This document shows positions 1-42,351 of a stretch of 42,351 nucleotides of DNA, one piece after another. Made by a program: the position numbers and the translations under genes. The notes under the pieces were generated by a model. That model had not been told where the DNA came from. It made no database searches and was given only the letters and a program-made list of their open reading frames with translations. The stretch comes from Escherichia phage vB_EcoM-ep3, in the sequence record NC_025430.1; one strand, given 5' to 3'. Within the stretch, counting starts at the first letter, position 1; the number at the start of each line of letters is the position of its first letter.

Positions 1-27
1 AAAAAAAAACCCCGCCATAACGGCGGG
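1..27 (-). terminator. intrinsic terminator downstream of ssb
   Basis: Hairpin CCCGCC-ATAAC-GGCGGG (11-27) preceded on + strand by A9 (1-9), i.e. followed by a U-run on the - strand transcript; lies just 3' of the SSB stop. A near-identical hairpin recurs at 42328-42344. Confidence 0.7.
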
Positions 28-51
28 TTGATTACTTAGAATGATTTGGAA

Positions 52-537
52 TTAAAACGGGATGTCATCGTCAAAATCCATCGGCGGTTCGTTCGCTGGT
101 GGTTTCTGTTGGCCGCTGTGGGTTGGCTGCTGCGGCTTACCCCATCCGCCTTGCTGGCCGCCCTGGCTTTGCCCACCGGCCTGGTTATCGTTGGCCGCTG
201 ACAGCATCAACAACCGGCCATTCATGCCCACCACGATTTCAGTTGTGTAGCGATCAACGCCAGCCTGGTCCTGCCACTTGCGCGTTTGCAGCGCGCCTTC
301 AATGAACACCTTGCTGCCTTTGCGCAGGTACTGGCTGGCGATTTCTGCCAGCTTTCCGAAGATGACCACGCGGTGCCATTCCGTTTTTTCTTTCTTCTCC
401 CCTGTCTGCTTATCCTTCCAGGTTTCAGACGTGGCAATTGATAACTGCGCCACGCCGTTGCCGTTCGGCAGCGTGCGGAATTCTGGATCGTTGCCTAAGT
501 TGCCAATGATTTCTACTTTGTTCAGTGAACCGGCCAT
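52..537 (-). CDS. ssb: single-stranded DNA-binding protein
   Basis: 161-aa ORF; SSB-like N-terminal region, Gly/Gln-rich linker ([15 protein letters not shown]) and acidic C-terminal tip DFDDDIPF typical of bacterial and phage SSB. Confidence 0.93.
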
Positions 538-545
538 AATTGCCC

Positions 546-755
546 CTATTTACGTTTTAAGTGTGCGGCGTGGTCGTTGGCACAATCCGCATCGCAATAA
601 ATTTTCTTGCTGCCTTCCGGGAAATCTTCACCACAGTTCAGGCAGTAACCACGCGCAACAGCTTTAACCGCTGGTGCCTTCTGGAGATGCGCGGCAATCA
701 TCGCCGCGCGTTCCTGTTCTTCACGCTCGCAAGCGCGGTCAATATCATCAGCCAT
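546..755 (-). CDS. TraR/DksA-family C4 zinc-finger protein
   Basis: 69 aa; C-terminal CLNCG...CDADC four-cysteine arrangement as in phage TraR-like proteins; tightly packed in the leftward operon. Confidence 0.6.
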
Positions 756-1143
756 GTTCTGCCACCGTGCATTTTGGATGGTGGAAGCCGTCCTGGTGCT
801 GGCACACAGGGCAGCAATCGCGCGGCTGTTCGTTGTCGTTACCAGCTACCGGATGGCGGCCACGTTCCAGCGCGATGACCGCGCCAGCCAGGTAGTTGAT
901 TGCGCCTAACAGTTCCGCCACATCGCGGCCCGCTGGAAGGCGCTGTGATTCCTGCGCTTTCTTCGCTGCCTGGCCGAGTGCGAACCCTGGCCCGTACAGG
1001 TCAATCAGTTTTTGCATGGGCTGCTGGTCAAACGGCTTGTTTACCGCGTGACGTTCGTGGCCTTTGCCACTGGCAGCCTGCGCAAATGCCCGGTCAAGTA
1101 CATCGCGCAGTGATTCATATCCGTTAGCGGGTGGTCGTGTCAT
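748..1143 (-). CDS. hypothetical protein
   Basis: 131-aa ORF in the leftward operon, 8-bp overlap with the downstream gene; Cys/His-rich C-terminus (CCPVCQHQDGFHHPKC); no family recognised by eye. Confidence 0.5.
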   Translation of the reverse strand: MTRPPANGYESLRDVLDRAFAQAASGKGHERHAVNKPFDQQPMQKLIDLYGPGFALGQAAKKAQESQRLPAGRDVAELLGAINYLAGAVIALERGRHPVAGNDNEQPRDCCPVCQHQDGFHHPKCTVAEHG

Positions 1144-1351
1144 TGTCGTTTGCTCCGATCATGTGTTTTGCTTCATACGCTTCCACGCTGGTGATGGAGT
1201 AGCGAACGCGTGAGCCAAATTTTGTATAGGCTGGCCCTTTACCTTTGTTGCGCCAGTTCGCCAGGGTTCCGGTGGTAACTGCGCCATTCCAGCGCAGCAC
1301 CAGTTCCTGTGGCGTCAGATACGTGCTTTGTTTCTGTGCCGGTTGTGCCAT
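1124..1351 (-). CDS. helix-turn-helix DNA-binding protein (AlpA/excisionase-like)
   Basis: 75 aa; segment LTPQELVLRWNGAVTTGTLANWRNKGKGPAY resembles AlpA/Xis-type HTH proteins; overlaps neighbours by 20 and 0 bp. Confidence 0.55.
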   Translation of the reverse strand: MAQPAQKQSTYLTPQELVLRWNGAVTTGTLANWRNKGKGPAYTKFGSRVRYSITSVEAYEAKHMIGANDNDTTTR

Positions 1352-1364
1352 TTTTTACCCTTTC

Positions 1365-2354
1365 TTACTGTGCGCCGGTGCCCATCACCTGGCTGTTTAA
1401 ATCATCAACGTCCTGCGCATCGCCGTTTGCGTTGGCGCGCTGTTCGTCATATGCGCGGGCGGCTTGCAACAATGATTGTTTGAATTCATCGCCCAGCTTT
1501 TTGCGAATTGCTGGTGGGGTTTTGTCCCAGCATTCCTGCGTGTACTGCTCACCCTGTTCGGTAACGCCGCGCAGCTTGTTGCGGTAGGCTTCCACCTTCG
1601 GATCTAACTTGTTGCCACCCTGAACCCACTGACGCAGCGCCAAACCGTCCTGTGCGCTGATGTAGCCAGTTTCACGTCCTAAGATGCCGCGCAATTCTTC
1701 CGGGCACTTCATGACCTGCTGCGCGCTGCCAGAATCCCACATCATCAGGCTGGCGGTCATTTCAAACATCACGTTCTTTTCCGTCACCGGCATGATGCCT
1801 TGCGGTTCATATTCCGTTTTACCGTTGACCTTCACCAGTTTCACTTTTTCACGTGCGCGGATGCAGCAGATGATGTGCATGTTGGATTGCAGCAACGCGT
1901 TCATGAATCGCTTGTGTTCAGCCTTCGCACGGTTCCACTGTGGCTTCATCGGGTTGGCCAGGGTGGCGATTTCTTCGCAGCCGCCTGTTCCTTCCCATTC
2001 GTGCGAAATGCTATCAATCACCAGCACTTCAACGCCTGCCTGTTCAAATTCGCGGATGGCGTCAATGTATCGCTGCGGGCTGAAAGGCGGTTCTAAATCG
2101 CCAATCCAAAACGCGTCCGGGCGTTCTTTCAGTCCAAGTGATTCCTGGATTTTTTCATAAGTGTCATCACTGGCATACAGTGAGCCACGGCGGTTTTCAG
2201 TATCGAGAAAGCCAACCTTTGTGCCGTCACCGTTAGCCAGGCCATATGCCAGCATAAGTGCTGACAGGGTTTTGCCGCTGCCGCTGATACCTGCCAGGCC
2301 GATTACCAGGCGCGCGCCTTCACGTTCTGCCTTACGAATATTAATTACTGCCAT
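1365..2354 (-). CDS. AAA-family ATPase (RecA-fold, Sak4/AAA_24-like)
   Basis: 329 aa; Walker A GLAGISGSGKT, Walker B-like hydrophobic stretch VLVIDSISHEW; sits between exonuclease and SSB as in phage recombination modules. Confidence 0.75.
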   Translation of the reverse strand: MAVINIRKAEREGARLVIGLAGISGSGKTLSALMLAYGLANGDGTKVGFLDTENRRGSLYASDDTYEKIQESLGLKERPDAFWIGDLEPPFSPQRYIDAIREFEQAGVEVLVIDSISHEWEGTGGCEEIATLANPMKPQWNRAKAEHKRFMNALLQSNMHIICCIRAREKVKLVKVNGKTEYEPQGIMPVTEKNVMFEMTASLMMWDSGSAQQVMKCPEELRGILGRETGYISAQDGLALRQWVQGGNKLDPKVEAYRNKLRGVTEQGEQYTQECWDKTPPAIRKKLGDEFKQSLLQAARAYDEQRANANGDAQDVDDLNSQVMGTGAQ

Positions 2355-2381
2355 TGTTTTTAGTCTCTTAGGTGATGAAAA

Positions 2382-3524
2382 TTAAGCCGCACCAACCAGG
2401 TGGGCGTTTTTGTTGGCGTGCCACGCTGGCAGGCTGATGGTCTGGATTTTATCGCCGTATCCAGGCCAAACACCTGTGCGCACGCATTCAGCGTAGACAC
2501 GCAAATCATGCTGGTATTGTGCGCGGCCAATTTCTACGCCTTCGCTATCCAGTACATAAACACCAACTGCGTAAGGCGGTTTTTTCTCAACGGCGATAAA
2601 CGCAAAGTGTTTAGGATAACCACGCCAGAAATCAGGGCGGCAGCGGCACAGAACACCGGTCACCGGATCAGTCCAGTAAACTGATAATTCTGCTTTGCCT
2701 TCGTGCGGAGGCGTGCACTTGCCCTGTTCCAGAGCCAGACGCGTGCCGTCCATGTAGTATGCGTGTTGCACGTCATAGCGCCAGTTGGCGATTGATTTTG
2801 CGAACCCTTCCGGGCTGGCATCTTCGGTGGTTTTCAAGTCACCAATGATGTCTTTGACGTGGTGCAGGATAGCGAACGCTGCCGGATGATTCATTACCGC
2901 GTCACGCATGGCAAAAATTTGTTCAAACGCTTCCGGTGATAGCACTTTGCGTTCGCTGTTATTGCGCTGCCATTCTTCCAGCACATCTGACCACAGTGTG
3001 ACTTCAACGCCGTTGGCGCGCAGCAGGTTGGCCAGCTCATGACGGCTGCCGCTGGTGGATAGTTTGCCAGGACGGTCAATATTCAACTGGTTGATGATTT
3101 CTTTCAGGTCTGGCGCTTTCATCGCGTTAAGCTGTTCAGTAGTCCAGGTTTCAACAGGCTGGTTTTCCAGGATGCGTTCAACCAGTTCGCCTTTGTTGCC
3201 ACCAGTCAGCAGCTTAGGCAGGCGGCCTTCGTTCAGCTTGTTGACCATTTCCACCAGCACTTCACGGTCATCAATAGCATCAGGCACATCAGGACGGCGC
3301 AGCGCCAGGCAATAGGTTTTTGCGAATTCTTCCGGTTCAAGAATTGCCATATGCACAGCCGTGCCGATTTCCTGCGCTGGTGTTGGCGTGCGGTCATTAG
3401 CAGCAGTCACAACAGCGTTGTAGTGCATCGGGCTGCGGTGCACCAAATCCAGGCCAGATTTACTGATGCCTGGTCCGCCGTGGTATTCAGCGTTGGGAAT
3501 ACCTTCGTAAACTCCTGGTTTCAT
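2382..3524 (-). CDS. PD-(D/E)XK-type nuclease (phage exonuclease-like)
   Basis: About 380 aa; N-terminal GIPNAEYHGG...SKSGL motif typical of phage RecB/Cas4-like exonucleases; start moved to ATG at 3524 (MKPGV) with GAGG 8 nt upstream, rather than the longer ORF-track start at 3539. Confidence 0.7.
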   Translation of the reverse strand: MKPGVYEGIPNAEYHGGPGISKSGLDLVHRSPMHYNAVVTAANDRTPTPAQEIGTAVHMAILEPEEFAKTYCLALRRPDVPDAIDDREVLVEMVNKLNEGRLPKLLTGGNKGELVERILENQPVETWTTEQLNAMKAPDLKEIINQLNIDRPGKLSTSGSRHELANLLRANGVEVTLWSDVLEEWQRNNSERKVLSPEAFEQIFAMRDAVMNHPAAFAILHHVKDIIGDLKTTEDASPEGFAKSIANWRYDVQHAYYMDGTRLALEQGKCTPPHEGKAELSVYWTDPVTGVLCRCRPDFWRGYPKHFAFIAVEKKPPYAVGVYVLDSEGVEIGRAQYQHDLRVYAECVRTGVWPGYGDKIQTISLPAWHANKNAHLVGAA

Positions 3525-3575
3525 TATGTTACCTCGCAATTATTATTTAACATGAATTCGGATTAACTGCGGTGA

Positions 3576-3605
3576 ATTATGGCTGACGTGTTGTTATACT
3601 GTCAA
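3576..3605 (-). promoter_or_regulatory. candidate sigma70 promoter of the leftward early operon
   Basis: On the - strand: TTGACA (rc of 3600-3605), 18-nt spacer, CATAAT (rc of 3576-3581); about 45 nt upstream of the exonuclease start. Confidence 0.45.
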
Positions 3606-3662
3606 CTTATTTGTAACTAACATTGTTTAGATCAGCGTCACGCTCGCTAATCAACAAACCTT

Positions 3663-3714
3663 AGCTGTACATCAGCTATGCGTTTTTTGCACATCGCGGC
3701 TTGATTGACGTCAA
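3663..3714. promoter_or_regulatory. palindromes in the divergent intergenic region (candidate operators)
   Basis: AGCTG-N5-CAGCT at 3663-3677 and perfect 10-bp palindrome TTGACGTCAA at 3705-3714, between the two divergent promoters. Confidence 0.35.
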
Positions 3715-3730
3715 TGAACATTACTACTGG

Positions 3731-3760
3731 TTGCAACGTCGCCATGTAGTAACATACAAT
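3731..3760 (+). promoter_or_regulatory. candidate sigma70 promoter of the rightward operon
   Basis: TTGCAA (3731-3736), 18-nt spacer, TACAAT (3755-3760); about 40 nt upstream of the helicase start. Confidence 0.4.
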
Positions 3761-3797
3761 TGCGAATACTTTAAATGATGGCGAATGAACGATAATT

Positions 3798-5216
3798 ATG
3801 GGCGTAATACTTAGGGACTATCAATCCGACATTATCAATAAGGCGCGCCTTTCTATGCGGCGCAACCGCCGCGTGTTATTGCAGGCACCAACAGGCGCGG
3901 GCAAAACTGCGCTGGCGTCATACATGGCTGGGGAAACATCGGCCAAAGGCCAGCAGGTGTGGTTTATTTGCCACCGCGCTGAACTGGTATTACAGACCAG
4001 TTTGACATTCAGGAAGTTCGGCATTGACCACGGCTTTATTGCCGCAGGCTATCCCATGAACCTGCGCGCCGGGGTGCAGGTGTGCAGCATCGACACCCTG
4101 AAAAACCGCCTGCACACCCTGCCAGCTCCTAAGCTGGCCATCATGGACGAAGCGCACCACTGTGGCGCGGCTGGATGGGCGCGCGTCAACGCCTGGCTGT
4201 TCGAGAATGGCGCGTATGTAATCGGCCTGTCAGCCACGCCAAAGCGCCTGGACGGCACCGGCCTGGATGACCACTTTGATGACATCGTGTTGGGGCCATC
4301 GGTGCGCTGGCTGATGGATAACGGCCACCTGTCTGATTATCGCATGTTCTGCCCGGACATCCCTGACATGAAGGGTGTACGCAAACAGATGGGCGATTTC
4401 TCAAAAGGAGAAACCGCCGAGAAGATGGATAAGCCGAAACTAACCGGCAACATCATCAGCCACTGGCTGAAATACGCCAGGGGCATGAAAACGGTTGGCT
4501 TTGCGGTCAACATCGCGCACAGCCGCCACTTAACGCAGGCATTCATTGATTCAGGCATCCGCGCCGCGCACCTGGATGGCGGCACCGATAAGGCGGAACG
4601 CAAGCGCATCATTCAGGACTATGCCAACGACAACCTGGATGTGATTTTCAACGTGTCGCTGTTCGGTGAAGGTTTCGACCTGTCAGCTATCGCACAGACT
4701 GACGTGACGATTGACTGCCTGATTGACGCGCAGCCCACACAATCATTGTCGCTGGTTTTGCAGAAAGATGGCCGCGTGTTGCGACCGTCCAAAGGCAAAA
4801 CCGCCATCATCCTGGACCACGCAGGCAATGCGCTGCGTCATGGCTTCCCTGACGATGAACGGGAATGGTCACTGGCTGGCGATGATAGCGGCAGCAAATC
4901 CAGCAGTGCTGGTGGTCCACCGCCGCCAGTCATCTGCAAAGGCTGTTTCAACGCCATCCGCCGACCACTGCCGCCGAAGTGCCCGCACTGCCAGAAGGAA
5001 CTACAGGCCGAAGCCAAAGAAATTGAAGTGGCAGAAGGAGAACTGCGCGAAATGGACGAACGCGCCAAAGAAAGCCTGCGCGCCAAGATGAGGCGCGAGG
5101 AGGACGCTTGCAAGGATATTGGCGCACTTACTGCCCTGGCGATGAAACGCGGGCTGCCGAACCCATCAGGGTGGGCCATAGCGAAGATGGGTGGAAGAAG
5201 ATTTAAGCGCAAATAG
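3798..5216 (+). CDS. superfamily-2 DNA helicase with C-terminal zinc ribbon
   Basis: 472 aa; motif I LLQAPTGAGKT, motif II AIMDEAHH (DEAH-like), GLSATP motif III, C-terminal CKGCF...CPHCQ zinc ribbon. Confidence 0.85.
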   Translation: MGVILRDYQSDIINKARLSMRRNRRVLLQAPTGAGKTALASYMAGETSAKGQQVWFICHRAELVLQTSLTFRKFGIDHGFIAAGYPMNLRAGVQVCSIDTLKNRLHTLPAPKLAIMDEAHHCGAAGWARVNAWLFENGAYVIGLSATPKRLDGTGLDDHFDDIVLGPSVRWLMDNGHLSDYRMFCPDIPDMKGVRKQMGDFSKGETAEKMDKPKLTGNIISHWLKYARGMKTVGFAVNIAHSRHLTQAFIDSGIRAAHLDGGTDKAERKRIIQDYANDNLDVIFNVSLFGEGFDLSAIAQTDVTIDCLIDAQPTQSLSLVLQKDGRVLRPSKGKTAIILDHAGNALRHGFPDDEREWSLAGDDSGSKSSSAGGPPPPVICKGCFNAIRRPLPPKCPHCQKELQAEAKEIEVAEGELREMDERAKESLRAKMRREEDACKDIGALTALAMKRGLPNPSGWAIAKMGGRRFKRK

Positions 5217-5320
5217 TAGAGTAATTAATAGGTATAACCGATTGGCGATATTTACCAAAGGAAATGTATAGTTATTTCACCGGCACACAGGTGCCCAACA
5301 ACAAAAGAGGAAACACCCAA

Positions 5321-5989
5321 ATGGCACGTTTAACCGCTGCAATCCGTGATGGCATCATTGCCAACGCAATCAAAACCAAAGACTTTGCAGGCCGTGACAT
5401 GGCTATTGTTCAGAAGCGCGCTGATTTTGCTGAACGTCTGCGCAAGTATGCGCTTGCACAATATGGCCTTACTGATGCGCGCCTTATTGAAATTAAAAAG
5501 CAGATTGAAGAACTGCAAAACGAAGTTAAGCACGAAGGAGCAAGGTTCGTTCGAATTACTTTTGACTCAACTAACCGTGCTTGGGATGTGAACCTGGCAG
5601 GACAGGCGCGCAGGCTTTATCTTGATGGTACTTGTTCAGGGGAAAGCGTAAAACCGCTTTATAGTGATTCACGCGTAGAATACAGCGACGATAAAATTAC
5701 TCCACATTTCCATGAATCTGATTTCACAGTGCGCGATCCTAAATGGCGCGAAGAACTGGACGCCATTGACCTGGAAGCGGCGCAACTGCGTGAAGAATAC
5801 AACACGCTTAAATCAACACTGGCAGCGACAATTTCAGGATTCACGACGGTGGAAAAACTTCTGGAAGCCTGGCCAGACGCGAAAGAACTGATTCCAGAAA
5901 CAACGCCGATTGCTAAACATCCAGGAACAGGCATTGCGCTGTCGGTAGCTGAACTTAACGCGCTGTGTGGAATTCCTACCGGAAAATAA
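5321..5989 (+). CDS. hypothetical protein
   Basis: ORF trimmed to ATG 5321 (MARLTAAIRD) with AAGAGG 10 nt upstream; coding-like composition, coiled-coil-like central region; no family recognised. Confidence 0.55.
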   Translation: MARLTAAIRDGIIANAIKTKDFAGRDMAIVQKRADFAERLRKYALAQYGLTDARLIEIKKQIEELQNEVKHEGARFVRITFDSTNRAWDVNLAGQARRLYLDGTCSGESVKPLYSDSRVEYSDDKITPHFHESDFTVRDPKWREELDAIDLEAAQLREEYNTLKSTLAATISGFTTVEKLLEAWPDAKELIPETTPIAKHPGTGIALSVAELNALCGIPTGK

Positions 5990-6032
5990 CAAACAATGCC
6001 CGGTGCGCCGGGCAGTTCTCACAGGTGACACC

Positions 6033-6425
6033 ATGAAAAAACTTATCATCGCCGCTTTCATCCTGGCGGCCACCAGCGTCACTGCACAGGCGCGCGAATG
6101 TCTGCCAGGCATGGACCCGGCAAAAGACAACTGCCAGGTGACGGAAGAACAGGAACCGGCACCACAGCCGGAATTACAGGACGTTGACCAGGTTTACTAC
6201 TGCCTGGAACTGCAAAAAATCGCCGTCAAAATCGCTGAACTGCGCGACAAAGGCGCAGGCGAACAGGGCGTGGTCACACTGCTGGCTAACAACAACCAGA
6301 ACCGCATCATTTGGGTGGCGCGCCAGGTGTTCTGGCCGCAATCGGCAAGCCTTCGTCCTGAACAAATCGGCCTGCGTGTGTGGATGCGCTGCAATTCTGG
6401 TGAATATCCGGGAGCCGTCAAATGA
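6033..6425 (+). CDS. putative secreted/periplasmic protein
   Basis: Start trimmed to MKKLIIAAFILAATSVTAQA, a typical Sec signal peptide with AQA cleavage motif; about 130 aa. Confidence 0.55.
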   Translation: MKKLIIAAFILAATSVTAQARECLPGMDPAKDNCQVTEEQEPAPQPELQDVDQVYYCLELQKIAVKIAELRDKGAGEQGVVTLLANNNQNRIIWVARQVFWPQSASLRPEQIGLRVWMRCNSGEYPGAVK

Positions 6426-6529
6426 AACTGTTCCTGCGTGGCGTCCTGGCGATGCTGCATGATGAATTATTCTGGCTGCTGGTGGTGCTGGCCGCCTGTG
6501 CTTACCTGGTGGGGGTTATCTATGGCTAA
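6422..6529 (+). CDS. small hydrophobic membrane peptide (35 aa)
   Basis: ATG at 6422 to TAA at 6527-6529, frame checked: MKLFLRGVLAMLHDELFWLLVVLAACAYLVGVIYG; below the ORF-track size cutoff; its stop overlaps the start of the next gene. Confidence 0.35.
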   Translation: MKLFLRGVLAMLHDELFWLLVVLAACAYLVGVIYG

Positions 6530-6932
6530 CAAAGAACACGCGTTGCAGAACGCAATCCGCAACGCACTGGCGGGTCGCTGCCTGCTGTTTCGCGCCAACG
6601 TGGGCAAGGCGTACACCAGCAATGACGTGGTGAAGGTGCCGCGCCAGATGCCGGTTGTGATGGGGCCGCGTGACGTGCTGCTGAAAAACGCCAGGCCGTT
6701 TGACACCGGGCTGCCGCCAGGGTTTTCCGACCTGTTCGGCCTGGTCAGTGTAGAAATCACACCTGACATGGTGGGGCAGAAAGTGGCCATCTTCACCGGC
6801 CTGGAAGTCAAAGACGGTGCCCGCGTGTCACCATTGCAGCGAAACTTCATCAACGCGGTGAACGACAACGGGGGCCGCGCCGGTGTTGTGCGGTCAGTGG
6901 ATGACGCTGAAAAACTGGTGTTCGGAAAATGA
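6522..6932 (+). CDS. VRR-NUC domain nuclease
   Basis: Start trimmed to MANKEHALQNAIRNALAG; conserved-looking GFSDLFG...EVKDGARVSPLQRNFINAV region resembles VRR-NUC (PD-(D/E)XK) proteins. Confidence 0.7.
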   Translation: MANKEHALQNAIRNALAGRCLLFRANVGKAYTSNDVVKVPRQMPVVMGPRDVLLKNARPFDTGLPPGFSDLFGLVSVEITPDMVGQKVAIFTGLEVKDGARVSPLQRNFINAVNDNGGRAGVVRSVDDAEKLVFGK

Positions 6933-7007
6933 GCATAAAACACATAGCAGCCGACGCACTGCGCTACAGCGTCGAAACCGGACAATCAATGATGGAGCGG
7001 CTAAACC

Positions 7008-7172
7008 ATGATGACAATAGAAAGCATTCGCAGACTGTTTGCAGAAGCACTGGTGACCAGGAACCACATCACGTTCCTGGCGGCCAAAACGGCAATGTGG
7101 AATCTGAACCGTTACGGCATGTTGACGGCGATTGACGTGGAAAACCTGAAAAAAACGTGGGGTGTTGAATGA
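7008..7172 (+). CDS. hypothetical small protein (54 aa)
   Basis: Frame-checked ORF MMTIESIRRLFAEALVTRNHITFLAAKTAMWNLNRYGMLTAIDVENLKKTWGVE; GGAGCGG upstream; stop overlaps the next start (ATGA). Preferred over the overlapping ORF-track entry 6929..7135. Confidence 0.45.
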   Translation: MMTIESIRRLFAEALVTRNHITFLAAKTAMWNLNRYGMLTAIDVENLKKTWGVE

Positions 7173-7405
7173 ATATTTTCAAAGTAGCAATGCAGCGGCT
7201 GGTTGACGCCTGGAAGTTATCAGCCAGGGAAATCAGCCTGGGTTTTCAAATGGCGCTGGTGCGCGCTGGCTGGCGTCCAAAGGTGCGGTCAATGCAAGTG
7301 GTGCTGGACTATCCGAAGCCAGGGCCACGCCGTTCACGCTTCACCGGCATTGCAGCCATGCGCCGTGAAGCACGCCGCAAACGTAACCGGAGGCACGCAG
7401 CATGA
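7169..7405 (+). CDS. hypothetical protein
   Basis: 78 aa, basic C-terminus; ATGA-coupled to both neighbours. Confidence 0.45.
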   Translation: MNIFKVAMQRLVDAWKLSAREISLGFQMALVRAGWRPKVRSMQVVLDYPKPGPRRSRFTGIAAMRREARRKRNRRHAA

Positions 7406-7626
7406 ACCCGGTAGACTTCATCAAAAAACAAGTCATGGCCGAACTGGTGAAGCAAGGCGCATCACCTGGCACAGCGCAGCACGCGGCTGACTACGCGGCG
7501 CAACAGTACCGCACCACGTCAGCCATCGGCAAAGACCCGTTCGCTGAACTGATACGCCTGGCAGGCGCAATGGCCATGAAGCACCAGGCCGGTTTCCGCT
7601 TCGTGATGCCGCGCGCATCAAAATGA
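7402..7626 (+). CDS. hypothetical protein
   Basis: 74 aa; ATGA overlap with the upstream gene; coding-like composition. Confidence 0.5.
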   Translation: MNPVDFIKKQVMAELVKQGASPGTAQHAADYAAQQYRTTSAIGKDPFAELIRLAGAMAMKHQAGFRFVMPRASK

Positions 7627-7648
7627 CGTAAGATTATTTCAAAAGGTA

Positions 7649-7686
7649 TTTACTTTCGGAAATGCGCCCTGTACTATGGGCGCATT
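7649..7686 (+). promoter_or_regulatory. candidate promoter with overlapping inverted-repeat operator
   Basis: TTTACT (7649-7654), 17-nt spacer, TACTAT (7672-7677); perfect 9-bp inverted repeat AATGCGCCC (7661-7669) / GGGCGCATT (7678-7686) straddles the -10; 20 nt upstream of the HTH gene. Confidence 0.45.
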
Positions 7687-7706
7687 GTTATTACGAGGCT
7701 ATTACT

Positions 7707-7895
7707 ATGGACGAAAGGACCGAACGACTTCACAACATTATGGCTGAACATGGCTTAACCTGCCGCGACGTTGGCCGTTTACTTGGGCGCACTGAACAAA
7801 CGGTGCTTATCTGGCGCTGTAAGGGCGGGAAAGTCATTCCGACCCACCAGCTTGAATTGCTTGAACTGAAACTGAACGCGCAGGCGGAAAAATGA
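7707..7895 (+). CDS. helix-turn-helix transcriptional regulator
   Basis: Trimmed to ATG 7707 (MDERTERL); HTH-like segment LTCRDVGRLLGRTEQTVLIWR; the longer ORF-track start at 7662 lies inside the palindrome. Confidence 0.55.
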   Translation: MDERTERLHNIMAEHGLTCRDVGRLLGRTEQTVLIWRCKGGKVIPTHQLELLELKLNAQAEK

Positions 7896-8122
7896 ACGCC
7901 TGTACCTGGCAGCCAACCACAGTGACGCTGCAAGATGGGCGCGAAGTGTTGAGCGATAGCCGGGAATGGTTGCTGGAATGCGAAGCCAAATACGTTCTGA
8001 ATCAGCCAACCATTGAAGCACGGCGCACCCTGCTGGCAGCGATAGAAAAACGGCGCGGCGCAACAGCCCGCGAAGAACTAGAACAACGCGCACTGGCCAT
8101 ATGGCGCGCTAACAGGCCATAA
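7892..8122 (+). CDS. hypothetical protein
   Basis: 76 aa; ATGA overlap with the HTH gene; immediately upstream of the primase. Confidence 0.5.
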   Translation: MNACTWQPTTVTLQDGREVLSDSREWLLECEAKYVLNQPTIEARRTLLAAIEKRRGATAREELEQRALAIWRANRP

Positions 8123-8134
8123 AATCGGGGTTCT

Positions 8135-10444
8135 ATGAGTGCACAACAAAACTATAAGGATTTGACCGAACAGGAAATTGCAGAAGCACTTTCCTACATC
8201 GACGCCGGTTGCGACCGTGAAACATGGGTGCGCATGGCGATGGCGGTTAAATCGGAACTAGGCGACGGCGGTTTCACCGTCTGGAATGACTGGTCACGCC
8301 AGTCTGACAAGTACAACAGCAAAGACGCGCGCGACACCTGGAAATCAGTGAAGCGTCACGGCGGCATTGGCATTGGCACCCTGATTGGTGAGGCGCAGCA
8401 GTTCGGCTTTTCCCTGAACGATGCAGAACGCACGCCGCTGACAGCGGAAGAAATCGACGCACGCAAGCGCAAGCGCGAAGCCGAAGAAAAGGCAGAGCAG
8501 CAGCGCCGCGCCGAACGTATGGCGCAGGCAGCCGAACAGGCGCGCAACATATGGGAATCAGCCACCGAACTGGAAGGCGATGAACACCCCTATTTGCAGC
8601 GCAAGCAGGTGCAGGCGTTCGGCCTGCGCGTTGGGCGGTTCTGGACCGAAAAGCGCAGCATTGATGGTGCGCTACTGGTTCCTGTGCGTAACATTGACGG
8701 GCAGATCACCAGCTTGCAGGCCATCTTCCCGAACGAAAACCCACAGCTAGGGCGTGACCGTGATTATTTGCCTGGCGGCCAGAAGCGCGGATGCTTCCAC
8801 GTCATAGGCGGCAAGCCGACTGGCGGAAGCCCGGTTATTGTCATCTGTGAGGGCTATTCAACCGGCGCGTCAATCCACCAGGCAACCGGCTACTGCGTTG
8901 TAGTGGCGTTTGATGCCGGTAACGTTCCGACCGTGGCCAAGTTGATGCGCCAGCAGTTCGGACGCGCAACAATTGTTGTGGCAGCCGATAACGACCAGTG
9001 GCACGAAGATGGCAAGCAAAATGATGGCGTTCACTACGCGCGCCAGGCCGCAACCACATGCGGTGGCCTGCTGGTGGTTCCGAAGTTCGCCGCATTAAGC
9101 GACAAGCCGACCGACTTTAACGACCTGCACAACCTGCAAGGGCTGGCAGAAGTTAAGCGGCAGATTAACGCCGCAATACCTGAACCGGCAAATGACAACT
9201 TTCTGCCGCTGGATGCAACGGTCAACCCGTTCATGTACCCGCACATGAGCCACCAGCAAAAGCCATTAAGCACCTGGGAAAACCTGGAATGGCTGCTGGA
9301 ACAGTACGGCATCACGGCGCGATATAACGAAATCAGCAAAGATGTGGTGGTGACCATTCCAGGGCGTGACTACGGCGTTGACGCTGCGGCCAACTGTTCC
9401 CTGGCGGAAGTTTCCAGCCTGTGTGCCCGCAACGGTATGCCAAAAGGTGATGTGGGCGACTACATCAAGCTGATTGGCGTGGCCAACCGTTACAACCCGG
9501 CTGCTGATTTCATCACGTCACGGCCATGGGATGGCGTCAGCCGCATTTATGACCTGGTTGACACCCTGACCACGCCGGAAGGCTTTGACCGCAGCCTGGT
9601 GCTGATGATGGTGCGCCGCTGGCTGATTTCTGCCGTGGCTGCCGTCATGAAGCCAACCGGGTTCTGGTCCAAAGGCGTCCTGGTGTTACAGGGTGACCAG
9701 TCATTGGGGAAAACGTCCTGGTTTAAAGCACTGCTGCCGCCGACCATGCGCGACCTGGTGAAAGATGGCGCGACCATCGACCCTAGCAACAAAGACAGCG
9801 TGACCACCGCGATTGGCCACTGGATGGTTGAGCTGGGCGAACTAGATGCAACGTTCCGCAAGGCTGACATTGCCAGGCTGAAATCCTTCATCAGTTCTGA
9901 CGTGGACATGCTGCGCCGCCCTTATGACCGGCTTGAATCGAAGTACCAGCGCCGAACGGTGTTTTTTGCGTCAGTGAACCCCAAACACTTCCTGGCCGAT
10001 GACACCGGGAACGTTCGCTGGTGGACCATTCCGGTGACCGGCGTGAACTACGCCCACGACATCGACACGCAACAGTTATGGGCAGAAGTGGCGCAACTGT
10101 ACCGTGACGGCGAACGCTGGTGGCTGGATCGTGATGAAGAAGCCATGCTGGAAGGCGTCAACAAGGAACACGAATCCATTGACCCGGTAGAGGAAATGAT
10201 ACTGGCGCGCTTTGAGTGGGGCAGCGAACGCATCAGCGCCTACCGCGAACATACCGCCAGCCAGGTGTTGCAGGAAATCGGATTTGATAAGCCGAACAAG
10301 TCACAGGCCACGCATTGCAGTAACGTGCTGCGCAAGCTGACCGGGCAGGAACCGCGCAAGACGAAAAACGGGCGGTTCTTCAACCTGCCGCCGAAGGTGT
10401 TGCAGCCGGATTACCGGCGACCAGATGACAATTCACCGTTTTGA
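8135..10444 (+). CDS. DNA primase-helicase (P4 alpha-like)
   Basis: 769 aa; N-terminal primase-like region, TOPRIM-like acidic motifs (VIVICEGYSTG, VVAADNDQ), C-terminal NTPase region with Walker A QGDQSLGKTS; size and domain order match P4 alpha-type primases. Confidence 0.88.
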   Translation: MSAQQNYKDLTEQEIAEALSYIDAGCDRETWVRMAMAVKSELGDGGFTVWNDWSRQSDKYNSKDARDTWKSVKRHGGIGIGTLIGEAQQFGFSLNDAERTPLTAEEIDARKRKREAEEKAEQQRRAERMAQAAEQARNIWESATELEGDEHPYLQRKQVQAFGLRVGRFWTEKRSIDGALLVPVRNIDGQITSLQAIFPNENPQLGRDRDYLPGGQKRGCFHVIGGKPTGGSPVIVICEGYSTGASIHQATGYCVVVAFDAGNVPTVAKLMRQQFGRATIVVAADNDQWHEDGKQNDGVHYARQAATTCGGLLVVPKFAALSDKPTDFNDLHNLQGLAEVKRQINAAIPEPANDNFLPLDATVNPFMYPHMSHQQKPLSTWENLEWLLEQYGITARYNEISKDVVVTIPGRDYGVDAAANCSLAEVSSLCARNGMPKGDVGDYIKLIGVANRYNPAADFITSRPWDGVSRIYDLVDTLTTPEGFDRSLVLMMVRRWLISAVAAVMKPTGFWSKGVLVLQGDQSLGKTSWFKALLPPTMRDLVKDGATIDPSNKDSVTTAIGHWMVELGELDATFRKADIARLKSFISSDVDMLRRPYDRLESKYQRRTVFFASVNPKHFLADDTGNVRWWTIPVTGVNYAHDIDTQQLWAEVAQLYRDGERWWLDRDEEAMLEGVNKEHESIDPVEEMILARFEWGSERISAYREHTASQVLQEIGFDKPNKSQATHCSNVLRKLTGQEPRKTKNGRFFNLPPKVLQPDYRRPDDNSPF

Positions 10445-10451
10445 ATAATAA

Positions 10452-10475
10452 CCCGCTTCGGCGGGTTTTGTTTTT
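10452..10475 (+). terminator. intrinsic terminator after the primase gene
   Basis: CCCGC-TTCG-GCGGG hairpin (10452-10465) followed by TTTTGTTTTT. Confidence 0.8.
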
Positions 10476-10540
10476 ATTGATAGGTATAAACGATTATATC
10501 ATTTACATAAGTAAATATAGAATTCATCTATCGAAAACGA

Positions 10541-10565
10541 GACAAACCAAACAAACCAAACAAAG
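10541..10565 (+). repeat. CA-rich tandem repeat leader (CAAACCAAA x2.5)
   Basis: GACAAACCAAACAAACCAAACAAAG directly upstream of the methyltransferase ATG, where no Shine-Dalgarno is visible; shares the 8-mer GACAAACC with the 17-bp motif. Confidence 0.5.
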
Positions 10566-10567
10566 TA

Positions 10568-11545
10568 ATGGGTAGCATTGTGAATAAATACGAATTGCAT
10601 TTAGGTGATTGCCTGGAAGTTATGAAGTCTATTCCAGCCGGTAGCGTTGATTTGGTTCTGTGTGATCCGCCGTATGGCACCGCTGGCGGAATGGGAAAGG
10701 GTGAAGAACGCTATTCACGAATTGCGAACGCTGAATGGGATAACGCTATTTCTCCGCAGGCCATTTTTGAAGAATGCAACCGCGTTTTGCGAACTAACGG
10801 CGCTCTTATTCTGTTCAGCCAGGAACCTTACACCAGCAAGTTAATCACAGCGGCGCATGGAAATCTGCCTTTCAGTTATCGACTAATGTGGCTGAAAGAC
10901 CATTTCTCTAACTCGCTGTTGGTAAATAAAGCGCCTGTTTCATACTTTGAAGATTTAGTGGTGTTCTTCAAGAAATATGACACGCTGGCACAGCATCCGC
11001 TAAGGGATTATGCCAAAAAAATCATGGAATACATTGGCAGAAATATAAAGCAGATAAACACTGATTTAGGTCACAGGCGCGCGGAACACTTTTTTTATGT
11101 TGAATCAACGCAGTTCGGGCTGTGTACTGAAAAGACATACAACCAGATTATTGCGCACTATGGGCTTAGTGTGTGTGACTGGCTTATGACTTATGCTGAA
11201 ATGTTAGAAATTGACCGCAGGTTTGCCCGCAGGTTTAACCTGGCGGATGGTGCAAAATACAAATCTAACGTTCTTCAGTACAAAAAGGATTATACCGGCC
11301 TTCACCCAACACAGAAGCCGGTAGCACTGCTGGCTGACATCATCAGGACATATTCAAACCCTGGCGAAACGGTTCTAGATTTCACTATGGGGAGCGGGTC
11401 AACAGGAGTCGCCTGCATCAATGAAGGCCGTAACTTCATAGGAATTGAACTTGATGAAACCTATTTCCAGACAGCGCAGGGGCGCATAATGGAAGCAGCA
11501 GCCGCAAACGATAACCAGGCAAGTAGCAATTCTGTTGTAGCATAA
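10568..11545 (+). CDS. DNA methyltransferase (N6-adenine/N4-cytosine, beta-class)
   Basis: 325 aa; motif IV LCDPPYGT precedes motif I LDFTMGSGSTG (beta-class order); AT-rich relative to neighbours; no cognate restriction enzyme gene nearby. Confidence 0.85.
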   Translation: MGSIVNKYELHLGDCLEVMKSIPAGSVDLVLCDPPYGTAGGMGKGEERYSRIANAEWDNAISPQAIFEECNRVLRTNGALILFSQEPYTSKLITAAHGNLPFSYRLMWLKDHFSNSLLVNKAPVSYFEDLVVFFKKYDTLAQHPLRDYAKKIMEYIGRNIKQINTDLGHRRAEHFFYVESTQFGLCTEKTYNQIIAHYGLSVCDWLMTYAEMLEIDRRFARRFNLADGAKYKSNVLQYKKDYTGLHPTQKPVALLADIIRTYSNPGETVLDFTMGSGSTGVACINEGRNFIGIELDETYFQTAQGRIMEAAAANDNQASSNSVVA

Positions 11546-11592
11546 CCACCATTCCCCACCAGTGTGGGCCAATAAAAACGAGGTAACACCCG

Positions 11593-12420
11593 ATGAAACA
11601 AGTAACGATTGACAACGTGCGCGAGCGCATAGCGGAACTGGAAATGGTCAACAGCCACGGTGAACTGTCACTGCGCGGCGAATTTGAACTGGCGTGTTTG
11701 CGGATGCTGGCCGATTCAATGGGCGGCGTTGATGATGACGTGCGCAACGTGGTGGCCCTGCTGGAAAACAACGAATGGGCCGAGCACTGCACTAAAACAG
11801 AGCTTGGCCAGCGCCTGGAAAGCGAAATAACCCGCCTGGTTGGGGACGTGCAGCCAGTGCCGGTGGTAAGCGATGCTGACCCATCACTAAACGCCATGAT
11901 GCGTGCGCTTGATGCGTTCTATGCTGATGACTATGTGCCGGAACGTGCCATGCTGGCAGCTTTCAGAATCCTGCTGGCGGATGTGCGTGAAAAGCCAGCG
12001 CCGGTGGTAACTGATGATAGGCTGCTGGAAAACCTTGAAACGCGCATCAAAAGCCTGGAAATCGGTGAACGCAAAGGCGCATTGAGCACGCATCAGGAAA
12101 TCAGCCTTAAGGCGTATCGCCTGACTGTCCAGTGTCTGCGTTCGTCTGCCATCAGTGATGAAACAGACAACACCGCGCAGCAGTTCGAATCGTTGGCTGG
12201 CATCAATGCGAACAAACATCATGACCAGTGGGTGAATTGCAGCGAAAGGCTTCCAGATCGCTTCCGTGACGTTCCTGTGATGCTTTCTGATGGTTCCCAG
12301 CGAGTTGGGCGCATCAATCATAAAGATACCTGGCTGATTGCCAGTTACCACCATACAAAGCACCAATATACAGGCGACGTTGTTATGTGGTTCGACACGC
12401 CTAATCCCACCAGCGAGTGA
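11593..12420 (+). CDS. DUF551-like domain protein
   Basis: 275 aa; GAGG RBS; C-terminal WVNCSERLPD...VMWFDTPNP resembles the DUF551 pattern found at the C-terminus of many lambdoid early proteins. Confidence 0.55.
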   Translation: MKQVTIDNVRERIAELEMVNSHGELSLRGEFELACLRMLADSMGGVDDDVRNVVALLENNEWAEHCTKTELGQRLESEITRLVGDVQPVPVVSDADPSLNAMMRALDAFYADDYVPERAMLAAFRILLADVREKPAPVVTDDRLLENLETRIKSLEIGERKGALSTHQEISLKAYRLTVQCLRSSAISDETDNTAQQFESLAGINANKHHDQWVNCSERLPDRFRDVPVMLSDGSQRVGRINHKDTWLIASYHHTKHQYTGDVVMWFDTPNPTSE

Positions 12421-12431
12421 AGCGGCAAGCC

Positions 12432-12749
12432 ATGAGCCTGGCAACCGATATTCTGTGGCGCGCTTTTGTTAAGCAGGCGAAACAGAAGCCAACGCCAAAA
12501 TCCGCACCAGTGGAGGCAAAACCAAAACCGGAAGTCACGGCAATCAGCAACCGCAACCTGCACCTGGCGCGCGTCCCTGGCTGTCAGCGTCTGGCTTGGG
12601 GTTGGCAGGTTACGTGCATTGATGGCAAGCAGAAACACAAACTGGGAACCTTCAAAACAATGCCACGCGCACGCATAGCATGGCGACTTTGGCACCTGTG
12701 GAAGCGCCGGGGTTTTGCCGACATCCCAACCGGACCAAACCACGCCTAA
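12432..12749 (+). CDS. hypothetical basic protein
   Basis: Trimmed to ATG 12432 (MSLATDILW); lysine/proline-rich N-terminal half; followed by a terminator. Confidence 0.45.
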   Translation: MSLATDILWRAFVKQAKQKPTPKSAPVEAKPKPEVTAISNRNLHLARVPGCQRLAWGWQVTCIDGKQKHKLGTFKTMPRARIAWRLWHLWKRRGFADIPTGPNHA

Positions 12750-12756
12750 ACACTAA

Positions 12757-12776
12757 CCGCCTTCGGGCGGTTTTTT
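12757..12776 (+). terminator. intrinsic terminator
   Basis: CCGCC-TTCG-GGCGG hairpin followed by TTTTTT (12771-12776). Confidence 0.8.
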
Positions 12777-12838
12777 ATTGCGCAAAAGATGACAAGTATG
12801 ACAAAATAACAACGTCACCAATAACAGAGGAATTCATC

Positions 12839-13120
12839 ATGATTGAACAAAAGCTAGACCGCATCATTGAACTGCTGGAAATCATCGCGGAAGCACAACC
12901 GAAACCGCGCGTTAGTCGTAGTCAAATCAGTGATGCAAAGAGCATTATCGTTTCGCACCGAGAACAACTGAGAGGAAAGCGCATCACGTTTGGTGAATTC
13001 TGTGAAATCATTGGCGTGGAGAATTCAAAGCAAAACCGATTAAAGTTTGGTGCTGCAATGACTGAGGCTGGAGTCAAACAATACAGAACAAAAAACGCAC
13101 GTTATTATTTATTTGCATGA
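12839..13120 (+). CDS. hypothetical protein (AT-rich cargo gene)
   Basis: Trimmed to ATG 12839 (MIEQKLDRIIELLEI) with AGAGGA 8 nt upstream; the longer ORF-track version would read through the upstream terminator; terminators on both sides. Confidence 0.5.
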   Translation: MIEQKLDRIIELLEIIAEAQPKPRVSRSQISDAKSIIVSHREQLRGKRITFGEFCEIIGVENSKQNRLKFGAAMTEAGVKQYRTKNARYYLFA

Positions 13121-13140
13121 TTACTTTTATCTATTGATAC

Positions 13141-13164
13141 AGCGCCTTAATGGCGCTTTTTTTG
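13141..13164 (+). terminator. intrinsic terminator
   Basis: AGCGCC-TTAAT-GGCGCT hairpin followed by TTTTTTTGTTT. Confidence 0.8.
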
Positions 13165-13185
13165 TTTATGAGCGACTCAATAAAA

Positions 13186-13449
13186 AAGTTGGTCACCGTA
13201 GTCACCTGGTAGTCACCGCTTAAACCAATGATATATATACGAAATGACCAAGTGACCAAGGGAGACAAGGAAATAAAAGATTTTAAAAGGTGACAAAAGC
13301 ATTGAGCGCATTAGTACCTAACAGCAACTTTATGAAAACATGGTCGAGTTGGTCACCAAGCCCATAAAAACGGCGCTTTTTCCTTAAAAATCAAGGTGAC
13401 CGAGAAAAACACCGCTTGTCTCCCTGTAGTCACCTATTTCTGGTCACCG
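13186..13449. repeat. iteron array: about 10 copies of GGTCACC/GTCACC core in both orientations (candidate replication origin)
   Basis: Copies at 13191-13197, 13201-13206, 13212-13217 (tandem GTAGTCACC), 13245-13260 (TGACCAAG x2), 13289-13294, 13351-13357 (within palindrome TTGGTCACCAA), 13395-13401, 13429-13434, 13442-13448, with an AT-rich stretch at 13221-13240; no ORF. Confidence 0.7.
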
Positions 13450-13507
13450 TTCATCTTTTCGGCTACAATCCCTATATTGACTTTTATTTATAATTATTGG
13501 GGGTTAC

Positions 13508-13942
13508 ATGGAATTACCGCGCACTGTGCAGGAAATAGCTGACGTTATTGGCCGTGAACGTGCGCTATATCTTATCGGACAACTACCAAAATTGTGGGTG
13601 CCATCGCAGCAGTACCACAAAGTAATTTTGTATGTGCCAAAGCGGATTCGGCCCAATGACCCCCTGGTGAAAATTCTTGGATGGAGTGACGCCAGCAAGA
13701 TGGTGCAGCACTTCGGTGGTGAAATGCTTCACCCGGCTAATTGCGAATACATTTACCGCCGTTTCATCCACAGCAGCATCAAGCGGATGCACAGCGAAGG
13801 AATGGACGCAAAAGCCATTGCGGAACTGCTGGACGTTTCAGAACGCACCGTGAAGCGGCACTGCACTGACAAACCCCACAAAGACACATCACCTGCAAAT
13901 GACAACACTCCCGAACGACTACTAACCGCTATGGGGCAATGA
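13508..13942 (+). CDS. Mor/C-family-like transcriptional activator
   Basis: 144 aa; GGGGG RBS; central FGGE...P segment and C-terminal HTH (MDAKAIAELLDVSERTVKRH) resemble the Mu Mor/C late-activator layout; sits immediately upstream of the lysis and structural genes. Confidence 0.55.
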   Translation: MELPRTVQEIADVIGRERALYLIGQLPKLWVPSQQYHKVILYVPKRIRPNDPLVKILGWSDASKMVQHFGGEMLHPANCEYIYRRFIHSSIKRMHSEGMDAKAIAELLDVSERTVKRHCTDKPHKDTSPANDNTPERLLTAMGQ

Positions 13943-13946
13943 CGAA

Positions 13947-14267
13947 ATGGAGTTTTTCCAGAAATTTCTAGATAACATTGGGTGGGGCATCGCTGGCATA
14001 ATGGGTGCGCTGGTTTCGCTCCCGTTCCACGATGACATCAAATCTGTAAAGGCGCGCATCTGGTTCGTGTGTACCGGTGCAATCTGCGCTTACTTCCTGA
14101 CAGACCTGGTTTCTTTGTATTTCAAAATTGATCGCGGGCTGGCTGGTAGTGTTGGCTTTCTTATGGGGGCATTTGGCGGTTCGCTGCTTGCTGCTGTCAT
14201 CCGGGCCATCAAAGCAGCAGACATTTGGCAACTCCTGAAAAACCGCTTCGGTGGGGGTAACGTATGA
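13947..14267 (+). CDS. holin
   Basis: 106 aa with three predicted hydrophobic helices and a charged C-terminus; first gene of the lysis cassette. Confidence 0.65.
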   Translation: MEFFQKFLDNIGWGIAGIMGALVSLPFHDDIKSVKARIWFVCTGAICAYFLTDLVSLYFKIDRGLAGSVGFLMGAFGGSLLAAVIRAIKAADIWQLLKNRFGGGNV

Positions 14268-14545
14268 TGCTGTTTACGGTCATCAACTTCATTTCAGTCG
14301 TCATTCTATTCCTTTGGGCCACCTGGTGCGTTTTGTATCAGGGCGTGCGTGATGGCATCGTGGGGAAAATATTGTTTTCCTGCGTTGCCATTTCTGCCCT
14401 GGCAATCATCCTGCATGACATCCAGGGCACCTACACAGCCAAACCGGCAGTCACACTTCACGCCTGCATGGCGGCGGTGGCTGTTCGTCATTTCATCGTC
14501 AACACGGTTTGGAAGCCATTTTTCTCAAAGCTGTTTCATAAGTGA
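14264..14545 (+). CDS. membrane protein (second holin/antiholin-like)
   Basis: 93 aa with 2-3 hydrophobic helices; ATGA-coupled to the holin, directly upstream of the endolysin. Confidence 0.5.
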   Translation: MMLFTVINFISVVILFLWATWCVLYQGVRDGIVGKILFSCVAISALAIILHDIQGTYTAKPAVTLHACMAAVAVRHFIVNTVWKPFFSKLFHK

Positions 14546-14553
14546 GGATTGAT

Positions 14554-15033
14554 ATGAAAATTTCATCCAATGGCCTGGCTGTTCTTAAATACTTCGAGAA
14601 TTGCCACCTTAAGGCATATCCAGATCCTGCCACCGGTGGTGCGCCGTGGACGATTGGATGGGGCCACACAGGGCCAGAAGTTAAACGCGGGCTAGTGTGG
14701 ACACAAAAGCAGGCTGATGATGCACTGGTGGCCGACCTGGCACGATTTGAACGCGCAGTTAGTGCCGCCGTTCGTGTTCCGCTGAACCAGGGCCAGTTTG
14801 ATGCGCTGGTTTCGTTCACTTACAACTTGGGTGAAGGCAATCTGAAATCCAGCACGCTGCTGAAAATGGTCAACGCTGGCAACTTTGCCGGTGCTGCTGA
14901 ACAGTTCAAACGCTGGAACAAGGCGAACGGCAAGACGATGCGCGGCCTGACCCGACGCCGTGCCGCTGAACAATGCTTGTTCCTGGGCATGGGTGGTGCG
15001 TCAGCTATTGAACGCGGTGTGGCGGCAGCATGA
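14554..15033 (+). CDS. endolysin (GH24 T4-lysozyme-like)
   Basis: Trimmed to ATG 14554 (MKISSNGL) with GAGGA RBS; FENCHLKAYPD...TIGWGHT motif typical of phage lysozymes. Confidence 0.88.
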   Translation: MKISSNGLAVLKYFENCHLKAYPDPATGGAPWTIGWGHTGPEVKRGLVWTQKQADDALVADLARFERAVSAAVRVPLNQGQFDALVSFTYNLGEGNLKSSTLLKMVNAGNFAGAAEQFKRWNKANGKTMRGLTRRRAAEQCLFLGMGGASAIERGVAAA

Positions 15034-15551
15034 TGGATAAATACGCTACTCCTGTGAAACTCATTGTGGCGATAATCATCGCCTTTGCGCTGGTATCCTT
15101 CGGGTATGTATCAGGGTTCAGCAAATCAGATCGTGAATGGCAGGCCAAATGGTCTGCCCGCGATGCTGCTGACGCACAGGCACGCCAGCAATTTACCGAA
15201 CAACAACGCCGCATTGAAATACAGCGGCAGGGGGCTATTGATGCTATTCAGGAACAAGCACAGCAGGACATTGCTACAGCACAGCGTAATGCTGCCATTG
15301 CTGCTGCTGAGTCTAAGCGCCTGCAAGACGGTATCGCAGACGCCATCACCAGACTACAGGCAGATAGCGGCAATCCCGGCGCTACCATCAGCAGCAAGAC
15401 AAGGGCCAGCACCAGCAGCCTGCTTGCCGAGTTGTTCAGAGAGATTGACGCAGCAGCGGGCATCTATGCAGCAGAGGCTGACAGGGCAAGAGCCGCAGGG
15501 CTGACCTGTGAACGGGCTTACGACGCAGTGAGAGCGACATCACAACAATGA
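15030..15551 (+). CDS. i-spanin (Rz-like)
   Basis: 173 aa; N-terminal transmembrane helix then Q/A/R-rich coiled-coil periplasmic domain; ATGA overlap with the endolysin. Confidence 0.75.
   Translation: MMDKYATPVKLIVAIIIAFALVSFGYVSGFSKSDREWQAKWSARDAADAQARQQFTEQQRRIEIQRQGAIDAIQEQAQQDIATAQRNAAIAAAESKRLQDGIADAITRLQADSGNPGATISSKTRASTSSLLAELFREIDAAAGIYAAEADRARAAGLTCERAYDAVRATSQQ
15289..15504 (+). CDS. o-spanin (Rz1-like lipoprotein) embedded in Rz in the +1 frame
   Basis: Internal ATG at 15289 gives MLPLLLLSLSAC (lipobox LSAC) followed by a proline-rich mature region; fully nested in the Rz gene. Confidence 0.65.
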   Translation: MLPLLLLSLSACKTVSQTPSPDYRQIAAIPALPSAARQGPAPAACLPSCSERLTQQRASMQQRLTGQEPQG

Positions 15552-15715
15552 AAATATTTTCACGCACGACGCAAATAATGCTTGACATCAGCCGAAGTCG
15601 AAAAAGTCAAGGTACTTCCGAGGGGGGTACAGCCTGCGGGGGCATTGGTCCCGCCTAATTCGCGTTGTGCGTGGATAATCAAAATCGATTTTAGCATTAG
15701 ATAAGGCGGCATTAA
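15552..15715. other. candidate cos/packaging-site region
   Basis: ORF-free 164 bp between the spanin stop and the Nu1-like small terminase start; contains G-rich element GAGGGGGGTACAGCCTGCGGGGGCATTGGTCCCGCC (15621-15656). Position matches lambda cos (inference only). Confidence 0.3.
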
Positions 15716-16240
15716 TTGGCTAAAACAATAAAAGGCCGAACAGTAAACCGCAGCGGCCTGGCGGAAGTTTTCGGGGTAGCACCGCCAACAGTTGACCAGT
15801 GGCGAAAAGACGGCGCGCCCTACGTAACACTTGGCGGGCGTGGTAAAGAATGGGAGTACGACACCGCGCAGGTGGCGGCCTGGTTGCGTGAACGCGATGT
15901 GAAGGCGGCCACCGGCGACGTGATGGCGGATGAAACGGAATTGAAGCGCCGCAAGCTGGCAGCCGAAACCGAAAAAGCAGAACTGGAACTGGCCAAAGCC
16001 AAAGGCGAAGTGGCACCACTGGACCAGGTTGAACGCGCCGTTGCCCGCGCCTTCGCGGAAGTGCGCGCCGGGATGCGCAACCTGCCACAGCGCACCGTTT
16101 CAATGCTTATCGGTGAAACCGATGAACGCCGGTTCAAATCGGTGATGATGGGCGAAATTGACGAAGTGCTGAAATCACTGGTGACCGCTTCCCTGCTGGA
16201 TGGCTATGACGAAGGGGGCGACGGTGACAGCGAAGAATAA
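15716..16240 (+). CDS. terminase small subunit (lambda Nu1-like)
   Basis: About 174 aa; N-terminal HTH (LAEVFGVAPPTVDQWRKDGAPY) and overall layout resemble lambda Nu1; TTG start at 15716 after AAGGCGG (start uncertain); 3' end overlaps the large-subunit gene. Confidence 0.78.
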   Translation: MAKTIKGRTVNRSGLAEVFGVAPPTVDQWRKDGAPYVTLGGRGKEWEYDTAQVAAWLRERDVKAATGDVMADETELKRRKLAAETEKAELELAKAKGEVAPLDQVERAVARAFAEVRAGMRNLPQRTVSMLIGETDERRFKSVMMGEIDEVLKSLVTASLLDGYDEGGDGDSEE

Positions 16241-18248
16241 CCCGTTTGCCAACATTGAAGGCATTGACCAGGCTATCCGGCGCGCACAACAACAATTGTT
16301 GCCGCCGCCAGACATGAAGCCGTCAGAGTGGGCGCAGGCTAATATCCGCATTCCGTCTGGCAACGCCGTGCCAGGACCGCTGCGCCTGGATAACGCGCCA
16401 TACCAGCGCGAACCAATGGACATGCTGGTTGACCCTGATTGCTACCGTGTAACGCTGATGTGGGGCGCGCAGGTGGGCAAAACCATGCTGGCACTGTGCG
16501 TGCAGGCGTACAGCGTAGCCGCTGAACCGCGCAGCCAGATGATGATGCAGCCAAGCCAGGATGACTTGCGCACCTGGCTGGAAACGAAATTCAACCCTCT
16601 GGCGGAAGAATGCGCGCCGGTAAACAACGCCATTGCCAAACCGCGTGGCCGCGACGGGGTGAACAACCAGAAAATGAAATCATACCCTGGCGGGTTCTTG
16701 ATGTTCGCCTGGTCCGGTTCGCCAAAGACCATGCGCGGGCGTTCAGCGCCGCTGATTGTATGTGACGAGGTAGACGGATATGAACGAACCAGCGAAGGGC
16801 ACCCGGTTGGCCTGCTGTGGCAGCGTTCTGCCACCTTCGGTGACCAGCGGTTTTTGCTGGAAATCAGCACCCCTACCCTTAAAGGTGAATCGTACATCGA
16901 AAAAGCGTATGAAATGGGCGACCAGCGGCACTTCTTTGTTTGCTGCCCGCACTGTGACGATCACGTTACGCTTGAATGGGAAAACGTCAAATGGGATGGC
17001 CAGCGGGAAACTGACGCGGAAACGCTGGCGGCCATCGAAGAACAGAAGCCGGAAACAGCGCACCTGTATTGCCCATCGTGCGGCGCGCAGTGGAATGACG
17101 GCGAACGGATAGCGGCTATCCGTCAGGCCGAAGAAAAGGGCGCAGGCTGGAAGGCGTCCAGGCCGTTTGAAGGGCACGCAAGCTACCACCTGAACGAACT
17201 ATACAGCACATTCCGCAAAGTACCGGCCATCGTGCGTGACTACCTGGACAAGCTGAAAACGGACGACCTGCAAACCTTCACCAACGTCAGCCTGGCGCGC
17301 ACCTGGGAAGAAGAAGGCGACAAGGTTGACCCGGATTCACTGATGGCACGCCGCGAGGAATACGCCGCGCAGGTGCCTGCTGGTGGGCTGTATATCACCG
17401 CAGGCATAGACATGCAGGTTGACCGCCTGGAATGTGAGGTGGTGGCCTGGGGCGTTGGTGAAGAATCCTGGTCATTGGGTTACCACGTCCTGTGGGGCGA
17501 CCCTCTGACGCCAGATCCGTGGGATGCGCTTGATGACCTGCTGGCGGAAACCTACCAGCACGAAACCGGCGCAGTGCTGCCGATCATGGCCGCCTGCCTG
17601 GATACCGGCGGCACCAGCGGTTACACGCAGGCCGCCTATGACTACGCCAGAGGGCGCACAGGCCGCCGCCTGTTTGCCATCAAAGGAGTGGGCGGTTGGG
17701 GTCGTCCTATCGTGGAGAAGCCGCAGCGCAAGCAATCCGGGAAGGATGCCCGCAAAGTGGATTTATTCCTGGTGGGCACCGATGAAGCCAAGCTGATAAC
17801 TGCACGCCGTTTAAACAAGACGGCACCGGGGCCAGGTTATTGCCACTTCCCTGCTGACCGCGATGAAGAATGGTTTAAGCAAATCACCGCTGAAAAGCTG
17901 ACCATGCGTTACGTGAAGGGCCAGCCAATCCGCGAGTGGAAGAAACCCGACCGGGCGCGCAACGAAGCACTGGACTGCCGCAACTATGCGCTGGCCGCGC
18001 TTAAAATCATGCAGCCGTCATTCCGCCGCCTGGCTGAAAAGTTTGGCGTAGCGAACGACAACGCGCCACCGGAACGCCGCAAGCGGCTTCCGAACGTCAA
18101 ACCCATCGTGAAACCGGTGGAAGTGCCGCAACCGGCCAATGACAAACCCCAAGAAGAAGAAAAACAGCAAGTCACAGAGACTAAGCCCATTAAACGTTCC
18201 GCCAGGGCATCCAAACGCCGTGGCGGTGGATGGGTTAGCCGCTGGTGA
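16200..18248 (+). CDS. terminase large subunit (lambda gpA-like)
   Basis: 682 aa; Walker A-like MWGAQVGKT, CPHCDDH zinc-binding-like segment; overlaps the small-subunit gene as in lambda Nu1/A. Confidence 0.9.
   Translation: MAMTKGATVTAKNNPFANIEGIDQAIRRAQQQLLPPPDMKPSEWAQANIRIPSGNAVPGPLRLDNAPYQREPMDMLVDPDCYRVTLMWGAQVGKTMLALCVQAYSVAAEPRSQMMMQPSQDDLRTWLETKFNPLAEECAPVNNAIAKPRGRDGVNNQKMKSYPGGFLMFAWSGSPKTMRGRSAPLIVCDEVDGYERTSEGHPVGLLWQRSATFGDQRFLLEISTPTLKGESYIEKAYEMGDQRHFFVCCPHCDDHVTLEWENVKWDGQRETDAETLAAIEEQKPETAHLYCPSCGAQWNDGERIAAIRQAEEKGAGWKASRPFEGHASYHLNELYSTFRKVPAIVRDYLDKLKTDDLQTFTNVSLARTWEEEGDKVDPDSLMARREEYAAQVPAGGLYITAGIDMQVDRLECEVVAWGVGEESWSLGYHVLWGDPLTPDPWDALDDLLAETYQHETGAVLPIMAACLDTGGTSGYTQAAYDYARGRTGRRLFAIKGVGGWGRPIVEKPQRKQSGKDARKVDLFLVGTDEAKLITARRLNKTAPGPGYCHFPADRDEEWFKQITAEKLTMRYVKGQPIREWKKPDRARNEALDCRNYALAALKIMQPSFRRLAEKFGVANDNAPPERRKRLPNVKPIVKPVEVPQPANDKPQEEEKQQVTETKPIKRSARASKRRGGGWVSRW
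18141..18157 (+). repeat. 17-bp motif GACAAACCCCAAGAAGA, copy 1
   Basis: Exact copy inside the terminase 3' end, in frame encoding DKPQEE; 114 bp upstream of the GTG start at 18255. Confidence 0.9.
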
Positions 18249-18254
18249 TAAATA

Positions 18255-18794
18255 GTGAAAAACTGCCAAGTACCGCAGAAAATTACTGCTGGATTGACAT
18301 TTGAGACGCGCCTGACGCTTCCCGGCTATCCTGCAACTGAATGGGCTGTTCAGCTACTGCTGCGCGGCCCGCAGTCAATTAACATCAACGCCGTCGCTGA
18401 TGGTAACGATCACGTCATCCGCGCAGCCGCTGGCGTCACTGCAACGTGGCCAGCAGGCGATTACTGGTATTCGCTGCGCGCGACCAAAGGCGATGACGTT
18501 ATGGAGGCCGGAAACGGCCAGATTACCATCCTGCCAGACCTGGCCAGCGCCAGTGATGGATTTAACGGGAAAACTCACGCGCAACGCACCCTGGAAGCCA
18601 TTGAAGCGGTCATAGAGAAGCGCGCGACAATGGACCAGGAACGCTACCGCATCAATAACCGCGAGTTATATCGCACCCCGATTGCGGATTTGCTGAAACT
18701 GCGCGACTTGTACCGCCTGGAAGTAGCACGCGAAAAACAGGCGCAGTGCGGCAAAAACCCGTTCGGGCGTAAAGTTCGGGTGAGCCTTCGCTGA
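18255..18794 (+). CDS. putative head-tail joining protein (gpW-like C-terminal region, N-terminal extension)
   Basis: 179 aa; GTG start with GGTGA RBS; sits between terminase and portal where lambda gpW lies; C-terminal segment loosely gpW-like. Confidence 0.4.
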   Translation: MKNCQVPQKITAGLTFETRLTLPGYPATEWAVQLLLRGPQSININAVADGNDHVIRAAAGVTATWPAGDYWYSLRATKGDDVMEAGNGQITILPDLASASDGFNGKTHAQRTLEAIEAVIEKRATMDQERYRINNRELYRTPIADLLKLRDLYRLEVAREKQAQCGKNPFGRKVRVSLR

Positions 18795-20350
18795 TGAAAC
18801 TGTGGCCATTTACCAGAAACAAGCCTGCCGAACAGGCACAACAGCCGCGCACGCGGCGTTTACCGCTTAACCGCCTGGCGTCCCGTATGTTTACCGGTGC
18901 CAGTGTTGACCGTTTTGGCACCGCGTGGGGTACACAGCCGCTGACGGCTGATGAAGTCATTACCAAAAATCAACGCATCCTGGTGGCCCGTTCCCGCGAA
19001 CAGGCCGCCAACAATGATTATGCCAAAAAGTTCCTGCGTCTGTGCCGCACAAACATTGTGGGGCCAAAAGGCGTTCTGTTGCAGGCAAAAAGCCAGGATA
19101 ACACCGGAAAACTGGACACCCTGGCGAATGAAGCCATTGAACTGGCGTTTGACGCATGGGGCAAAAAGACCAACTGTGACGTGACCGGTAAGTTGTCCTG
19201 GCGCGCCATCCAGGCCGCCTGCGTCAACAGCGTGGCCAAAGACGGTGAATTCTTCGTGCGCCTGGTGTTTGGGGCTGACGCAGGGCCGTGGGGCTTCTCG
19301 CTGCAACTGCTGGACCCGCAACGCTGTCCTGTGGACATGGTTGAAGATCGACTGCCAAACGGAAATTTCATCCGCCAGGGAATCGAGTTTAACCGATACG
19401 GGCGGCCTATCGCGTATTATTTCAGCACAGTTGATGAATCGGATGAAAACTACCGTTGGGCTGGGCGTGACTTCGTGCGCGTGCCTGCGGATGAAATCCT
19501 GCACGGTTTCTTTGATGACATGGTGGGCCAGAAACGCGGCCTGCCCTGGATGGCCACCAGCCTGTTTCGTATGCGCCACCTGGGCGGCATGGAAGAAGCC
19601 GCACTGGTCAACGCGCGAGCAGGTGCCAACAAAATGGGGTTCATCGAATGGGATGAAAACGGCGCTGGACCTGAATTCGACGATGAAGACGAACTGATCA
19701 TTGACAGTGAACCGGGTGAATTCCAGGTGCTGCCACAGGGCGCACGCATCAAAGACTGGTCACCGCAATACCCCAACGGCGAATTTGCCGTGTTCACCAA
19801 ACAGATGCTGCGCGGCATGGCTTCTGGCATGGGCGTGGCTTACAACAACCTGGCCAACGACCTGGAAGGCGTCAATTTCAGTTCCATCCGACAGGGCACG
19901 CTTGACGAGCGCGAAAGCTGGAAGGAATTGCAGGAATGGCTAATCGAAAACCTGCACCAGCCTGTTTTTGACGCCTGGCTGCCGCGCGCCCTGCTGTCTG
20001 GACGCATCACGGTGAAAGGCCGCAGCCTGAAACCGGAACGCATAGACCGTTACAGCAATATTGAATGGCAGCCACGCCGTTGGGCCTGGATTGACCCGTC
20101 ATCTGACGTGGAAGCGGCTGAAAAATCAAAAAACAACATGCTGCAATCGCCTGGCCGCATCATCCGTGAAGGTGGCAGCGACCCTGACACCGTTTGGAAG
20201 GAAACCGCTAGCGACGTGGCACGCATGATTGAGGCGTACACGCAGCACGGTATCAGCCGAGAAATGGCGGAAAAACTGGTCATGCAAAGCATGGGCATGG
20301 ACAAAACACTGTTAATGGGGCAGCAAAATGCAGAAAAACCTGCTGAATAG
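18794..20350 (+). CDS. portal protein (lambda gpB-type)
   Basis: 518 aa, directly after the terminase/gpW-like genes; size and position match lambda-type portals. Confidence 0.88.
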   Translation: MKLWPFTRNKPAEQAQQPRTRRLPLNRLASRMFTGASVDRFGTAWGTQPLTADEVITKNQRILVARSREQAANNDYAKKFLRLCRTNIVGPKGVLLQAKSQDNTGKLDTLANEAIELAFDAWGKKTNCDVTGKLSWRAIQAACVNSVAKDGEFFVRLVFGADAGPWGFSLQLLDPQRCPVDMVEDRLPNGNFIRQGIEFNRYGRPIAYYFSTVDESDENYRWAGRDFVRVPADEILHGFFDDMVGQKRGLPWMATSLFRMRHLGGMEEAALVNARAGANKMGFIEWDENGAGPEFDDEDELIIDSEPGEFQVLPQGARIKDWSPQYPNGEFAVFTKQMLRGMASGMGVAYNNLANDLEGVNFSSIRQGTLDERESWKELQEWLIENLHQPVFDAWLPRALLSGRITVKGRSLKPERIDRYSNIEWQPRRWAWIDPSSDVEAAEKSKNNMLQSPGRIIREGGSDPDTVWKETASDVARMIEAYTQHGISREMAEKLVMQSMGMDKTLLMGQQNAEKPAE

Positions 20351-22376
20351 CATCATTGGGGCCGAATTTACCCGCAAATCAGACAGCAAAACGCTGCCTG
20401 ATTTCAACAAAGGCGGGCTGGTGCGCACTATGGAAGTGCGCAAGTTTGACACCGAAAAACGCACCGTAGAACTGGCGTTTTCCTCCGAAATCGAGGTTGA
20501 ACGCTGGTACGGTATCGAAATTCTGGACCATTCGCCGGAAAGCGTGCGCCTGGACCGTCTGCGTGACGGTGGGGCGCTGCTGGTTGACCACGATTGGACT
20601 GACCAGGTGGGCGTTGTTGAATCCGTCAGCATTGACGCTGACCGCCGGGGGCGGGCTGTGGTGCGCTTTGGCCGAAGTGCACGCGCTGACGAGATTTTCC
20701 AGGACATCGTTGACGGCATTCGCAAGCATGTTTCCGTTGGCTACCGCGTGTTAGCGGCCAAGCTACAGGAAACGCGTGACGAGTGGCAGGATGTCTACCG
20801 CATCACTGAATGGGAACCGTTCGAAATTTCAATTGTGAGCGTTCCCGCTGACACCAGCGTTGGCATTGGGCGTGCGTTTGACAAACCCCAAGAAGAACAA
20901 CGCGGCATCAAATCCGATACTGCGGGCACCGTAGAGGTTCCAGCACCAAAAAAATCATTTGAGGATTCACGAATGTTAGAAAAAATTCTGCGCGACGCTG
21001 CCGGTAACCTGGTGCGCGCGATGGTAGACGAGAAAGGCAACATCACGCAGGTTCTGGAAATGCTGGAACGTGCTGGCGATGATGCGCGCAACGCTGAACA
21101 GCGTGGCCGTGAAGCGGAAAAGGCGCGCGTGCGTTCCATCACTGAAATGGGCGAGAAGTACAACGCACGTGACCTGGCTTTGAAAGCTATTGGCGAAGGC
21201 ACCACCGCCGAAGATTTCCAGCGTTCCTTGCTGGACCACCTGAACAAGCCGAAAGACCCGGCACAACCGGCTGATGACACCCGTTCCGGCAGCAAGCCGC
21301 TGTCAGAAATGCCGTCCAGCGTGATTGGTATGTCTGACAAAGACATCCGCCGCTATAGCATTTTCAACGTGGTTCGCGCGCTGGCTAACCCGAACGATGC
21401 AGCCGCACAGCGTGCCGCAGCGTTTGAAATCGAATGCAGCCACGCAGCGCAACAGCAGTATGGCCGCAGTGCAAAAGGCATCCTGATCCCTGACGATGTT
21501 CTGCGCGCATTCAACGCTGGTGGCGCACCGAACACCCCGACAGGTGCACAGACCGGTTCCAACCTGGTTGGCACTGACTTTATGGCCAGTTCGTTCATCG
21601 ACCTGCTGCGCCCGCGTACCACCATCATGCGCCTGGCGCGTACTATGGGCGGCCTGGTTGGCAACGTTGAAATTCCGAAACAGACTGGCGGCGCTACTGC
21701 CTACTGGATTGGTGAAGGTGATGACGCAACCGAAACCACGCCGACCATCGGCCAGCTTAGTTTGTCACCGAAAACCGTTGCGGCTTACACCGACATTACC
21801 CGCCGCCTGCTGATGCAATCCACCCCGGATGCGGAAGCTATCGTGCGCGGTGACCTGGTGGCAGCTATCGCGCAGGCGATTGATTACGCTGGCTACTACG
21901 GCACCGGCACCAGCAACCAGCCGCTGGGTCTGGCGAACTACACCGGCATTAATGCGGTAGACTTCGCAGCAGCCAACCCGACTTATGCGGAACTGGTGCA
22001 GATGGAAACCGAAATCGCGGCTGACAACGCTGACGTGAACAACATGGCATATGTGCTGAACGCGCGTGGCCGTGGTGCAGCGAAAACCACGCCGAAGTTT
22101 GCCAGTGGTTCTTCCGTGGCTGACGCTGGCGTGATTTGGGAACCGGGCAACACCCTGAACGGTTACCGCGCCGAAGTTACCAACCAGGTTCAGGATGGTG
22201 ACGTGTTCTTTGGCAACTTCGCTGACTTGGTTGTTGGTATGTGGGGCGGCCTGGACATGACGGTTGACCCGTATAGCCTGAGCAAATCCGGTGGCCTGCG
22301 CATCGTGGTATTCCAGGACGTGGATTTTGCGGTGCGCCGCGTTGAATCCTTCTGCCTGGGCCGCAACGCAGCATAA
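20328..22376 (+). CDS. prohead protease-scaffold-major capsid fusion protein (HK97-fold)
   Basis: 682 aa; N-terminal about 200 aa prohead-protease-like, central charged coiled-coil, C-terminal about 350 aa HK97-like major capsid region; internal in-frame ATG at 20973 with GAGGA RBS. Confidence 0.85.
   Translation: MQKNLLNSIIGAEFTRKSDSKTLPDFNKGGLVRTMEVRKFDTEKRTVELAFSSEIEVERWYGIEILDHSPESVRLDRLRDGGALLVDHDWTDQVGVVESVSIDADRRGRAVVRFGRSARADEIFQDIVDGIRKHVSVGYRVLAAKLQETRDEWQDVYRITEWEPFEISIVSVPADTSVGIGRAFDKPQEEQRGIKSDTAGTVEVPAPKKSFEDSRMLEKILRDAAGNLVRAMVDEKGNITQVLEMLERAGDDARNAEQRGREAEKARVRSITEMGEKYNARDLALKAIGEGTTAEDFQRSLLDHLNKPKDPAQPADDTRSGSKPLSEMPSSVIGMSDKDIRRYSIFNVVRALANPNDAAAQRAAAFEIECSHAAQQQYGRSAKGILIPDDVLRAFNAGGAPNTPTGAQTGSNLVGTDFMASSFIDLLRPRTTIMRLARTMGGLVGNVEIPKQTGGATAYWIGEGDDATETTPTIGQLSLSPKTVAAYTDITRRLLMQSTPDAEAIVRGDLVAAIAQAIDYAGYYGTGTSNQPLGLANYTGINAVDFAAANPTYAELVQMETEIAADNADVNNMAYVLNARGRGAAKTTPKFASGSSVADAGVIWEPGNTLNGYRAEVTNQVQDGDVFFGNFADLVVGMWGGLDMTVDPYSLSKSGGLRIVVFQDVDFAVRRVESFCLGRNAA
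20880..20896 (+). repeat. 17-bp motif GACAAACCCCAAGAAGA, copy 2
   Basis: Exact copy inside the capsid fusion ORF, same reading frame (DKPQEE); 93 bp upstream of the internal start at 20973. Confidence 0.9.
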
Positions 22377-22382
22377 TGAACA

Positions 22383-22402
22383 TGGCCGCTTCGGCGGCCA
22401 TA
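22383..22402 (+). terminator. stem-loop after the capsid gene (weak terminator/stabiliser)
   Basis: 8-bp stem ATGGCCGC-TTCG-GCGGCCAT just after the capsid stop; no clean T-run. Confidence 0.35.
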
Positions 22403-22427
22403 GTCTTATCTGACAGGAGAAGTTTTT

Positions 22428-22730
22428 ATGTCTGGTACTTATGTACTGAAATTGACTTCCGCTATTGCTATCAGCGGCGAAGTCATGAAAGCGGGTTCAC
22501 TGGTTGAGGTTTCAGAGCTTGAGGCTAAAAACCTGTTGTCGCGCGGCAAGGCAGAGATGCACGACGAACAACCAGCACGTGATGACGATGTTGAAATCAC
22601 GAAAATGAACAAAGATCAGCTTATCGCTATTGCAGAGCAGATGGAAATTGAAGGCGCTGACAAGATGACCAAAGCGCAGTTGATTGAAGCCATCGAAGCC
22701 GCAGGCGAAATCAAAGAGGGTGACGAATAA
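22428..22730 (+). CDS. hypothetical head-associated protein
   Basis: 100 aa; strong AGGAGA RBS; acidic with a C-terminal helical motif (KMNKDQLIAIAEQMEIEGADKMTKAQLIEAIEA). Confidence 0.5.
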   Translation: MSGTYVLKLTSAIAISGEVMKAGSLVEVSELEAKNLLSRGKAEMHDEQPARDDDVEITKMNKDQLIAIAEQMEIEGADKMTKAQLIEAIEAAGEIKEGDE

Positions 22731-23086
22731 TGCAACACGGCACATCTGTAACGGTTCTGGCCGCACCAGCAACAATCACAGCCAGCGGCAACGGTTCAGC
22801 CGTCAACGTTGGTGATTATCATGGCCTGTGCCTGCTTCACCTTAACGGCATCGGCACTGCTGGCACCACCACTGTAAGCCTGCAACACAGTGATGACGGT
22901 TCAACCAATTGGGCTGACGTACCCAACACCACTTTTGCGCAGATCAGCACCGCAGCTAAGGCTGACACGATCCTGTTTAATGCTGACCGATTCAAAAAAT
23001 TTGTCCGCGTGAAGGATGTTTCAGCCAGTTCCGGTTCGGCAATCCGCAGCGTTGTGCTGGTTGGCAATAAGCGGGAATCACAGTAA
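22730..23086 (+). CDS. hypothetical virion protein
   Basis: 118 aa; translationally coupled to the upstream gene; Thr/Ser/Gly-rich. Confidence 0.45.
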   Translation: MQHGTSVTVLAAPATITASGNGSAVNVGDYHGLCLLHLNGIGTAGTTTVSLQHSDDGSTNWADVPNTTFAQISTAAKADTILFNADRFKKFVRVKDVSASSGSAIRSVVLVGNKRESQ

Positions 23087-23418
23087 TGCCCGCGCCGTCC
23101 TGGGAAAACCTGGACGACTTTTTTGACCTTGACACCAACGGCGGGTTTGCATTTCCCGCCGTTATTCATTCGCAAAAAGGTTGGACCAGAACAATTAACG
23201 CCATCTTTGATGACCCCTACTTCAACGCGCAAATAGGCGAGTATGAAGCGGACACCAGCAGCCCGCGAATCACGGCAAAGGAATCTGACCTGGCTGGCAT
23301 CCTGCGTGGTGACACAATCATTGTGGCCGGTGAAACCTTCGATGTGCTGGCATCCCCTGAACAGGATGGCACAGGCACTGCCGTTGTGAGGATGACGCGC
23401 CAAGATGCTGCATTTTGA
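23086..23418 (+). CDS. putative head-tail connector protein
   Basis: 110 aa; ATGA coupling; between capsid and baseplate genes; function assigned by position only. Confidence 0.4.
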   Translation: MPAPSWENLDDFFDLDTNGGFAFPAVIHSQKGWTRTINAIFDDPYFNAQIGEYEADTSSPRITAKESDLAGILRGDTIIVAGETFDVLASPEQDGTGTAVVRMTRQDAAF

Positions 23419-23959
23419 CCTGGATTGGCAACAACTGCGCGGCGTGGCTACTGAACTGGAAGCCAGTGAAAAGCAGTTCAAAGCCGCATTAAGCCGCGCT
23501 TGCAACCGCACGGCGGCCACCCTGCGCAAAATGTCTGGCCGTGGCCTGAAAGATGAACTGCAACTGCGCACGATGGCGGCTATGCGCAAGCGCCTAAAAT
23601 CCATCAGGCTGCGCACGCGCCAACAGGGCGTTGTGTTGTGGTACGGCTTAAATGATTTGCCGGTGAGTAGCTTTAAGGGCCGCGCCAAGCAGACCAGCGA
23701 CGGTGCCACGTTCCGTGACCAGAAGTTTGACGGCGCATTTGTGGGCCGCAGCACGGTGAAAGGCAAACGTACAGTGTTTAAACGCGCTGGAAAAGCACGC
23801 CTGCCCATCACTGAACAGTTGATGCCCATTAAGGACAAAGCCGAAATTTTCATTGAAGATGAAATATTCACGCAGGTTGAAGAAATATTCTGGAAGCACT
23901 TCGAACGCGATATTAAAGCGCGCGTCAAATACTTTGAAACATCCGACAGGTGGGCATAA
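23405..23959 (+). CDS. putative neck/virion morphogenesis protein
   Basis: 184 aa; overlaps both neighbours; assigned by position. Confidence 0.4.
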   Translation: MLHFDLDWQQLRGVATELEASEKQFKAALSRACNRTAATLRKMSGRGLKDELQLRTMAAMRKRLKSIRLRTRQQGVVLWYGLNDLPVSSFKGRAKQTSDGATFRDQKFDGAFVGRSTVKGKRTVFKRAGKARLPITEQLMPIKDKAEIFIEDEIFTQVEEIFWKHFERDIKARVKYFETSDRWA

Positions 23960-24528
23960 TGAACGCCGATACTCACATTGATTTAGAAGTGCTGCACAGC
24001 GCCATTGTGGCCGACATCAAAGCAGCATTCCCGCAACTGGTCACCGTGGAGTTTTACCAGGATGACCCGGAAGCGCGCAAAACGCTGCCAATTCCCGCCT
24101 GCCTGCTGACCATCAGCGAACTGGAGGCAGACAACGAGATTGACCCCGGCACGGAACAGTTGGCCGTTGTGGCGACGTTTGAGGCGCATTTCATCATTAA
24201 CAGCATCAGGACACCCCGCGCCGCCCTGGCCATCAGGACGCTGGCCGCTGCCTTCATGGCCTGGCTGCGCAAGCGCCGCTGGACCAACCCGGCAGACCCC
24301 GCCAGGAAGCTGCCCACAGGGACAGCCAACGTGGTTGGCGGCTTCCCTGACGACTTCACCCCGGAACTGGACAAATTCGAGGTGTGGCGCGTGGAGTGGC
24401 AGCAAGTCATCCACCTGGGCGAAAGCGTGTGGAACGATGAAGGCATAACCCCATCAGAGGTTTATTTCAGTTGGTTGCCTGAAATTGGCACCGGCAACGA
24501 AGAAGATTACGAGAAGGTGAACCCATGA
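23950..24528 (+). CDS. putative tail-completion/virion protein
   Basis: 192 aa; overlaps both neighbours; assigned by position. Confidence 0.4.
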   Translation: MGIMNADTHIDLEVLHSAIVADIKAAFPQLVTVEFYQDDPEARKTLPIPACLLTISELEADNEIDPGTEQLAVVATFEAHFIINSIRTPRAALAIRTLAAAFMAWLRKRRWTNPADPARKLPTGTANVVGGFPDDFTPELDKFEVWRVEWQQVIHLGESVWNDEGITPSEVYFSWLPEIGTGNEEDYEKVNP

Positions 24529-25178
24529 TCGCAGAAGTTAGCGAACTGAACCGCCAGCTAAACAACGTTGTGCGCATCGGCACCATCAAACAACTGGACC
24601 TGGCCAACGCGCGTGCTAAAGTTTCCGTTGCTGGCTGCACCACTGACTGGCTGCCCTGGGGAACCAACCGTGCCGGGAAGCGCCGCGACTGGTCACCGCC
24701 TGTCATCGGCGAACAGGTAGTTTTGTTTGCGCCTTACGGCGACTTAGGCCAGGCAGTCATTGGGCCGTCAATCTTCCAGGATGACCACGCGGCACCAGCG
24801 GCAAGCGCGGACCAGGAAACAACCGTTTACCCTGACGGCACAACGGTGGACTACAACAGCGCAAGCAACACGCTGACCATCACCGTGGCTGGTGCAGGTA
24901 ATGTCATCATTAACTGCAAACAGGCCAACGTGAACACTGAAACGGCCACCGTGACGGCATCAACAAGCGTCACTCTGGACACGCCTGACACGTTTTGCAC
25001 CGGCAACCTGACCGTGGCCAAAAGTTTCCAGATGGGAAGCGAAGGCGGAACGGCTACGATGACTGGTAACGTGGCGATTGAAGGCGGAAGCCTGACACAC
25101 AACGGCAAAAACATTGGCAGCAACCATGCTCACAGCGGCGTGCAGTCTGGTGGCAGCAACACCGGCGCACCGGTGTGA
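24525..25178 (+). CDS. baseplate assembly protein V (spike, P2 gpV-like)
   Basis: 217 aa; N-terminal VRIGTIKQLDLANARAKV and central CTTDWLPW...VIGEQVVLF match my recollection of P2 gpV; C-terminal Gly-rich HSG..GG.TG tail. Confidence 0.88.
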   Translation: MIAEVSELNRQLNNVVRIGTIKQLDLANARAKVSVAGCTTDWLPWGTNRAGKRRDWSPPVIGEQVVLFAPYGDLGQAVIGPSIFQDDHAAPAASADQETTVYPDGTTVDYNSASNTLTITVAGAGNVIINCKQANVNTETATVTASTSVTLDTPDTFCTGNLTVAKSFQMGSEGGTATMTGNVAIEGGSLTHNGKNIGSNHAHSGVQSGGSNTGAPV

Positions 25179-25181
25179 CCT

Positions 25182-25198
25182 GACAAACCCCAAGAAGA
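25182..25198 (+). repeat. 17-bp motif GACAAACCCCAAGAAGA, copy 3
   Basis: Exact copy in the intergenic gap 3 nt after the gpV stop and in gpV's frame; followed by hairpin ATGCGGGC-ATCATT-GCCCGCAT (25211-25232) that holds the gpW start; 49 bp upstream of gpW. Confidence 0.9.
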
Positions 25199-25231
25199 TA
25201 AACCATCACCCATGCGGGCATCATTGCCCGC

Positions 25232-25570
25232 ATGAAAGGAACAAACGCGGCCACAGGCGCGCCGCTGGATGGTTTAGACCATCTGCGCCAATCCATAAGA
25301 GACATACTCACGACGCCAATTGGCACGCGAGTGATGCGCCGCGACTACGGCAGCCGGTTGCCCTACCTGGTTGATGCACCGATGAACCGCAGCACGCTGC
25401 TGGACCTGTACGCAGCGACTGCGGAAGCACTGGAAGCCTGGGAACCACGCATCAGCGTGCAGCAGGTGACAGCAACATCAGCAGAACCAGGACGCGTGGA
25501 ATTGTCCATTACCGGCGAATACCTGCCAGACGGCAAACAAATAACAATTGACGGCATAGTGGTGACATAA
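25232..25570 (+). CDS. baseplate assembly protein W (P2 gpW-like)
   Basis: 112 aa; LDHLRQSIRDILTTPIGTRVMRRDYGS closely follows the P2 gpW pattern as I recall it. Confidence 0.88.
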   Translation: MKGTNAATGAPLDGLDHLRQSIRDILTTPIGTRVMRRDYGSRLPYLVDAPMNRSTLLDLYAATAEALEAWEPRISVQQVTATSAEPGRVELSITGEYLPDGKQITIDGIVVT

Positions 25571-26473
25571 ATGGCGGGTGCCTTCACAGTTGTAAACTTA
25601 TCTCAATTACCAGCGCCAAACGTTGTTGTGCCGCTGGACTTTGAAACGATTCTGGCGGCCATGATCGCCGATTTGCAGGATCGTGACCCCACATTCACCG
25701 CATTGGTGGAATCTGACCCCGCTTATAAAATCCTGGAGGTCTGCGCTTACCGGGAGTTACTGCTGCGTCAGCGAGTTAATGAAGCGGCCAAAGCAGTTAT
25801 GCTGGCTTACGCGTCTGGTGCAGATCTTGACCAGTTAGGCGCGAACGTTGGTGTTAAGCGCCAGGTGATTACGCCTGCTGATGACACAACTGTGCCGCCA
25901 ACACCTGCAGAAATGGAATCAGATGAAGATTTCCGCGCGCGTATTCAGTTGTCACCGGAAGGCTACACAACAGCGGGTTCAGAAGGCAGTTATGTGTTCC
26001 ACGGATTGGGTGCTGACGCTGACGTGAAAGACATCCAGGCCATAAGCCCGGAGCCAGGAAAAGTCACCGTTTACGTGCTGTCACGCACCGGCGACGGCAC
26101 CGCACCTGCTGAAACCATTACTGCGGTTGCCAACACCCTAAACGGCGAAACCATCAGGCCAATGACCGATGAAGTCACAGTGCTGTCAGCAAACATCGTG
26201 AGTTACACCATTAATGCTGAACTAACGCTGTTCCCTGGCCCTGACTCCACTGTGGTTCTCCAGTCTGCCATTGATGCCGTAACAGCGTTTGCAGAATCTC
26301 AGCGCCGCATTGGCTATGATGTCACGCTGTCTGGTCTGTATCACGCATTGCATCAGCCTGGCGTGCAGAACGTCAACCTGACCAGCCCAACAGCATCACT
26401 GGTGCTTGGCGATGGTCAGGCCAGCTATTGCACAGCAATCAATGTAACCGTGGCGGGTGATACTGATGTCTGA
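25571..26473 (+). CDS. baseplate assembly protein J (P2 gpJ-like)
   Basis: 300 aa; position after W and before I; baseplate-J-like composition. Confidence 0.85.
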   Translation: MAGAFTVVNLSQLPAPNVVVPLDFETILAAMIADLQDRDPTFTALVESDPAYKILEVCAYRELLLRQRVNEAAKAVMLAYASGADLDQLGANVGVKRQVITPADDTTVPPTPAEMESDEDFRARIQLSPEGYTTAGSEGSYVFHGLGADADVKDIQAISPEPGKVTVYVLSRTGDGTAPAETITAVANTLNGETIRPMTDEVTVLSANIVSYTINAELTLFPGPDSTVVLQSAIDAVTAFAESQRRIGYDVTLSGLYHALHQPGVQNVNLTSPTASLVLGDGQASYCTAINVTVAGDTDV

Positions 26474-27059
26474 CTTATTGCCATATAATTCAACAGAACA
26501 GGAACGCGCACTGGCTGAAACAATAGCCAGGATTAGTGACGTTCCGGTTGTCGTGCGTGAAGTCTGGAACCCTGACACATGCCCATCAAGCGTTCTGCCC
26601 TGGCTGGCTTGGGCGTTCAGCGTTGACGATTGGGATACTACCTGGTCAGACGAGCAGAAACGCAAGGTAATTAAAGAGTCGGTTTATTCGCAGCGCATAA
26701 AAGGCACTATCGGGGCTGTTACGCGTCAGCTTGTTGCTTTGGGCTACCAGATTCAGATCCTTGAGTGGTTTAAACAAAGCCCGATTGGCCAGCCGTACAC
26801 ATTTGATGTTTACATTACTGCTAATCAATATCCGTTAACTCAAGAAGATTTTAAAAAAATACTACAAGTGATTGACACTAACAAAAACCTGCGTTCGCAC
26901 CTGGATGAAACGCAGTTGATTGTTAAGTCAGAAAGTAAAACGACTGCTGCCATTGTCTGTGGCACAGGAAATGAAATTAGTCTGACGAACTACACCAGAT
27001 TTGTTGGTGCTTTGAATGACTATGTTATGGTGCAACCAAATATATCTATAGGTGCTTAA
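26466..27059 (+). CDS. tail protein I (P2 gpI-like)
   Basis: Trimmed to ATG 26466 (MSDLLPYN); VREVWNPDTCPSSVLPWLAWAFSVDDWD nearly matches the P2 gpI motif as I recall it. Confidence 0.88.
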   Translation: MSDLLPYNSTEQERALAETIARISDVPVVVREVWNPDTCPSSVLPWLAWAFSVDDWDTTWSDEQKRKVIKESVYSQRIKGTIGAVTRQLVALGYQIQILEWFKQSPIGQPYTFDVYITANQYPLTQEDFKKILQVIDTNKNLRSHLDETQLIVKSESKTTAAIVCGTGNEISLTNYTRFVGALNDYVMVQPNISIGA

Positions 27060-29303
27060 GTGGAACTGAAAACATACTTCGCCCAAGACAGAAACGGAAA
27101 CCTTATTCCATCTGCTACAGTGTCAATTTTTTTGTCTGGCACATCAACCTTAGCCACAGGATTAAAGACCGTTAGCGGCGCTAATCTTACCAATCCTTTC
27201 ACCGCAGGTTCTGACGGTAAAATACAGTTTTACGCTCCAGACGGAATTTATGACATGCAGGTATCACTAGGCAGCGTTGACGGAGTTAAAGTTACGTTTC
27301 AATGTATCGATGTTCAACAGCAACTTAGCGAAGCAAGCAGCGCCGCAGATCGCGCAGAGGCTGCGGCTGAATCCATAGAATCGCAGTCCGCTAACATCGA
27401 ATCAAACAGCCGTGAACAATGGCGCAGATCGCTGGCAGATGCAGGAATAACGCTTGTTAACGGTAGCTTTGAGGCGGGGGCGACAGTCAGTAACGCTTCT
27501 GAAGCTGTCTGGCATATTGCTGGTGGTCAGTGCTACACCTGGGGCGGAGTGATGCCGAAAGTAGTAACAGAAGGTTCAACACCTTCCGAAACAGGTGGCG
27601 TTTCCCCTGGAGCCTGGACTAGCGTTGGTAATAAATCCTTTAGCCAAATCCTGGCATCAAACAAGGGAATGAATCTAATCGGTGACGTTGATTCTGTAGC
27701 TCAGTTAGCATCTGTTTCTGGCGCATCTGTTGGCGATAAGATACTTGTCAGATCATACATCGCCGGTTCTAATAAAGGTGGTGGCACATTTGTTGCAGTT
27801 GAAAACACTGAAACGCCTGATGGCGTGGTAGTATTTGACGGCGTAGGTGTTAAATGGCGGAGACTTTTCTTTGCTGGTGAGGTAAATGTATTTGACGCCG
27901 GATATACGGGAAGCGGCGACATTGCTGTTTACATCAATAAAGTGAATTCCGCAGGATACGATTGTTTTATTCCATGTTCCGGTGCGTTTTCTTCCGCAAT
28001 AGAAATTGATTTCAGCAAAGGAAGTGTAAGAGGCGCAAACAAATGCACACTTACAGAAATTGAAGGAATTCCAGGTGATTATGCGTTGAAGCTTTTCAAC
28101 TCAAACACCGATTATGCTGACCGAGATTCAATTAACGCAAACGCCATATTGGATGGGGTCGCATTTCAGTTTTCTGGAACAAAAAAAATTGCGCTTGGCG
28201 GAGCGGGAACGGGTGAACTATCTGAATTGCGGATAAGTAACTTTGGTTTCATATCTTCTGCTGGATTAGAGTTTCTTGACAACTCTTACCGGATTATTTT
28301 CGATAAAGGCGCTATTTCACGCAGCTTTAATGACACACTCATATTTAATTCACCTGCGAACTCAGGAGAAGTGATTAACTTCAATCATTGCTGGATGGTA
28401 GACAATGGCGGGCCATTAAAATTCAAAAATGGGCAGTTTATATTTAATGGTTGCTCAATGCCTGCCGGGAAGAAGGCAGGATATTTTGACCCAAACATAA
28501 TATTGGAGGACAACGCAACAGTTGTTTACGCAAATGGCAACATTGAATTTCAACCAGGTCAAAGTTTTGTTGCATTTGTGGTTGGCGGCAGTTCCAGATT
28601 GAGTATTAAAGATTCAACGCTGCTAACTCCATCTGGATATTCAGCTATACCAATCGTTGCAAATGATGATGCGGTCGTCTCGCTAACAAACTGTTCGCTT
28701 CCTCTATATGAGCAAACAGAGATTGCCGCTGGTGCTGCTGCGCGTCAAATTATTGGTGGGAACAGTAAGAAAGTAATGTCTTATGGTTGTTATCCCAGGG
28801 CTGGTTTTATAACAGCAAATTGGGATAAAGGTAACATTGTTAGTGCTTACATAAACTCATTGTCGAATGGCAGTGGACAATTTTTAAACTATTCAAACTG
28901 GAGTTTAATGCAAACCGGAAGCGGTGTTGTTACGGCAGGTACTGATACTGACGTACCAAATACAATCATGTTTTCAAGATCGCTATACGTAACTGTCCCT
29001 TCCGTTGGTGCGACAGCAGATTTCTACCAAGACTGCCTTGACTGTTCACCTGGCCGCTATTTTCAACTTGGGTTTTGGGCAAAGAACGCTGTGACATCAC
29101 TGGCATCAATTGAATTCTTTGATAAAGAGGGCAACAGCGTTCAAGGGAAAATACCTTTTAATATACCTTCTGTGAATGCTTGGGGATTCTATGCGCTCGT
29201 AGACATTGTTCCGCCTGGTGCAAGTAAAGCAAGGGTTAACTTTGCAGTTTCTGGTGAAGTAGGTACACTGCATATTCATAACGCTATTTATGGCTTGATT
29301 TAA
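27060..29303 (+). CDS. tailspike-like receptor-binding protein (possible depolymerase)
   Basis: 747 aa; GTG start; markedly AT-rich; Gly/Ser/Asn/Thr-rich repetitive composition suggestive of beta-helix tailspikes; inserted between gpI and the gpH-like fibre. Confidence 0.6.
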   Translation: MELKTYFAQDRNGNLIPSATVSIFLSGTSTLATGLKTVSGANLTNPFTAGSDGKIQFYAPDGIYDMQVSLGSVDGVKVTFQCIDVQQQLSEASSAADRAEAAAESIESQSANIESNSREQWRRSLADAGITLVNGSFEAGATVSNASEAVWHIAGGQCYTWGGVMPKVVTEGSTPSETGGVSPGAWTSVGNKSFSQILASNKGMNLIGDVDSVAQLASVSGASVGDKILVRSYIAGSNKGGGTFVAVENTETPDGVVVFDGVGVKWRRLFFAGEVNVFDAGYTGSGDIAVYINKVNSAGYDCFIPCSGAFSSAIEIDFSKGSVRGANKCTLTEIEGIPGDYALKLFNSNTDYADRDSINANAILDGVAFQFSGTKKIALGGAGTGELSELRISNFGFISSAGLEFLDNSYRIIFDKGAISRSFNDTLIFNSPANSGEVINFNHCWMVDNGGPLKFKNGQFIFNGCSMPAGKKAGYFDPNIILEDNATVVYANGNIEFQPGQSFVAFVVGGSSRLSIKDSTLLTPSGYSAIPIVANDDAVVSLTNCSLPLYEQTEIAAGAAARQIIGGNSKKVMSYGCYPRAGFITANWDKGNIVSAYINSLSNGSGQFLNYSNWSLMQTGSGVVTAGTDTDVPNTIMFSRSLYVTVPSVGATADFYQDCLDCSPGRYFQLGFWAKNAVTSLASIEFFDKEGNSVQGKIPFNIPSVNAWGFYALVDIVPPGASKARVNFAVSGEVGTLHIHNAIYGLI

Positions 29304-29310
29304 CAAACAA

Positions 29311-29326
29311 CCCCACTTCGGTGGGG
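29311..29326 (+). terminator. weak terminator-like hairpin
   Basis: CCCCAC-TTCG-GTGGGG, 8 nt after the tailspike stop; followed by AT-rich sequence rather than a clean T-run. Confidence 0.35.
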
Positions 29327-29356
29327 TAGCAAATTTTAAAATTGAGGCCAAACACA

Positions 29357-30694
29357 ATGCCATTTCTTACAATTCATACTAACTATGGTCTGCAAAAGCT
29401 TGCGCAGGCTGAATCAACAGGAACGCAAATCCGGTTGACGCATATGGCAGTTGGCGACGGCAACGGAAATGCTGCGCCGCCTAATCCAAATCAGACGCAG
29501 TTGGTGCGTGAACGTTTCCGCGCAACCATCAACCGCGTTTATCAGGATGCAAATAACCCGCTGCGCTTCACTGCTGAATTGGTTATCCCGGCCAGCGTTG
29601 GTGGTTTTACTATGCGTGAGGTTGGTGTTTTTGACGCTGATGGTTCTCTGTTTGCTGTTGGCGATCTTCCATCTACTTACAAGCCGGTTGATACAGAAGG
29701 TGCCTACTCTGACACGGTTGTGCGGCTTGACTTCATGGTAAGCAACGCCAGCACTATCACCCTACAAGTTGACCCAAATGTTGTGGTTGTCACACAGCAG
29801 TGGATTTCTAACAACGTGACAGCAGGAACCATCATCCCTGGTGGCACAACCGGGCAGGTTCTTGCAAAGCAGTCAAACGCTGACGGTGACGTCCATTGGG
29901 TTGACCCTACACAAGCAAACGTTGTGGTTGATACCATCACCGAAAAACAAACATTGGCAGCCAACCAGACTGTAGTGATGCTGACAACAACCATAACACG
30001 CGGACTGGCGGTGTATATCGAAGGCATCAGGCTGCCGCAAGGTTCTGGTGTTGATGAGTGGCAGCCTGATGCAACTGACTCGTCGAAATTTACACTTGGG
30101 AAGCCTTACCCAGATGGGTCGATTTTGCAGGCTGTGAACAATGAACCAGCAGGAAGCGCACCTGCTCCACTGGAAAGAAGTAAAAACCTTTCAGATGTTG
30201 CAAGTAAATCCGAGTCACGGAGCAACCTTGAAGTTTACAGCAAAACGGAAACTGACCAAAAGATGCCGACAGGTGGAATTGTTTATTTTCCACGCTCTAC
30301 GGCACCGACAGGATGGTTGAAAGCCAATGGGGCTGCGATCAGTAGAACGGCTTATGCAAATCTTTTTTCTGTAATAGGAACAATGTTTGGCAATGGTGAC
30401 GGTGTTAACACGTTCAATTTGCCAGATCTGCGCGGAGAATTCATCAGAGGATATGATGACGGTAGAGGTGTAGACGCTTCACGGTCACTAGGTAGCTATC
30501 AGGCCGATGAAATAAAAACCCACTATCACAGATTGGGGAGTGAATTTGTAGCAAACGGAGCCGAAAACCTTATTGCTGACGCCTGGGACCAGGGCACTAG
30601 CGGCAATTATCCAGAAGGAATTGGCACTGGATACACAGGCGGTACAGAAACCAGACCGCGAAACATCGCTCTACTGGCGTGCATCAAATTTTGA
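29357..30694 (+). CDS. tail fibre protein (P2 gpH-like N-terminus, tail-collar C-terminal domain)
   Basis: Trimmed to ATG 29357 (MPFLTIHTNYG); N-terminus HMAVGDGNGN...AELVIPASVGGFTMREVGVFD follows the P2 H N-terminal domain; C-terminus carries the tail-collar motif NTFNLPDLRGEFIRG. Confidence 0.85.
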   Translation: MPFLTIHTNYGLQKLAQAESTGTQIRLTHMAVGDGNGNAAPPNPNQTQLVRERFRATINRVYQDANNPLRFTAELVIPASVGGFTMREVGVFDADGSLFAVGDLPSTYKPVDTEGAYSDTVVRLDFMVSNASTITLQVDPNVVVVTQQWISNNVTAGTIIPGGTTGQVLAKQSNADGDVHWVDPTQANVVVDTITEKQTLAANQTVVMLTTTITRGLAVYIEGIRLPQGSGVDEWQPDATDSSKFTLGKPYPDGSILQAVNNEPAGSAPAPLERSKNLSDVASKSESRSNLEVYSKTETDQKMPTGGIVYFPRSTAPTGWLKANGAAISRTAYANLFSVIGTMFGNGDGVNTFNLPDLRGEFIRGYDDGRGVDASRSLGSYQADEIKTHYHRLGSEFVANGAENLIADAWDQGTSGNYPEGIGTGYTGGTETRPRNIALLACIKF

Positions 30695-30702
30695 GGCGAA
30701 TC

Positions 30703-31008
30703 ATGAAGACAAAACCCGTTTATCAATATGACGTCGCTGGCCTTTTTGTTGGCCAGACAGATGCTGATGAATCACCTCTTGAACCTGGTGTTTTTCTAAT
30801 TCCTGCACGCTGCGTAGAGGTGGCACCCCCTGAATTTTCAGGTGACCAATGGCCACGCTGGAACGGCGCAAAGTGGGAACTGATTAGCGTATCGCCAGCT
30901 AACGATAACCAACCGGCAAGCCCGGTTGATAAACTGCGAGAATTCCTGAACGCAAACCCTGACGTGGCCGCGCTGATTGGCGCAACGAATGAGGCAACCA
31001 ATGTATGA
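30703..31008 (+). CDS. putative tail fibre assembly chaperone
   Basis: 101 aa; GAGG RBS; VEVAPPEFSGDQWPRWNGAKWEL resembles the N-terminal domain pattern of Tfa-type chaperones; directly follows the fibre gene. Confidence 0.5.
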   Translation: MKTKPVYQYDVAGLFVGQTDADESPLEPGVFLIPARCVEVAPPEFSGDQWPRWNGAKWELISVSPANDNQPASPVDKLREFLNANPDVAALIGATNEATNV

Positions 31009-31367
31009 GCGAAGTCTTAAGGGGCATCACTAACAAAAACCTTGCAGCGCAAGGATACCAGGAATTACCTGGCGGCATGATTATTCAGTGGGGTAGTTTC
31101 ACCAGCACCGTTACATCTGGTGCAGGCACAACCGATACACGTATGTACCAGGGCACGCAGAGTGTCACGTTTCCAAAACCGTTCCCTACGGCTGTGGTAA
31201 GCATTCAGGCTACGCCAAGAGACAACGAAAACATTATTCTTGAATATGCCAATATCAGTGGTCGGACGCTAACCACATTTTCAAGCATTCTTGGCGGCGT
31301 CCAGAACGAAGGAACGGTGCCAGGAACCACAACACTAACCGTTGACTGGTTCGCTATCGGTTATTGA
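31005..31367 (+). CDS. hypothetical tail-fibre-associated protein
   Basis: 120 aa; ATGA coupling; Thr/Gly-rich; followed by a strong terminator. Confidence 0.45.
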   Translation: MSEVLRGITNKNLAAQGYQELPGGMIIQWGSFTSTVTSGAGTTDTRMYQGTQSVTFPKPFPTAVVSIQATPRDNENIILEYANISGRTLTTFSSILGGVQNEGTVPGTTTLTVDWFAIGY

Positions 31368-31379
31368 TTTGTCGCCTTT

Positions 31380-31401
31380 GCCCGCTTCGGCGGGCTTTTT
31401 T
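31380..31401 (+). terminator. intrinsic terminator
   Basis: GCCCGC-TTCG-GCGGGC hairpin followed by TTTTTT. Confidence 0.8.
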
Positions 31402-31404
31402 ACG

Positions 31405-31421
31405 GACAAACCCCAAGAAGA
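31405..31421 (+). repeat. 17-bp motif GACAAACCCCAAGAAGA, copy 4
   Basis: Exact copy 4 nt after the terminator T-run, intergenic; 89 bp upstream of the tail sheath start; followed by inverted repeat ACTGTG..CACAGT (31456-31469). Confidence 0.9.
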
Positions 31422-31493
31422 AGCCACGCACGGTTCCTGCGACCATCACACTGCGAATTTTCACTGTGTGCACAGTTAATAGGAAACCGAATA

Positions 31494-32921
31494 ATGGCAG
31501 GTACTGATTTTTTACATGGCGTGGAGGTGCTGGAAATTGATTCCGGTTCACGCGTCATTCAAACCGTTAAATCAAGCGTCATCGGTATTGTTGGCACCGC
31601 GCCAAATGCTGACCCTGACGCATTCCCGCTAAACACCCCAACCCTGATTGCAGGCAGCCAGCGCGAAGCGGCCAAACTGGACATGCTTGGCACCGGTGAA
31701 GGCACCCTTCCCAAAGCACTGGATGCCATCCTGGACCAGATCGGCGCTGTGGTCATCGTTGTGCGTGTTGAAGAAGGCGAAAACGAAGCCGCAACGCTGG
31801 CCAACATCATGGGTGGAGTTAACGCATCAACCGGCAAATATGAAGGCGTTCACGCACTGCTTGGCGCTGAATCCGTTGTGGGCTACTCGCCGCGCATTCT
31901 GTGCGTTCCCGGCTTCACGCATACCCGCGTTCAGGATGGCGTCACCGCTATCACCATCGGCAACGGCGGCAGCGGTTACACCGAAGCGCCTACGGTCACC
32001 CTGGCTGGTGGCGGCGGTGGTTCTGGCGCAACTGCGCAAGCAACCGTGGTTGGTGGCGTCATCACCAAAATCATCGTCACCAACGCTGGCATGGGTTACA
32101 CCAAAGCGCCAACCGTCACCATCACTGGCGGCAACGGCACCGGCGCAACTGCAACCGCATCCGTTGGTATCGCAGCCAATGCCGTGGTTTCTGAACTGCT
32201 TGGCATCGCCAACCGCCTGCGTGCTGTCATCATCGCTGACGGTCCAAACACCAACGACGCTGACGCCATCGCCTACCGCAAAGACTTTGGCAGCAAGCGC
32301 GTTTATGTGGTTGACCCAAAAGTGCTGGTGCTTGACGAGGATGGCACCACGATTACTGACTGGGCATCGCCGCGCGTGGCTGGACTGATTGCCCGCATCG
32401 ACAACGAGCGCGGTTTCTGGTGGTCACCATCAAACCAGGAAATCTATGGCATCCAGGGCACGGCCAGAACCATTGATTTCACCCTGGGTGACACGTCCAG
32501 CCGTGCAAACCTGCTGAACGAAAACGAAGTCACCACCATCATTCGCCAGGACGGTTTCCGCCTGTGGGGCAACCGCACCACTTCCAGCGATCCGAAATGG
32601 GCGTTTCTGTGCGTTGTTCGCACGGCTGACATCATCAATGACAGCCTGTTGCGTGCACACCTGTGGGCCGTAGACCGTGGCATCACCAAACAATACGTCA
32701 ATGACGTGATTGAAGGCGTGAACGCGTACCTGCGCAACCTGGTGAGCCTGGGCGCAATTCTTGGCGGCACGTGTTGGGCTGACCCTGACTTAAATACTGC
32801 TGACCAAATCGCTGACGGTAAGGTATACTTTGATTTTGATTTCACGCCTGTTTATCCGGCTGAACACATTATCTTCCGCAGCCAATTGACCAACGATTAT
32901 ATTAGTGAGGTATTCGAATAA
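31494..32921 (+). CDS. tail sheath protein (P2 FI-like)
   Basis: 475 aa; N-terminus [20 protein letters not shown] and C-terminal [14 protein letters not shown]...CWADPD follow the P2 FI pattern; carries an internal Gly-rich tandem-repeat insertion. Confidence 0.9.
31941..32170 (+). repeat. internal tandem repeat within the sheath gene
   Basis: Two about 105-bp units encoding [25 protein letters not shown] and [24 protein letters not shown]; similarity visible at the nucleotide level. Confidence 0.6.
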
Positions 32922-33427
32922 TGGCCGCACGTGACGTTTTGAAAAACATCAACTTATTTGTTGATGGCCGTGGTTACGCGGGCCAGGTGGAGAGCGTCAC
33001 GCCGCCCACCTTAACCCTGCAAACCGAAGAATTCCGCGCAGGCGGCATGGATGCGCCCATTGATGTGACGTTGGGCATGGAAAAGCTGGAAGCCAGCTTT
33101 GCGCTGCGTGCTTATGATTCTGACGTGCTGGCGCTGTTTGGCCTGTCAGAAGGTGCAAGCGTTCCGCTGACGTTTCGCGGTGCGCTAGAATCCTATGACG
33201 GCAGCGTGAAAGCCGTTGTCATGAACATGCGCGGCAAAATCACCAGCATGGAGCCAGGCACCTGGACGCCTGGGGAACTGAGTTCCCTTAACGTCACTGT
33301 CAGCCTGAACTATTTCAAGCAGCAGCATAACGGAAAGACCATCCACGAAATCGACGTGGAAAACATGGTGCGCATCATCAACGGTGTAGACACCCTGGCA
33401 GCCATCCGTTCTGCGCTGGCGCTGTAA
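32921..33427 (+). CDS. tail tube protein (P2 FII-like)
   Basis: 168 aa; directly follows the sheath with stop/start overlap; size and position match FII. Confidence 0.88.
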   Translation: MAARDVLKNINLFVDGRGYAGQVESVTPPTLTLQTEEFRAGGMDAPIDVTLGMEKLEASFALRAYDSDVLALFGLSEGASVPLTFRGALESYDGSVKAVVMNMRGKITSMEPGTWTPGELSSLNVTVSLNYFKQQHNGKTIHEIDVENMVRIINGVDTLAAIRSALAL

Positions 33428-33434
33428 TTTTTAC

Positions 33435-33459
33435 GGCCAGTCATTTGGCTGGCCATTTT
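33435..33459 (+). terminator. weak terminator/attenuator after the tube gene
   Basis: GGCCAG-N8-CTGGCC hairpin followed by ATTTTC. Confidence 0.35.
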
Positions 33460-33487
33460 CAACAATCATTGTTTGAGGCGATAAGAA

Positions 33488-33772
33488 ATGGCTAAATTAC
33501 CTGATTATCTGAAATTCAACCACGAAACCGGCCACTGTGACATCACCCTGTCACGACCGCTGAAAATCGCAGGCGTTGACGTTTCCGTGCTGCGTATGCG
33601 CGAACCAACCGTGGCTGACCAGGAAATTGCAAGCGACATGGGCGGCAGCGATGCTGCGCGCGAAATACAGACGTTTGCCAACCTGTGTGAACAGGCACCT
33701 GATGACATCCGCCGCCTGCCGCTGAAAGATTACAAGCGTTTGCAATCCGCTTACATCAGTTTTTTAGATTAA
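33488..33772 (+). CDS. tail assembly chaperone (P2 gpE-like), zero-frame product
   Basis: 94 aa; sits between tube and tape-measure as in P2 E; ends just after a TTTTTTA slippery heptamer. Confidence 0.75.
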   Translation: MAKLPDYLKFNHETGHCDITLSRPLKIAGVDVSVLRMREPTVADQEIASDMGGSDAAREIQTFANLCEQAPDDIRRLPLKDYKRLQSAYISFLD

Positions 33773-33903
33773 GCCCGGAATACATACGTGCGGGCGCTTT
33801 GGCGCTCGCAAGTCATACGGGCTGGCAGTTATCGGAAATTCAAAGGTTGCGGGTTTCCCGTTTTGTGTGGTGGTTGGAAGGATTGCCGAAGGCTAACAGC
33901 TAA
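33488..33903 (+). CDS. tail assembly chaperone frameshift-extended product (E+E'-like)
   Basis: After a -1 slip the reading frame stays open for 45 more codons (RLSPEYIRAGALALASHTGWQLSEIQRLRVSRFVWWLEGLPKANS) to TAA at 33901-33903. Confidence 0.5.
33760..33795 (+). other. programmed -1 frameshift site: slippery heptamer plus downstream stem-loop
   Basis: T_TTT_TTA at 33760-33766 in the chaperone zero frame, 6-nt spacer, then stem-loop GCCCG-N13-CGGGC (33773-33795). Confidence 0.55.
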
Positions 33904-33974
33904 AACAATTGAAGGTAAAGTAAATATGCGTGTATCATTATAAATAACTTTAAGTAATTTAGTGGTGGTGCACG

Positions 33975-34658
33975 ATGAAGAAAGTAACCAAGAGTGAGGC
34001 GATAGAGCAAGGGCTTAATTATTACTTTACTGGTAAGCCATGTAAGCATGGGCACGTCAGCGAAAGGTATATAAAAGGCGGAGCTTGCGTGGCTTGCCAG
34101 AGAATTAAAAGCAAAGAGTTCAGTAAAAACAATGTTGAATCAGAAAGGATTAGGAAGCATCTAGATTATCTTGCGCACAAGGAAGAAAGGAACGAGAGAA
34201 ATAAATCTTGGCAAAAAAGAAACAGGGCAAAAGTCTCAGAGTATGTTGCAAAATGGAGGAAAAAAAACAGGGAGAAGGTGAACGAAATGGCCGCTGAGTT
34301 AAGGCGCAAAAACCCAGAAAAGCAAAAAGAGGCTGACAGGAGATGGAGAGCAAAAAACAAACACAAGGTGGCCAAGAAAGACGGTCTTAAAAGGGCAGCA
34401 AAACTGGCAAGAATTCCAGTTTGGTTTGGTGAATTTGATGATTTTGTGATTCAGGAAGCGCACACGCTGGCAGCGTTAAGAGGTGATGAAACCGGAATAC
34501 CCTGGCACGTTGACCACATGTTGCCAATGAGGGGGAGAAAAATTTCCGGGTTACACTGCGCGCATAATATCCAGGTGATTCCGGCAGCCATGAATGTGAG
34601 AAAAATCAACAAAATGGTTTTGACCAACCCACTAGAGTGGTTACGCGATGGCGTCTAA
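33975..34658 (+). CDS. HNH endonuclease (free-standing, homing-type)
   Basis: 227 aa; N-terminal Cys/His cluster (CKHGH...CVACQ), C-terminal HNH-like motif WHVDHMLP...LHCAHNIQVIPAAMNVRK; lysine-rich middle; AT-rich; inserted between chaperone and tape-measure. Confidence 0.65.
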   Translation: MKKVTKSEAIEQGLNYYFTGKPCKHGHVSERYIKGGACVACQRIKSKEFSKNNVESERIRKHLDYLAHKEERNERNKSWQKRNRAKVSEYVAKWRKKNREKVNEMAAELRRKNPEKQKEADRRWRAKNKHKVAKKDGLKRAAKLARIPVWFGEFDDFVIQEAHTLAALRGDETGIPWHVDHMLPMRGRKISGLHCAHNIQVIPAAMNVRKINKMVLTNPLEWLRDGV

Positions 34659-37005
34659 CAAGAAATTATCTGCAACAATAGTAATTGGCGGTGCCGTATC
34701 CAGCAGCCTGAAAGGCGCATTCAGCACCGTCAAATCTTCCGTTGACCAGGTTGGCGCAGCAATGGCCAAACTGGAACGCGAGCAACGACAACTAACCAAC
34801 GCCATCCAGACGTTTGGCCGCCAGGGCAAAAACGTTGATTCACTGCGCGCCAAGTACGCCGCCAACGTTTCTGCGGTGGACAAACTGCGCGCAGCCACCG
34901 AACGCCTGAAACGCGTGGAGGATGCCCGCGAACGCAACCTGGCGAAGCGCGACCAATACAAAGATGGGATCATGGGCACCATTGCCCTGGGTGCCACTAT
35001 CGCCGCGCCAATCAAAGCCGCGATGGATTTTGAAAGCACCGTTGCCGACATCAAAAAGGTAGTGGATGCGCCGAAGGGTGCCGACGAAGATACTTTCTTC
35101 AAAGCCATCAGCAAACAGGTTTTGGATATGTCCAAAACCCTGCCGATGACGGCCAACGAAATTGGCCGCATCTTTGCGCTTGGCGGCCAGTCTGGCATCG
35201 CAGCCGAAGATTTGGGCAAGTTCACAGAATCAGCCGTAAAAATGGGCGTGGCGTTTGATGTCAGCGCGGAACAGGCTGGCCAGTCAATGGCGGAACTGCG
35301 TTCTGCTTTCGGCATGACGCAAGACCAGGTGAACACGCTGGCCGACCAGATGAACTACCTGGACAACAACGGCAGCGCCGCAGCAAAAGATATTCTGGAA
35401 ATCGTCCAGCGCGTTGGGCCGCTTGGCAAGGTTGCTGGCACTGCTGCCGGTCAGATCGCCGCGATGGCATCAACACTGCGCGGCATGGGTGTGCAGAATG
35501 AAGTTGCCGCAACCGGCATTCAAAACTTCATGCTGGCGCTCACTGCTGGTGATGCTGCCACGAAGTCACAGAGGGCGGCCCTTGCCGAATTAGGCTACGG
35601 TTCACGCGAAGTGGCGAAGTCAATGCAGTTGGATGCGCAAAAAACCATGACGGTGATTCTGAAACAAATCAGAAAACTACCGAAGTGGAAACAGGCGTCA
35701 GCACTAACTGATTTATTCGGCAAAGAGTCGATTAAGGCCATCGCACCACTGCTGGATCAGCTTGAACAGCTTGAAGATAACTTCGCAAAGGTAGCCGACA
35801 AATCGAAGTATGCCGGTTCCATGCAGAAAGAATTTGAAGCGCGCGCGGCCACCACAGCAAACCAGCTTATTTTGTTCCGTAACCAGATCACCGGCCTGGG
35901 CGTCACGATTGGTTCAGTCCTGCTTCCTGCGGTCAACAGCGTCCTGCAAACCGTTGGGCCGTGGATTGGCAAAATCACTGAACTGGCTGACGCGCACCCG
36001 GTTGTCACCAAAGCCATTGTGGCCACGGCTGGCGCACTAATTACCATGCGCATTGCCACGTTTGCGGCTGGCTTCGCTTTCACGTACCTGCGCGGCGGCG
36101 CGCTGCGTGTTGTGGGTGCCCTGGCTGGTGCCCGCGCACAGATGGCACTGACGGCGGTTTCCGCGCGTGCAGTGGGTGCCGCAGCTACCGTGGCCAACGG
36201 CGGCCTGGTGGGCATGGCATCACGTGGAATCCCTGCCGTTGTTACTGGCGTGCGCGCCATCGGTGCGGCGTTCATTTCCACCGGCATTGGTGCCCTGATT
36301 ACCGGCCTGGCGCTTGGCGGCCTGTGGATTTACCGCAATTGGGCTGGCGTCAAAGCGTTCATGACCGGCACTTTGCAGGGCATCCAGCAAGGGTTGCAGC
36401 CTGTTACGGAGAAATTCCAGGCGCTGTGGGATAAGTTAGGACCAGTCAAAACCGCTTTCCAGTGGGTTGCTGACGCTGCTGGCAAGGCGTGGGATTGGTT
36501 CACCAAACTGGCCGAACCGGTGAGCTACAGCGGCGAAGAACTGAAAAAGGCCGGTGACGCTGGCCAGCAGTTCGGCAAGGCGCTGGCGGCAGGTATTGAT
36601 TTTGTGTTGGGGCCGATTCAGTTCCTGATTGATAAGATCATTTGGGTTTCTGACAACATTGGCGCGCTGACGCAAAAAGCCGTTGAGTTCAAAAACAGCG
36701 TTTCTGACATGGCTGGTGGTGCCTGGCAGAAAACGAAAGACTTTTTCAGCAACCCGTTTGGCGATGACGCGCCGCAGGGCAACGCGCTGACGACGCCGCA
36801 GACACCGGCCAGCGCATTGCCAGCGCCTGCCCTGGCGAACCGTGGCGGCAGTACATACACCGACAGCAGCACAACCACCATTCAGGTGACGCAGCGCCCT
36901 GGTGAGAACAACGCAGACCTGGCCAAACGCATTGCCGACGAACAGGAGCGCCGACGCCAAGTGCGCCAGCGCAGCATGATGAATGACGGAGTGACGGCAC
37001 CATGA
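34648..37005 (+). CDS. tail tape measure protein
   Basis: 785 aa; Ala/Gly-rich, long helical composition; position between chaperone and gpU. Confidence 0.9.
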   Translation: MASNKKLSATIVIGGAVSSSLKGAFSTVKSSVDQVGAAMAKLEREQRQLTNAIQTFGRQGKNVDSLRAKYAANVSAVDKLRAATERLKRVEDARERNLAKRDQYKDGIMGTIALGATIAAPIKAAMDFESTVADIKKVVDAPKGADEDTFFKAISKQVLDMSKTLPMTANEIGRIFALGGQSGIAAEDLGKFTESAVKMGVAFDVSAEQAGQSMAELRSAFGMTQDQVNTLADQMNYLDNNGSAAAKDILEIVQRVGPLGKVAGTAAGQIAAMASTLRGMGVQNEVAATGIQNFMLALTAGDAATKSQRAALAELGYGSREVAKSMQLDAQKTMTVILKQIRKLPKWKQASALTDLFGKESIKAIAPLLDQLEQLEDNFAKVADKSKYAGSMQKEFEARAATTANQLILFRNQITGLGVTIGSVLLPAVNSVLQTVGPWIGKITELADAHPVVTKAIVATAGALITMRIATFAAGFAFTYLRGGALRVVGALAGARAQMALTAVSARAVGAAATVANGGLVGMASRGIPAVVTGVRAIGAAFISTGIGALITGLALGGLWIYRNWAGVKAFMTGTLQGIQQGLQPVTEKFQALWDKLGPVKTAFQWVADAAGKAWDWFTKLAEPVSYSGEELKKAGDAGQQFGKALAAGIDFVLGPIQFLIDKIIWVSDNIGALTQKAVEFKNSVSDMAGGAWQKTKDFFSNPFGDDAPQGNALTTPQTPASALPAPALANRGGSTYTDSSTTTIQVTQRPGENNADLAKRIADEQERRRQVRQRSMMNDGVTAP

Positions 37006-37412
37006 CCAGTTTCACGATTTTAACCGGGCAGACCAACATCATGATGATGTTGGGCGGCTTCCAGTTCTGCATCCTTACTGCGGCATATCAGGAACTGAAC
37101 CGCCACAGCGAATATAAGTGGCCATCGCAGCACCGCTTTGGCCTGCGCCCATCATCGCAATTCGTGGGCATCGGAGAGGAAACCATCACCCTGGCTGGCA
37201 TCATTTACCCTGAATACCGTGGCGGGTTTCAGCAGGTGGAGCAAATGCGCAGCATGGCTGGCCGTGGTCAGCCGCTGTTGCTGGTTGATGGCCTGGGCAA
37301 ACTGTGGGGCCGTTGGGTGATTGAAGCTATTGACGAAAAACAATCATTGTTTGCGGCGTTCGGTGCGCCGCGCAAACAGGAATTCAATTTGCAACTGCGG
37401 CGGTTCAACTGA
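37002..37412 (+). CDS. tail protein U (P2 gpU-like)
   Basis: 136 aa; MMMLGGFQFCILTAAYQEL and FVGIGEETITLAGIIYPEY follow the P2 gpU pattern as I recall it. Confidence 0.85.
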   Translation: MTSFTILTGQTNIMMMLGGFQFCILTAAYQELNRHSEYKWPSQHRFGLRPSSQFVGIGEETITLAGIIYPEYRGGFQQVEQMRSMAGRGQPLLLVDGLGKLWGRWVIEAIDEKQSLFAAFGAPRKQEFNLQLRRFN

Positions 37413-37621
37413 TGCAAACTTACATTACCAAAGACGGTGACACGGCGGATTACATCGCCTGGAAATACTACGGCAACCAGGATGCGGGCACCGTGGAAGC
37501 ACTGGTGGACGCCAACAAGGGGCTGGCCGACCGTGGGCCTGTGTTGCCTGCTGGCCTGGTCATCAACCTGCCGGAAATTACGACACCAGCGACCACGCAA
37601 GGTATCAAATTATGGGATTGA
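37412..37621 (+). CDS. tail protein X (P2 gpX-like, LysM-like)
   Basis: 69 aa; DTADYIAWKYYGNQDAGTVEALVDANKGLADRGPVLPAG matches the gpX/LysM-like pattern. Confidence 0.82.
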   Translation: MQTYITKDGDTADYIAWKYYGNQDAGTVEALVDANKGLADRGPVLPAGLVINLPEITTPATTQGIKLWD

Positions 37622-38718
37622 CTGGAATTGCGCCAGCGTTTCGCGTGCTGGCCAACGGCGATGACATCACCGCCAAAATCAATGAACGACTGATAAGCCT
37701 TAGTCTGTCTGACGGCGTGGGGCTGGAATCTGACACGCTGGAAATCAGCCTGGCGGATGATGAACCGGCCAACCCAATCCAGATGCCGGAAACAGGCGCA
37801 GAACTGGAACTGTTCCTGGGCTATGACAACTGGACCCAACGCATGGGCCTGTTTATCTGTGACGAAGTGGAACTGGCTGGCTGGCCAGGCACCATGACCA
37901 TCAGGGCGCGCGCTGCCACCTATGACAAGTCAAAGGGCGGCAAAACCGACCTGCAAACGCAGAAATCACGAAGCTGGACCAAAGGCACGAAGTTTGGCGA
38001 CATGGTGAAGAAGATAGCCAGCGAACACGGCATGGAATCCGCCGTGTCAGAAAGCATGGCCAAAATCACCCTGCCCCACACCGACCAGGCCGATGAATCT
38101 GACCTGAACCTGTTGCTGCGCCTCGCCAAGAAATATGACGGCGTAGTGAAGCCAGCAGGCGGCAAAATCACGGTCACGAAGAAAGGCGAAGGCAAGACGG
38201 CCAGCGGCGAAGAACTGCCAACCATCACGCTGACGGCGCAGGATTGCACCGCATTCAGGCTGACCAGCCAGAAGCGCGAAAACGCAGGCACGGTGGTGGC
38301 TTACTACCAGGTGACGAAGAAGGCCGCGCGCAACGAAGTGAAGGTGGGCGAAGGTGAGCCGGTCAAACGGATTGGCAAATACTACCCGACGCAGGCAATG
38401 GCCCTGGACGCTGCCAAAGCCGAACTGGCCAAGCGCCAGCGCAACCAGGTGACCGTTGCCGTTACGCTGCCGGGTGACCCATCCATTGCCGCAGAATGCA
38501 AACTGGTGCTGGTTGGGTTCCGTGATGGCATTGATGGCGAATGGCTGATTACCCGCGCAGATCACCGGCTGGATGACAACGGCTATTCTTGCGACGTGGA
38601 AGCAACGAAGCCGAACAGCGAAGAAGAACCGAAGGTGGAAGTTATCGAGCGCAAGAAGCCGCAAGAAAGCGACCCGCCTGACGATGATGGCCCTGGGCAC
38701 GTCATCGAAGAAAAATAA
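37612..38718 (+). CDS. tail protein D (P2 gpD-like)
   Basis: 368 aa; N-terminus PAFRVLANGDDITAKINERLISLSLSD matches the P2 gpD pattern; last gene of the tail operon. Confidence 0.88.
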   Translation: MGLTGIAPAFRVLANGDDITAKINERLISLSLSDGVGLESDTLEISLADDEPANPIQMPETGAELELFLGYDNWTQRMGLFICDEVELAGWPGTMTIRARAATYDKSKGGKTDLQTQKSRSWTKGTKFGDMVKKIASEHGMESAVSESMAKITLPHTDQADESDLNLLLRLAKKYDGVVKPAGGKITVTKKGEGKTASGEELPTITLTAQDCTAFRLTSQKRENAGTVVAYYQVTKKAARNEVKVGEGEPVKRIGKYYPTQAMALDAAKAELAKRQRNQVTVAVTLPGDPSIAAECKLVLVGFRDGIDGEWLITRADHRLDDNGYSCDVEATKPNSEEEPKVEVIERKKPQESDPPDDDGPGHVIEEK

Positions 38719-38810
38719 CAACAAACATTGTTGTAATCATTCTACATCATCGTATATCATTACCTTAACCGGGCGGATAACCTGCCCGGATAAATAACGA
38801 GGTAATGCCC

Positions 38811-39284
38811 ATGTGTTTATTACTTTCCCACTCTATCGCCGGAACCGGCGGACCGTACCCACAACCTAAAAATAACGGCTGGATTGATTGGCATGGTGGT
38901 GAATGTCCGGTGGATAGTGACGAAATTGTTGAGGTCAAATTCCGTGAACCTTGCCCGATTCATTTCAGTAATGACAGAGCAGGAGATTTTACATGGCTTC
39001 ATTATGGACATACCGCCGACATCATTGCTTACAGACTGGTGAACAAGCATGAATTAGAAACCGCTTGCATTGATGTGAAGCGCGATGCTGTCAAATCCAA
39101 TGATGCGCAGTTAGAAGCCGACCTGAATGACTGCATTGGCCAGCCGCAAAGCGATGACGATGCGCGTGATGAAATACTTTACGAACTGGCTAACTTTGCG
39201 GCCACTACAAAAACCAGTCTTGACATTGGTGTTGCCACAGAAATTGCAATTTGGCTTTCTGGCAAAGGTTATCGTAAACAATGA
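38811..39284 (+). CDS. hypothetical protein
   Basis: About 157 aa; first gene after the tail operon; several Cys/His residues; no family recognised. Confidence 0.45.
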   Translation: MCLLLSHSIAGTGGPYPQPKNNGWIDWHGGECPVDSDEIVEVKFREPCPIHFSNDRAGDFTWLHYGHTADIIAYRLVNKHELETACIDVKRDAVKSNDAQLEADLNDCIGQPQSDDDARDEILYELANFAATTKTSLDIGVATEIAIWLSGKGYRKQ

Positions 39285-39364
39285 TTGTTAAAAAACGCGA
39301 TCTGCCCATCATTATTGTATGGGCTTCATTTCTAATCACTTCATTTGTATTGGGATTTATGTAA

Positions 39365-40240
39365 ATGGCTACTATCGGGCAACTGTATAAATCAAAACAA
39401 ACCGCAGCAACGCCGCGCAAGGTGTTTTGGGTGCCGCTGGCTGAACTGTATGTGGAAGATGGCTACAACATCCGCGACGTGGACCAGGCGCACGTTGAAG
39501 AATTCCGCGATGCGTACCTGGCCGGTGAATATGTGCCGCCGCTGACCGTGGAAGTGACGCAGCAGGGCATCAAGGTGATTGATGGCCACCACCGCTTTGC
39601 CGGTGCAAAGATGGCCGCAGAAACCGGCCTGGAACTGCGCCTGGAAGTGAACGACATCACCGGCACCAGTGAGGCTGACAAAATCGCGCTGATGGTCACC
39701 AGCAGCCAGGGCAAGCCGCTGGAACCGCTGGAACGCGCCAAAGCCTATTCGCGCCTGAAAGCGCAGGGCTGGACCAATGACGAGATAGCCAAGAAGGTGA
39801 AGCGCAGCCCGTCAGACGTGGCCAACATGCTGGCCCTGGCTGAATGCCCGGAACCCATCAAAGACATGGTGCGCGGTGGCCAGATGTCCTACGTGACCGC
39901 CACCGAACTGACCCGCCAGCACGGCACCGAAGCCGAAGCCGTGGCCGCACAGGCGCTGGAAGAAGCCAAAGCCGCTGGCAAGGATAAAGTAACAAAGAAA
40001 TTCACCGAACCGAAGGCACCAAAAGCGCCGAAGGCCAAGCCGGAAGCAATCCAGCCACCGTTCGGCAAAGACAAGCTGACGCGCCTGGCTGACCTGGCCG
40101 TGCAAATCGAACTGGTCCACAGCGATGAACGCCTGGAAGATGCCGAGCCTGACGAATCCATGACCCTGCGCGCACCTGCTGGCGTGGTGCGTGAATTCAT
40201 GGCGCTGGTGGCTGACTACGTGGGCGGGGTGCCGGAATGA
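39365..40240 (+). CDS. ParB-like nuclease-domain protein
   Basis: 291 aa; N-terminal ParB/Srx-type motif (KVIDGHHRF) plus HTH-like segment (GWTNDEIAKKVKRSPSDVANMLAL); Lys/Ala/Pro-rich linker; no parA nearby. Confidence 0.7.
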   Translation: MATIGQLYKSKQTAATPRKVFWVPLAELYVEDGYNIRDVDQAHVEEFRDAYLAGEYVPPLTVEVTQQGIKVIDGHHRFAGAKMAAETGLELRLEVNDITGTSEADKIALMVTSSQGKPLEPLERAKAYSRLKAQGWTNDEIAKKVKRSPSDVANMLALAECPEPIKDMVRGGQMSYVTATELTRQHGTEAEAVAAQALEEAKAAGKDKVTKKFTEPKAPKAPKAKPEAIQPPFGKDKLTRLADLAVQIELVHSDERLEDAEPDESMTLRAPAGVVREFMALVADYVGGVPE

Positions 40241-40548
40241 AAGGCGAACTGAAAGCCGGTGGCCTGGCGCTGGTGATTGGTAACAACCCGCACGCTGGGA
40301 AGTGTGTAACGCTGGTTCGTTTTGTAACCCCTGGCCAGATGTTTAACATTCCTACAGGCGGAGAGACTTTCTTATCTCTGAAAGCCGATGCCTCATGGTT
40401 GGTGACCGGAAATGTTTATCCAAAAGGATGTGAACATGATCAAGGCTGGTCGCTTTTTGCGCCAAGATGCCTGCTGCCAATCGACGGCGACGACCACCAG
40501 GAACAGGAACAACTAACCAAAGACAAACCAGCCGAACTGACGGCGTAA
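40237..40548 (+). CDS. hypothetical protein
   Basis: 103 aa; ATGA-coupled to the ParB-like gene. Confidence 0.45.
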   Translation: MKGELKAGGLALVIGNNPHAGKCVTLVRFVTPGQMFNIPTGGETFLSLKADASWLVTGNVYPKGCEHDQGWSLFAPRCLLPIDGDDHQEQEQLTKDKPAELTA

Positions 40549-40557
40549 GGGGCATAT

Positions 40558-40779
40558 GTGAAACTGCGAAAAGTGGATGTGAAAGGAACCTATAACATCA
40601 GGTTCATCATTTCGATGACGGCAAGTGATGGCCGTGAGGCGTGCTGGTATCTTGAAACAGTAGAACGTTCTCTGAATAAAGCAGATAAGGGGAACTGGCG
40701 TAATGCAATAGCAGCCGATCTGCTACGAGGACGCCAGGCGCTGCGTGACATTATAAACAACCTAGCCGGTGAGGCGTAA
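40558..40779 (+). CDS. hypothetical protein (GTG start)
   Basis: 73 aa; GTG preceded by GCGTAAGGGG, the same context seen before the next gene. Confidence 0.4.
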   Translation: MKLRKVDVKGTYNIRFIISMTASDGREACWYLETVERSLNKADKGNWRNAIAADLLRGRQALRDIINNLAGEA

Positions 40780-40788
40780 GGGGATAGT

Positions 40789-40968
40789 GTGGAAGAAATA
40801 GAATACGTTGTAACACTGAAAATGGAAGATGGCGCGATGTATGAGGCTTTACGCGCCACCGCAACCAAAGATGGTGATCTATCTGTGCAGGCACCAGACC
40901 AGGAAGCCCTACTGGCAGTCCTGGATAAGATGCAGGAAATGATAGATTATATCCGTGAAAACATGTAA
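40789..40968 (+). CDS. hypothetical small protein (GTG start)
   Basis: 59 aa, frame checked; GTG preceded by GCGTAAGGGG; followed by a strong terminator. Confidence 0.35.
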   Translation: MEEIEYVVTLKMEDGAMYEALRATATKDGDLSVQAPDQEALLAVLDKMQEMIDYIRENM

Positions 40969-40973
40969 CACAC

Positions 40974-40998
40974 AGCCCGCCTCTTCGGCGGGCTTTTT
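40974..40998 (+). terminator. intrinsic terminator
   Basis: AGCCCGCC-TCTTC-GGCGGGCT hairpin followed by TTTTT. Confidence 0.8.
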
Positions 40999-41003
40999 GT
41001 TGG

Positions 41004-41030
41004 TGGCGACCCAGGAAGGAATCGAACCTG
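41004..41030 (-). other. tRNA 3'-end-like fragment (T-loop, acceptor 3' strand, CCA); candidate att core
   Basis: - strand reads CAGGTTCGATTCC TTC CTGGGTC G CCA: canonical T-loop, 7-nt acceptor strand, discriminator and CCA, but no matching 5' acceptor strand (GACCCAG) or D/anticodon arms upstream. Confidence 0.5.
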
Positions 41031-41571
41031 TAACATACAGCTTATACTACCTGCCGCAGACGCGCGAGGCGATGAATAAATGGGAAATATTGTTGCGAAA
41101 TGCACTTGCGTGATATAGGATTAAATTGTCAGTTGTAGAGATTCACGCTGTCGAGAGATACACGATGACCGCCGTGAAAGGACGGCACACAACAGGTAAG
41201 AGCATTGAACCCGTAGACCTCGCGGATTTGGTGAAAGGTGCCGCGCATTGCTCTTTCCGTTGTGGTGAATGCGCAGGCTGATGCGCGACCAATGTATAAA
41301 CAGCGCTCATGGCAAGCAGTAACCAATCTGCGCCTCAAGACAGCGTCACTGGTAGTGCGGGCGCTCTAACCAGTAAGCCGGAGTTCAGCACCGGCCACCA
41401 CAACACGCGCCGTGATGCGCTTTTGCGAACACTTCCAACCACCAGGGTGTTACCTCGCAACGTGAAAGCGCATCGCAGTGCGACATTCGCACAGACTGGA
41501 ACTTACCAGACTAGTGATTCCAATAAGGCAGGTGATCTGTATCTCGCATCACAGCGTCACGTGACACAAAA

Positions 41572-41592
41572 CCCCGCTTAGGCGGGGTTTTT
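41572..41592. terminator. bidirectional intrinsic terminator
   Basis: CCCCGC-TTAG-GCGGGG hairpin flanked by ACAAAA upstream and TTTTTCTTT downstream; lies just 3' of the - strand SprT-like gene and at the end of the + strand ORF-poor region. Confidence 0.75.
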
Positions 41593-41598
41593 CTTTGG

Positions 41599-42270
41599 TC
41601 ATTCGTCATCGCCTTCCGGAGTCATCGCGCCATGTTCCGGGCAGTGAGGCGGCCCGACCTCCAACCATTTTTGCGTTACCCGAACCGTGTAGCCGCATTC
41701 CTGGCATTCGCATTTTTTCAGCCTGGTGGTTTGCTTAGGCTTCGCCGTGGACGCACCGCCGACCGGTGCCACTTCGATTTCCTCCCCTTCATCATCGTCA
41801 CCGCCTTCATCCAGGCCGATGCGCAGGCGTGGCACTTTTATGGATATGCCACGGTCAAACGTCAGCTTGGCGTGCGGCATGGGGCCAAGTTCGTCCAGGA
41901 ACGGTTTGACGTACTCTTTGAATTTCTCGCCAGGCGTGGTGGCGGTCATCGGTCCATTCAGGCCAACAGCCTTGCACACAGTGGCAAACGCGCCCTTGTG
42001 GCCACAGTCAAAACCAACGGTGGCGTGCGTCAGTTCGTGCCACAGGTGGTTTGCGACCAGGTACGGTTCCACCTGGTCTGGCATGATGAATATTTCAAAG
42101 GTGTTGTCTGCACTGCACTTGCTGTGCCAGCACTGTGCCGCCGTACTGGACCGCGCGCCGCTGCTGCAAAAGCCAACTGACACCCGGAATTTTGGCATTT
42201 CATAGCCGAATTCTTTAAAACGCGGCGCAAACTTCGCCGCCAAAGCATTTAACCAACCTTCACGGTCCAT
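41599..42270 (-). CDS. SprT-like zinc metalloprotease with C-terminal zinc ribbon
   Basis: 223 aa; HExxH motif (WHELTHA) after a basic N-terminal region, acidic linker, C-terminal CECQECG...HCPEHG zinc ribbon; GAGG RBS and a perfect TATAAT (rc of 42306-42311) upstream on the - strand. Confidence 0.55.
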   Translation of the reverse strand: MDREGWLNALAAKFAPRFKEFGYEMPKFRVSVGFCSSGARSSTAAQCWHSKCSADNTFEIFIMPDQVEPYLVANHLWHELTHATVGFDCGHKGAFATVCKAVGLNGPMTATTPGEKFKEYVKPFLDELGPMPHAKLTFDRGISIKVPRLRIGLDEGGDDDEGEEIEVAPVGGASTAKPKQTTRLKKCECQECGYTVRVTQKWLEVGPPHCPEHGAMTPEGDDE

Positions 42271-42322
42271 ATATATTTCCTCTCAATGCGTTTAAACGTG
42301 TTTAGATTATACAAAGGCAAAG

Positions 42323-42344
42323 AAAAACCCGCCATAACGGCGGG
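42323..42344 (-). terminator. intrinsic terminator for a - strand transcript entering from beyond the window
   Basis: CCCGCC-ATAAC-GGCGGG hairpin (42328-42344) preceded on + by AAAAA; 22-nt near-identical to the terminator at 1-27. Confidence 0.6.
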
Positions 42345-42351
42345 GTGGTTA

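Follow-up and report, generated by a model that had tools for sequence, protein, structure and literature searches.

A free-standing HNH-superfamily nuclease gene, probably a homing endonuclease gene, at the tail chaperone/tape-measure junction of Escherichia phage vB_EcoM-ep3

Escherichia phage vB_EcoM-ep3 is a Jilinvirus-type myophage of E. coli, also described as P2-like. An AT-rich gene lies between its tail chaperone and tape-measure genes in the 42,351-nt stretch analysed here (record NC_025430.1, referred to throughout as the window). A sequence-only reading of this DNA had taken the gene for a free-standing HNH endonuclease that interrupts an otherwise conserved junction, and had suggested a homing-type mobile insertion. 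The locus raises the question of whether the gene was added to the junction, what it encodes, and whether it arrived by targeting the site or by ordinary recombination. The insert is best explained as a free-standing HNH-superfamily homing endonuclease gene (HEG) that invaded the chaperone/tape-measure junction of a Jilinvirus-type coliphage, a reading to which a probability of about 0.78 was assigned. The features of the junction are as follows.

33488..33772, + strand: tail assembly chaperone gene, P2 gpE-like (Pfam PF10109 Phage_TAC_7, E = 1.3e-17; PHROG 166 'tail protein').
33760..33766, + strand: slippery heptamer T_TTT_TTA for a -1 frameshift (X_XXY_YYZ register with the chaperone frame).
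33766..33903, + strand: -1 frame chaperone extension (E'-like), open in the -1 frame and ending ...LPKANS* (stop at 33901-33903).
33904..34647, + strand: 744-bp insert (alignments; two-piece megablast matches in five phages; 42.3% GC).
33904..33974, + strand: AT-rich spacer, 71 nt, 29.6% GC; Shine-Dalgarno-like GGTGGTG at 33964-33970, weak promoter-like site at 33909-33938.
33975..34658, + strand: probable homing endonuclease gene, 227 aa, intact (PHROG 1035, E = 1e-18; AlphaFold2 pLDDT 94).
34648..34658, + strand: 11-nt overlap of the nuclease gene end (stop at 34656-34658) with the tape-measure start.
34648..37005, + strand: tape-measure gene (Pfam PF10145 PhageMin_Tail, E = 1.3e-38).

The insert lies exactly between the stop of the frameshifted chaperone and the tape-measure ATG at 34648. 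Approximately 750 bp were missing from this junction in five close relatives, as determined from two-piece megablast matches (PT1, HeidiAbel_Bas97, ECO1230-10, ECOO78 and ET-SD-TH). Alignments of the first four revealed that the stop of the chaperone extension runs straight into the tape-measure ATG (TAAATG), without a scar, and ET-SD-TH showed an equal deficit of ~750 bp at the junction. The insert had no nucleotide match anywhere in the whole genomes of ECO1230-10 and PT1. Comparison with insert-free phages, which had been proposed as the means of defining the insertion point, thus placed it at the TAA/ATG boundary, exact to the nucleotide. The interval 33904..34658, earlier given for the gene, spans 755 nt, a length not divisible by 3, so 33904 is not the start of an open reading frame and the nuclease ATG is at 33975. 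Position 33904 is the first base after the chaperone-extension stop and is therefore retained as the true left edge of the insert.

Distant relatives were drawn from IMG/VR and limited to the 37 in which both genes could be located (chaperone identity 32-96%). The distance from the chaperone stop to the tape-measure start was 118-211 nt in 37/37, and no member of the nuclease family was found at this position in these 37 relatives. The insert is an addition to an ancestrally compact junction. Two other genomes are occupied at the identical site by diverged alleles: Alux-21, with a 205-aa homolog (about 40-44% aa identity), and Logan contig L006 (74% aa identity). A 97%-identical copy of the nuclease protein also exists elsewhere. 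The chaperone extension protein is conserved in Alux-21 and L006. PT1, HeidiAbel and ECOO78 carry another canonical heptamer, A_AAT_TTT, at the place equivalent to the slippery site.

The 11-bp overlap with the tape-measure start that had been read from the window is present as described, and is identical in Alux-21 (L001 3015-3025) and L006 (6671-6681). All three known alleles at the junction thus terminate 11 nt within the tape-measure gene, and the ancestral TAAATG is the start point of one of the three. The Shine-Dalgarno-like sequence of the spacer sits 4 nt upstream of the nuclease ATG. The promoter-like site matched 9/12 consensus positions, and the number of such sites was not above shuffled expectation.

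Both neighbouring ORFs, that of the tape-measure gene and that of the chaperone together with its frameshift extension, are intact and free of interruption, and no Rfam intron family was matched across 33400-35000; an intron-encoded HEG was rejected on these grounds. Neither terminal inverted repeats nor a target-site duplication was found around the insert, and a transposon or IS element was rejected accordingly. The description of the gene as free-standing therefore holds. A megablast search of E. coli genomes, as a possible origin of the insert, gave no match.

The GC content was 43.7% for the ORF, 29.6% for the spacer and 42.3% for the whole insert, against 53.3% for the window. The insert fell at the 3.6th percentile of equal-sized windows (z = -2.3). 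The composition contrast that had been pointed out is real, and not unique, since the window holds five or six further low-GC patches. The gene is thus absent from its closest relatives, and lower in GC than its surroundings, rather than conserved in all relatives with matching composition, an outcome that speaks for the earlier reading.

The product of the gene was divided into three parts.

34017..34103, + strand: N-terminal Cys/His module, YYFTGKPCKHGH...CxxC, residues 15-43, putatively a zinc-binding unit for DNA recognition (column conservation).
34164..34409, + strand: basic helical repeat region, residues 64-145 (repeat register, modelled helices).
34410..34655, + strand: HNH (beta-beta-alpha-metal) nuclease domain, residues 146-227 (hhalign, invariant columns, models).

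The N-terminal cluster noticed from the sequence reads C23-K-H25-G-H27...C38-x-x-C41. Across 43 family members C38 and C41 are invariant, C23 is nearly so, and R31 is invariant or nearly invariant. The module is duplicated in 7/43 homologs, also stands alone as PHROG 1081, and is predicted to form a beta-hairpin in the AlphaFold2 model. It is followed by tandem basic 15-aa helices, their total given as four or five; four clear units (W/L-R/Q-x-x-N-x-x-K...) begin at residues 79, 94, 109 and 124. The modelled helices are of ~14 residues, the region is 35% Lys+Arg, and direct repeats at 45- and 90-nt spacing are found in its DNA. The number of 15-aa repeats differs among homologs.

The C-terminal motif was recovered as W-H-V-D180-H181...G192-L-H...N198...N207-x-x-K210, with D180-H181 coded at 34512-34517. 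D180, H181, G192, N198, N207 and K210 are invariant across the 43 family sequences. D180-H181 align with the D-H of Pfam-HNH-positive relatives and of Cas9 HNH domains, and N198 and N207-x-x-K210 fall on the N...N-x-x-K of PF01844-positive members. Comparison by hhalign of the Cys-less subfamily with the Pfam-HNH-positive subgroup (members passing the PF01844 and PF14279 cut-offs) gave a probability of 97.2% and E = 4.1e-11, and the HNH reading is thereby supported. PF01844 was matched by 10/43 family members, and 33/43 failed at E <= 0.1. The only coherent matches of the family profile to PDB sequences were the HNH domains of Cas9, IscB-like proteins and ZRANB3. The 227-aa protein itself gave no Pfam family at E <= 1, no relevant NCBIfam match, and no match by phmmer against PDB sequences. 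A beta-beta-alpha unit was present in both predicted models (full-length and domain-only; pLDDT 92-94). HNH nucleases topped the lists in fold searches with both models, and these matches were not significant; the HNH assignment is thus based on profile-profile homology and not on the fold.

Many HNH domains, though not all, have a structural CxxC...CxxC zinc site flanking the core. This site is absent from the nuclease core of the window protein, whose subfamily has no Cys at those positions; the Pfam-positive relatives keep C21, C26, C58 and C61 invariant. The alignments support the protein as a predicted Cys-less H-N-N variant of the HNH core (D180-H181, N198, N207). Purifying selection acts on the gene (dN/dS = 0.23 in comparison with the L006 allele). 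Its nuclease domain is conserved best, being 95% and 65% identical to that of the other two alleles.

Homologs were found in 291 phage records, with up to 4 copies per record, and 10,809 clusters matched the family profile (E <= 1e-30). Members adjoin terS, primase, baseplate, SSB and head genes in unrelated phages, and L043 also carries one at another site. Proteins of Foxunavirus, Jerseyvirus and Drulisvirus that bear the label 'endonuclease VII' or 'HNH endonuclease' show 36-41% identity over 95-100% of the length of the window protein. In GenBank, members of the family go under the names 'endonuclease VII', 'glycolate dehydrogenase' or 'hypothetical protein'. PHROG 1035 ('endonuclease VII') is the actual sequence family of the nuclease (E = 1e-18), and this label is an annotation, not membership in the T4 endonuclease VII family: PF02945 Endonuclease_7 was not matched by the protein, and was weakly matched by 3/43 family members (best E = 2.5e-5). 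No experimental study of any PHROG 1035-type member was found in the literature. No second family copy was present in the 42,351-nt window; ECOPH_gp26, an 'endonuclease VII' of the relatives (window 22428-22727), is a small acidic protein without Cys/His motifs, unrelated to the nuclease and not a paralog.

The sequences on both sides of the insert were compared with PT1, in which the backbone is 98-99% identical save for a discrete patch, 33730..34746, centred on the insert. Divergence was ~25% in 33730-33899 and 34653-34746, and ~1-2% outside the patch. Two tracts were delimited.

33730..33899, + strand: upstream divergent tract, a putative co-conversion tract (44 mismatches in 170 nt against PT1).
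34648..34746, + strand: recoded tape-measure 5' tract, candidate for a self-immune target allele or a tract of co-conversion (comparison with PT1).

The 1230 nt preceding 33730 contained 15 mismatches with PT1. Over ~94 nt the tape-measure 5' tract showed 24 differences from PT1, among them a 3-nt insertion (MASNKK; MANKK in PT1), followed by ~2% divergence. This recoded tract is common to L006 (93% in the first 100 nt) and is not found in Alux-21 or the empty-site phages (71-75% identity). The divergent flank of Alux-21 is on the opposite, chaperone-extension side, at 49-54% identity followed by 95-100%. The position of the patch within a backbone 98-99% identical to PT1 indicates a recent exchange. 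A divergent flank by itself is no proof of homing, since these phages also contain mosaic patches unrelated to any HEG, as in the central part of the tape-measure gene.

These observations bear on how the gene came to the junction and why it is kept. It could be an accessory nuclease, brought in by ordinary recombination rather than by cutting its own target and kept for a benefit to the phage, such as marker exclusion, degradation of host or rival DNA, or counter-defence. Such a role would suit a gene that is intact, under purifying selection, co-oriented and translationally linked with an essential late gene, in phages where exchange independent of HEGs is seen elsewhere in the tape-measure gene; phage HNH genes have also been reported to exclude markers in Skunavirus (PMC12724721). 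Three diverged alleles nevertheless occupy the exact same nucleotide junction, each with its private flank tract, a pattern that is predicted by target-directed insertion and hard to obtain via random recombination. The family is moreover multi-copy and multi-site in unrelated phages, and five isolated lytic relatives live without the gene. Maintenance for phage benefit was accordingly judged unlikely. It is far less probable still that the gene was ancestral at the junction and was precisely deleted in the relatives, with the polarity reversed and the gene not currently mobile. Loss belongs to the life cycles of HEGs, the polarity of each lineage is unreadable within the Jilinvirus group alone, and the alleles of the three occupied genomes differ greatly in age (74% and about 40% identity). 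Against this, the junction is compact in every one of the informative distant relatives across their 32-96% range of chaperone identity, the empty genomes show the scarless TAAATG, the GC of the insert is 11 points under that of the backbone, and the near-identity to PT1 around the patch speaks for recent exchange.

The protein might instead be a catalytically dead or decaying remnant, or act only in DNA binding or regulation, as could be supposed from the want of a direct Pfam HNH match, the missing classical zinc site and the weak structural matches. This was considered very unlikely, since none of the catalytic D-H, N and N-x-x-K columns varies among 43 members, dN/dS is 0.23 with the nuclease domain best conserved (95% and 65%), and the ORF is full-length with a 97%-identical copy elsewhere. 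A packaging-associated HNH factor aiding the terminase, of the HK97 gp74, GVE2 or HrdP type, is hardly credible at this locus: the gene belongs to the tail module, a long way from the terminase genes, it is missing in the viable ECO1230-10, PT1, Bas97 and ECOO78 with no second copy in the window, and packaging HNH genes hold a fixed position in every group member (PMC12724721). A homing-type mobile insertion, as had been suggested, is the reading supported by the patchy presence of the gene, its same-site alleles, the divergent patch and the multi-site family.

DNA cleavage and homing by the nuclease are inferred from this evidence, and the following course of events may be proposed. The gene would be expressed late, together with the tail operon. 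During mixed infection, the N-terminal modules of the protein would bind the empty junction of a related phage, which would then be nicked or cut. The target for the window and L006 lineage would probably lie within the initial 50-100 nt of the tape-measure gene, the part recoded in the carrier, as judged from the three occupied genomes. Repair by recombination off the carrier genome would give the recipient a copy of the gene with its adjoining flanks. Through the 11-nt overlap, the essential tape-measure gene would still be translated by coupling, in place of the ancestral TAAATG coupling to the chaperone, so that insertion would be close to neutral for the host phage.

Several known systems resemble this locus in part. 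The free-standing HEGs of the T-even phages comprise mobA-E and the seg genes, and MobE sits between nrdA and nrdB. The window gene resembles the mob and seg genes in being intergenic between conserved essential genes, sporadic among close relatives and AT-rich, with co-converted flanks inherited along and a position outside any intron or intein. The mob genes differ in belonging to another HNH sequence family with other DNA-binding modules, and the window protein gave no match to them in sequence or structure; unlike the T-even phages, the window phage is a Jilinvirus-type, P2-like myovirus, with the gene at its chaperone/tape-measure junction.

Free-standing HNH genes occur at variable sites in the lactococcal Skunavirus (PMC12724721). 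The I-HmuI-like nicking homing endonucleases, with the Skunavirus HNH enzymes among them, share with the window protein a Cys-less catalytic core that has Asn in place of the last His, as well as modular DNA-binding parts joined to a nuclease domain, variable sites, and presumed homing or marker exclusion. The order of parts is reversed, however, as I-HmuI has an N-terminal nuclease and a C-terminal NUMOD/helix-turn-helix region; the DNA-binding part of the window protein, unlike that of I-HmuI, consists of a zinc-type module and 15-aa helical repeats. I-HmuI was absent from the PDB sequence and fold-search matches of the window protein. With the I-HmuI-like enzymes it has only the Cys-less H-N-N chemistry in common, and it is not a member of that group.

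In phages, HEGs are clustered next to essential structural genes, chaperone and tape-measure genes among them, and they mark the boundaries of recombination (PMC10448857). The HEGs of ICP1 vibriophages (IPA-HNH, T5orf172) are similar to the window gene in lying beside essential structural genes at the edge of a patch that is divergent or recombinant, in their repeated zinc-finger-type modules of varying copy number, and in domain-level mosaicism between alleles (PMC10448857). They belong to other nuclease families and carry other DNA-binding domains (AP2, CapR, DUF723), and the ICP1 tape-measure HEG is intron-associated (PMC10448857), whereas the window gene is free-standing. The zinc-ribbon HNH nicking enzymes at cos/terminase (PMC3592412), GVE2 and HK97 gp74 have a [CxxC]2 core and terminase neighbours and are conserved within their groups; the window nuclease is without the [CxxC]2 site, lies in a tail operon and is dispensable.

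A wider proposal was also entertained and judged fairly unlikely. The protein may represent an unnamed and very large class (>10,000 clusters, no Pfam model) of Cys-less H-N-N homing nucleases in which a CHGH...CxxC zinc module and a variable number of 15-aa 'W-R-x-x-N-x-E-K' basic helices would form a modular, possibly repeat-coded, DNA reader. Two of its lineages would then compete for one insertion point from opposite sides, the window and L006 alleles recognising the 5' end of the tape-measure gene and the Alux-21 lineage the chaperone extension.

Free-standing HNH genes abound in phage genomes, and a single case is routine; the nuclease gene is probably an ordinary selfish homing gene of a very large phage family. 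The locus does expose an annotation gap, in that a family of >10,000 clusters is invisible to Pfam and variously labelled in GenBank. As the insertion point is exact, culturable empty-site phages exist (PT1, Bas97, ECO1230-10), and three same-site alleles have private flanks, the target site, self-immunity and co-conversion are directly testable in E. coli. The arrangement of start and stop codons at the junction illustrates how a selfish gene can enter a tightly coupled structural operon and leave the operon unbroken.

The window is close to a whole genome; the phage is an E. coli myophage of Jilinvirus type (Iiscvirinae), and its tail module is P2-like. The nearest records are Alux-21, Salmonella phage PT1, HeidiAbel_Bas97, vB_EcoM_ECO1230-10 and ECOO78 (nucleotide identity 86-93%). 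The features of the tail region are listed below; homologs of gpU, gpX and gpD come after the tape-measure gene.

31494..32921, sheath
32921..33427, tube
33488..33772, tail chaperone (PF10109, E = 1e-17)
33760-33766, canonical slippery heptamer T_TTT_TTA in the chaperone gene
33975..34658 (+), nuclease ORF, between the tail chaperone and the tape-measure gene
34648..37005, tape-measure gene (PF10145, E = 1e-38)

From the heptamer the -1 frame of the chaperone gene is open to a stop at 33901-33903 (...LPKANS*), which fits a P2 E/E'-type frameshift product. The same heptamer is present in ECO1230-10 and Alux-21, and A_AAT_TTT is found at the equivalent place in PT1, HeidiAbel and ECOO78 (~2260-2270 of the compared sequences L002, L003 and L005), so that near-identical phages carry two different canonical -1 heptamers at one chaperone position. 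The frameshift product is annotated in none of the GenBank records.

Using megablast with 33000-35600 as query, five relatives were matched as two pieces, with ~750 bp absent. In PT1, HeidiAbel, ECO1230-10 and ECOO78 the stop of the extension abuts the tape-measure ATG, giving TAAATG; comparison with insert-free relatives, proposed in the sequence-only reading, thus placed the insertion point at this junction. That reading had put the start of the gene at 33904, which is the first base after the extension stop and therefore marks the insert's left boundary; the ORF begins at 33975. The 11-nt overlap of the ORF with the tape-measure start was exact. A further 38 more distant relatives were obtained from IMG/VR with the chaperone protein as query, and both genes were located in 37. 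In all 37 the distance from chaperone stop to tape-measure start was 118-211 nt, occupied by the frameshift extension only, and a nuclease-family member was found at the junction in none; the compact junction is therefore ancestral. The segment 33904..34647 (744 bp) is an insertion at the chaperone/tape-measure junction. A transposon was ruled out (no inverted repeats, no target duplication), as was an intron (no Rfam match; flanking ORFs intact). Neither a match to the insert in 5,426 E. coli genomes nor a second copy of the nuclease family within the window was found.

The insert is AT-rich, as had been claimed (42.3% GC versus 53.3% for the window; z = -2.3, 3.6th percentile among equal-sized windows), and the 71-nt spacer upstream of the ORF is 29.6% GC. 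This low GC is real but not unique, because the window holds several other low-GC patches.

Other accessory or mosaic segments were noted. The window-specific segment 10529-11592 (45% GC), unmatched at nucleotide level in ECO1230-10, Alux-21 and PT1, holds ORF 10568..11545, coding for a 325-aa N6/N4 DNA methylase (PF01555, E = 2e-30); it is probably an accessory gene that counters restriction. Segments 11877-12406 and 12792-13428 (the second 40% GC) are also window-specific, with function-unknown ORFs 11593..12420 (weak DUF551 match) and 12680..13120, and are candidates for morons or additional mobile genes. A 1.8-kb stretch of the tail-fibre or tail-spike region (27549-29356, 42% GC) had no nucleotide counterpart in any of the three relatives compared and is probably a host-range cassette swap. 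The homolog of ECOPH_gp26 at 22428-22727 (94% identity) is labelled 'endonuclease VII' in RefSeq and Alux-21; its 100-aa product is acidic and contains neither a Cys nor a His motif, so the label is apparently a misannotation, and the protein is unrelated to the insert nuclease.

The 227-aa nuclease protein had no Pfam match at E <= 1, no relevant NCBIfam match and no PDB sequence match. In PHROGs it falls into phrog_1035 (E = 1e-18), which bears the label 'endonuclease VII', and its first 51 residues fall into phrog_1081. Among 5.8 billion proteins searched, 48 were relatives, and the remotest of these at near-full length (25-30% identity) reach the Pfam HNH and HNH_5 cut-offs. Invariant columns in a 43-sequence alignment were R31, C38, C41, D180, H181, G192, N198, N207 and K210. 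Comparison by hhalign was restricted to the C-terminal domains, so that the link tests the nuclease domain and not shared N-terminal parts; the Cys-less subfamily aligned with the Pfam-positive subgroup at a probability of 97.2% (E = 4e-11), with the catalytic D-H, N and N-x-x-K columns in register, in agreement with the HNH identity first proposed. The CxxC...CxxC zinc site kept in the Pfam-positive cousins is missing. Against PDB sequences, the sole coherent matches of the family profile were HNH domains of Cas9, IscB-like proteins and ZRANB3 (E = 1e-3 to 0.1). AlphaFold2 models (pLDDT 94 for the whole protein, 92 for the domain) predicted a strand-strand-helix unit at residues 177-210. Fold searches gave no significant match (Foldseek best, NmeCas9 HNH domain, E = 0.37), and Colicin E7 aligned at 2.4-2.8 A over ~35 columns. 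Because the fold searches were not significant, the assignment to the HNH superfamily, as a Cys-less H-N-N variant, is made on sequence-profile grounds. The features tested were not those of the I-HmuI, endonuclease VII (PF02945) or packaging-HNH families.

PHROG 1035 is the protein's own family, abundant and unnamed in Pfam. Homologs were found by tblastn in 291 phage records (Klebsiella, Salmonella, Vibrio, Xanthomonas, Ralstonia and others), with up to four copies per record and with terS, primase, baseplate and other genes as neighbours; further members adjoin a Mu-F-like head gene. The family profile A3, searched against 1.84 billion representatives, matched 10,809 clusters (50% identity) at E <= 1e-30. 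Member length reaches 541 aa and the number of matched stretches 7; most members have no Pfam domain, and their GenBank labels run from 'endonuclease VII' to 'glycolate dehydrogenase'. One adjoins SSB in a Jilinvirus-like ENA contig (L050, 4001-4744), and another, in an IMG/VR contig (L043, 6890-7273), is ~3 kb downstream of the chaperone. No characterisation of any PHROG 1035 member was found in the literature.

A beta-hairpin Cys/His module (YYFTGKPCKHGH...CxxC) spans residues 15-43 and is duplicated in 7/43 homologs. Residues 64-145 are strongly basic (Lys+Arg 35%) and contain four clear 15-aa units (W/L-R/Q-x-x-N-x-x-K), modelled as consecutive ~14-residue helices and differing in number between homologs. 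The module and units may be modular DNA-binding elements, such as are described for other phage homing endonuclease genes (HEGs) (PMC10448857). Identity to the allele of L006, a 43.5-kb Logan contig, is 62% over residues 1-145 and 95% over residues 146-227; to Alux-21 it is 38% (residues 1-50), 19% (51-145) and 65% (146-227). By these comparisons, conservation is seen in the nuclease part and not in the part presumed to read DNA. With L006, the window has a more recent common history over the 3' half of the gene and the adjoining tape-measure 5' end than over the 5' half. At the nucleotide level (33888-34687), identity to L006 is 42-80% in the 5' half and 82-100% in the 3' half and tape-measure start, a mosaic that implies a recombination breakpoint within the gene at ~34290-34390.

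Alux-21 has a 205-aa homolog in the same site (40-44% identity), whose start codon is the ATG of the ancestral TAAATG (2405-2410 of its sequence, L001) and which therefore occupies the coupling position of the tape-measure gene of empty-site phages. The L006 allele is 74% identical and has a 60-nt spacer. All three alleles end 11 nt within the tape-measure gene, with the stop codon drawn from TCTAAC in the window and AAATAAG in Alux-21. Differences between the window and PT1 are ~1.2% upstream (32500-33729) and ~2% downstream (34747-35200), versus ~26% in 33730-33899 and ~25% in 34653-34746, forming a discrete divergent patch of ~1 kb with the insert at its centre. The tape-measure 5' end is recoded (MASNKKLSATIVI... 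versus MANKKLNATITI...); the recoded form is common to the window and L006 (93% over the first 100 nt) and absent from empty-site phages and Alux-21 (71-75%). The private divergent tract of Alux-21 is on the upstream side, where the last 100 nt are 49-54% identical to every other genome, followed by 95-100%. This flank pattern is as expected of homing with co-conversion, or of linkage between each nuclease lineage and a target allele that resists cleavage, and suggests that the two lineages (window/L006 and Alux-21) may read opposite flanks.

The best explanation is a free-standing HNH HEG (probability about 0.78). The insertion has a defined polarity and an exact site, and the protein that it encodes is intact, is under constraint and has an HNH catalytic core. 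Several alleles occupy that site with private flank tracts, and the family is multi-site and multi-copy; on these grounds the free-standing mobile insertion first proposed was upheld. Mosaicism also occurs without an HEG, in the central part of the tape-measure gene (~35050-35850; 52-75% to some relatives, flanks 95-100%). A beneficial accessory nuclease carried by ordinary recombination is an unlikely reading, ahead of the other rivals. An inactive remnant or a protein that only binds DNA is improbable; dN/dS between the window and L006 alleles is 0.23. Still less probable is an ancestral gene since lost in the relatives, the junction being compact in all 37 distant ones. A packaging-associated HNH protein is the least credible.

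As a homing endonuclease, the protein would be expressed late, together with the tail operon, and would recognise the empty junction and nick or cut there, after which repair would copy its gene into the recipient. Tape-measure translation would be coupled to the nuclease ORF, replacing the ancestral TAAATG coupling. In mode of action the gene may be likened to the T-even free-standing HEGs, and the variable-site HNH genes of Skunavirus (PMC12724721) and ICP1 (PMC10448857). The chaperone/tape-measure insert is of use mainly as a tidy homing system open to testing, and as a pointer to an under-annotated nuclease family.

Follow-up and report, generated by a model that had tools for sequence, protein, structure and literature searches.

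Known ParB-type proteins and related loci

Chromosomal ParB/Spo0J: The N-domain and HTH of the orphan ParB-like protein described here align with chromosomal ParB/Spo0J proteins over about 140 residues (T. thermophilus 1VZ0, B. subtilis 6SDK, and M. xanthus 7BNK; E=1.5e-10 to 7e-9). The box I Arg and the last box II Arg are retained. In contrast, there is no ParA partner and no LG[KR]GL motif, GHHR and TSSQG stand in place of GERR and ENLQR, and the TIGR00180 match is below its cutoff.

KorB of plasmid RK2: The operators of KorB are palindromic, some of them lie at promoters, and they are scattered over the replicon. KorB itself belongs to the ParB type and serves in gene regulation (PMC11790492). 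It matches the ParB-like protein weakly (8QA8, E=2.9e-5), and the palindrome at the -35 element in the present genome would fit KorB-style action. However, KorB is a CTP-dependent clamp with the partner KorA, whereas the ParB-like protein has its CTP motifs replaced.

Lambdoid phages: Orphan ParB-like genes of the early-right operon/nin region (phrog_1033) are noted in a survey, with their function given as unknown (PMC12315714). They are orthologs of the present gene, with 47-60% identity and the same GHHR N-domain, but they sit elsewhere, between cII and O/P or beside MT-A70. Their recognition helix reads xADVDHHLxLL, compared with SPSDVANMLALA in Jilinvirus, and their loci lack AACAA-N3-TTGTT sites.

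5mYOX activators and ParT: ParB folds are reused outside CTP-dependent partition in the 5mYOX ParB activators and in the CTP-independent ParB-like protein ParT (PMC13229309, PMC12260392). The 5mYOX-associated ParBs have no HTH, and ParT still pairs with ParA. No 5mYOX gene was found among the examined ORFs of the present genome.

Morons of temperate phages: Morons and hot spots likewise combine variable low-GC small genes, a fixed slot, a short conserved junction, and a terminator. The cassettes described below differ from them in lacking individual promoters; they are carried within a conserved operon and appear to be translationally chained by the junction.

Published Jilinviruses: The cluster corresponds to gp32-gp28 of ECOO78, to Bas97_0025-0028 of HeidiAbel, and to gp27-gp32 of Arya, and is also found in ECO1230-10. 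Its genes are annotated as hypothetical proteins and a 'ParB-like partition protein'. Nucleotide identity with the published Jilinviruses is 91-96% from g1 through the start of g3, and the conserved part is already in GenBank as near-identical copies. The genome analysed here differs in its short g1 allele and in the tandem arrangement of g4 and g5, which is particular to it.

Layout of the locus

The window, which is the whole analysed stretch of 42,351 nucleotides, is an entire Jilinvirus-type phage genome (Escherichia phage vB_EcoM-ep3, NC_025430.1) from which the integrase and the cI repressor have been lost. The ORF list gives five + strand ORFs downstream of gene D, and the five genes that an earlier note on this DNA had placed after the tail operon are thus found as co-directional ORFs behind that gene.

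37612-38718: gene D (PF05954 Phage_GPD, E=1.2e-12)
38811-39284, + strand: g1, 157 aa, short allele of a genus-core protein
39365-40240, + strand: ParB-like gene, 291 aa, with a divergent ParB/Srx-type N-domain, HTH_ParB, a linker, and a variable C-terminal domain
40237-40548, + strand: g3, 103 aa, ATGA overlap with the ParB stop, phrog_2529
40558-40779, + strand: g4, GTG start, 73 aa, basic (pI 9.7), exchangeable cassette
40789-40968, + strand: g5, GTG start, 59 aa, acidic (pI 4.05, charge -9.5), exchangeable cassette

The order D, g1, ParB-like gene, g3 is kept in every relative inspected (16 of 16 distinct ones), and g1, the ParB-like gene, and g3 are therefore genus core and not cargo. The locus is best explained as a conserved accessory operon at the right-arm end of Jilinvirus genomes. 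It comprises a promoter-like element with a -35 palindrome, a 5' hairpin, five close-packed genes, and a strong terminator. It is an ordinary accessory region, and a new defence system is not demonstrated, because the trio is a conserved operon and only g4 and g5 are swappable. The cargo position that the earlier note had assigned to all five genes holds for g4 and g5, which behave as cargo, and is lost for the three core genes. A Rfam scan of 38600-42351 gave nothing near the gathering score, its matches being terminator look-alikes, and an exact-pattern scan of IMG/VR for further relatives returned known genomes only.

The ParB-like protein

Pfam recognises the HTH_ParB domain only (E=3.8e-13). 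The N-terminal ParB/Srx-like domain is recognised only through Spo0J/ParB alignments and TIGR00180 (parB_part), where the score of 49.3 bits is below the 58.45 cutoff. A PDB sequence search shows homology to Spo0J (E=1.5e-10), and its matches are to ParB, Noc, and KorB only. The N-domain contains N35-x-R37, DGHHR at residues 72-76, and TSSQG, and the linker reads KAPKAPKAKPEA.

The N-domain is the best-conserved part of the family, with H75 and R76 invariant. Its nucleotide-pocket positions carry invariant residues, yet box II of the CTP motifs is changed from GERRxR to GHHRFA and box III from ENLQR to TSSQG. The same positions read GQHR and ANDG in Arya and in the related genomes L053 and L054. 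The HTH and C-terminal domains track the phage genus, while the N-domain is nearer to that of the lambdoid orthologs.

The ParA-interaction motif (L/F/I)G(K/R)G(L/F/I), a criterion taken from PMC12704722, is absent from the N-terminus MATIGQLYKSKQTAATPRKVFWVPLAEL. No ParA (Walker-type) ATPase is present among the scanned ORFs of the window, nor in the HeidiAbel or Arya annotations, and the immediate neighbours of the gene are g1 and g3. The earlier note had described a protein with a linker and no ParA partner and had allowed for a role other than partition. The linker is there, the partner is missing, and the absent ParA motif, the replaced CTP motifs, and the sub-cutoff TIGR00180 score agree with the third point. 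The same note had called the protein a ParB-like nuclease-domain protein. The first half of that name is borne out by the HTH and the Spo0J/ParB alignment; the second half is not supported, as Pfam, the PDB sequence search, and NCBIfam gave no nuclease motif or homology. A canonical partition role is very unlikely. From its domains, the protein appears to be a sequence-specific DNA binder that is no longer a CTP-dependent partition clamp.

Putative control region and palindromes

The following elements lie upstream of g1.

38719..38733, no strand: perfect palindrome CAACAA-ACA-TTGTTG, 1 nt past the D stop, overlapping the -35; candidate operator
38731..38760, + strand: sigma-70-like promoter TTGTAA-N18-TATCAT, 9/12 matches, with TTGCAA in relatives
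38769..38789, + strand: hairpin CCGGGCGG-ATAAC-CTGCCCGG, where the operon transcript is predicted to begin

The palindrome is kept in all relatives, including Arya and L053/L054, and the whole region between D and g1 is nearly invariant, though in Arya the identity of coding sequence falls to only about 70%. Taken by itself, the promoter scan does not exceed chance (3 sites compared with 2.8 expected). The hairpin has an RNA fold of -19 kcal/mol (z = -3.05), with an invariant stem and a variable loop, and the stem of L053/L054 carries a compensatory change from CCGGGC/GCCCGG to CCCGGC/GCCGGG. The promoter-like element, the -35 palindrome, and the 5' hairpin are new observations. Against the view that the operon has its own promoter, read-through from the tail operon is possible, because D has no terminator downstream.

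The remaining palindromes of the form AACAA-N3-TTGTT are as follows.

39277..39289, no strand: AACAA-TGA-TTGTT, spanning the g1 stop codon (invariant YRKQ-stop end), 76 nt upstream of ParB
37339..37351, no strand: AACAATCATTGTT, within the gpU gene
33461..33473, no strand: AACAATCATTGTT, between the tail tube and chaperone genes
16288..16300, no strand: (C)AACAA-CAA-TTGTT(G), near the 5' end of the large terminase gene
14969..14981, no strand: AACAATGCTTGTT, in the lysis region
1468..1480, no strand: AACAATGATTGTT, within the AAA_24 gene

The window has 7 sites compared with 0.08 expected, clustered around the ParB gene; three are within 2 kb of it, and four others are scattered over the genome. 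Arya has 6 sites compared with 0.09 expected. At 5 orthologous sites the palindrome arms are 100% conserved, while the flanks are 29-84% identical and the spacers vary. This palindrome family is a new observation, statistically strong and evolutionarily conserved. The sites read CAACAA toward the centre, whereas the parS of ParB/Spo0J reads TGTTTCAC. CAACAAACATTGTTG and AACAATGATTGTT are candidate ParB site sequences.

All 25 Jilinvirus-type loci contain the palindromes and none of 42 lambdoid loci does, and the recognition helix of the lambdoid ParB differs, an association of motif and helix that is confounded by phylogeny. De novo palindrome counting in the lambdoid loci gave no common candidate site beside the ParB genes. 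Two other uses of the palindromes were rejected. As late-promoter operators they would be expected upstream of the lysis, terminase, or sheath operons, where no site occurs. As cI operators they are missing from the cI/helicase control region, and the window, which has no cI, keeps all sites.

The HTH_ParB domain and the enrichment of palindromes at the ParB locus make these sites candidates for the ParB-like protein, and the one at 38719-38733 extends into the -35 of the conserved promoter-like element. The HTH would bind the AACAA-N3-TTGTT palindromes, and the protein may repress its own promoter and thereby autoregulate its operon. It may also mark or organise phage DNA, with g1 and g3 as its likely partners. 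Taken whole, a conserved operon with an orphan ParB binder and autoregulator and a cassette hot spot is the account preferred here; it is held tentatively, as plausible but somewhat short of probable.

Other proteins encoded in the window could also bind the sites, namely a Cro-like repressor at 7662-7892, a MerR/Xis-like protein, and a late activator. It is unlikely that the palindromes serve such another regulator (Cro-like, MerR/Xis-like, or a host factor) and that the ParB-like protein is unrelated to them, for example as a nuclease/NTPase acting on host DNA through its His-rich N-domain. The window does encode further HTH proteins, the conservation of the N-domain with its invariant H75 and R76 suggests a ligand-binding or catalytic role, and proteins of the ParB/Srx fold bind ATP, GTP, or CTP (PMC12704722). 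However, a promoter-specific regulator would not usually have intragenic sites or sites clustered at the parB locus, the early control region in which cI/Cro would act contains none, and neither a nuclease motif nor nuclease homology of the protein was detected by Pfam, the PDB sequence search, or NCBIfam.

An extension of the preferred account, with the ParB-like protein as binder, is unlikely in its full form. According to it, the GHHR-type orphan ParB is a ParA-less, CTP-independent system for marking its own genome, which loads at about 7 sites, one of them its own operator, and forms with g1 and g3 a nucleoprotein complex that controls the fate of phage DNA. The DNA could be silenced, could persist as an episome without integrating, or could attract modification or anti-defence functions.

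The core small proteins g1 and g3

The start of g1 is ATG 38811, 8 nt after the SD GAGGT, in agreement with the 157-aa homolog P0001; ATG 38805 was rejected as too near the SD. The protein comprises a beta domain of the form W-x-x-W-GG-x-CP and, at its C-terminus, a helical domain; it lacks the N-terminal module of about 75 aa seen in relatives. Its homologs (n=320) are nearly all on phage-sized contigs of 40-44 kb. While the last residues (YRKQ) are invariant, the remainder of the C-terminal domain occurs in three allelic forms.

g3 is a small genus-core protein whose ends are conserved, while its middle occurs as different alleles. By its ATGA overlap it appears to be translationally coupled to ParB. 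The HeidiAbel homolog is annotated as KOW/SH3-like in the GAPS report (PMC11990801).

As the earlier note had stated, no recognisable domain is found in g1, g3, g4, and g5 by Pfam, PHROG, and NCBIfam. Across all five proteins, Pfam, PHROGs, NCBIfam, and PADLOC returned only ParB HTH/partition-family matches and function-less PHROG families. The profile and structure searches that the note had proposed thus recovered the ParB HTH and no domain in the other four, and structure models of the small proteins gave no informative match.

The exchangeable cassettes g4 and g5

Each cassette follows a short junction.

40542..40560, + strand: cassette junction 1, GGCGTAAGGGG-CATAT-GTG, with the TAA stop of g3 within the SD, followed by the g4 start
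40773..40791, + strand: cassette junction 2, GGCGTAAGGGG-ATAGT-GTG, with the stop of g4 within the SD, followed by the g5 start

The identical GTG context of the two genes, as the earlier note had it, is real. The spacer is N5 in each and not N4/5, and the context is not special to these genes, the GGCGTAAGGGG-N5-GTG junction being present at every cassette boundary in relatives, including Arya. GCGTAAGGGG is found nowhere else in the window. The junction sets the start codon of a cassette 5 nt past an SD that holds the stop of the preceding gene, and this arrangement fits translational coupling.

Both genes are protein-coding, because their differences from homologs are mainly at third codon positions (28/46 in g4, 15/18 in g5). 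The GTG start of g4 is supported, since 7 of the 9 differing codons among its first 19 are synonymous. g4 is found in only 6 protein clusters, all from the phage lineage of the window, and g5 in only 2; neither has a tblastn match in 50,697 phage records. Their GC is 0.48-0.50, compared with 0.57-0.60 for the backbone.

Only the slot after g3 varies, with at least 10 alternative small cassettes in about 13 genomes. Genes of the g4 type and of the g5 type are each found without the other in relatives, and in L050 g5 directly follows g3. One cassette in relatives resembles Lar (PF14354, E=1.4e-5, below the Pfam cutoff; phrog_599), and another resembles the beta-clamp. In the window, g1, g3, g4, and g5 have no anti-defence (Lar) similarity in Pfam, PHROG, and NCBIfam. 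The slot is a recombination hot spot where small genes are exchanged at the conserved GGCGTAAGGGG-N5-GTG junction. Variability at a fixed site and deviant composition, the marks of morons and exchangeable cassettes, are seen in g4 and g5 only, while g1, ParB, and g3 are conserved. g4 and g5 may be host-interaction cargo; the sub-cutoff score of the Lar-like cassette and the reported restriction sensitivity of HeidiAbel (PMC11990801) count against the preferred account.

Terminator and tRNA relic

Three elements follow g5.

40974..41004, + strand: intrinsic terminator, closing the operon and conserved in relatives
41004..41044, - strand: 3' part of tRNA-Arg(UCU), about 41 nt from the anticodon loop to the 3' end, T stem damaged; tRNA/attP relic
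41048..41113, + strand: integrase remnant, last 21 codons and stop, 86% identity (tblastn) to HeidiAbel Int residues 383-403

The terminator hairpin (40974-40994) has 8 pairs, 7 of them G-C, and is followed by a T run. The tRNA-Arg(UCU) is full length in relatives, and ARAGORN found no tRNA in the window. The identical int deletion junction occurs in ECOO78 and in L050/L059. Judged by these remains, the tRNA fragment is a deletion scar, with half of the tRNA and nearly all of the integrase removed. As a working att site it was rejected, being cut in the anticodon loop and fused to the last 21 int codons, and the intact integrase beside a tRNA-derived core that marks a functional attP/integration module is absent. 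The earlier note had seen a strong terminator next to an att-like tRNA fragment. Terminator, fragment, and their adjacency to a relic site are confirmed, while the reading as a functional site is not.

Less likely readings: persistence, modification, and defence

It is quite unlikely that the locus maintains an episome, with the ParB-like protein as a centromere binder, parS-like palindromes, and host functions in place of ParA, in a carrier state or a plasmid-like prophage. The palindromes, though dispersed, concentrate around the parB gene, and scattered centromere sites are likewise known from prophage N15. A published study terms the lifestyle of the genus enigmatic (PMC11990801), and the sole E. 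coli 'prophage' that it cites proves to be a stand-alone contig of 42,429 bp. This contig starts within the tape-measure gene, has its internal tRNA-int region intact, and lacks cI; another assembly exceeds it by 30 nt, the excess expected for a circular k=31 contig. Against episome maintenance, both ParA and a ParA-binding motif are missing, other residues stand in place of the CTP motifs, and the ParB gene is retained in genomes without int and cI, the window included. Isolates give clear plaques and no lysogens (PMC11990801). A megablast search of 5,426 complete E. coli genomes with their plasmids gave no match, and the phage is therefore not a common integrated prophage.

Quite improbable, too, is a role as an adaptor in DNA modification or nucleotide metabolism, in which the ParB-like protein targets or activates a modifying enzyme such as the N6_N4 methyltransferase at 10568-11545. 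There are precedents in ParB domains fused or adjacent to methylases and in ParB-dependent phage thymine dioxygenases. In published work, ParB activates phage 5mYOX enzymes (PMC13229309), and fusions of ParB with methylases are enriched in prophages (PMC12704722). Of 42 lambdoid loci, 11 have an MT-A70 methylase directly after the ortholog, a fusion to a dATP/dGTP pyrophosphohydrolase occurs in some orthologs (PF04447, E=9e-36), and the window encodes the orphan N6_N4 methylase and a Nmad5 protein. However, this methylase is 28 kb away in a separate operon, no DNA-modifying enzyme is fused or adjacent to ParB within the cluster, and the remaining lambdoid orthologs (about 31) have no adjacent methylase. 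The 5mYOX-associated ParBs lack a DNA-binding domain, whereas the present protein has one, and HeidiAbel is reported to be very sensitive to restriction systems (PMC11990801).

The proposal of the earlier note, a single undescribed defence or anti-defence system of five genes that travels as cargo beside an attachment site, is very improbable: the locus does lie between tail genes and the relic tRNA/int module, forms a single operon with a common terminator, encodes four proteins out of five without a known domain, and has a Lar-like cassette in its slot in relatives, but g1, ParB, and g3 are an invariant genus core, g4 and g5 are independent of each other, the lambdoid ParB orthologs occur in different contexts without g1, g3, g4, and g5, and PADLOC-DB 2.0, the kind of defence catalogue the note had suggested consulting, gave no credible match, with two marginal ParB matches (E=0.009 and 0.044) and none for the other four proteins.

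Significance for Jilinvirus biology

As it stands, the locus adds one more case to two familiar categories, orphan ParB-like genes of phages and hot spots of small accessory genes. It is a clear example of cassettes being exchanged at a 19-nt translation-coupling junction, which offers an easy way to locate cargo genes in about 300 related metagenomic genomes. The palindromes, together with a candidate binder, make the function of a widespread orphan ParB subfamily, which is common in lambdoid prophages too, testable. The hints of unintegrated persistence bear on the lifestyle question from the BASEL study, and the marking of its own genome by the GHHR-type ParB, if true, would help to explain the lifestyle of Jilinvirus.

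Organization of the region

Sequence comparison describes the region as a genus-conserved accessory operon around a predicted orphan ParB-like DNA-binding protein, with a cassette hot spot after it that here holds two lineage-restricted genes, g4 and g5. Gene order, and early genes that wrap around the ends of the window, show that the 42,351 bases are the entire phage genome. The five genes that the earlier note placed after tail gene D are confirmed as plus-strand ORFs, and the strong terminator after them is present.

Features of the region
37612-38718, + strand: tail gene D (Phage_GPD)
38719-38733: perfect palindrome CAACAA-ACA-TTGTTG
38731-38760: sigma-70-like promoter TTG(C/T)AA-N18-TATCAT, with its -35 within the palindrome
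38769-38789: hairpin, -19 kcal/mol, z = -3.05
38811 (ATG start), + strand: g1, most likely start, 8 nt past the Shine-Dalgarno sequence GAGGT
39365-40240, + strand: ParB-like gene
40237-40548, + strand: g3, ATGA overlap with the ParB stop
40558-40779, + strand: g4, GTG start
40789-40968, + strand: g5, GTG start
40974-40994: strong terminator
41004-41044, - strand: 3′ part (about 41 nt) of tRNA-Arg(UCU), complete in phages HeidiAbel and Arya, the related locus L048 and others
41048-41110: int remnant, last 21 codons

The g1 start proposed earlier is supported by Shine-Dalgarno spacing, and a homolog at 99% identity is called at 157 aa, in agreement with this ATG. At the position matching 38798-38813, relatives have a mini-ORF of three codons (ATG CCC ACA TGA) that shares bases with the g1 start codon. 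The replaced g1 N-terminus of the window puts the mini-ORF ATG in frame with g1, giving two candidate starts, 38805 and 38811.

The segment 38700-41120 is 86-96% identical to the Jilinvirus (Iiscvirinae) phages ECO1230-10, ECOO78, HeidiAbel_Bas97, Alux-21, and Salmonella PT1, and matches Enterobacter phage Arya over short stretches only. No match to it was found among 5,426 complete E. coli genomes.

Core genes and the exchangeable slot

The locus was compared across 16 distinct relatives, comprising published phages, ENA, Logan and JGI contigs of 40-44 kb, and one NCBI E. coli assembly. All 16 contain D, a conserved intergenic region, g1, the ParB-like gene, g3, one to three small genes, and the terminator. 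Some have an extra 80-aa gene between the ParB-like gene and g3, and tRNA-Arg and int come after the terminator where they survive. The D-g1-ParB-g3 order in every relative, together with 320 g1 homologs, almost all on phage-sized contigs, places g1, ParB, and g3 in the genus core and leaves the slot after g3 as the part that varies. The five genes had been proposed as cargo forming an undescribed defence or anti-defence system. The cargo reading suits g4 and g5, which occupy the variable slot, but not the trio present in 16/16 relatives, and a five-gene system is not supported. As the earlier note had it, the four partners of the ParB-like gene lack a recognisable domain: g1, g3, g4, and g5 have no Pfam or NCBIfam match, and the defence-catalogue comparison that it proposed gave no PADLOC match for them.

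The g1 protein is modular, with a W-x-x-W-GG-x-CP beta domain and a helical C-domain, and the window allele is without the N-terminal module that most relatives have. A GAPS report lists only promiscuous small phage domains (DUF551, DUF6378, Lar, DUF3310-like) for the HeidiAbel g1 homolog, and KOW/SH3-like matches for its g3 homolog (PMC11990801). The GC content of g1 and g3-g5 is 0.44-0.50, compared with 0.57-0.61 for ParB and the backbone.

The slot after g3 has at least 10 unrelated occupants among about 13 genomes. These include the g4 and g5 types, a 114-aa protein (ECOO78 gp28), a 70-aa protein (HeidiAbel), Arya gp31 (phrog_7644) and gp32 (phrog_519), an 88-aa protein (phrog_28696), a 175-aa beta-clamp-like protein (PF02767, E=7.7e-6), a hydrophobic mini-ORF of 19 codons, and a 66-aa zinc-ribbon (phrog_599) that is weakly similar to the restriction alleviation protein Lar (PF14354, E=1.4e-5, below cutoff). 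A g4-type gene directly follows g3 in two relatives (L048 and L049) and a g5-type gene does so in another (L050), while the window has both types in tandem.

Codon substitution patterns mark g4 and g5 as genuine genes. Compared with diverged homologs, 15/18 differences in g5 and 28/46 in g4 fall at third codon positions. Within the first 19 codons of g4, 7/9 differing codons are synonymous, which argues that its GTG start is real; in the AF2 model the residues of these codons form part of a sheet. The g4 protein is basic (pI 9.65) and g5 strongly acidic (pI 4.05). Only 6 protein clusters out of 5.8 billion contain g4 and only 2 contain g5; those having a long contig are all on contigs of Jilinvirus-type phage. 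Neither gene was found in 50,697 phage records.

The start codons of g4 and g5 both lie in the context GGCGTAAGGGG-N5-GTG, a string absent elsewhere in the window. In all relatives, g3 and every g4- or gp31-type cassette end in GGCGTAAGGGG, with the next start codon 5 nt on, and the junction is kept in Arya too, despite coding DNA only ~70% identical. The shared GTG context reported earlier is thus real, occurring twice, but it marks a general cassette boundary rather than a regulatory connection peculiar to g4 and g5. Because the Shine-Dalgarno sequence AAGGGG contains the stop codon TAA, each cassette is set up for translational coupling to the preceding gene. The simplest reading is that the junction string is the homology where cassettes are swapped; the g4-g5 tandem would be the product of one such exchange.

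Integration remnant and lifestyle

No tRNA was found in the window by ARAGORN or Rfam. The att-like tRNA fragment of the earlier note does exist, as the tRNA-Arg(UCU) 3′ part, but as part of the scar of a lost integration module: in 41004-41113 the tRNA, broken in its anticodon loop, is joined to the last 21 int codons. Compared with HeidiAbel, the window is without positions 6387-7870 of locus L002, which are the tRNA 5′ half and all of int but its end. The identical junction in ECOO78 and two further relatives (L050 and L059) makes the deletion old or recurrent. The scar is consistent with comments by others on decayed integrases in this phage group (PMC11990801; PMC5754474).

The lifestyle of the genus was termed enigmatic by the BASEL study (PMC11990801). 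The window is among the genomes that have lost cI and, apart from its last 21 codons, int. A tblastn search found no cI homolog in the window, which has a 259-nt gap (3539-3798) between exonuclease VIII and helicase where HeidiAbel and Arya have a cI-like repressor gene. The 'prophage' of E. coli to which the BASEL paper refers (PMC11990801) is a stand-alone contig of 42,429 bp (AATBGZ010000031.1 of GCA_012697465.1; L068). It begins within the tape-measure gene, with the tRNA-int region internal and intact, and cI is absent from it. At 30 nt more, the Logan assembly of SRR11124264 has the length expected of a circular k=31 contig. The phage genome in this isolate (L068/L067) looks unintegrated.

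Other features of the genome

The early region encodes an Nmad5-domain protein (5264-5989, E=2e-36) and a VRR-NUC nuclease (6438-6932). An orphan N6_N4 DNA methyltransferase with a DPPY motif (10568-11545, E=2e-30), also encoded there, has a homolog annotated as hypothetical in HeidiAbel. About 480 nt (41119-41598), bounded by the integrase relic and a bidirectional terminator (41568-41591), are without a convincing ORF, and 41207-41395 have no counterpart in ECOO78 or HeidiAbel. The 223-aa protein at 41599-42270 (- strand; phrog_6361) has no Pfam match. Its HExxH motif (HELTH) and C-terminal CxxC...CPEH ribbon make it look like an SprT-type metalloprotease.

Control region upstream of g1

The D-g1 intergenic region comprises 92 nt, nearly invariant in all relatives, and contains the palindrome, the promoter, the hairpin, and a ribosome-binding site. 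The hairpin stem is kept while its loop varies, with a compensatory change from CCGGGC/GCCCGG to CCCGGC/GCCGGG in two relatives (L053 and L054). Since no terminator separates the two genes, transcription may also continue into g1 from the tail operon. In relatives bearing int, ACATTGTTGCAATC, which comprises the right half of the candidate operator and the -35, recurs about 190 nt upstream of the int gene (L048 4514-4527, L062 7173-7186, L054 6231-6244). This hints at a regulator shared by the accessory operon and int.

ParB-like protein

The only Pfam match of the ParB-like protein is HTH_ParB (E=3.8e-13), and its PHROGs family is phrog_1033, 'ParB-like partition protein'. In phmmer searches of the PDB, residues 38-182 align with Spo0J/ParB (E=1.5e-10), and Noc and KorB match more weakly. 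In contrast to Spo0J/ParB, GERR is replaced by GHHR and ENLQR by TSSQG. The TIGR00180 score of 49.3 is below the cutoff of 58.45. Neither a ParA-binding motif in the protein nor a ParA gene was found, which bears out the lack of a ParA partner noted earlier. By the criteria of PMC12704722, the protein classifies as a divergent orphan ParB, a kind common on mobile elements.

An IMG/VR scan gave 42 further ortholog loci, 47-60% identical, all in lambdoid-type genomes. Some have a cII-like gene on one side and the replication O/P genes on the other, and others are in the nin region, where 11 have an MT-A70 adenine methylase immediately after; a few are fusions with a dATP/dGTP pyrophosphohydrolase domain (PF04447, E=9e-36). 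The presence of such genes in the early operons of lambdoid phages has been noted, their function left open (Genome Research, PMC12315714).

Among 40 distinct members of the family, conservation is highest in the N-domain, where Y29, E31, G33, N35, R37, D72, G73, H75, and R76 are invariant; the recognition helix and the last third of the protein are variable. Domain by domain, the window protein is a mosaic. Its N-domain is 63-71% identical to lambdoid orthologs but 43-53% to Arya, L053, and L054, while its HTH is 65-66% identical to these three and 46-55% to lambdoid orthologs. The C-terminal domain is closest to other Jilinviruses in a comparison that included L003, L053, and the lambdoid loci L006-L047. 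The recognition helix reads SPSDVAN(M/F)LALA in all Jilinvirus ParBs and xADVDHHLxLL in lambdoid ones. Arya, L053, and L054 have DGQHR where the window has DGHHR.

Dispersed palindrome family

The motif AACAA-N3-TTGTT occurs at seven sites in the window (1468, 14969, 16288, 33461, 37339, 38720, and 39277), against 0.08 expected and at most one in each of 100 shuffles; 3/7 are less than 2 kb from the ParB gene. Arya has six sites, against 0.09 expected. At five orthologous sites of the two phages the arms are identical, while flank identity is only 29-84% and the spacer has changed at two of the sites. Site 39277 overlaps the final g1 codons (...RKQ, stop), and because it covers this tail, the tail is invariant though the rest of the domain has three allelic forms. 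The motif is present in 25/25 Jilinvirus-type loci examined and in 0/42 lambdoid loci (432 kb), even with one mismatch in the longer form.

The enrichment, conservation, and position of the motif, and its correlation with the recognition helix, are seen at the sequence level, and the correlation is confounded by phylogeny. We infer that the ParB-like protein binds the palindromes via its genus-specific HTH. The window also encodes other candidate binders: a Cro-like repressor, a MerR/Xis-like protein, and the late activator. Binding by cI is excluded, since the window is without cI and retains all palindromes. As the binder, the ParB-like protein would act as a repressor at its own promoter and be bound at several places in the phage genome. 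KorB on RK2 and SopB on prophage N15 act in broadly the same mode, each repressing its own promoter and occupying several sites on the replicon.

[quoted passage not shown]

Follow-up and report, generated by a model that had tools for sequence, protein, structure and literature searches.

A tRNA–integrase deletion scar and a predicted tRNA-shaped RNA gene side by side in a Jilinvirus-type phage of Escherichia

The locus and its tRNA and integrase remnants

The window, that is, the whole 42,351-nt stretch of Escherichia phage vB_EcoM-ep3 DNA analysed here (NC_025430.1), comes from a myophage of the Jilinvirus type. The region of interest is bounded by two terminators, as the first-pass annotation of the bare sequence had said, and the terminator scan calls both of them on the plus strand. 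The first is an intrinsic terminator hairpin at 40974-40994, with a T-run to about 41003, which belongs to the upstream ParB-side operon and is conserved in ECOO78, Bas97 and ECO1230-10. The second consists of a hairpin (41568-41591) followed by a T-run, spanning 41568-41598; it forms the end of the RNA gene described below and faces the convergent gene at 41599-42270, and when it is read on the minus strand, just TTTT follows the hairpin. The convergent gene is common to the window, Bas97, PT1 and ECO1230-10, and ECOO78 has a different gene at this position. Phage synteny runs on past both sides, which disposes of the earlier suggestion of a junction with host or foreign DNA.

The description of the stretch as ORF-poor was borne out: all of its ORFs are short, Pfam gave no match at E ≤ 0.01, and PHROGs gave chance-level matches only (E ≥ 0.1). 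The 90-codon ORF at 41309-41581 runs across segments that close relatives have exchanged, and the ORFs of the region are not kept in relatives with other cassettes. A protein-coding gene was therefore rejected, having neither family support (Pfam, PHROGs) nor ORF conservation. ParB binding sites, which had also been suggested, were rejected because repeats are absent: the inverted-repeat search of the region gave no repeated parS-type boxes, and the single palindrome GTCACGTGAC at 41556-65 occurs at chance frequency.

At 41004-41045 on the minus strand lies the decayed 3′ part of a phage tRNA-Arg(UCU) gene, running from the CCA end to the anticodon loop, with the 5′ half deleted. The reference for this assignment is the complete tRNA-Arg(UCU) of phage HeidiAbel_Bas97 (Bas97; L002 2476-2552). 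The first-pass annotation had seen a canonical tRNA 3′ end at 41004-41030; the tRNA origin stands, and homology to the Bas97 tRNA extends further, to 41045 in the anticodon loop, but "canonical" does not hold, the T-stem being decayed (ACAGG/CCTTC, 3 of 5 pairs). ARAGORN, run over the whole window, found 0 tRNA genes, and the Rfam tRNA model has no match at the remnant, whose 3′ 42 nt do not amount to a functional tRNA gene.

Next to it, at 41048-41113 on the plus strand, tblastn with the Bas97 integrase located the remnant of a tyrosine integrase gene, namely the last 21 codons and the stop codon (aa 383-403 of 403, 86% identity, E 1e-6), and gave no second credible match in the window. In Bas97 and PT1, the syntenic spot carries an intact tRNA-Arg and a 403-aa integrase, whose C-terminus has in common with the window the pattern YLPQ.REAMNKWEI.LRNA.A. 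That is to say, the window resembles the tRNA-adjacent integrase module of Bas97 and PT1 in genomic position, tRNA-Arg(UCU) and integrase C-terminus, but it is without the catalytic region, the spacer repeats and a matching host tRNA. Compared with Bas97, the window has lost the 5′ half of the tRNA, the spacer with its repeats and 382 of the 403 integrase codons; what it retains is 42 nt of tRNA sequence and the 21 terminal codons of the integrase. The spacer repeats of Bas97 (CATACCCTAAAC copies) fall within the deleted segment, and no arm-type repeats flanking the tRNA core were found in the window. The junction of the scar, CTTAT joined to ACTACCTGCCGCAG, is the same in ECO1230-10.

It is proposed that the ancestor resembled Bas97 and PT1, with a complete tRNA-Arg(UCU) gene, a direct-repeat spacer and a P4-type tyrosine integrase, and that a single deletion fused the anticodon loop of the tRNA to codon 383 of the integrase. 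What is left of the tRNA has decayed since, and the phage is now without this integration module. The sharing of the fragment's 3′ end by a host tRNA had been set beforehand as a test of the att reading. Among the tRNAs of E. coli, the host compared, none has the same 3′ end, and the closest tRNA-Arg genes are 80-84% identical to the intact tRNA of Bas97. Moreover, a search of 5426 E. coli genomes gave no match to the tRNA-to-integrase region of Bas97, and hence no Bas97-like prophage ends for mapping attP. Since the window is without an integrase and the 3′ end recurs in none of the E. coli tRNAs, 41004-41113 is a deletion scar left by integrase loss and not a live att site. The idea of an att core of a tRNA-integrating element thus survives in the historical sense, the tRNA adjoining the integrase in Bas97 and PT1, but not for the present day. 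The first reading of a live site (attP or an attL/attR core) with ParB sites or a host junction beside it is scarcely credible and already largely refuted: the fragment does stem from a tRNA that adjoins an integrase in relatives, and a ParB-like gene lies 1.6 kb upstream, but the integrase is down to 21 codons with no other homologue in the window, the tRNA remnant is mutated and its intact Bas97 counterpart does not exceed 84% identity with any E. coli tRNA, the module is missing from the 5426 genomes, no palindrome is repeated, and the synteny on both sides is that of the phage.

The scar is ordinary in itself, but it shows the route by which a temperate Jilinvirus lineage came to an integrase-less state, and this loss bears on the rating of such phages as "lytic" for therapy.

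A predicted RNA gene and the fold of its unit

Overlapping the scar, 41093-41598 is a predicted stand-alone RNA gene on the plus strand, of about 470 nt, whose parts would follow in the order promoter, hairpin, two structured domains, tail and terminator. First of all, a promoter-like site at 41093-41121 consists of a putative −35 box TTGCGA (41093-98), a spacer of 17 nt and a putative −10 box TAGGAT (41116-21). The first-pass annotation had placed a candidate promoter near 41110-41125; the promoter-like site is real but weak, with 8 of 12 matches, below the scan threshold, and this weakness explains its absence from the scan list. Family members in unrelated phages (L010, L005) carry TTGACA-17-TAGATT at the matching position. 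The leader (41150-41187, plus strand) contains a GTCGAGAGA block and the hairpin P0 (about 41168-41186, with a GAAA-type loop), which is seen in the MFE fold and lies directly 5′ of domain 1; the same block and hairpin also precede the units of SeSz-2 (L005) and of many IMG/VR loci. At the other end, the 3′ tail (41405-41567, plus strand) is specific to the Jilinvirus type: Bas97 and ECOO78 have it at 97-98% identity, and the other unit-bearing loci lack it. It includes a long hairpin at 41406-41482 (inverted repeat I9, MFE fold).

Between leader and tail lie the two domains. Domain 1 (41188-41262) is a long stem with its 5′ strand at 41188-41207, its 3′ strand at 41246-41262 and a variable insert 1 at 41208-41245. 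Domain 2 (41263-41404), delimited by the covariance model and the alignments, comprises a closing helix (41263-67/41396-400), helix H1 (41271-75/41282-86), a variable insert 2 (41288-41376) and helix H2 (41377-81/41391-95). The loop of H1 (41277-81) is complementary to that of H2 (41385-89), and the two may pair; this loop–loop pairing is only inferred, as it shows no covariation, the loops being invariant in a sample that was selected by that very sequence.

The plus strand of the region folds better than its shuffles (z = −5.0). The structure noticed in the first-pass annotation is therefore confirmed as regards folding, but not as regards the GCGCATT/AATGCGC pairing, in place of which covariation supports another. 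Against model R1, a covariance model built here from 29 sequences, the window sequence among them, 41188-41404 aligns over model positions 1-179 with a score of 135.8 bits (E 5e-29); the window contains no other copy. In the alignments, 98% of cells pair, compared with 32-54% when the partners are slid, and none of 500 shuffles reaches the observed values of pairing or compensation. Alignment A1 has compensatory changes at 14 of 36 pairs (31 helix and 5 loop–loop) and alignment A2 at 23 of 31, the latter being fitted to the model, so that its pair counts are inflated. In domain 1, a covarying stem of about 19 bp with its variable insert, such changes are seen at 8 (A1) or 14 (A2) of the 16 pairs. 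The presence of a U-G pair in 22 of the 29 sequences establishes that the RNA sense is the plus strand. A boxA (NusB/E site) was also considered for the TGCTCTTT strand and dropped, because this strand covaries with its partner.

In the modelled fold, domain 2 is stacked on domain 1 and laid out like a tRNA in which a variable cassette replaces the anticodon arm. Its order is an acceptor-like closing helix, a D-arm-like hairpin, the variable cassette and a T-arm-like hairpin abutting the closing helix; the match to the cloverleaf lies in this order of helices and in the zero-nucleotide junction between H2 and the closing helix. The copy in L093 is a variant with canonical arms: it has a GCUC/GAGC D-arm at the position of H1 and a UUCGACU T-arm at that of H2, and a regex search for further copies of domain 2 with true T-arms returned L093 only. 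Neither ARAGORN nor the Rfam tRNA model recognised domain 2, and an encoded CCA after the closing helix has no fixed place. The closing helix is itself exchanged for GATTGGATG/CATCCAATC in L007, L053 and L089.

The earlier suggestion of a non-coding RNA locus is thus supported, which is the chief outcome of the analysis, with one covarying structured RNA unit, a promoter-like site upstream and a terminator downstream. In summary, a deletion scar at 41004-41113 side by side with a predicted stand-alone RNA gene at 41093-41598 is the reading preferred here, with a probability of roughly 60%.

Spread of the RNA family and exchange of its cassettes

The central stretch of the gene (41188-41404) represents a single unit of a modular family of RNAs found in Enterobacterales phages. 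Units are 160-350 nt in size, modular and often in tandem, and many copies have a promoter and terminator of their own. For exact matching, a 26-nt core pattern with 24 specified bases was used. It is found in at least 120 IMG/VR contigs and matches 137 phage records from unrelated phage groups, the hosts of which include Klebsiella, Escherichia, Salmonella, Erwinia and Cronobacter, among others. In species-representative genomes, the core occurs at only 16 places in 14 genomes, all of them Enterobacterales but one. The exact core is present in Klebsiella sipho- and Ackermann-viruses, lambdoid and P22-like prophages, Erwinia phages and the myophage of the window. Among the 17 loci having any tRNA, 16 have a tRNA gene within 1 kb on the same strand. 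Units are also present in N-gene leaders, copies of domain 2 alone being placed between nutL and the N gene.

This widespread, tRNA-shaped and cassette-swapping family is apparently uncatalogued. A scan of 40000-42351 with Rfam 15 at E ≤ 10 returned just partial matches of terminator parts to sRNA models. Scans of 23 related loci gave no match on the unit; the matches there are terminator fragments, true tRNAs, C4/isrK elsewhere, and weak tmRNA and DicF-like partials. No description of the unit was found in the literature searched by literal sequence and by topic, a search that did not extend to the supplements of the survey of structured RNAs in phages. A group I or II intron, a retron ncRNA, a CRISPR-repeat mimic and an ERIC repeat were rejected, there being no model match, reverse transcriptase or motif.

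The cassettes are shuffled between phages. Three different cassettes occupy one spot in three integrase-less Jilinviruses, and there is none in the two integrase-bearing ones; moreover, insert 2 of the window is 98% identical to insert 2 of P22-like prophages. Judging by sequence likeness, some cassettes appear to imitate helix 11 of 16S rRNA or tRNA arms. Nucleotides 242-282 of 16S rRNA are matched by insert 2 of L042 and L077 and by the interior of ECOO78 (Smith–Waterman score 45 versus 19.6 ± 1.6 for shuffles), and these look-alikes carry a compensatory UA-to-AU swap. The helix-11 look-alike was detected only by Smith–Waterman alignment with shuffle controls; blastn-short searches of E. coli rrnB and ssrA with all units as queries gave nothing at E < 1e-3, and neither method recognised a host look-alike of insert 2 of the window. 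In addition, the inserts of some units hold the T-arm GGTTCGAWTCC and GGGCTCATAACCC motifs, and a tmRNA-like tag template lies upstream of the units in L010 and L011.

Possible functions and known systems

The core is conserved across distant phages and the cassettes are swapped between near-identical genomes, which suggests contact with a conserved host machine on the one hand and arms-race cargo on the other. The function favoured here, tentatively and with the odds still against it, is that of a tRNA-like scaffold by which cargo RNAs would be processed and stabilised. The tRNA-like frame would recruit the tRNA-processing machinery of the host (RNase P, 3′ trimming) so as to cut and stabilise the RNA, and in this way the phage would accumulate variable cassettes as stable small RNAs. 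If true, such a natural tRNA scaffold would account for many of the "empty" gaps between genes of enterobacterial phages, open a new approach to the reason for phage tRNA clusters, and provide a ready-made frame for stable RNA expression.

More doubtful is a swappable "display" RNA in phages of enteric bacteria, with a strictly conserved tRNA-shaped frame that would use host tRNA-processing to show interchangeable hairpins. Several of the hairpins resemble parts of the host translation apparatus, among them tRNA arms, an initiator-tRNA-like anticodon arm and 16S helix 11, and they would serve to divert RNA-targeting immunity, as decoys, or to capture translation factors. Such a display RNA would then be an RNA-level counterpart to protein anti-defence islands.

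An anti-defence decoy, in which the frame shows hairpins resembling translation RNAs and thereby soaks up RNA-cutting toxins, defence nucleases or host RNA-binding proteins, is unlikely as the explanation of the unit. Such a role is consistent with the 16S look-alike cassettes, the T-arm and GGGCTCATAACCC motifs within inserts, the initiator-tRNA-like anticodon arm, the tmRNA-like tag templates and the fast turnover of cassettes between near-identical phages, but most cassettes, that of the window included, are without an identified host look-alike, and no partner protein is known. The units also co-locate with phage tRNA genes, for which a role in countering tRNA-targeting defences has been proposed. 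The decoy and scaffold readings are compatible and not mutually exclusive.

It is improbable that the unit is a cis-acting transcript element, that is, a processing site, stabiliser or antitermination aid of its own operon instead of a trans-acting RNA. Some placements do point this way: copies consisting of domain 2 only lie 15-25 nt after the nutL boxB and ahead of the N gene, where lambda has an RNase III processing site, and those of L012, L024 and L117 lie after the late-operon tR′ hairpin and before the holin gene. The unit of the window, however, is followed by just a tail and a terminator facing a convergent gene, so that it has nothing downstream to regulate, and in many other places the unit comes with a promoter and a terminator of its own.

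It is very improbable that the unit is a non-coding cassette, selfish or spread passively, whose cores would be mainly short homology patches for phage recombination and whose RNA would be functionless. The BLAST pattern is indeed a mosaic whose breaks fall at the conserved cores; HNH homing endonuclease genes adjoin the units in L012 and L030; and CACAAC direct repeats flank the unit on both sides, Bas97 being without a unit between them. Against this stand the exact core across phages of distant genera and the compensatory changes, including G-U pairs on one strand only, which show selection on the RNA fold and not on DNA identity.

Among known systems, the scaffold proposal recalls the tRNA-like domain of tmRNA and the engineered "tRNA scaffolds" for stable RNA expression, in both of which a large insert replaces the anticodon arm. 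The unit shares with these the stacking of an acceptor-like helix and a T-arm-like hairpin, the presence of a D-arm-like hairpin and the large size of the insert; there is also a weak match of the Rfam tmRNA model to the L093 variant (E 0.07), and some family members have a tmRNA-like tag template. However, ARAGORN and Rfam recognise the unit neither as tmRNA nor as tRNA, and it is without the G3-U70 pair and a fixed CCA; the tag template, where present, lies upstream of the tRNA-like module and not inside it; and 5 Watson–Crick-complementary bases replace the usual D-loop/T-loop contacts. The C4 RNA of P1 and the CI RNA of P4 are tRNA-like phage RNAs processed by RNase P, but the C4 model (Rfam RF01695) matches L014 966-1053 and not the unit. 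The domain-2-only copies hold the nutL-to-N leader position of the lambda RNase III hairpin, and cleavage there is putative.

The YrlA RNAs (Rfam RF02553) are 80-130 nt in length and adjoin Ro60/TROVE genes (Chen et al. 2014, PMC4201824). As in these Y-RNA-like molecules, the flanking strands of the unit form a long stem that carries a tRNA-like domain, and the members with a T-arm in insert 1 (L011, L013, L016) have a YrlA-like domain 1, but no Ro60/TROVE gene is annotated beside the units examined, and the YrlA model misses the unit.

GOLLD and ROOL are large structured RNAs of phages and prophages that often adjoin tRNA genes, and the unit is likewise a structured phage or prophage RNA associated with tRNA genes. 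Both are large, ornate and phage-borne (Rfam; Weinberg et al. 2017, PMC5737381). In contrast to them, with which it has no similarity in sequence or model, the unit has Enterobacterales as its host clade and is smaller, modular and often tandem.

Phage setting and integration scar

The final 8 kb of the window has 89–95% identity to the Jilinvirus-type myophages HeidiAbel_Bas97, Salmonella phage PT1, ECO1230-10, ECOO78 and Alux-21, and the gene order is kept across these relatives: tail genes, a ParB-like gene (39365–40240, with an HTH_ParB domain), small ORFs, the ORF-poor region, and a convergent gene to which no function is assigned (41599–42270, phrog_6361). The syntenic spot in Bas97 and PT1 is occupied, in this order, by an intact − strand tRNA-Arg(UCU), a 300-nt direct-repeat spacer and a + strand gene for a tyrosine integrase of 403 codons. 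Compared with the Bas97 tRNA-Arg, the window matches at 41004–41045, from the CCA end to the anticodon loop; past 41045 it jumps straight to the integrase C-terminus, with the 21 final codons at 41048–41110 and the stop at 41111–41113 (tblastn E 1e-6). The junction, CTTAT joined to ACTACCTGCCGCAG, is identical in ECO1230-10 and almost identical in ECOO78, which points to an old and inherited deletion of about 1.5 kb, at least for the window and ECO1230-10. In the Bas97 spacer (2560–2850 of its locus, L002), between the tRNA-Arg and the integrase, the direct repeats CATACCCTAAAC and CGTACCCTAAAC resemble arm-type integrase binding sites.

ARAGORN made 0 tRNA calls on the window. The first-pass annotation had read the tRNA fragment as an att core to be sought among host tRNAs, and a live site is not borne out. 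Since the window holds no integrase homologue other than the 21-codon remnant, since the tRNA piece was later disrupted by four changes in its T-stem and acceptor strand, and since no E. coli counterpart was found (the intact Bas97 tRNA reaches at most 80–84% identity to E. coli tRNA-Arg genes, and none of 5426 complete E. coli genomes carries the Bas97 tRNA-to-integrase region), the fragment is a relic of an integration module rather than a working att site. The scar itself is ordinary.

A recurrent two-domain RNA unit

When 40950–41650 was searched by megablast, separate sub-segments matched unrelated phages, mostly at places with no annotated feature, and side-by-side comparison of these places revealed a single recurrent architecture. 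That is to say, the ORF-poor stretch is, on this comparison, a mosaic whose pieces make up one element. In domain 1, the 5′ strand CACAACAGGTAAGAGCATTG pairs with CAGTGCTCTTTCCGTTG and encloses a variable insert of 24–95 nt (insert 1). Directly 3′ of it, domain 2 consists of a closing strand GTGGTG, hairpin H1 (GCGCA-GGCTGA-TGCGC), a second variable insert of 28–177 nt (insert 2), hairpin H2 (GCCGG-AGATCAGCA-CCGGC) and the closing strand CACCAC(A), which abuts H2 directly. The loops of H1 (GCUGA) and H2 (UCAGC) are mutually complementary, suggesting a loop–loop contact whose bases were preset by the search pattern.

When 29 distinct units were aligned (A1), 98.4% of the proposed-pair cells held standard pairs, against 32–54% for slid partners. 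Two-sided changes occur at 14 of the 36 pairs counted, of which 31 belong to helices and 5 to the loop–loop contact; these pairing values were reached by 0 of 500 shuffles. The covariance model R1 was built from A1, with the window sequence among its 29 members. It finds a single copy in the window, at 41188–41404 (135.8 bits, E 5e-29), and divergent copies in ECOO78 (51.8 bits), ECO1230-10 (46.1), SeSz-2 (57.6) and P22-like prophages (about 58); its scan of Bas97 and PT1 returned no copy. Among 41 model hits, divergent and tandem copies included (A2), compensatory changes are seen at 23 of 31 pairs and span all four helices, these pair counts being inflated by the fitting of A2 to R1. Manual inspection shows the closing helix GTTGTGGTG/CACCACAAC exchanged for GATTGGATG/CATCCAATC at three lambdoid loci and for GTTGTGGTT/AACCACAAC in ECO1230-10. 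The RNA sense is assigned to the window + strand on the basis of a U-G pair, found in 22 of 29 sequences, that would turn into a C-A mismatch on the opposite strand. Moreover, the 469-nt + strand outdoes its shuffles in folding by 5 sd; both hairpins (H1 and H2) and the closing helix appear in its computed fold, as does most of domain 1. At the level of sequence, the unit is shown to be an RNA fold under selection, and the non-coding RNA locus suggested in the first-pass annotation is supported by the covarying structure, the R1 match and the folding against shuffles.

In the window, the unit sits inside what its signals mark as a stand-alone RNA gene, with a promoter-like site (41093–41121) overlapping the integrase remnant, a leader with hairpin P0 before the unit, a 163-nt 3′ tail common only to Jilinvirus-type phages, and then a terminator facing the convergent gene. 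In Bas97 and PT1 the leader and tail are present and the unit is missing; the cassette version differs in each of ECOO78, ECO1230-10 and the window. Just upstream of the terminator, 41556–41565 is a perfect 10-bp palindrome, GTCACGTGAC, kept in Bas97, ECOO78 and ECO1230-10 and occurring once in the window, a chance frequency.

Spread, cassettes and genomic context

The core pattern CGTTGTGGTGAATGNNCAGGCTGATG occurs exactly in at least 120 IMG/VR contigs, and 137 GenBank phage records match in a 'distant' mode search, including Klebsiella siphoviruses, 157-kb Ackermannviridae, lambdoid HK phages, and P22-like, Stx, Erwinia and Cronobacter phages. In a set of 100,044 species-representative genomes, 14 contain the core, at 16 places in total, and all are Enterobacterales bar one 4-kb Martelella scaffold. 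The window's insert-2 version is present in 190 of 5426 E. coli genomes and is prophage-borne wherever the context was inspected. The frame is shown to be extremely conserved and the cassettes (inserts 1 and 2) to turn over rapidly. In the window, insert 2 (41288–41376) is 98% identical to its counterpart in P22-like prophages and 85% to the one in a Klebsiella-type prophage, and insert 1 is different; the mosaic BLAST pattern thus reflects exchange of cassettes at conserved cores.

Some cassettes imitate host RNAs. Insert 2 of two compared loci (L042 and L077) and the ECOO78 interior (L001 4305–4375) match E. coli 16S nt 242–282 (helix 11), with Smith-Waterman scores of 42–45 against 19–21 ± 2 for shuffles, and the stem shows a compensatory UA-to-AU swap. 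T-arms are present in several insert-1 versions, and others carry a GGGCTCATAACCC arm resembling initiator tRNA. Comparison of the window cassettes with host RNAs gave no recognised look-alike. In loci L123 and L030, 13–15 nt of insert 1 are identical to 16S near nt 1068–1082.

A tmRNA-like tag template lies upstream of the unit in Klebsiella phages 6991 and Magnus and in four IMG/VR loci, for example AUAAAU-GCAAACGAUGAU...GCGGCGUAA, which reads ANDDVVLMAA; at these loci the acceptor 5′ strand is not visible and ARAGORN tmRNA calls number 0. The template (L010 1281–1322 in 6991, L011 1273–1306 in Magnus, further in L020, L115, L127 and L132) stands about 90 nt upstream of the unit, after a strong TTGACA-17-TAGATT promoter; the resume context AUAAAU is followed by GCAAACGA..., and the tags (ANEEMYLAVA, ANDDVVLMAA, ANDDQFLAVA) end in AVA-stop or MAA-stop.

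As for genomic context, 16 of the 17 IMG/VR loci with any tRNA gene have a tRNA 82–592 nt from the unit on the same strand. In HK629 and relatives, units lie downstream of the late-promoter tR′ hairpin and upstream of the holin gene, some of them right after an HNH endonuclease gene. Elsewhere, copies that consist of domain 2 alone occupy the interval from nutL boxA/boxB to an intact gene for an N-like antiterminator. Two or three units can also stand in tandem. The family is shown to be associated with tRNA operons and mRNA leaders.

Several further arrangements were observed. HNH homing-endonuclease genes stand immediately upstream of units in HK629 (L012 933–1445) and in L030 (upstream of 174), the insertion in L030 separating the tag-template module from domain 1. 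The nutL-to-N copies of lambdoid/P22-like prophages (L007 2940–3143, L008, L053 11139–11330, L089 6453–6560) have the closing helix GATTGGATG/CATCCAATC, and the 600-nt gaps carrying them are unannotated by PGAP. In back-to-back arrays (L118 147–764, L096 1–358, L090 2587–3038), cassettes and domain-2 subtypes differ between copies, an example of the H2 subtypes being CCGGG-AGGCA-CCCGG. An apparently structured conserved block, GGCACATGCGTCGATAGCGGTCCGGGG...GGTAGCCGGAATGTGCAAGCC, which matches no Rfam family, lies about 150–230 nt upstream of the unit in L006, L013, L014, L016, L018, L027, L114 and L118. In the Uetakevirus-type loci L006 (3207–3256) and L013 (2703–2751), the 3′ tails of unit-bearing RNAs finish with a terminator preceded by a DicF-like sequence, which scores 22 bits against the Rfam DicF model (threshold 48); the Uetakevirus-type cassette and a Gp49-family gene are placed between the terminase and portal genes, in opposite orientation.

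tRNA likeness, proposed role and known systems

Domain 2 runs from closing helix through a 3-nt linker, a 5-bp hairpin, a variable arm and a second 5-bp hairpin without spacer before the 3′ closing strand; this layout is shown to be tRNA-like, in the cloverleaf order of acceptor, D, anticodon and T arms. tRNA finders made no call on the common form of domain 2. True D and T arms are found only in a divergent copy at L093 6374–6572 (− strand), which has a canonical D-arm (GCUC-AACGGC-GAGC) at the H1 position and a canonical T-arm (GGUGG-UUCGACU-CCACU) at the H2 position; genuine tRNA-Arg and tRNA-Met genes begin at most 10 nt after this copy, and Rfam gives it a weak tmRNA-type match.

It is speculated, with a probability of about one in three, that the frame is treated as a tRNA precursor and yields stable cassette-bearing RNAs. 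RNase P and the 3′-trimming machinery would process the tRNA-like frame, and RNase III might cleave the stem of domain 1, so that the transcript would be cut at fixed points into nuclease-resistant RNAs carrying the cassettes, and this cargo may act as decoy, sponge or antisense. Engineered tRNA scaffolds and tRNA 'punctuation' work on the same principle. Alternatively, the unit might be a pure decoy, a cis-acting element or a selfish cassette.

Besides the proposed tRNA-precursor role, the unit can be set against known systems. It is alike in layout to the tRNA-like domain of tmRNA and to YrlA, in habits to GOLLD and ROOL, and in position to the lambda N-leader processing site, but fails the tests defining each of them. 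Since these tests are failed, no family of Rfam 15 matched the unit and a literature search found no published description of it, the RNA is placed among the tRNA-like or ornate phage RNAs as a new variant, with a real chance that it is something more novel.

Follow-up and report, generated by a model that had tools for sequence, protein, structure and literature searches.

The stretch of DNA considered here, referred to below as the window, comprises 42,351 nucleotides of Escherichia phage vB_EcoM-ep3 (NC_025430.1) and is a circularly permuted Jilinvirus-type phage genome, whose nearest relatives are the Jilinvirus-type myoviruses ECO1230-10, PT1, Arya and Bas97. The last 950 and the first 2,355 bases of the window map contiguously onto Escherichia phage HeidiAbel_Bas97 (Bas97), and the hairpin copies seen at both window ends correspond to one hairpin in Bas97, which is single in all relatives. 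On the minus strand, next to the point where the circle was cut, lies a gene for a SprT-like zinc protease. Reading along that strand, the order of elements is a hairpin (42344-42328), TTTTTCTTTG, TATAAT, CGTTTAAACG, GAGAGG, the ATG (42270-42268), the stop codon (41601-41599) and a further hairpin (41591-41568). The features of the locus are as follows:

10..27, minus strand: terminator hairpin, the second, imperfect copy at the other window end (from sequence; terminal redundancy of the circular contig)
52..537, minus strand: SSB gene, the next gene upstream on the circle (PHROG 44, E 1.6e-58)
41568..41591, no strand assigned: bidirectional terminator hairpin, 8 nt past the stop codon (terminator scan)
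41599..42270, minus strand: coding sequence of the SprT-like zinc protease with linker and zinc ribbon, 223 aa (ORF list)
41623..41745, minus strand: basic arm (KPKQTTRLKK) and zinc ribbon C189/C192/C210/H213 (invariant residues, pLDDT ~90)
41746..41853, minus strand: acidic disordered linker, about aa 140-175 (pLDDT <50 for aa 152-170)
41866..42270, minus strand: protease domain, aa 1-135 (HELTH at nt 42025-42039, H91 at nt 41998-42000)
42279..42284, minus strand: RBS GAGAGG, 8 nt before the ATG (read from sequence)
42289..42298, no strand assigned: operator-like palindrome CGTTTAAACG, with core GTTTAAAC at 42290-42297, 8 nt downstream of the -10
42306..42311, minus strand: -10 hexamer TATAAT (read from sequence)
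42328..42344, minus strand: intrinsic terminator of the upstream SSB operon, a GC hairpin with T-run that insulates the cassette (terminator scan)

Map position and transcription of the gene

The initial annotation of this DNA had described a 223-aa ORF with an HExxH core and a C-terminal zinc ribbon, a TATAAT and an RBS in front of it, and terminators on both sides, and these elements hold up well. The core and ribbon residues are invariant in 45 homologues, the hexamer and the RBS are present at 42306-42311 and 42279-42284 with their positions conserved in relatives, and the terminator scan finds hairpins at 42344-42328 (minus strand) and 41568-41591. On the other hand, its statements that the gene lies at the window edge and on the opposite strand from all nearby phage genes fail because the circular genome was cut there: the window ends are contiguous on Bas97, and the SSB and recombination genes found at the window start are upstream on the same strand. 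In order these are SSB (52-537), a PHROG 13898 protein (748-1143), a RecA-like ATPase (PHROG 1366; 1365-2354) and exonuclease VIII (2382-3539), and the SprT-like gene ends a leftward early arm made up of exonuclease VIII, the RecA-like ATPase, a Xis-like HTH protein, a DksA-like protein and SSB.

The same arrangement is found well beyond the window. In PT1, Arya, KA2-1 and MQ-4, SSB precedes the SprT-like gene with 97 nt between them, and this order is also seen with a short gap in Bas97, Persinger and Alexa. The longer recurrent order, in which exonuclease, ATPase, Xis-like HTH, a hypothetical gene, the DksA-like gene, SSB, the gap and the SprT-like gene are followed by a convergent integrase and a tRNA-Arg, is present whole or largely in Bas97, PT1, KA2-1, MQ-4, Persinger (Pseudomonas), Mica (Burkholderia) and Alexa (Acinetobacter), and in about half of 80 IMG/VR loci. 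In the relatives examined, which come from several host genera, the gene keeps a syntenic place in the early recombination/SSB arm beside the integrase and is no odd moron; in R26L and in actinophages it is located among DNA polymerase and helicase genes.

In ECOO78, a sibling Jilinvirus whose nucleotide sequence is 96% identical overall to that of the window, SSB is followed by an HNH-type endonuclease in the slot of the SprT-like gene, and the data thus support the view that the gene is an accessory, replaceable cassette. The term ‘cargo gene’ used for it previously is therefore apt in so far as it means an accessory gene, whereas the strand argument behind it was an artefact and the gene is syntenic. 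The window phage itself lacks an integrase, with a remnant of about 70 bp of the integrase 3' end near 41046-41118, and it lacks the CI-like repressor and the tRNA-Arg, both of which are present in Bas97. No integrase adjoins the SprT-like gene in ECO1230-10 or Arya, and in ECOO78 integrase and CI-like repressor are absent genome-wide. Scans for tRNAs and Rfam families across 40400-42351 returned no genes, just sub-threshold terminator-like matches.

For eight phages, with protein identities as low as 44%, we aligned the gap between SSB and the SprT-like gene. In this alignment the terminator and a -10-like hexamer hold their positions, as do the RBS, the ATG and GCGTTTAAAC, which is invariant, while other positions have drifted; the positions are kept in Bas97, PT1, Arya, KA2-1, MQ-4, Persinger and Mica. 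In the eight phages the terminator at 42328..42344 is kept with compensatory stem changes, and in Mica its counterpart is an annotated terminator, as are bidirectional terminators at the equivalent place after the SprT-like gene. Across relatives a -10-like hexamer (TATAAT, TAGAAT, TACAAT or CAGAAT) is found 7-9 nt upstream of the motif described below, and a purine-rich block is conserved at the RBS position. A consensus promoter scan missed the promoter of the SprT-like gene, which lacks a recognisable -35, the terminator hairpin lying where that element would be. Conservation, beyond consensus matching, supports the presence of the gene's own promoter and of flanking terminators, and likewise supports the reading of the SprT-like gene as an independently transcribed, insulated unit. 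The independent expression proposed by the initial annotation is in line with this, the layout of terminator, -10 and operator being conserved across relatives.

A divergent SprT-like protease and its relatives

The start codon of the ORF matches that of all homologues, each of which starts with MDRE or MNRE in an alignment of 45 homologues. An AlphaFold2 model computed from the 45-sequence alignment (pLDDT 87.5) folds aa 1-135 into a compact domain, which a disordered acidic linker connects to a small ribbon. Within the compact domain HELTH spans aa 78-82 and the third His is H91, and H78, E79, H82 and H91 are invariant in the 45 homologues as well as in 10 diverse homologues. The ribbon follows the pattern C189-x2-C192...C210-x2-H213, with residues invariant in the 45 close homologues, and K179, Q180, T182, R183, K186, C189, G193, R197, C210 and P211 are invariant when actinophage homologues are included. 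Apart from the active site, the best-conserved segment across phyla is the arm KKQ(T/S)TR(L/M)xK entering the ribbon, and arm and zinc ribbon together form a predicted DNA-binding domain. Our analysis shows a two-domain protein, in which a minimal zincin protease of the SprT/Spartan/Wss1 type is combined with a basic arm and zinc ribbon. The linker is dispensable, being variable in length and missing from many homologues in the alignments (e.g. R26L, Tweety19 and the loci L078, L086 and L067), which weakens the idea of self-cleavage within it.

Family assignment had to be made through relatives. The query alone gave no match at E <= 1 in Pfam and did not reach the PF10263 gathering score of 25.6 bits, and its sequence returned nothing usable from Pfam, NCBIfam, PADLOC or the PDB sequences, the last also searched as a profile. 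Sub-threshold matches to PF10263 were found in 36 of 45 relatives (best E 1e-4); scores were 19.1 bits for Tweety19, 19.7 for R26L and 26.4 for L078, of which only L078 passes the 25.6-bit cut-off. Comparison of the family profile with E. coli SprT (YggI) by hhalign gave a probability of 58% and an E of 1e-4 over 63 columns ending at HExxH. Since the query falls below the strict Pfam test and one distant homologue (L078) lies above it, membership of PF10263 is only transitive, and the protein appears to be a divergent branch of the SprT-like superfamily. PF17283, the C-terminal SprT zinc ribbon, had no match in the query or its homologues, although the CxxC...CxxH ribbon is modelled confidently, and the architecture may be described as analogous to that of the SprT ribbon. 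The fold of the protease domain, together with its motif, resembles Spartan and Wss1. Foldseek returned no PDB match at E <= 0.001 for the modelled protein, its partial matches being zinc ribbons, and Peptidase_M78 (ImmA/IrrE) matched in only 3 of 45 members (E 0.07). The earlier SprT-like call was thus right for a divergent family member, given the 36 of 45 relatives with weak PF10263 matches, the passing score of L078 and published HHpred hits to Spartan; the searches that it had proposed (SprT, Wss1 and ImmA-like families) lead to SprT/Spartan by way of relatives, but not through a Pfam match of the query, an M78 assignment or a significant Foldseek hit in the PDB.

The gene is an ordinary further member of a widespread phage family already annotated as ‘SprT-like protease’. 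It matches PHROG 6361 (E 2e-74; PHROG function unknown), tblastn found homologues in 162 phage records, and the family counts 4,477 representatives of 50%-identity clusters at E <= 1e-3, or 1,852 at E <= 1e-30. Homologues are present in about 115 records of Arthrobacter and Microbacterium phages, and those listed are annotated ‘SprT-like protease’. Mica gp31 was named a ‘putative SprT-like protease’ from an HHpred match to 6MDW, and the published annotation of Lizalica gp46 rests on 4JIU by Foldseek and on Spartan by HHpred at >99%. The actinobacteriophage SprT-like protease pham (Lizalica gp46, Tweety19 gp45, Honk gp51; PHROG 6361) belongs to the same family: its members are 38-41% identical to the window protein over 94-98% of the length, share the layout of protease, arm and ribbon, and have their genes near an integrase, with a related motif in their promoters. 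They differ in lacking the acidic linker and in having the second Cys of the ribbon replaced by Ser.

Comparison with better-known proteases places the phage protein further. E. coli SprT (YggI; PF10263 and PF17283) likewise joins an HExxH...H zincin to a zinc ribbon at the C-terminus, but the phage family has in addition the conserved KKQTTRxxK arm, an inserted helical segment and the linker. Human SPRTN (Spartan; PDB 6mdx/6mdw) possesses SHP, PIP and UBZ motifs that the phage protein lacks, and it reads DNA structure and not sequence, whereas the comparative data for the phage family suggest sequence-specific binding. Wss1/WLM proteases differ in working through SUMO and Cdc48 adaptors, and the archaeal minigluzincins (proabylysin, projannalysin and selecase) are single-domain proteins without a DNA-binding module such as that predicted for the phage protein.

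The promoter palindrome and its association with the gene

The most informative feature of the locus, overlooked in the initial annotation, is the palindrome CGTTTAAACG, which lies between the -10 and the RBS, across the site where transcription probably starts. As a 10-mer it is found at a single place in the window. Its core GTTTAAAC has three other sites there (17809, 23776 and 26768), all intragenic and uninformative because two of them are common to the SprT-less ECOO78.

We then searched 80 IMG/VR loci, found via the protein, for GTTTAAAC within 130 nt upstream of the start. The word was present in 61 of the 80 loci, and in nearly all of those with at least 40% identity. Over the 592 kb of homologue loci it occurs 151 times against 4.4 expected from base composition, an enrichment of about 34-fold, and 74 of the 151 copies fall in the upstream 130 nt (7.1 per kb versus 0.13 per kb elsewhere). 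Among 52 non-identical upstream contexts the 8-mer is invariant and the flanks have drifted, with C (73%) before and G (73%) after it. Roughly a dozen loci have two copies about 34 bp apart, one over the -35 (TTGCGTTTAAACG) and one past the -10, which is a classic repressor layout, and some distal sites are split (e.g. GTTTCC-AAAA-GTAAAC), which suggests GTTT/AAAC half-sites. The motif is kept where synteny differs (loci L036-L043 and L051-L062, and Alexa), and it accompanies the gene in phages of Gamma-, Beta- and Alphaproteobacteria, in low-GC metagenomic phages and, as GTTTACAC, in phages of Actinobacteria. There it is asymmetric and present in at least five promoters, versus one in the window phage, whose sole strong site is the gene's own promoter. 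Literature searches for the motif gave nothing but noise from cloning and primer sequences, and within the literature that can be searched its link with the gene appears undescribed.

Four contrasts bear on whether the presence of the motif depends on that of the gene. Where the gene is absent in ECOO78, the motif is absent from the 8.5-kb locus. Tweety19 has 10 GTTTACAC sites in 12.6 kb versus 0.12 expected; four sites and a variant fifth take the form ACTTGCG-N17-TAGACT-GTTTACAC upstream of genes that include the SprT-like gene. Honk has eight GTTTACAC sites in 8.6 kb, five of which are within the spacer of a repeated promoter. By comparison, the SprT-less relatives BaileyBlu (Cluster FP) and Kalimba have no GTTTACAC sites in 16.6 and 16.8 kb. 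Both retain the neighbouring sigma-like gene and the serine integrase, and the sigma-like gp43 of actinophages was accordingly rejected as a partner of the motif, since these two phages keep it without the motif.

A scan of IMG/VR that started from the motif (GTTTAAACG-N22-28-GTTTAAACA) yielded 115 stretches versus 13 for a composition-matched control, and a family member was encoded in 35 of 114 motif-first loci versus 0 of 13 control loci. Because many of the 115 matches were redundant copies of a few lineages, we repeated the analysis at the level of lineages. Among 28 lineages the median density of extra sites was 0.75 per kb in the 7 that bear a SprT-like gene versus 0.05 in the rest (Mann-Whitney p = 8e-4), and the four densest lineages all carry the gene. 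Speaking against the link, 21 of the 28 pattern-bearing lineages have no SprT gene in the fetched stretch, although these lineages also lack extra sites. Taken together, a conserved candidate operator overlaps the gene's own core promoter and its presence co-varies with the gene, and the four contrasts (ECOO78, the actinophages, the motif-first scan and the lineage level) argue that the presence of the motif depends on that of the gene.

A different binder for the motif was sought by all-vs-all ORF clustering, in which no other ORF family was common to more than 31 of 84 loci and no shared neighbour emerged beyond the Jilinvirus synteny group, although crude ORF calls were wrong in some high-GC loci and small HTH proteins may have been missed. 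The CI repressor was also considered and its operator rejected as an identity for the palindrome: the motif is absent from the divergent exonuclease/helicase region of the window, which has no cI.

In the dense lineages the motif is found at about 1 per kb, also inside coding DNA and near terminase genes, where locus L112 has a four-site cluster between terminase genes; it often abuts start or stop codons and forms the apex of terminator hairpins. The sites in coding DNA, at hairpin apices and by terminase genes fall outside a pure operator model.

Candidate functions for the family

The best explanation of these data, to which we give a probability of roughly 55%, is that the encoded protease binds DNA, is directed there by sequence and represses its own gene, with a possible tie to lysogeny control. 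Under this explanation the palindrome would be an operator at which a bound protein would prevent initiation. Comparative data suggest that the arm and zinc ribbon most likely bind GTTTAAAC, probably as a dimer on GTTT/AAAC half-sites. The SprT-like protein is taken to be the binder because it is the only factor common to all these phages, and it is the most economical candidate since a host factor would need to be conserved from Actinobacteria to Proteobacteria. By repressing its own promoter the SprT-like protein would hold a DNA-activated protease at a low, buffered level and, by analogy with Spartan, binding to DNA would both bring the protease to its targets, either other proteins on that DNA or the protease itself, and switch it on. 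The arrangement is possibly akin to that of LexA/CI (S24), ImmR-ImmA and DdrO-IrrE, in which an operator-binding module and a protease turn a DNA signal into derepression under autoregulation. The protease folds of LexA/CI (serine, S24) and of ImmA/IrrE (M78) are unrelated to that of the phage protein, and the likeness is one of analogy only. Several observations weigh against the explanation: the pattern-bearing lineages with no SprT gene in the fetched stretch, the motif sites within coding DNA and near terminase genes, the Ser in place of the second ribbon Cys in actinophages, and the lack of a Pfam match for the query and of a significant Foldseek hit in the PDB.

The connection with lysogeny comes from the actinophages. 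Cluster AZ phages are described in a preprint as temperate, with an immunity repressor not found and the SprT-like protein as one of four DNA-binding candidates. In the same literature (preprint) the Arthrobacter phage Liebe has a natural frameshift that truncates the protease domain and forms clear plaques, whereas the near-identical Maureen forms turbid plaques; besides the frameshift, the two differ at three further positions. Because of the multi-promoter motif in actinophages and the clear-plaque frameshift of Liebe, the evidence points to a regulator-protease that may act in lysis/lysogeny control, and not to defence cargo. In the window lineage the gene is not the immunity repressor, since the cassette was kept after both cI and the integrase had been lost. 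In temperate relatives such as Bas97, a CI-like repressor is already present. For the Jilinvirus lineage we would instead propose a self-limiting accessory module.

The other accounts of the gene differ mainly in what they make of the motif. A generic DNA-dependent protease of the Spartan/Wss1 type, freeing phage DNA under replication or recombination from crosslinked proteins or protein roadblocks (e.g. trapped topoisomerases or recombinases), with GTTTAAAC bound by some other factor and setting only the timing of expression, would suit the resemblance of fold and motif to Spartan and Wss1. It would also suit the company the gene keeps: in Jilinvirus-type phages this consists of SSB, a RecE-like exonuclease and a RecA-like ATPase, and in R26L and the actinophages of DNA polymerase and helicase genes, while adjacent integrases of the tyrosine or serine type pass through covalent intermediates with DNA. 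However, such a protease leaves unexplained an 8-bp word that tracks the gene across phyla and vanishes with it, ORF clustering found no other shared factor, the gene is kept in phages without an integrase, and it is dispensable in ECOO78; we consider this account unlikely, although it deserves to be taken seriously. Lower still in our estimation stands an ArdC-like anti-defence or host-takeover protease that binds DNA and degrades host DNA-bound proteins such as restriction complexes or nucleoid/silencing proteins. Host proteins have been put forward as targets of ArdC-like and SprT-like zincins in phages (PMC7824862), and the early-region position and replaceable slot of this accessory gene agree with that idea, which we regard as improbable.

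Two further accounts start from the prophage end at which the gene lies, and to both we assign very little probability. A metalloprotease beside an integrase recalls ImmR-ImmA-Int modules, and the AZ phage data tie the family to lysogeny, so that an ImmA/IrrE-like anti-repressor cleaving a phage CI-like repressor, and thereby leading to induction, might be envisaged. Against it speak the few and weak Peptidase_M78 matches noted above, the lack of an adjacent HTH repressor partner in the window or in relatives, and the retention of the gene in the window phage and ECO1230-10, where an integrase is lacking in the fetched flank; moreover, the clear plaques of the Liebe frameshift are opposite to what loss of an inducer should give. 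The initial annotation had considered a role in defence, and a lysogen-expressed defence or superinfection-exclusion moron that binds incoming GTTTAAAC-rich phages and silences them or cleaves their proteins could account for the gene's own promoter, the terminators on both sides, the prophage end and the replaceable slot, with phage lineages that carry about one motif per kb as natural targets. Yet nothing points to defence: the PADLOC defence-protein models gave no family at E <= 1, the motif-dense phages encode the protein themselves, and the window phage has kept the gene after losing integrase and cI. A self-repressed, sequence-directed protease remains our preferred reading.

Carried over to the family as a whole, this reading would extend to a proposal that we make tentatively and hold at rather less than even odds: the family may constitute an undescribed class of sequence-specific DNA-binding regulator-protease, in which the arm and ribbon would read GTTTAAAC (GTTTACAC in actinophages) and repress their own and sometimes many promoters, and the protease would respond to a DNA signal by cleaving either itself or a neighbouring protein bound to DNA. 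The gene of the window adds nothing new in itself; its value lies in an 8-bp word tied to the gene across phyla, which makes the function of the family directly testable. If the proposal is true, the protein would be a candidate immunity repressor of Cluster AZ/EH-type actinophages, giving temperate actinophages without an identifiable repressor a candidate for that role, and a genome-wide DNA-marking factor where the motif occurs at about 1 per kb. The motif would then serve as a genomic marker for a regulon in thousands of phage genomes, and Spartan-type proteases would gain a sequence-directed branch among the viruses of bacteria.

GTTTAAAC sites in the window and in SprT-bearing lineages

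The genome of vB_EcoM-ep3 carries four copies of GTTTAAAC, the 8-bp operator-like palindrome found in the SprT-like gene's own promoter, against approximately 0.5 expected, and the three further copies all fall within structural genes:

17809, GTTTAAAC within a structural gene
23776, GTTTAAAC within a structural gene
26768, GTTTAAAC within a structural gene

Two of these three are conserved in ECOO78, the sibling phage that lacks the SprT-like gene, so the sites appear to have been inherited as part of the coding sequence and not to be functional.

Some SprT-bearing phage lineages (comparison loci L112, L184, L078, L083 and L086) were found to possess 1-2 sites per kb, or about 50 times the expected density, with GTTTAAAC occurring in coding as well as intergenic DNA, often abutting start or stop codons, and also forming the apex of terminator hairpins. 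Two of the counts and one cluster are as follows:

L112 (11.7 kb), 19 GTTTAAAC sites
L112 8552-8649, cluster of four GTTTAAAC sites, flanked by a TerS-like gene and by a small ORF that is followed by TerL
L184 (10.2 kb), 20 GTTTAAAC sites

An operator model alone is insufficient to account for this distribution. In loci L018, L022, L026 and L031 the putative distal operator upstream of the homologue takes the split form GTTTCC-AAAA-GNAAAC, which overlaps TTGC(G/A)TTT and suggests that the putative operator is composed of two half-sites able to tolerate an 8-bp spacer.

Promoter modules in actinophages

Actinophages with an SprT-like gene (Tweety19 and Honk) contain a repeated promoter module, placed upstream of several small genes in the interval between a sigma-like gene and the serine integrase:

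Tweety19 (L090) 5904, 6789, 7857 and 11915, ACTTGCG-N17-TAGACT-GTTTACAC
Honk (L004) 3918, 5558, 5974 and 6306, ACTTGCG..GTGTAAACGCGTGTA

A preprint on Cluster AZ actinophages mentions 'repeat sequences (data not shown)', which probably correspond to these modules.

Contig ends, the slot after SSB and loss of lysogeny genes

A single terminator hairpin region is present in imperfect copy at both ends of the window (1-33 and 42319-42351), the two copies differing in homopolymers, which indicates that the window is a circular contig whose ends are redundant and error-prone. The junction separates SSB from the SprT-like gene; the record of ECO1230-10, a near relative with the gene, has its break at roughly this position too. 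In ECOO78 an HNH-type endonuclease occupies the cassette's place after SSB, a natural swap in which the SprT-like gene, promoter and motif are gone together.

ECOO78 (L093/L225) 15294-15719, HNH-type endonuclease, 141 aa, in the slot after SSB
Window about 40560-41600, region compared for gene losses
Window about 41046-41118, integrase remnant, only ~70 bp of the 3' end
Window 41263-41400, non-coding segment, 140 bp

The non-coding segment, which had no Rfam or tRNA match, shares 96-97% identity with DNA that carries no annotation, found in 258 E. coli genomes as well as in many lambdoid and Stx phages that are otherwise unrelated. Its counterpart in the one genome examined sits in a prophage immunity region, between the repressor side and the N antiterminator gene. 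The window phage has lost the integrase, tRNA-Arg and CI-like repressor by comparison with its temperate relatives (Bas97, PT1, KA2-1 and MQ-4), and an integrase was not found in the fetched flank of ECO1230-10. The window phage and ECOO78 both appear to be obligately lytic derivatives, and ECO1230-10 is probably another.
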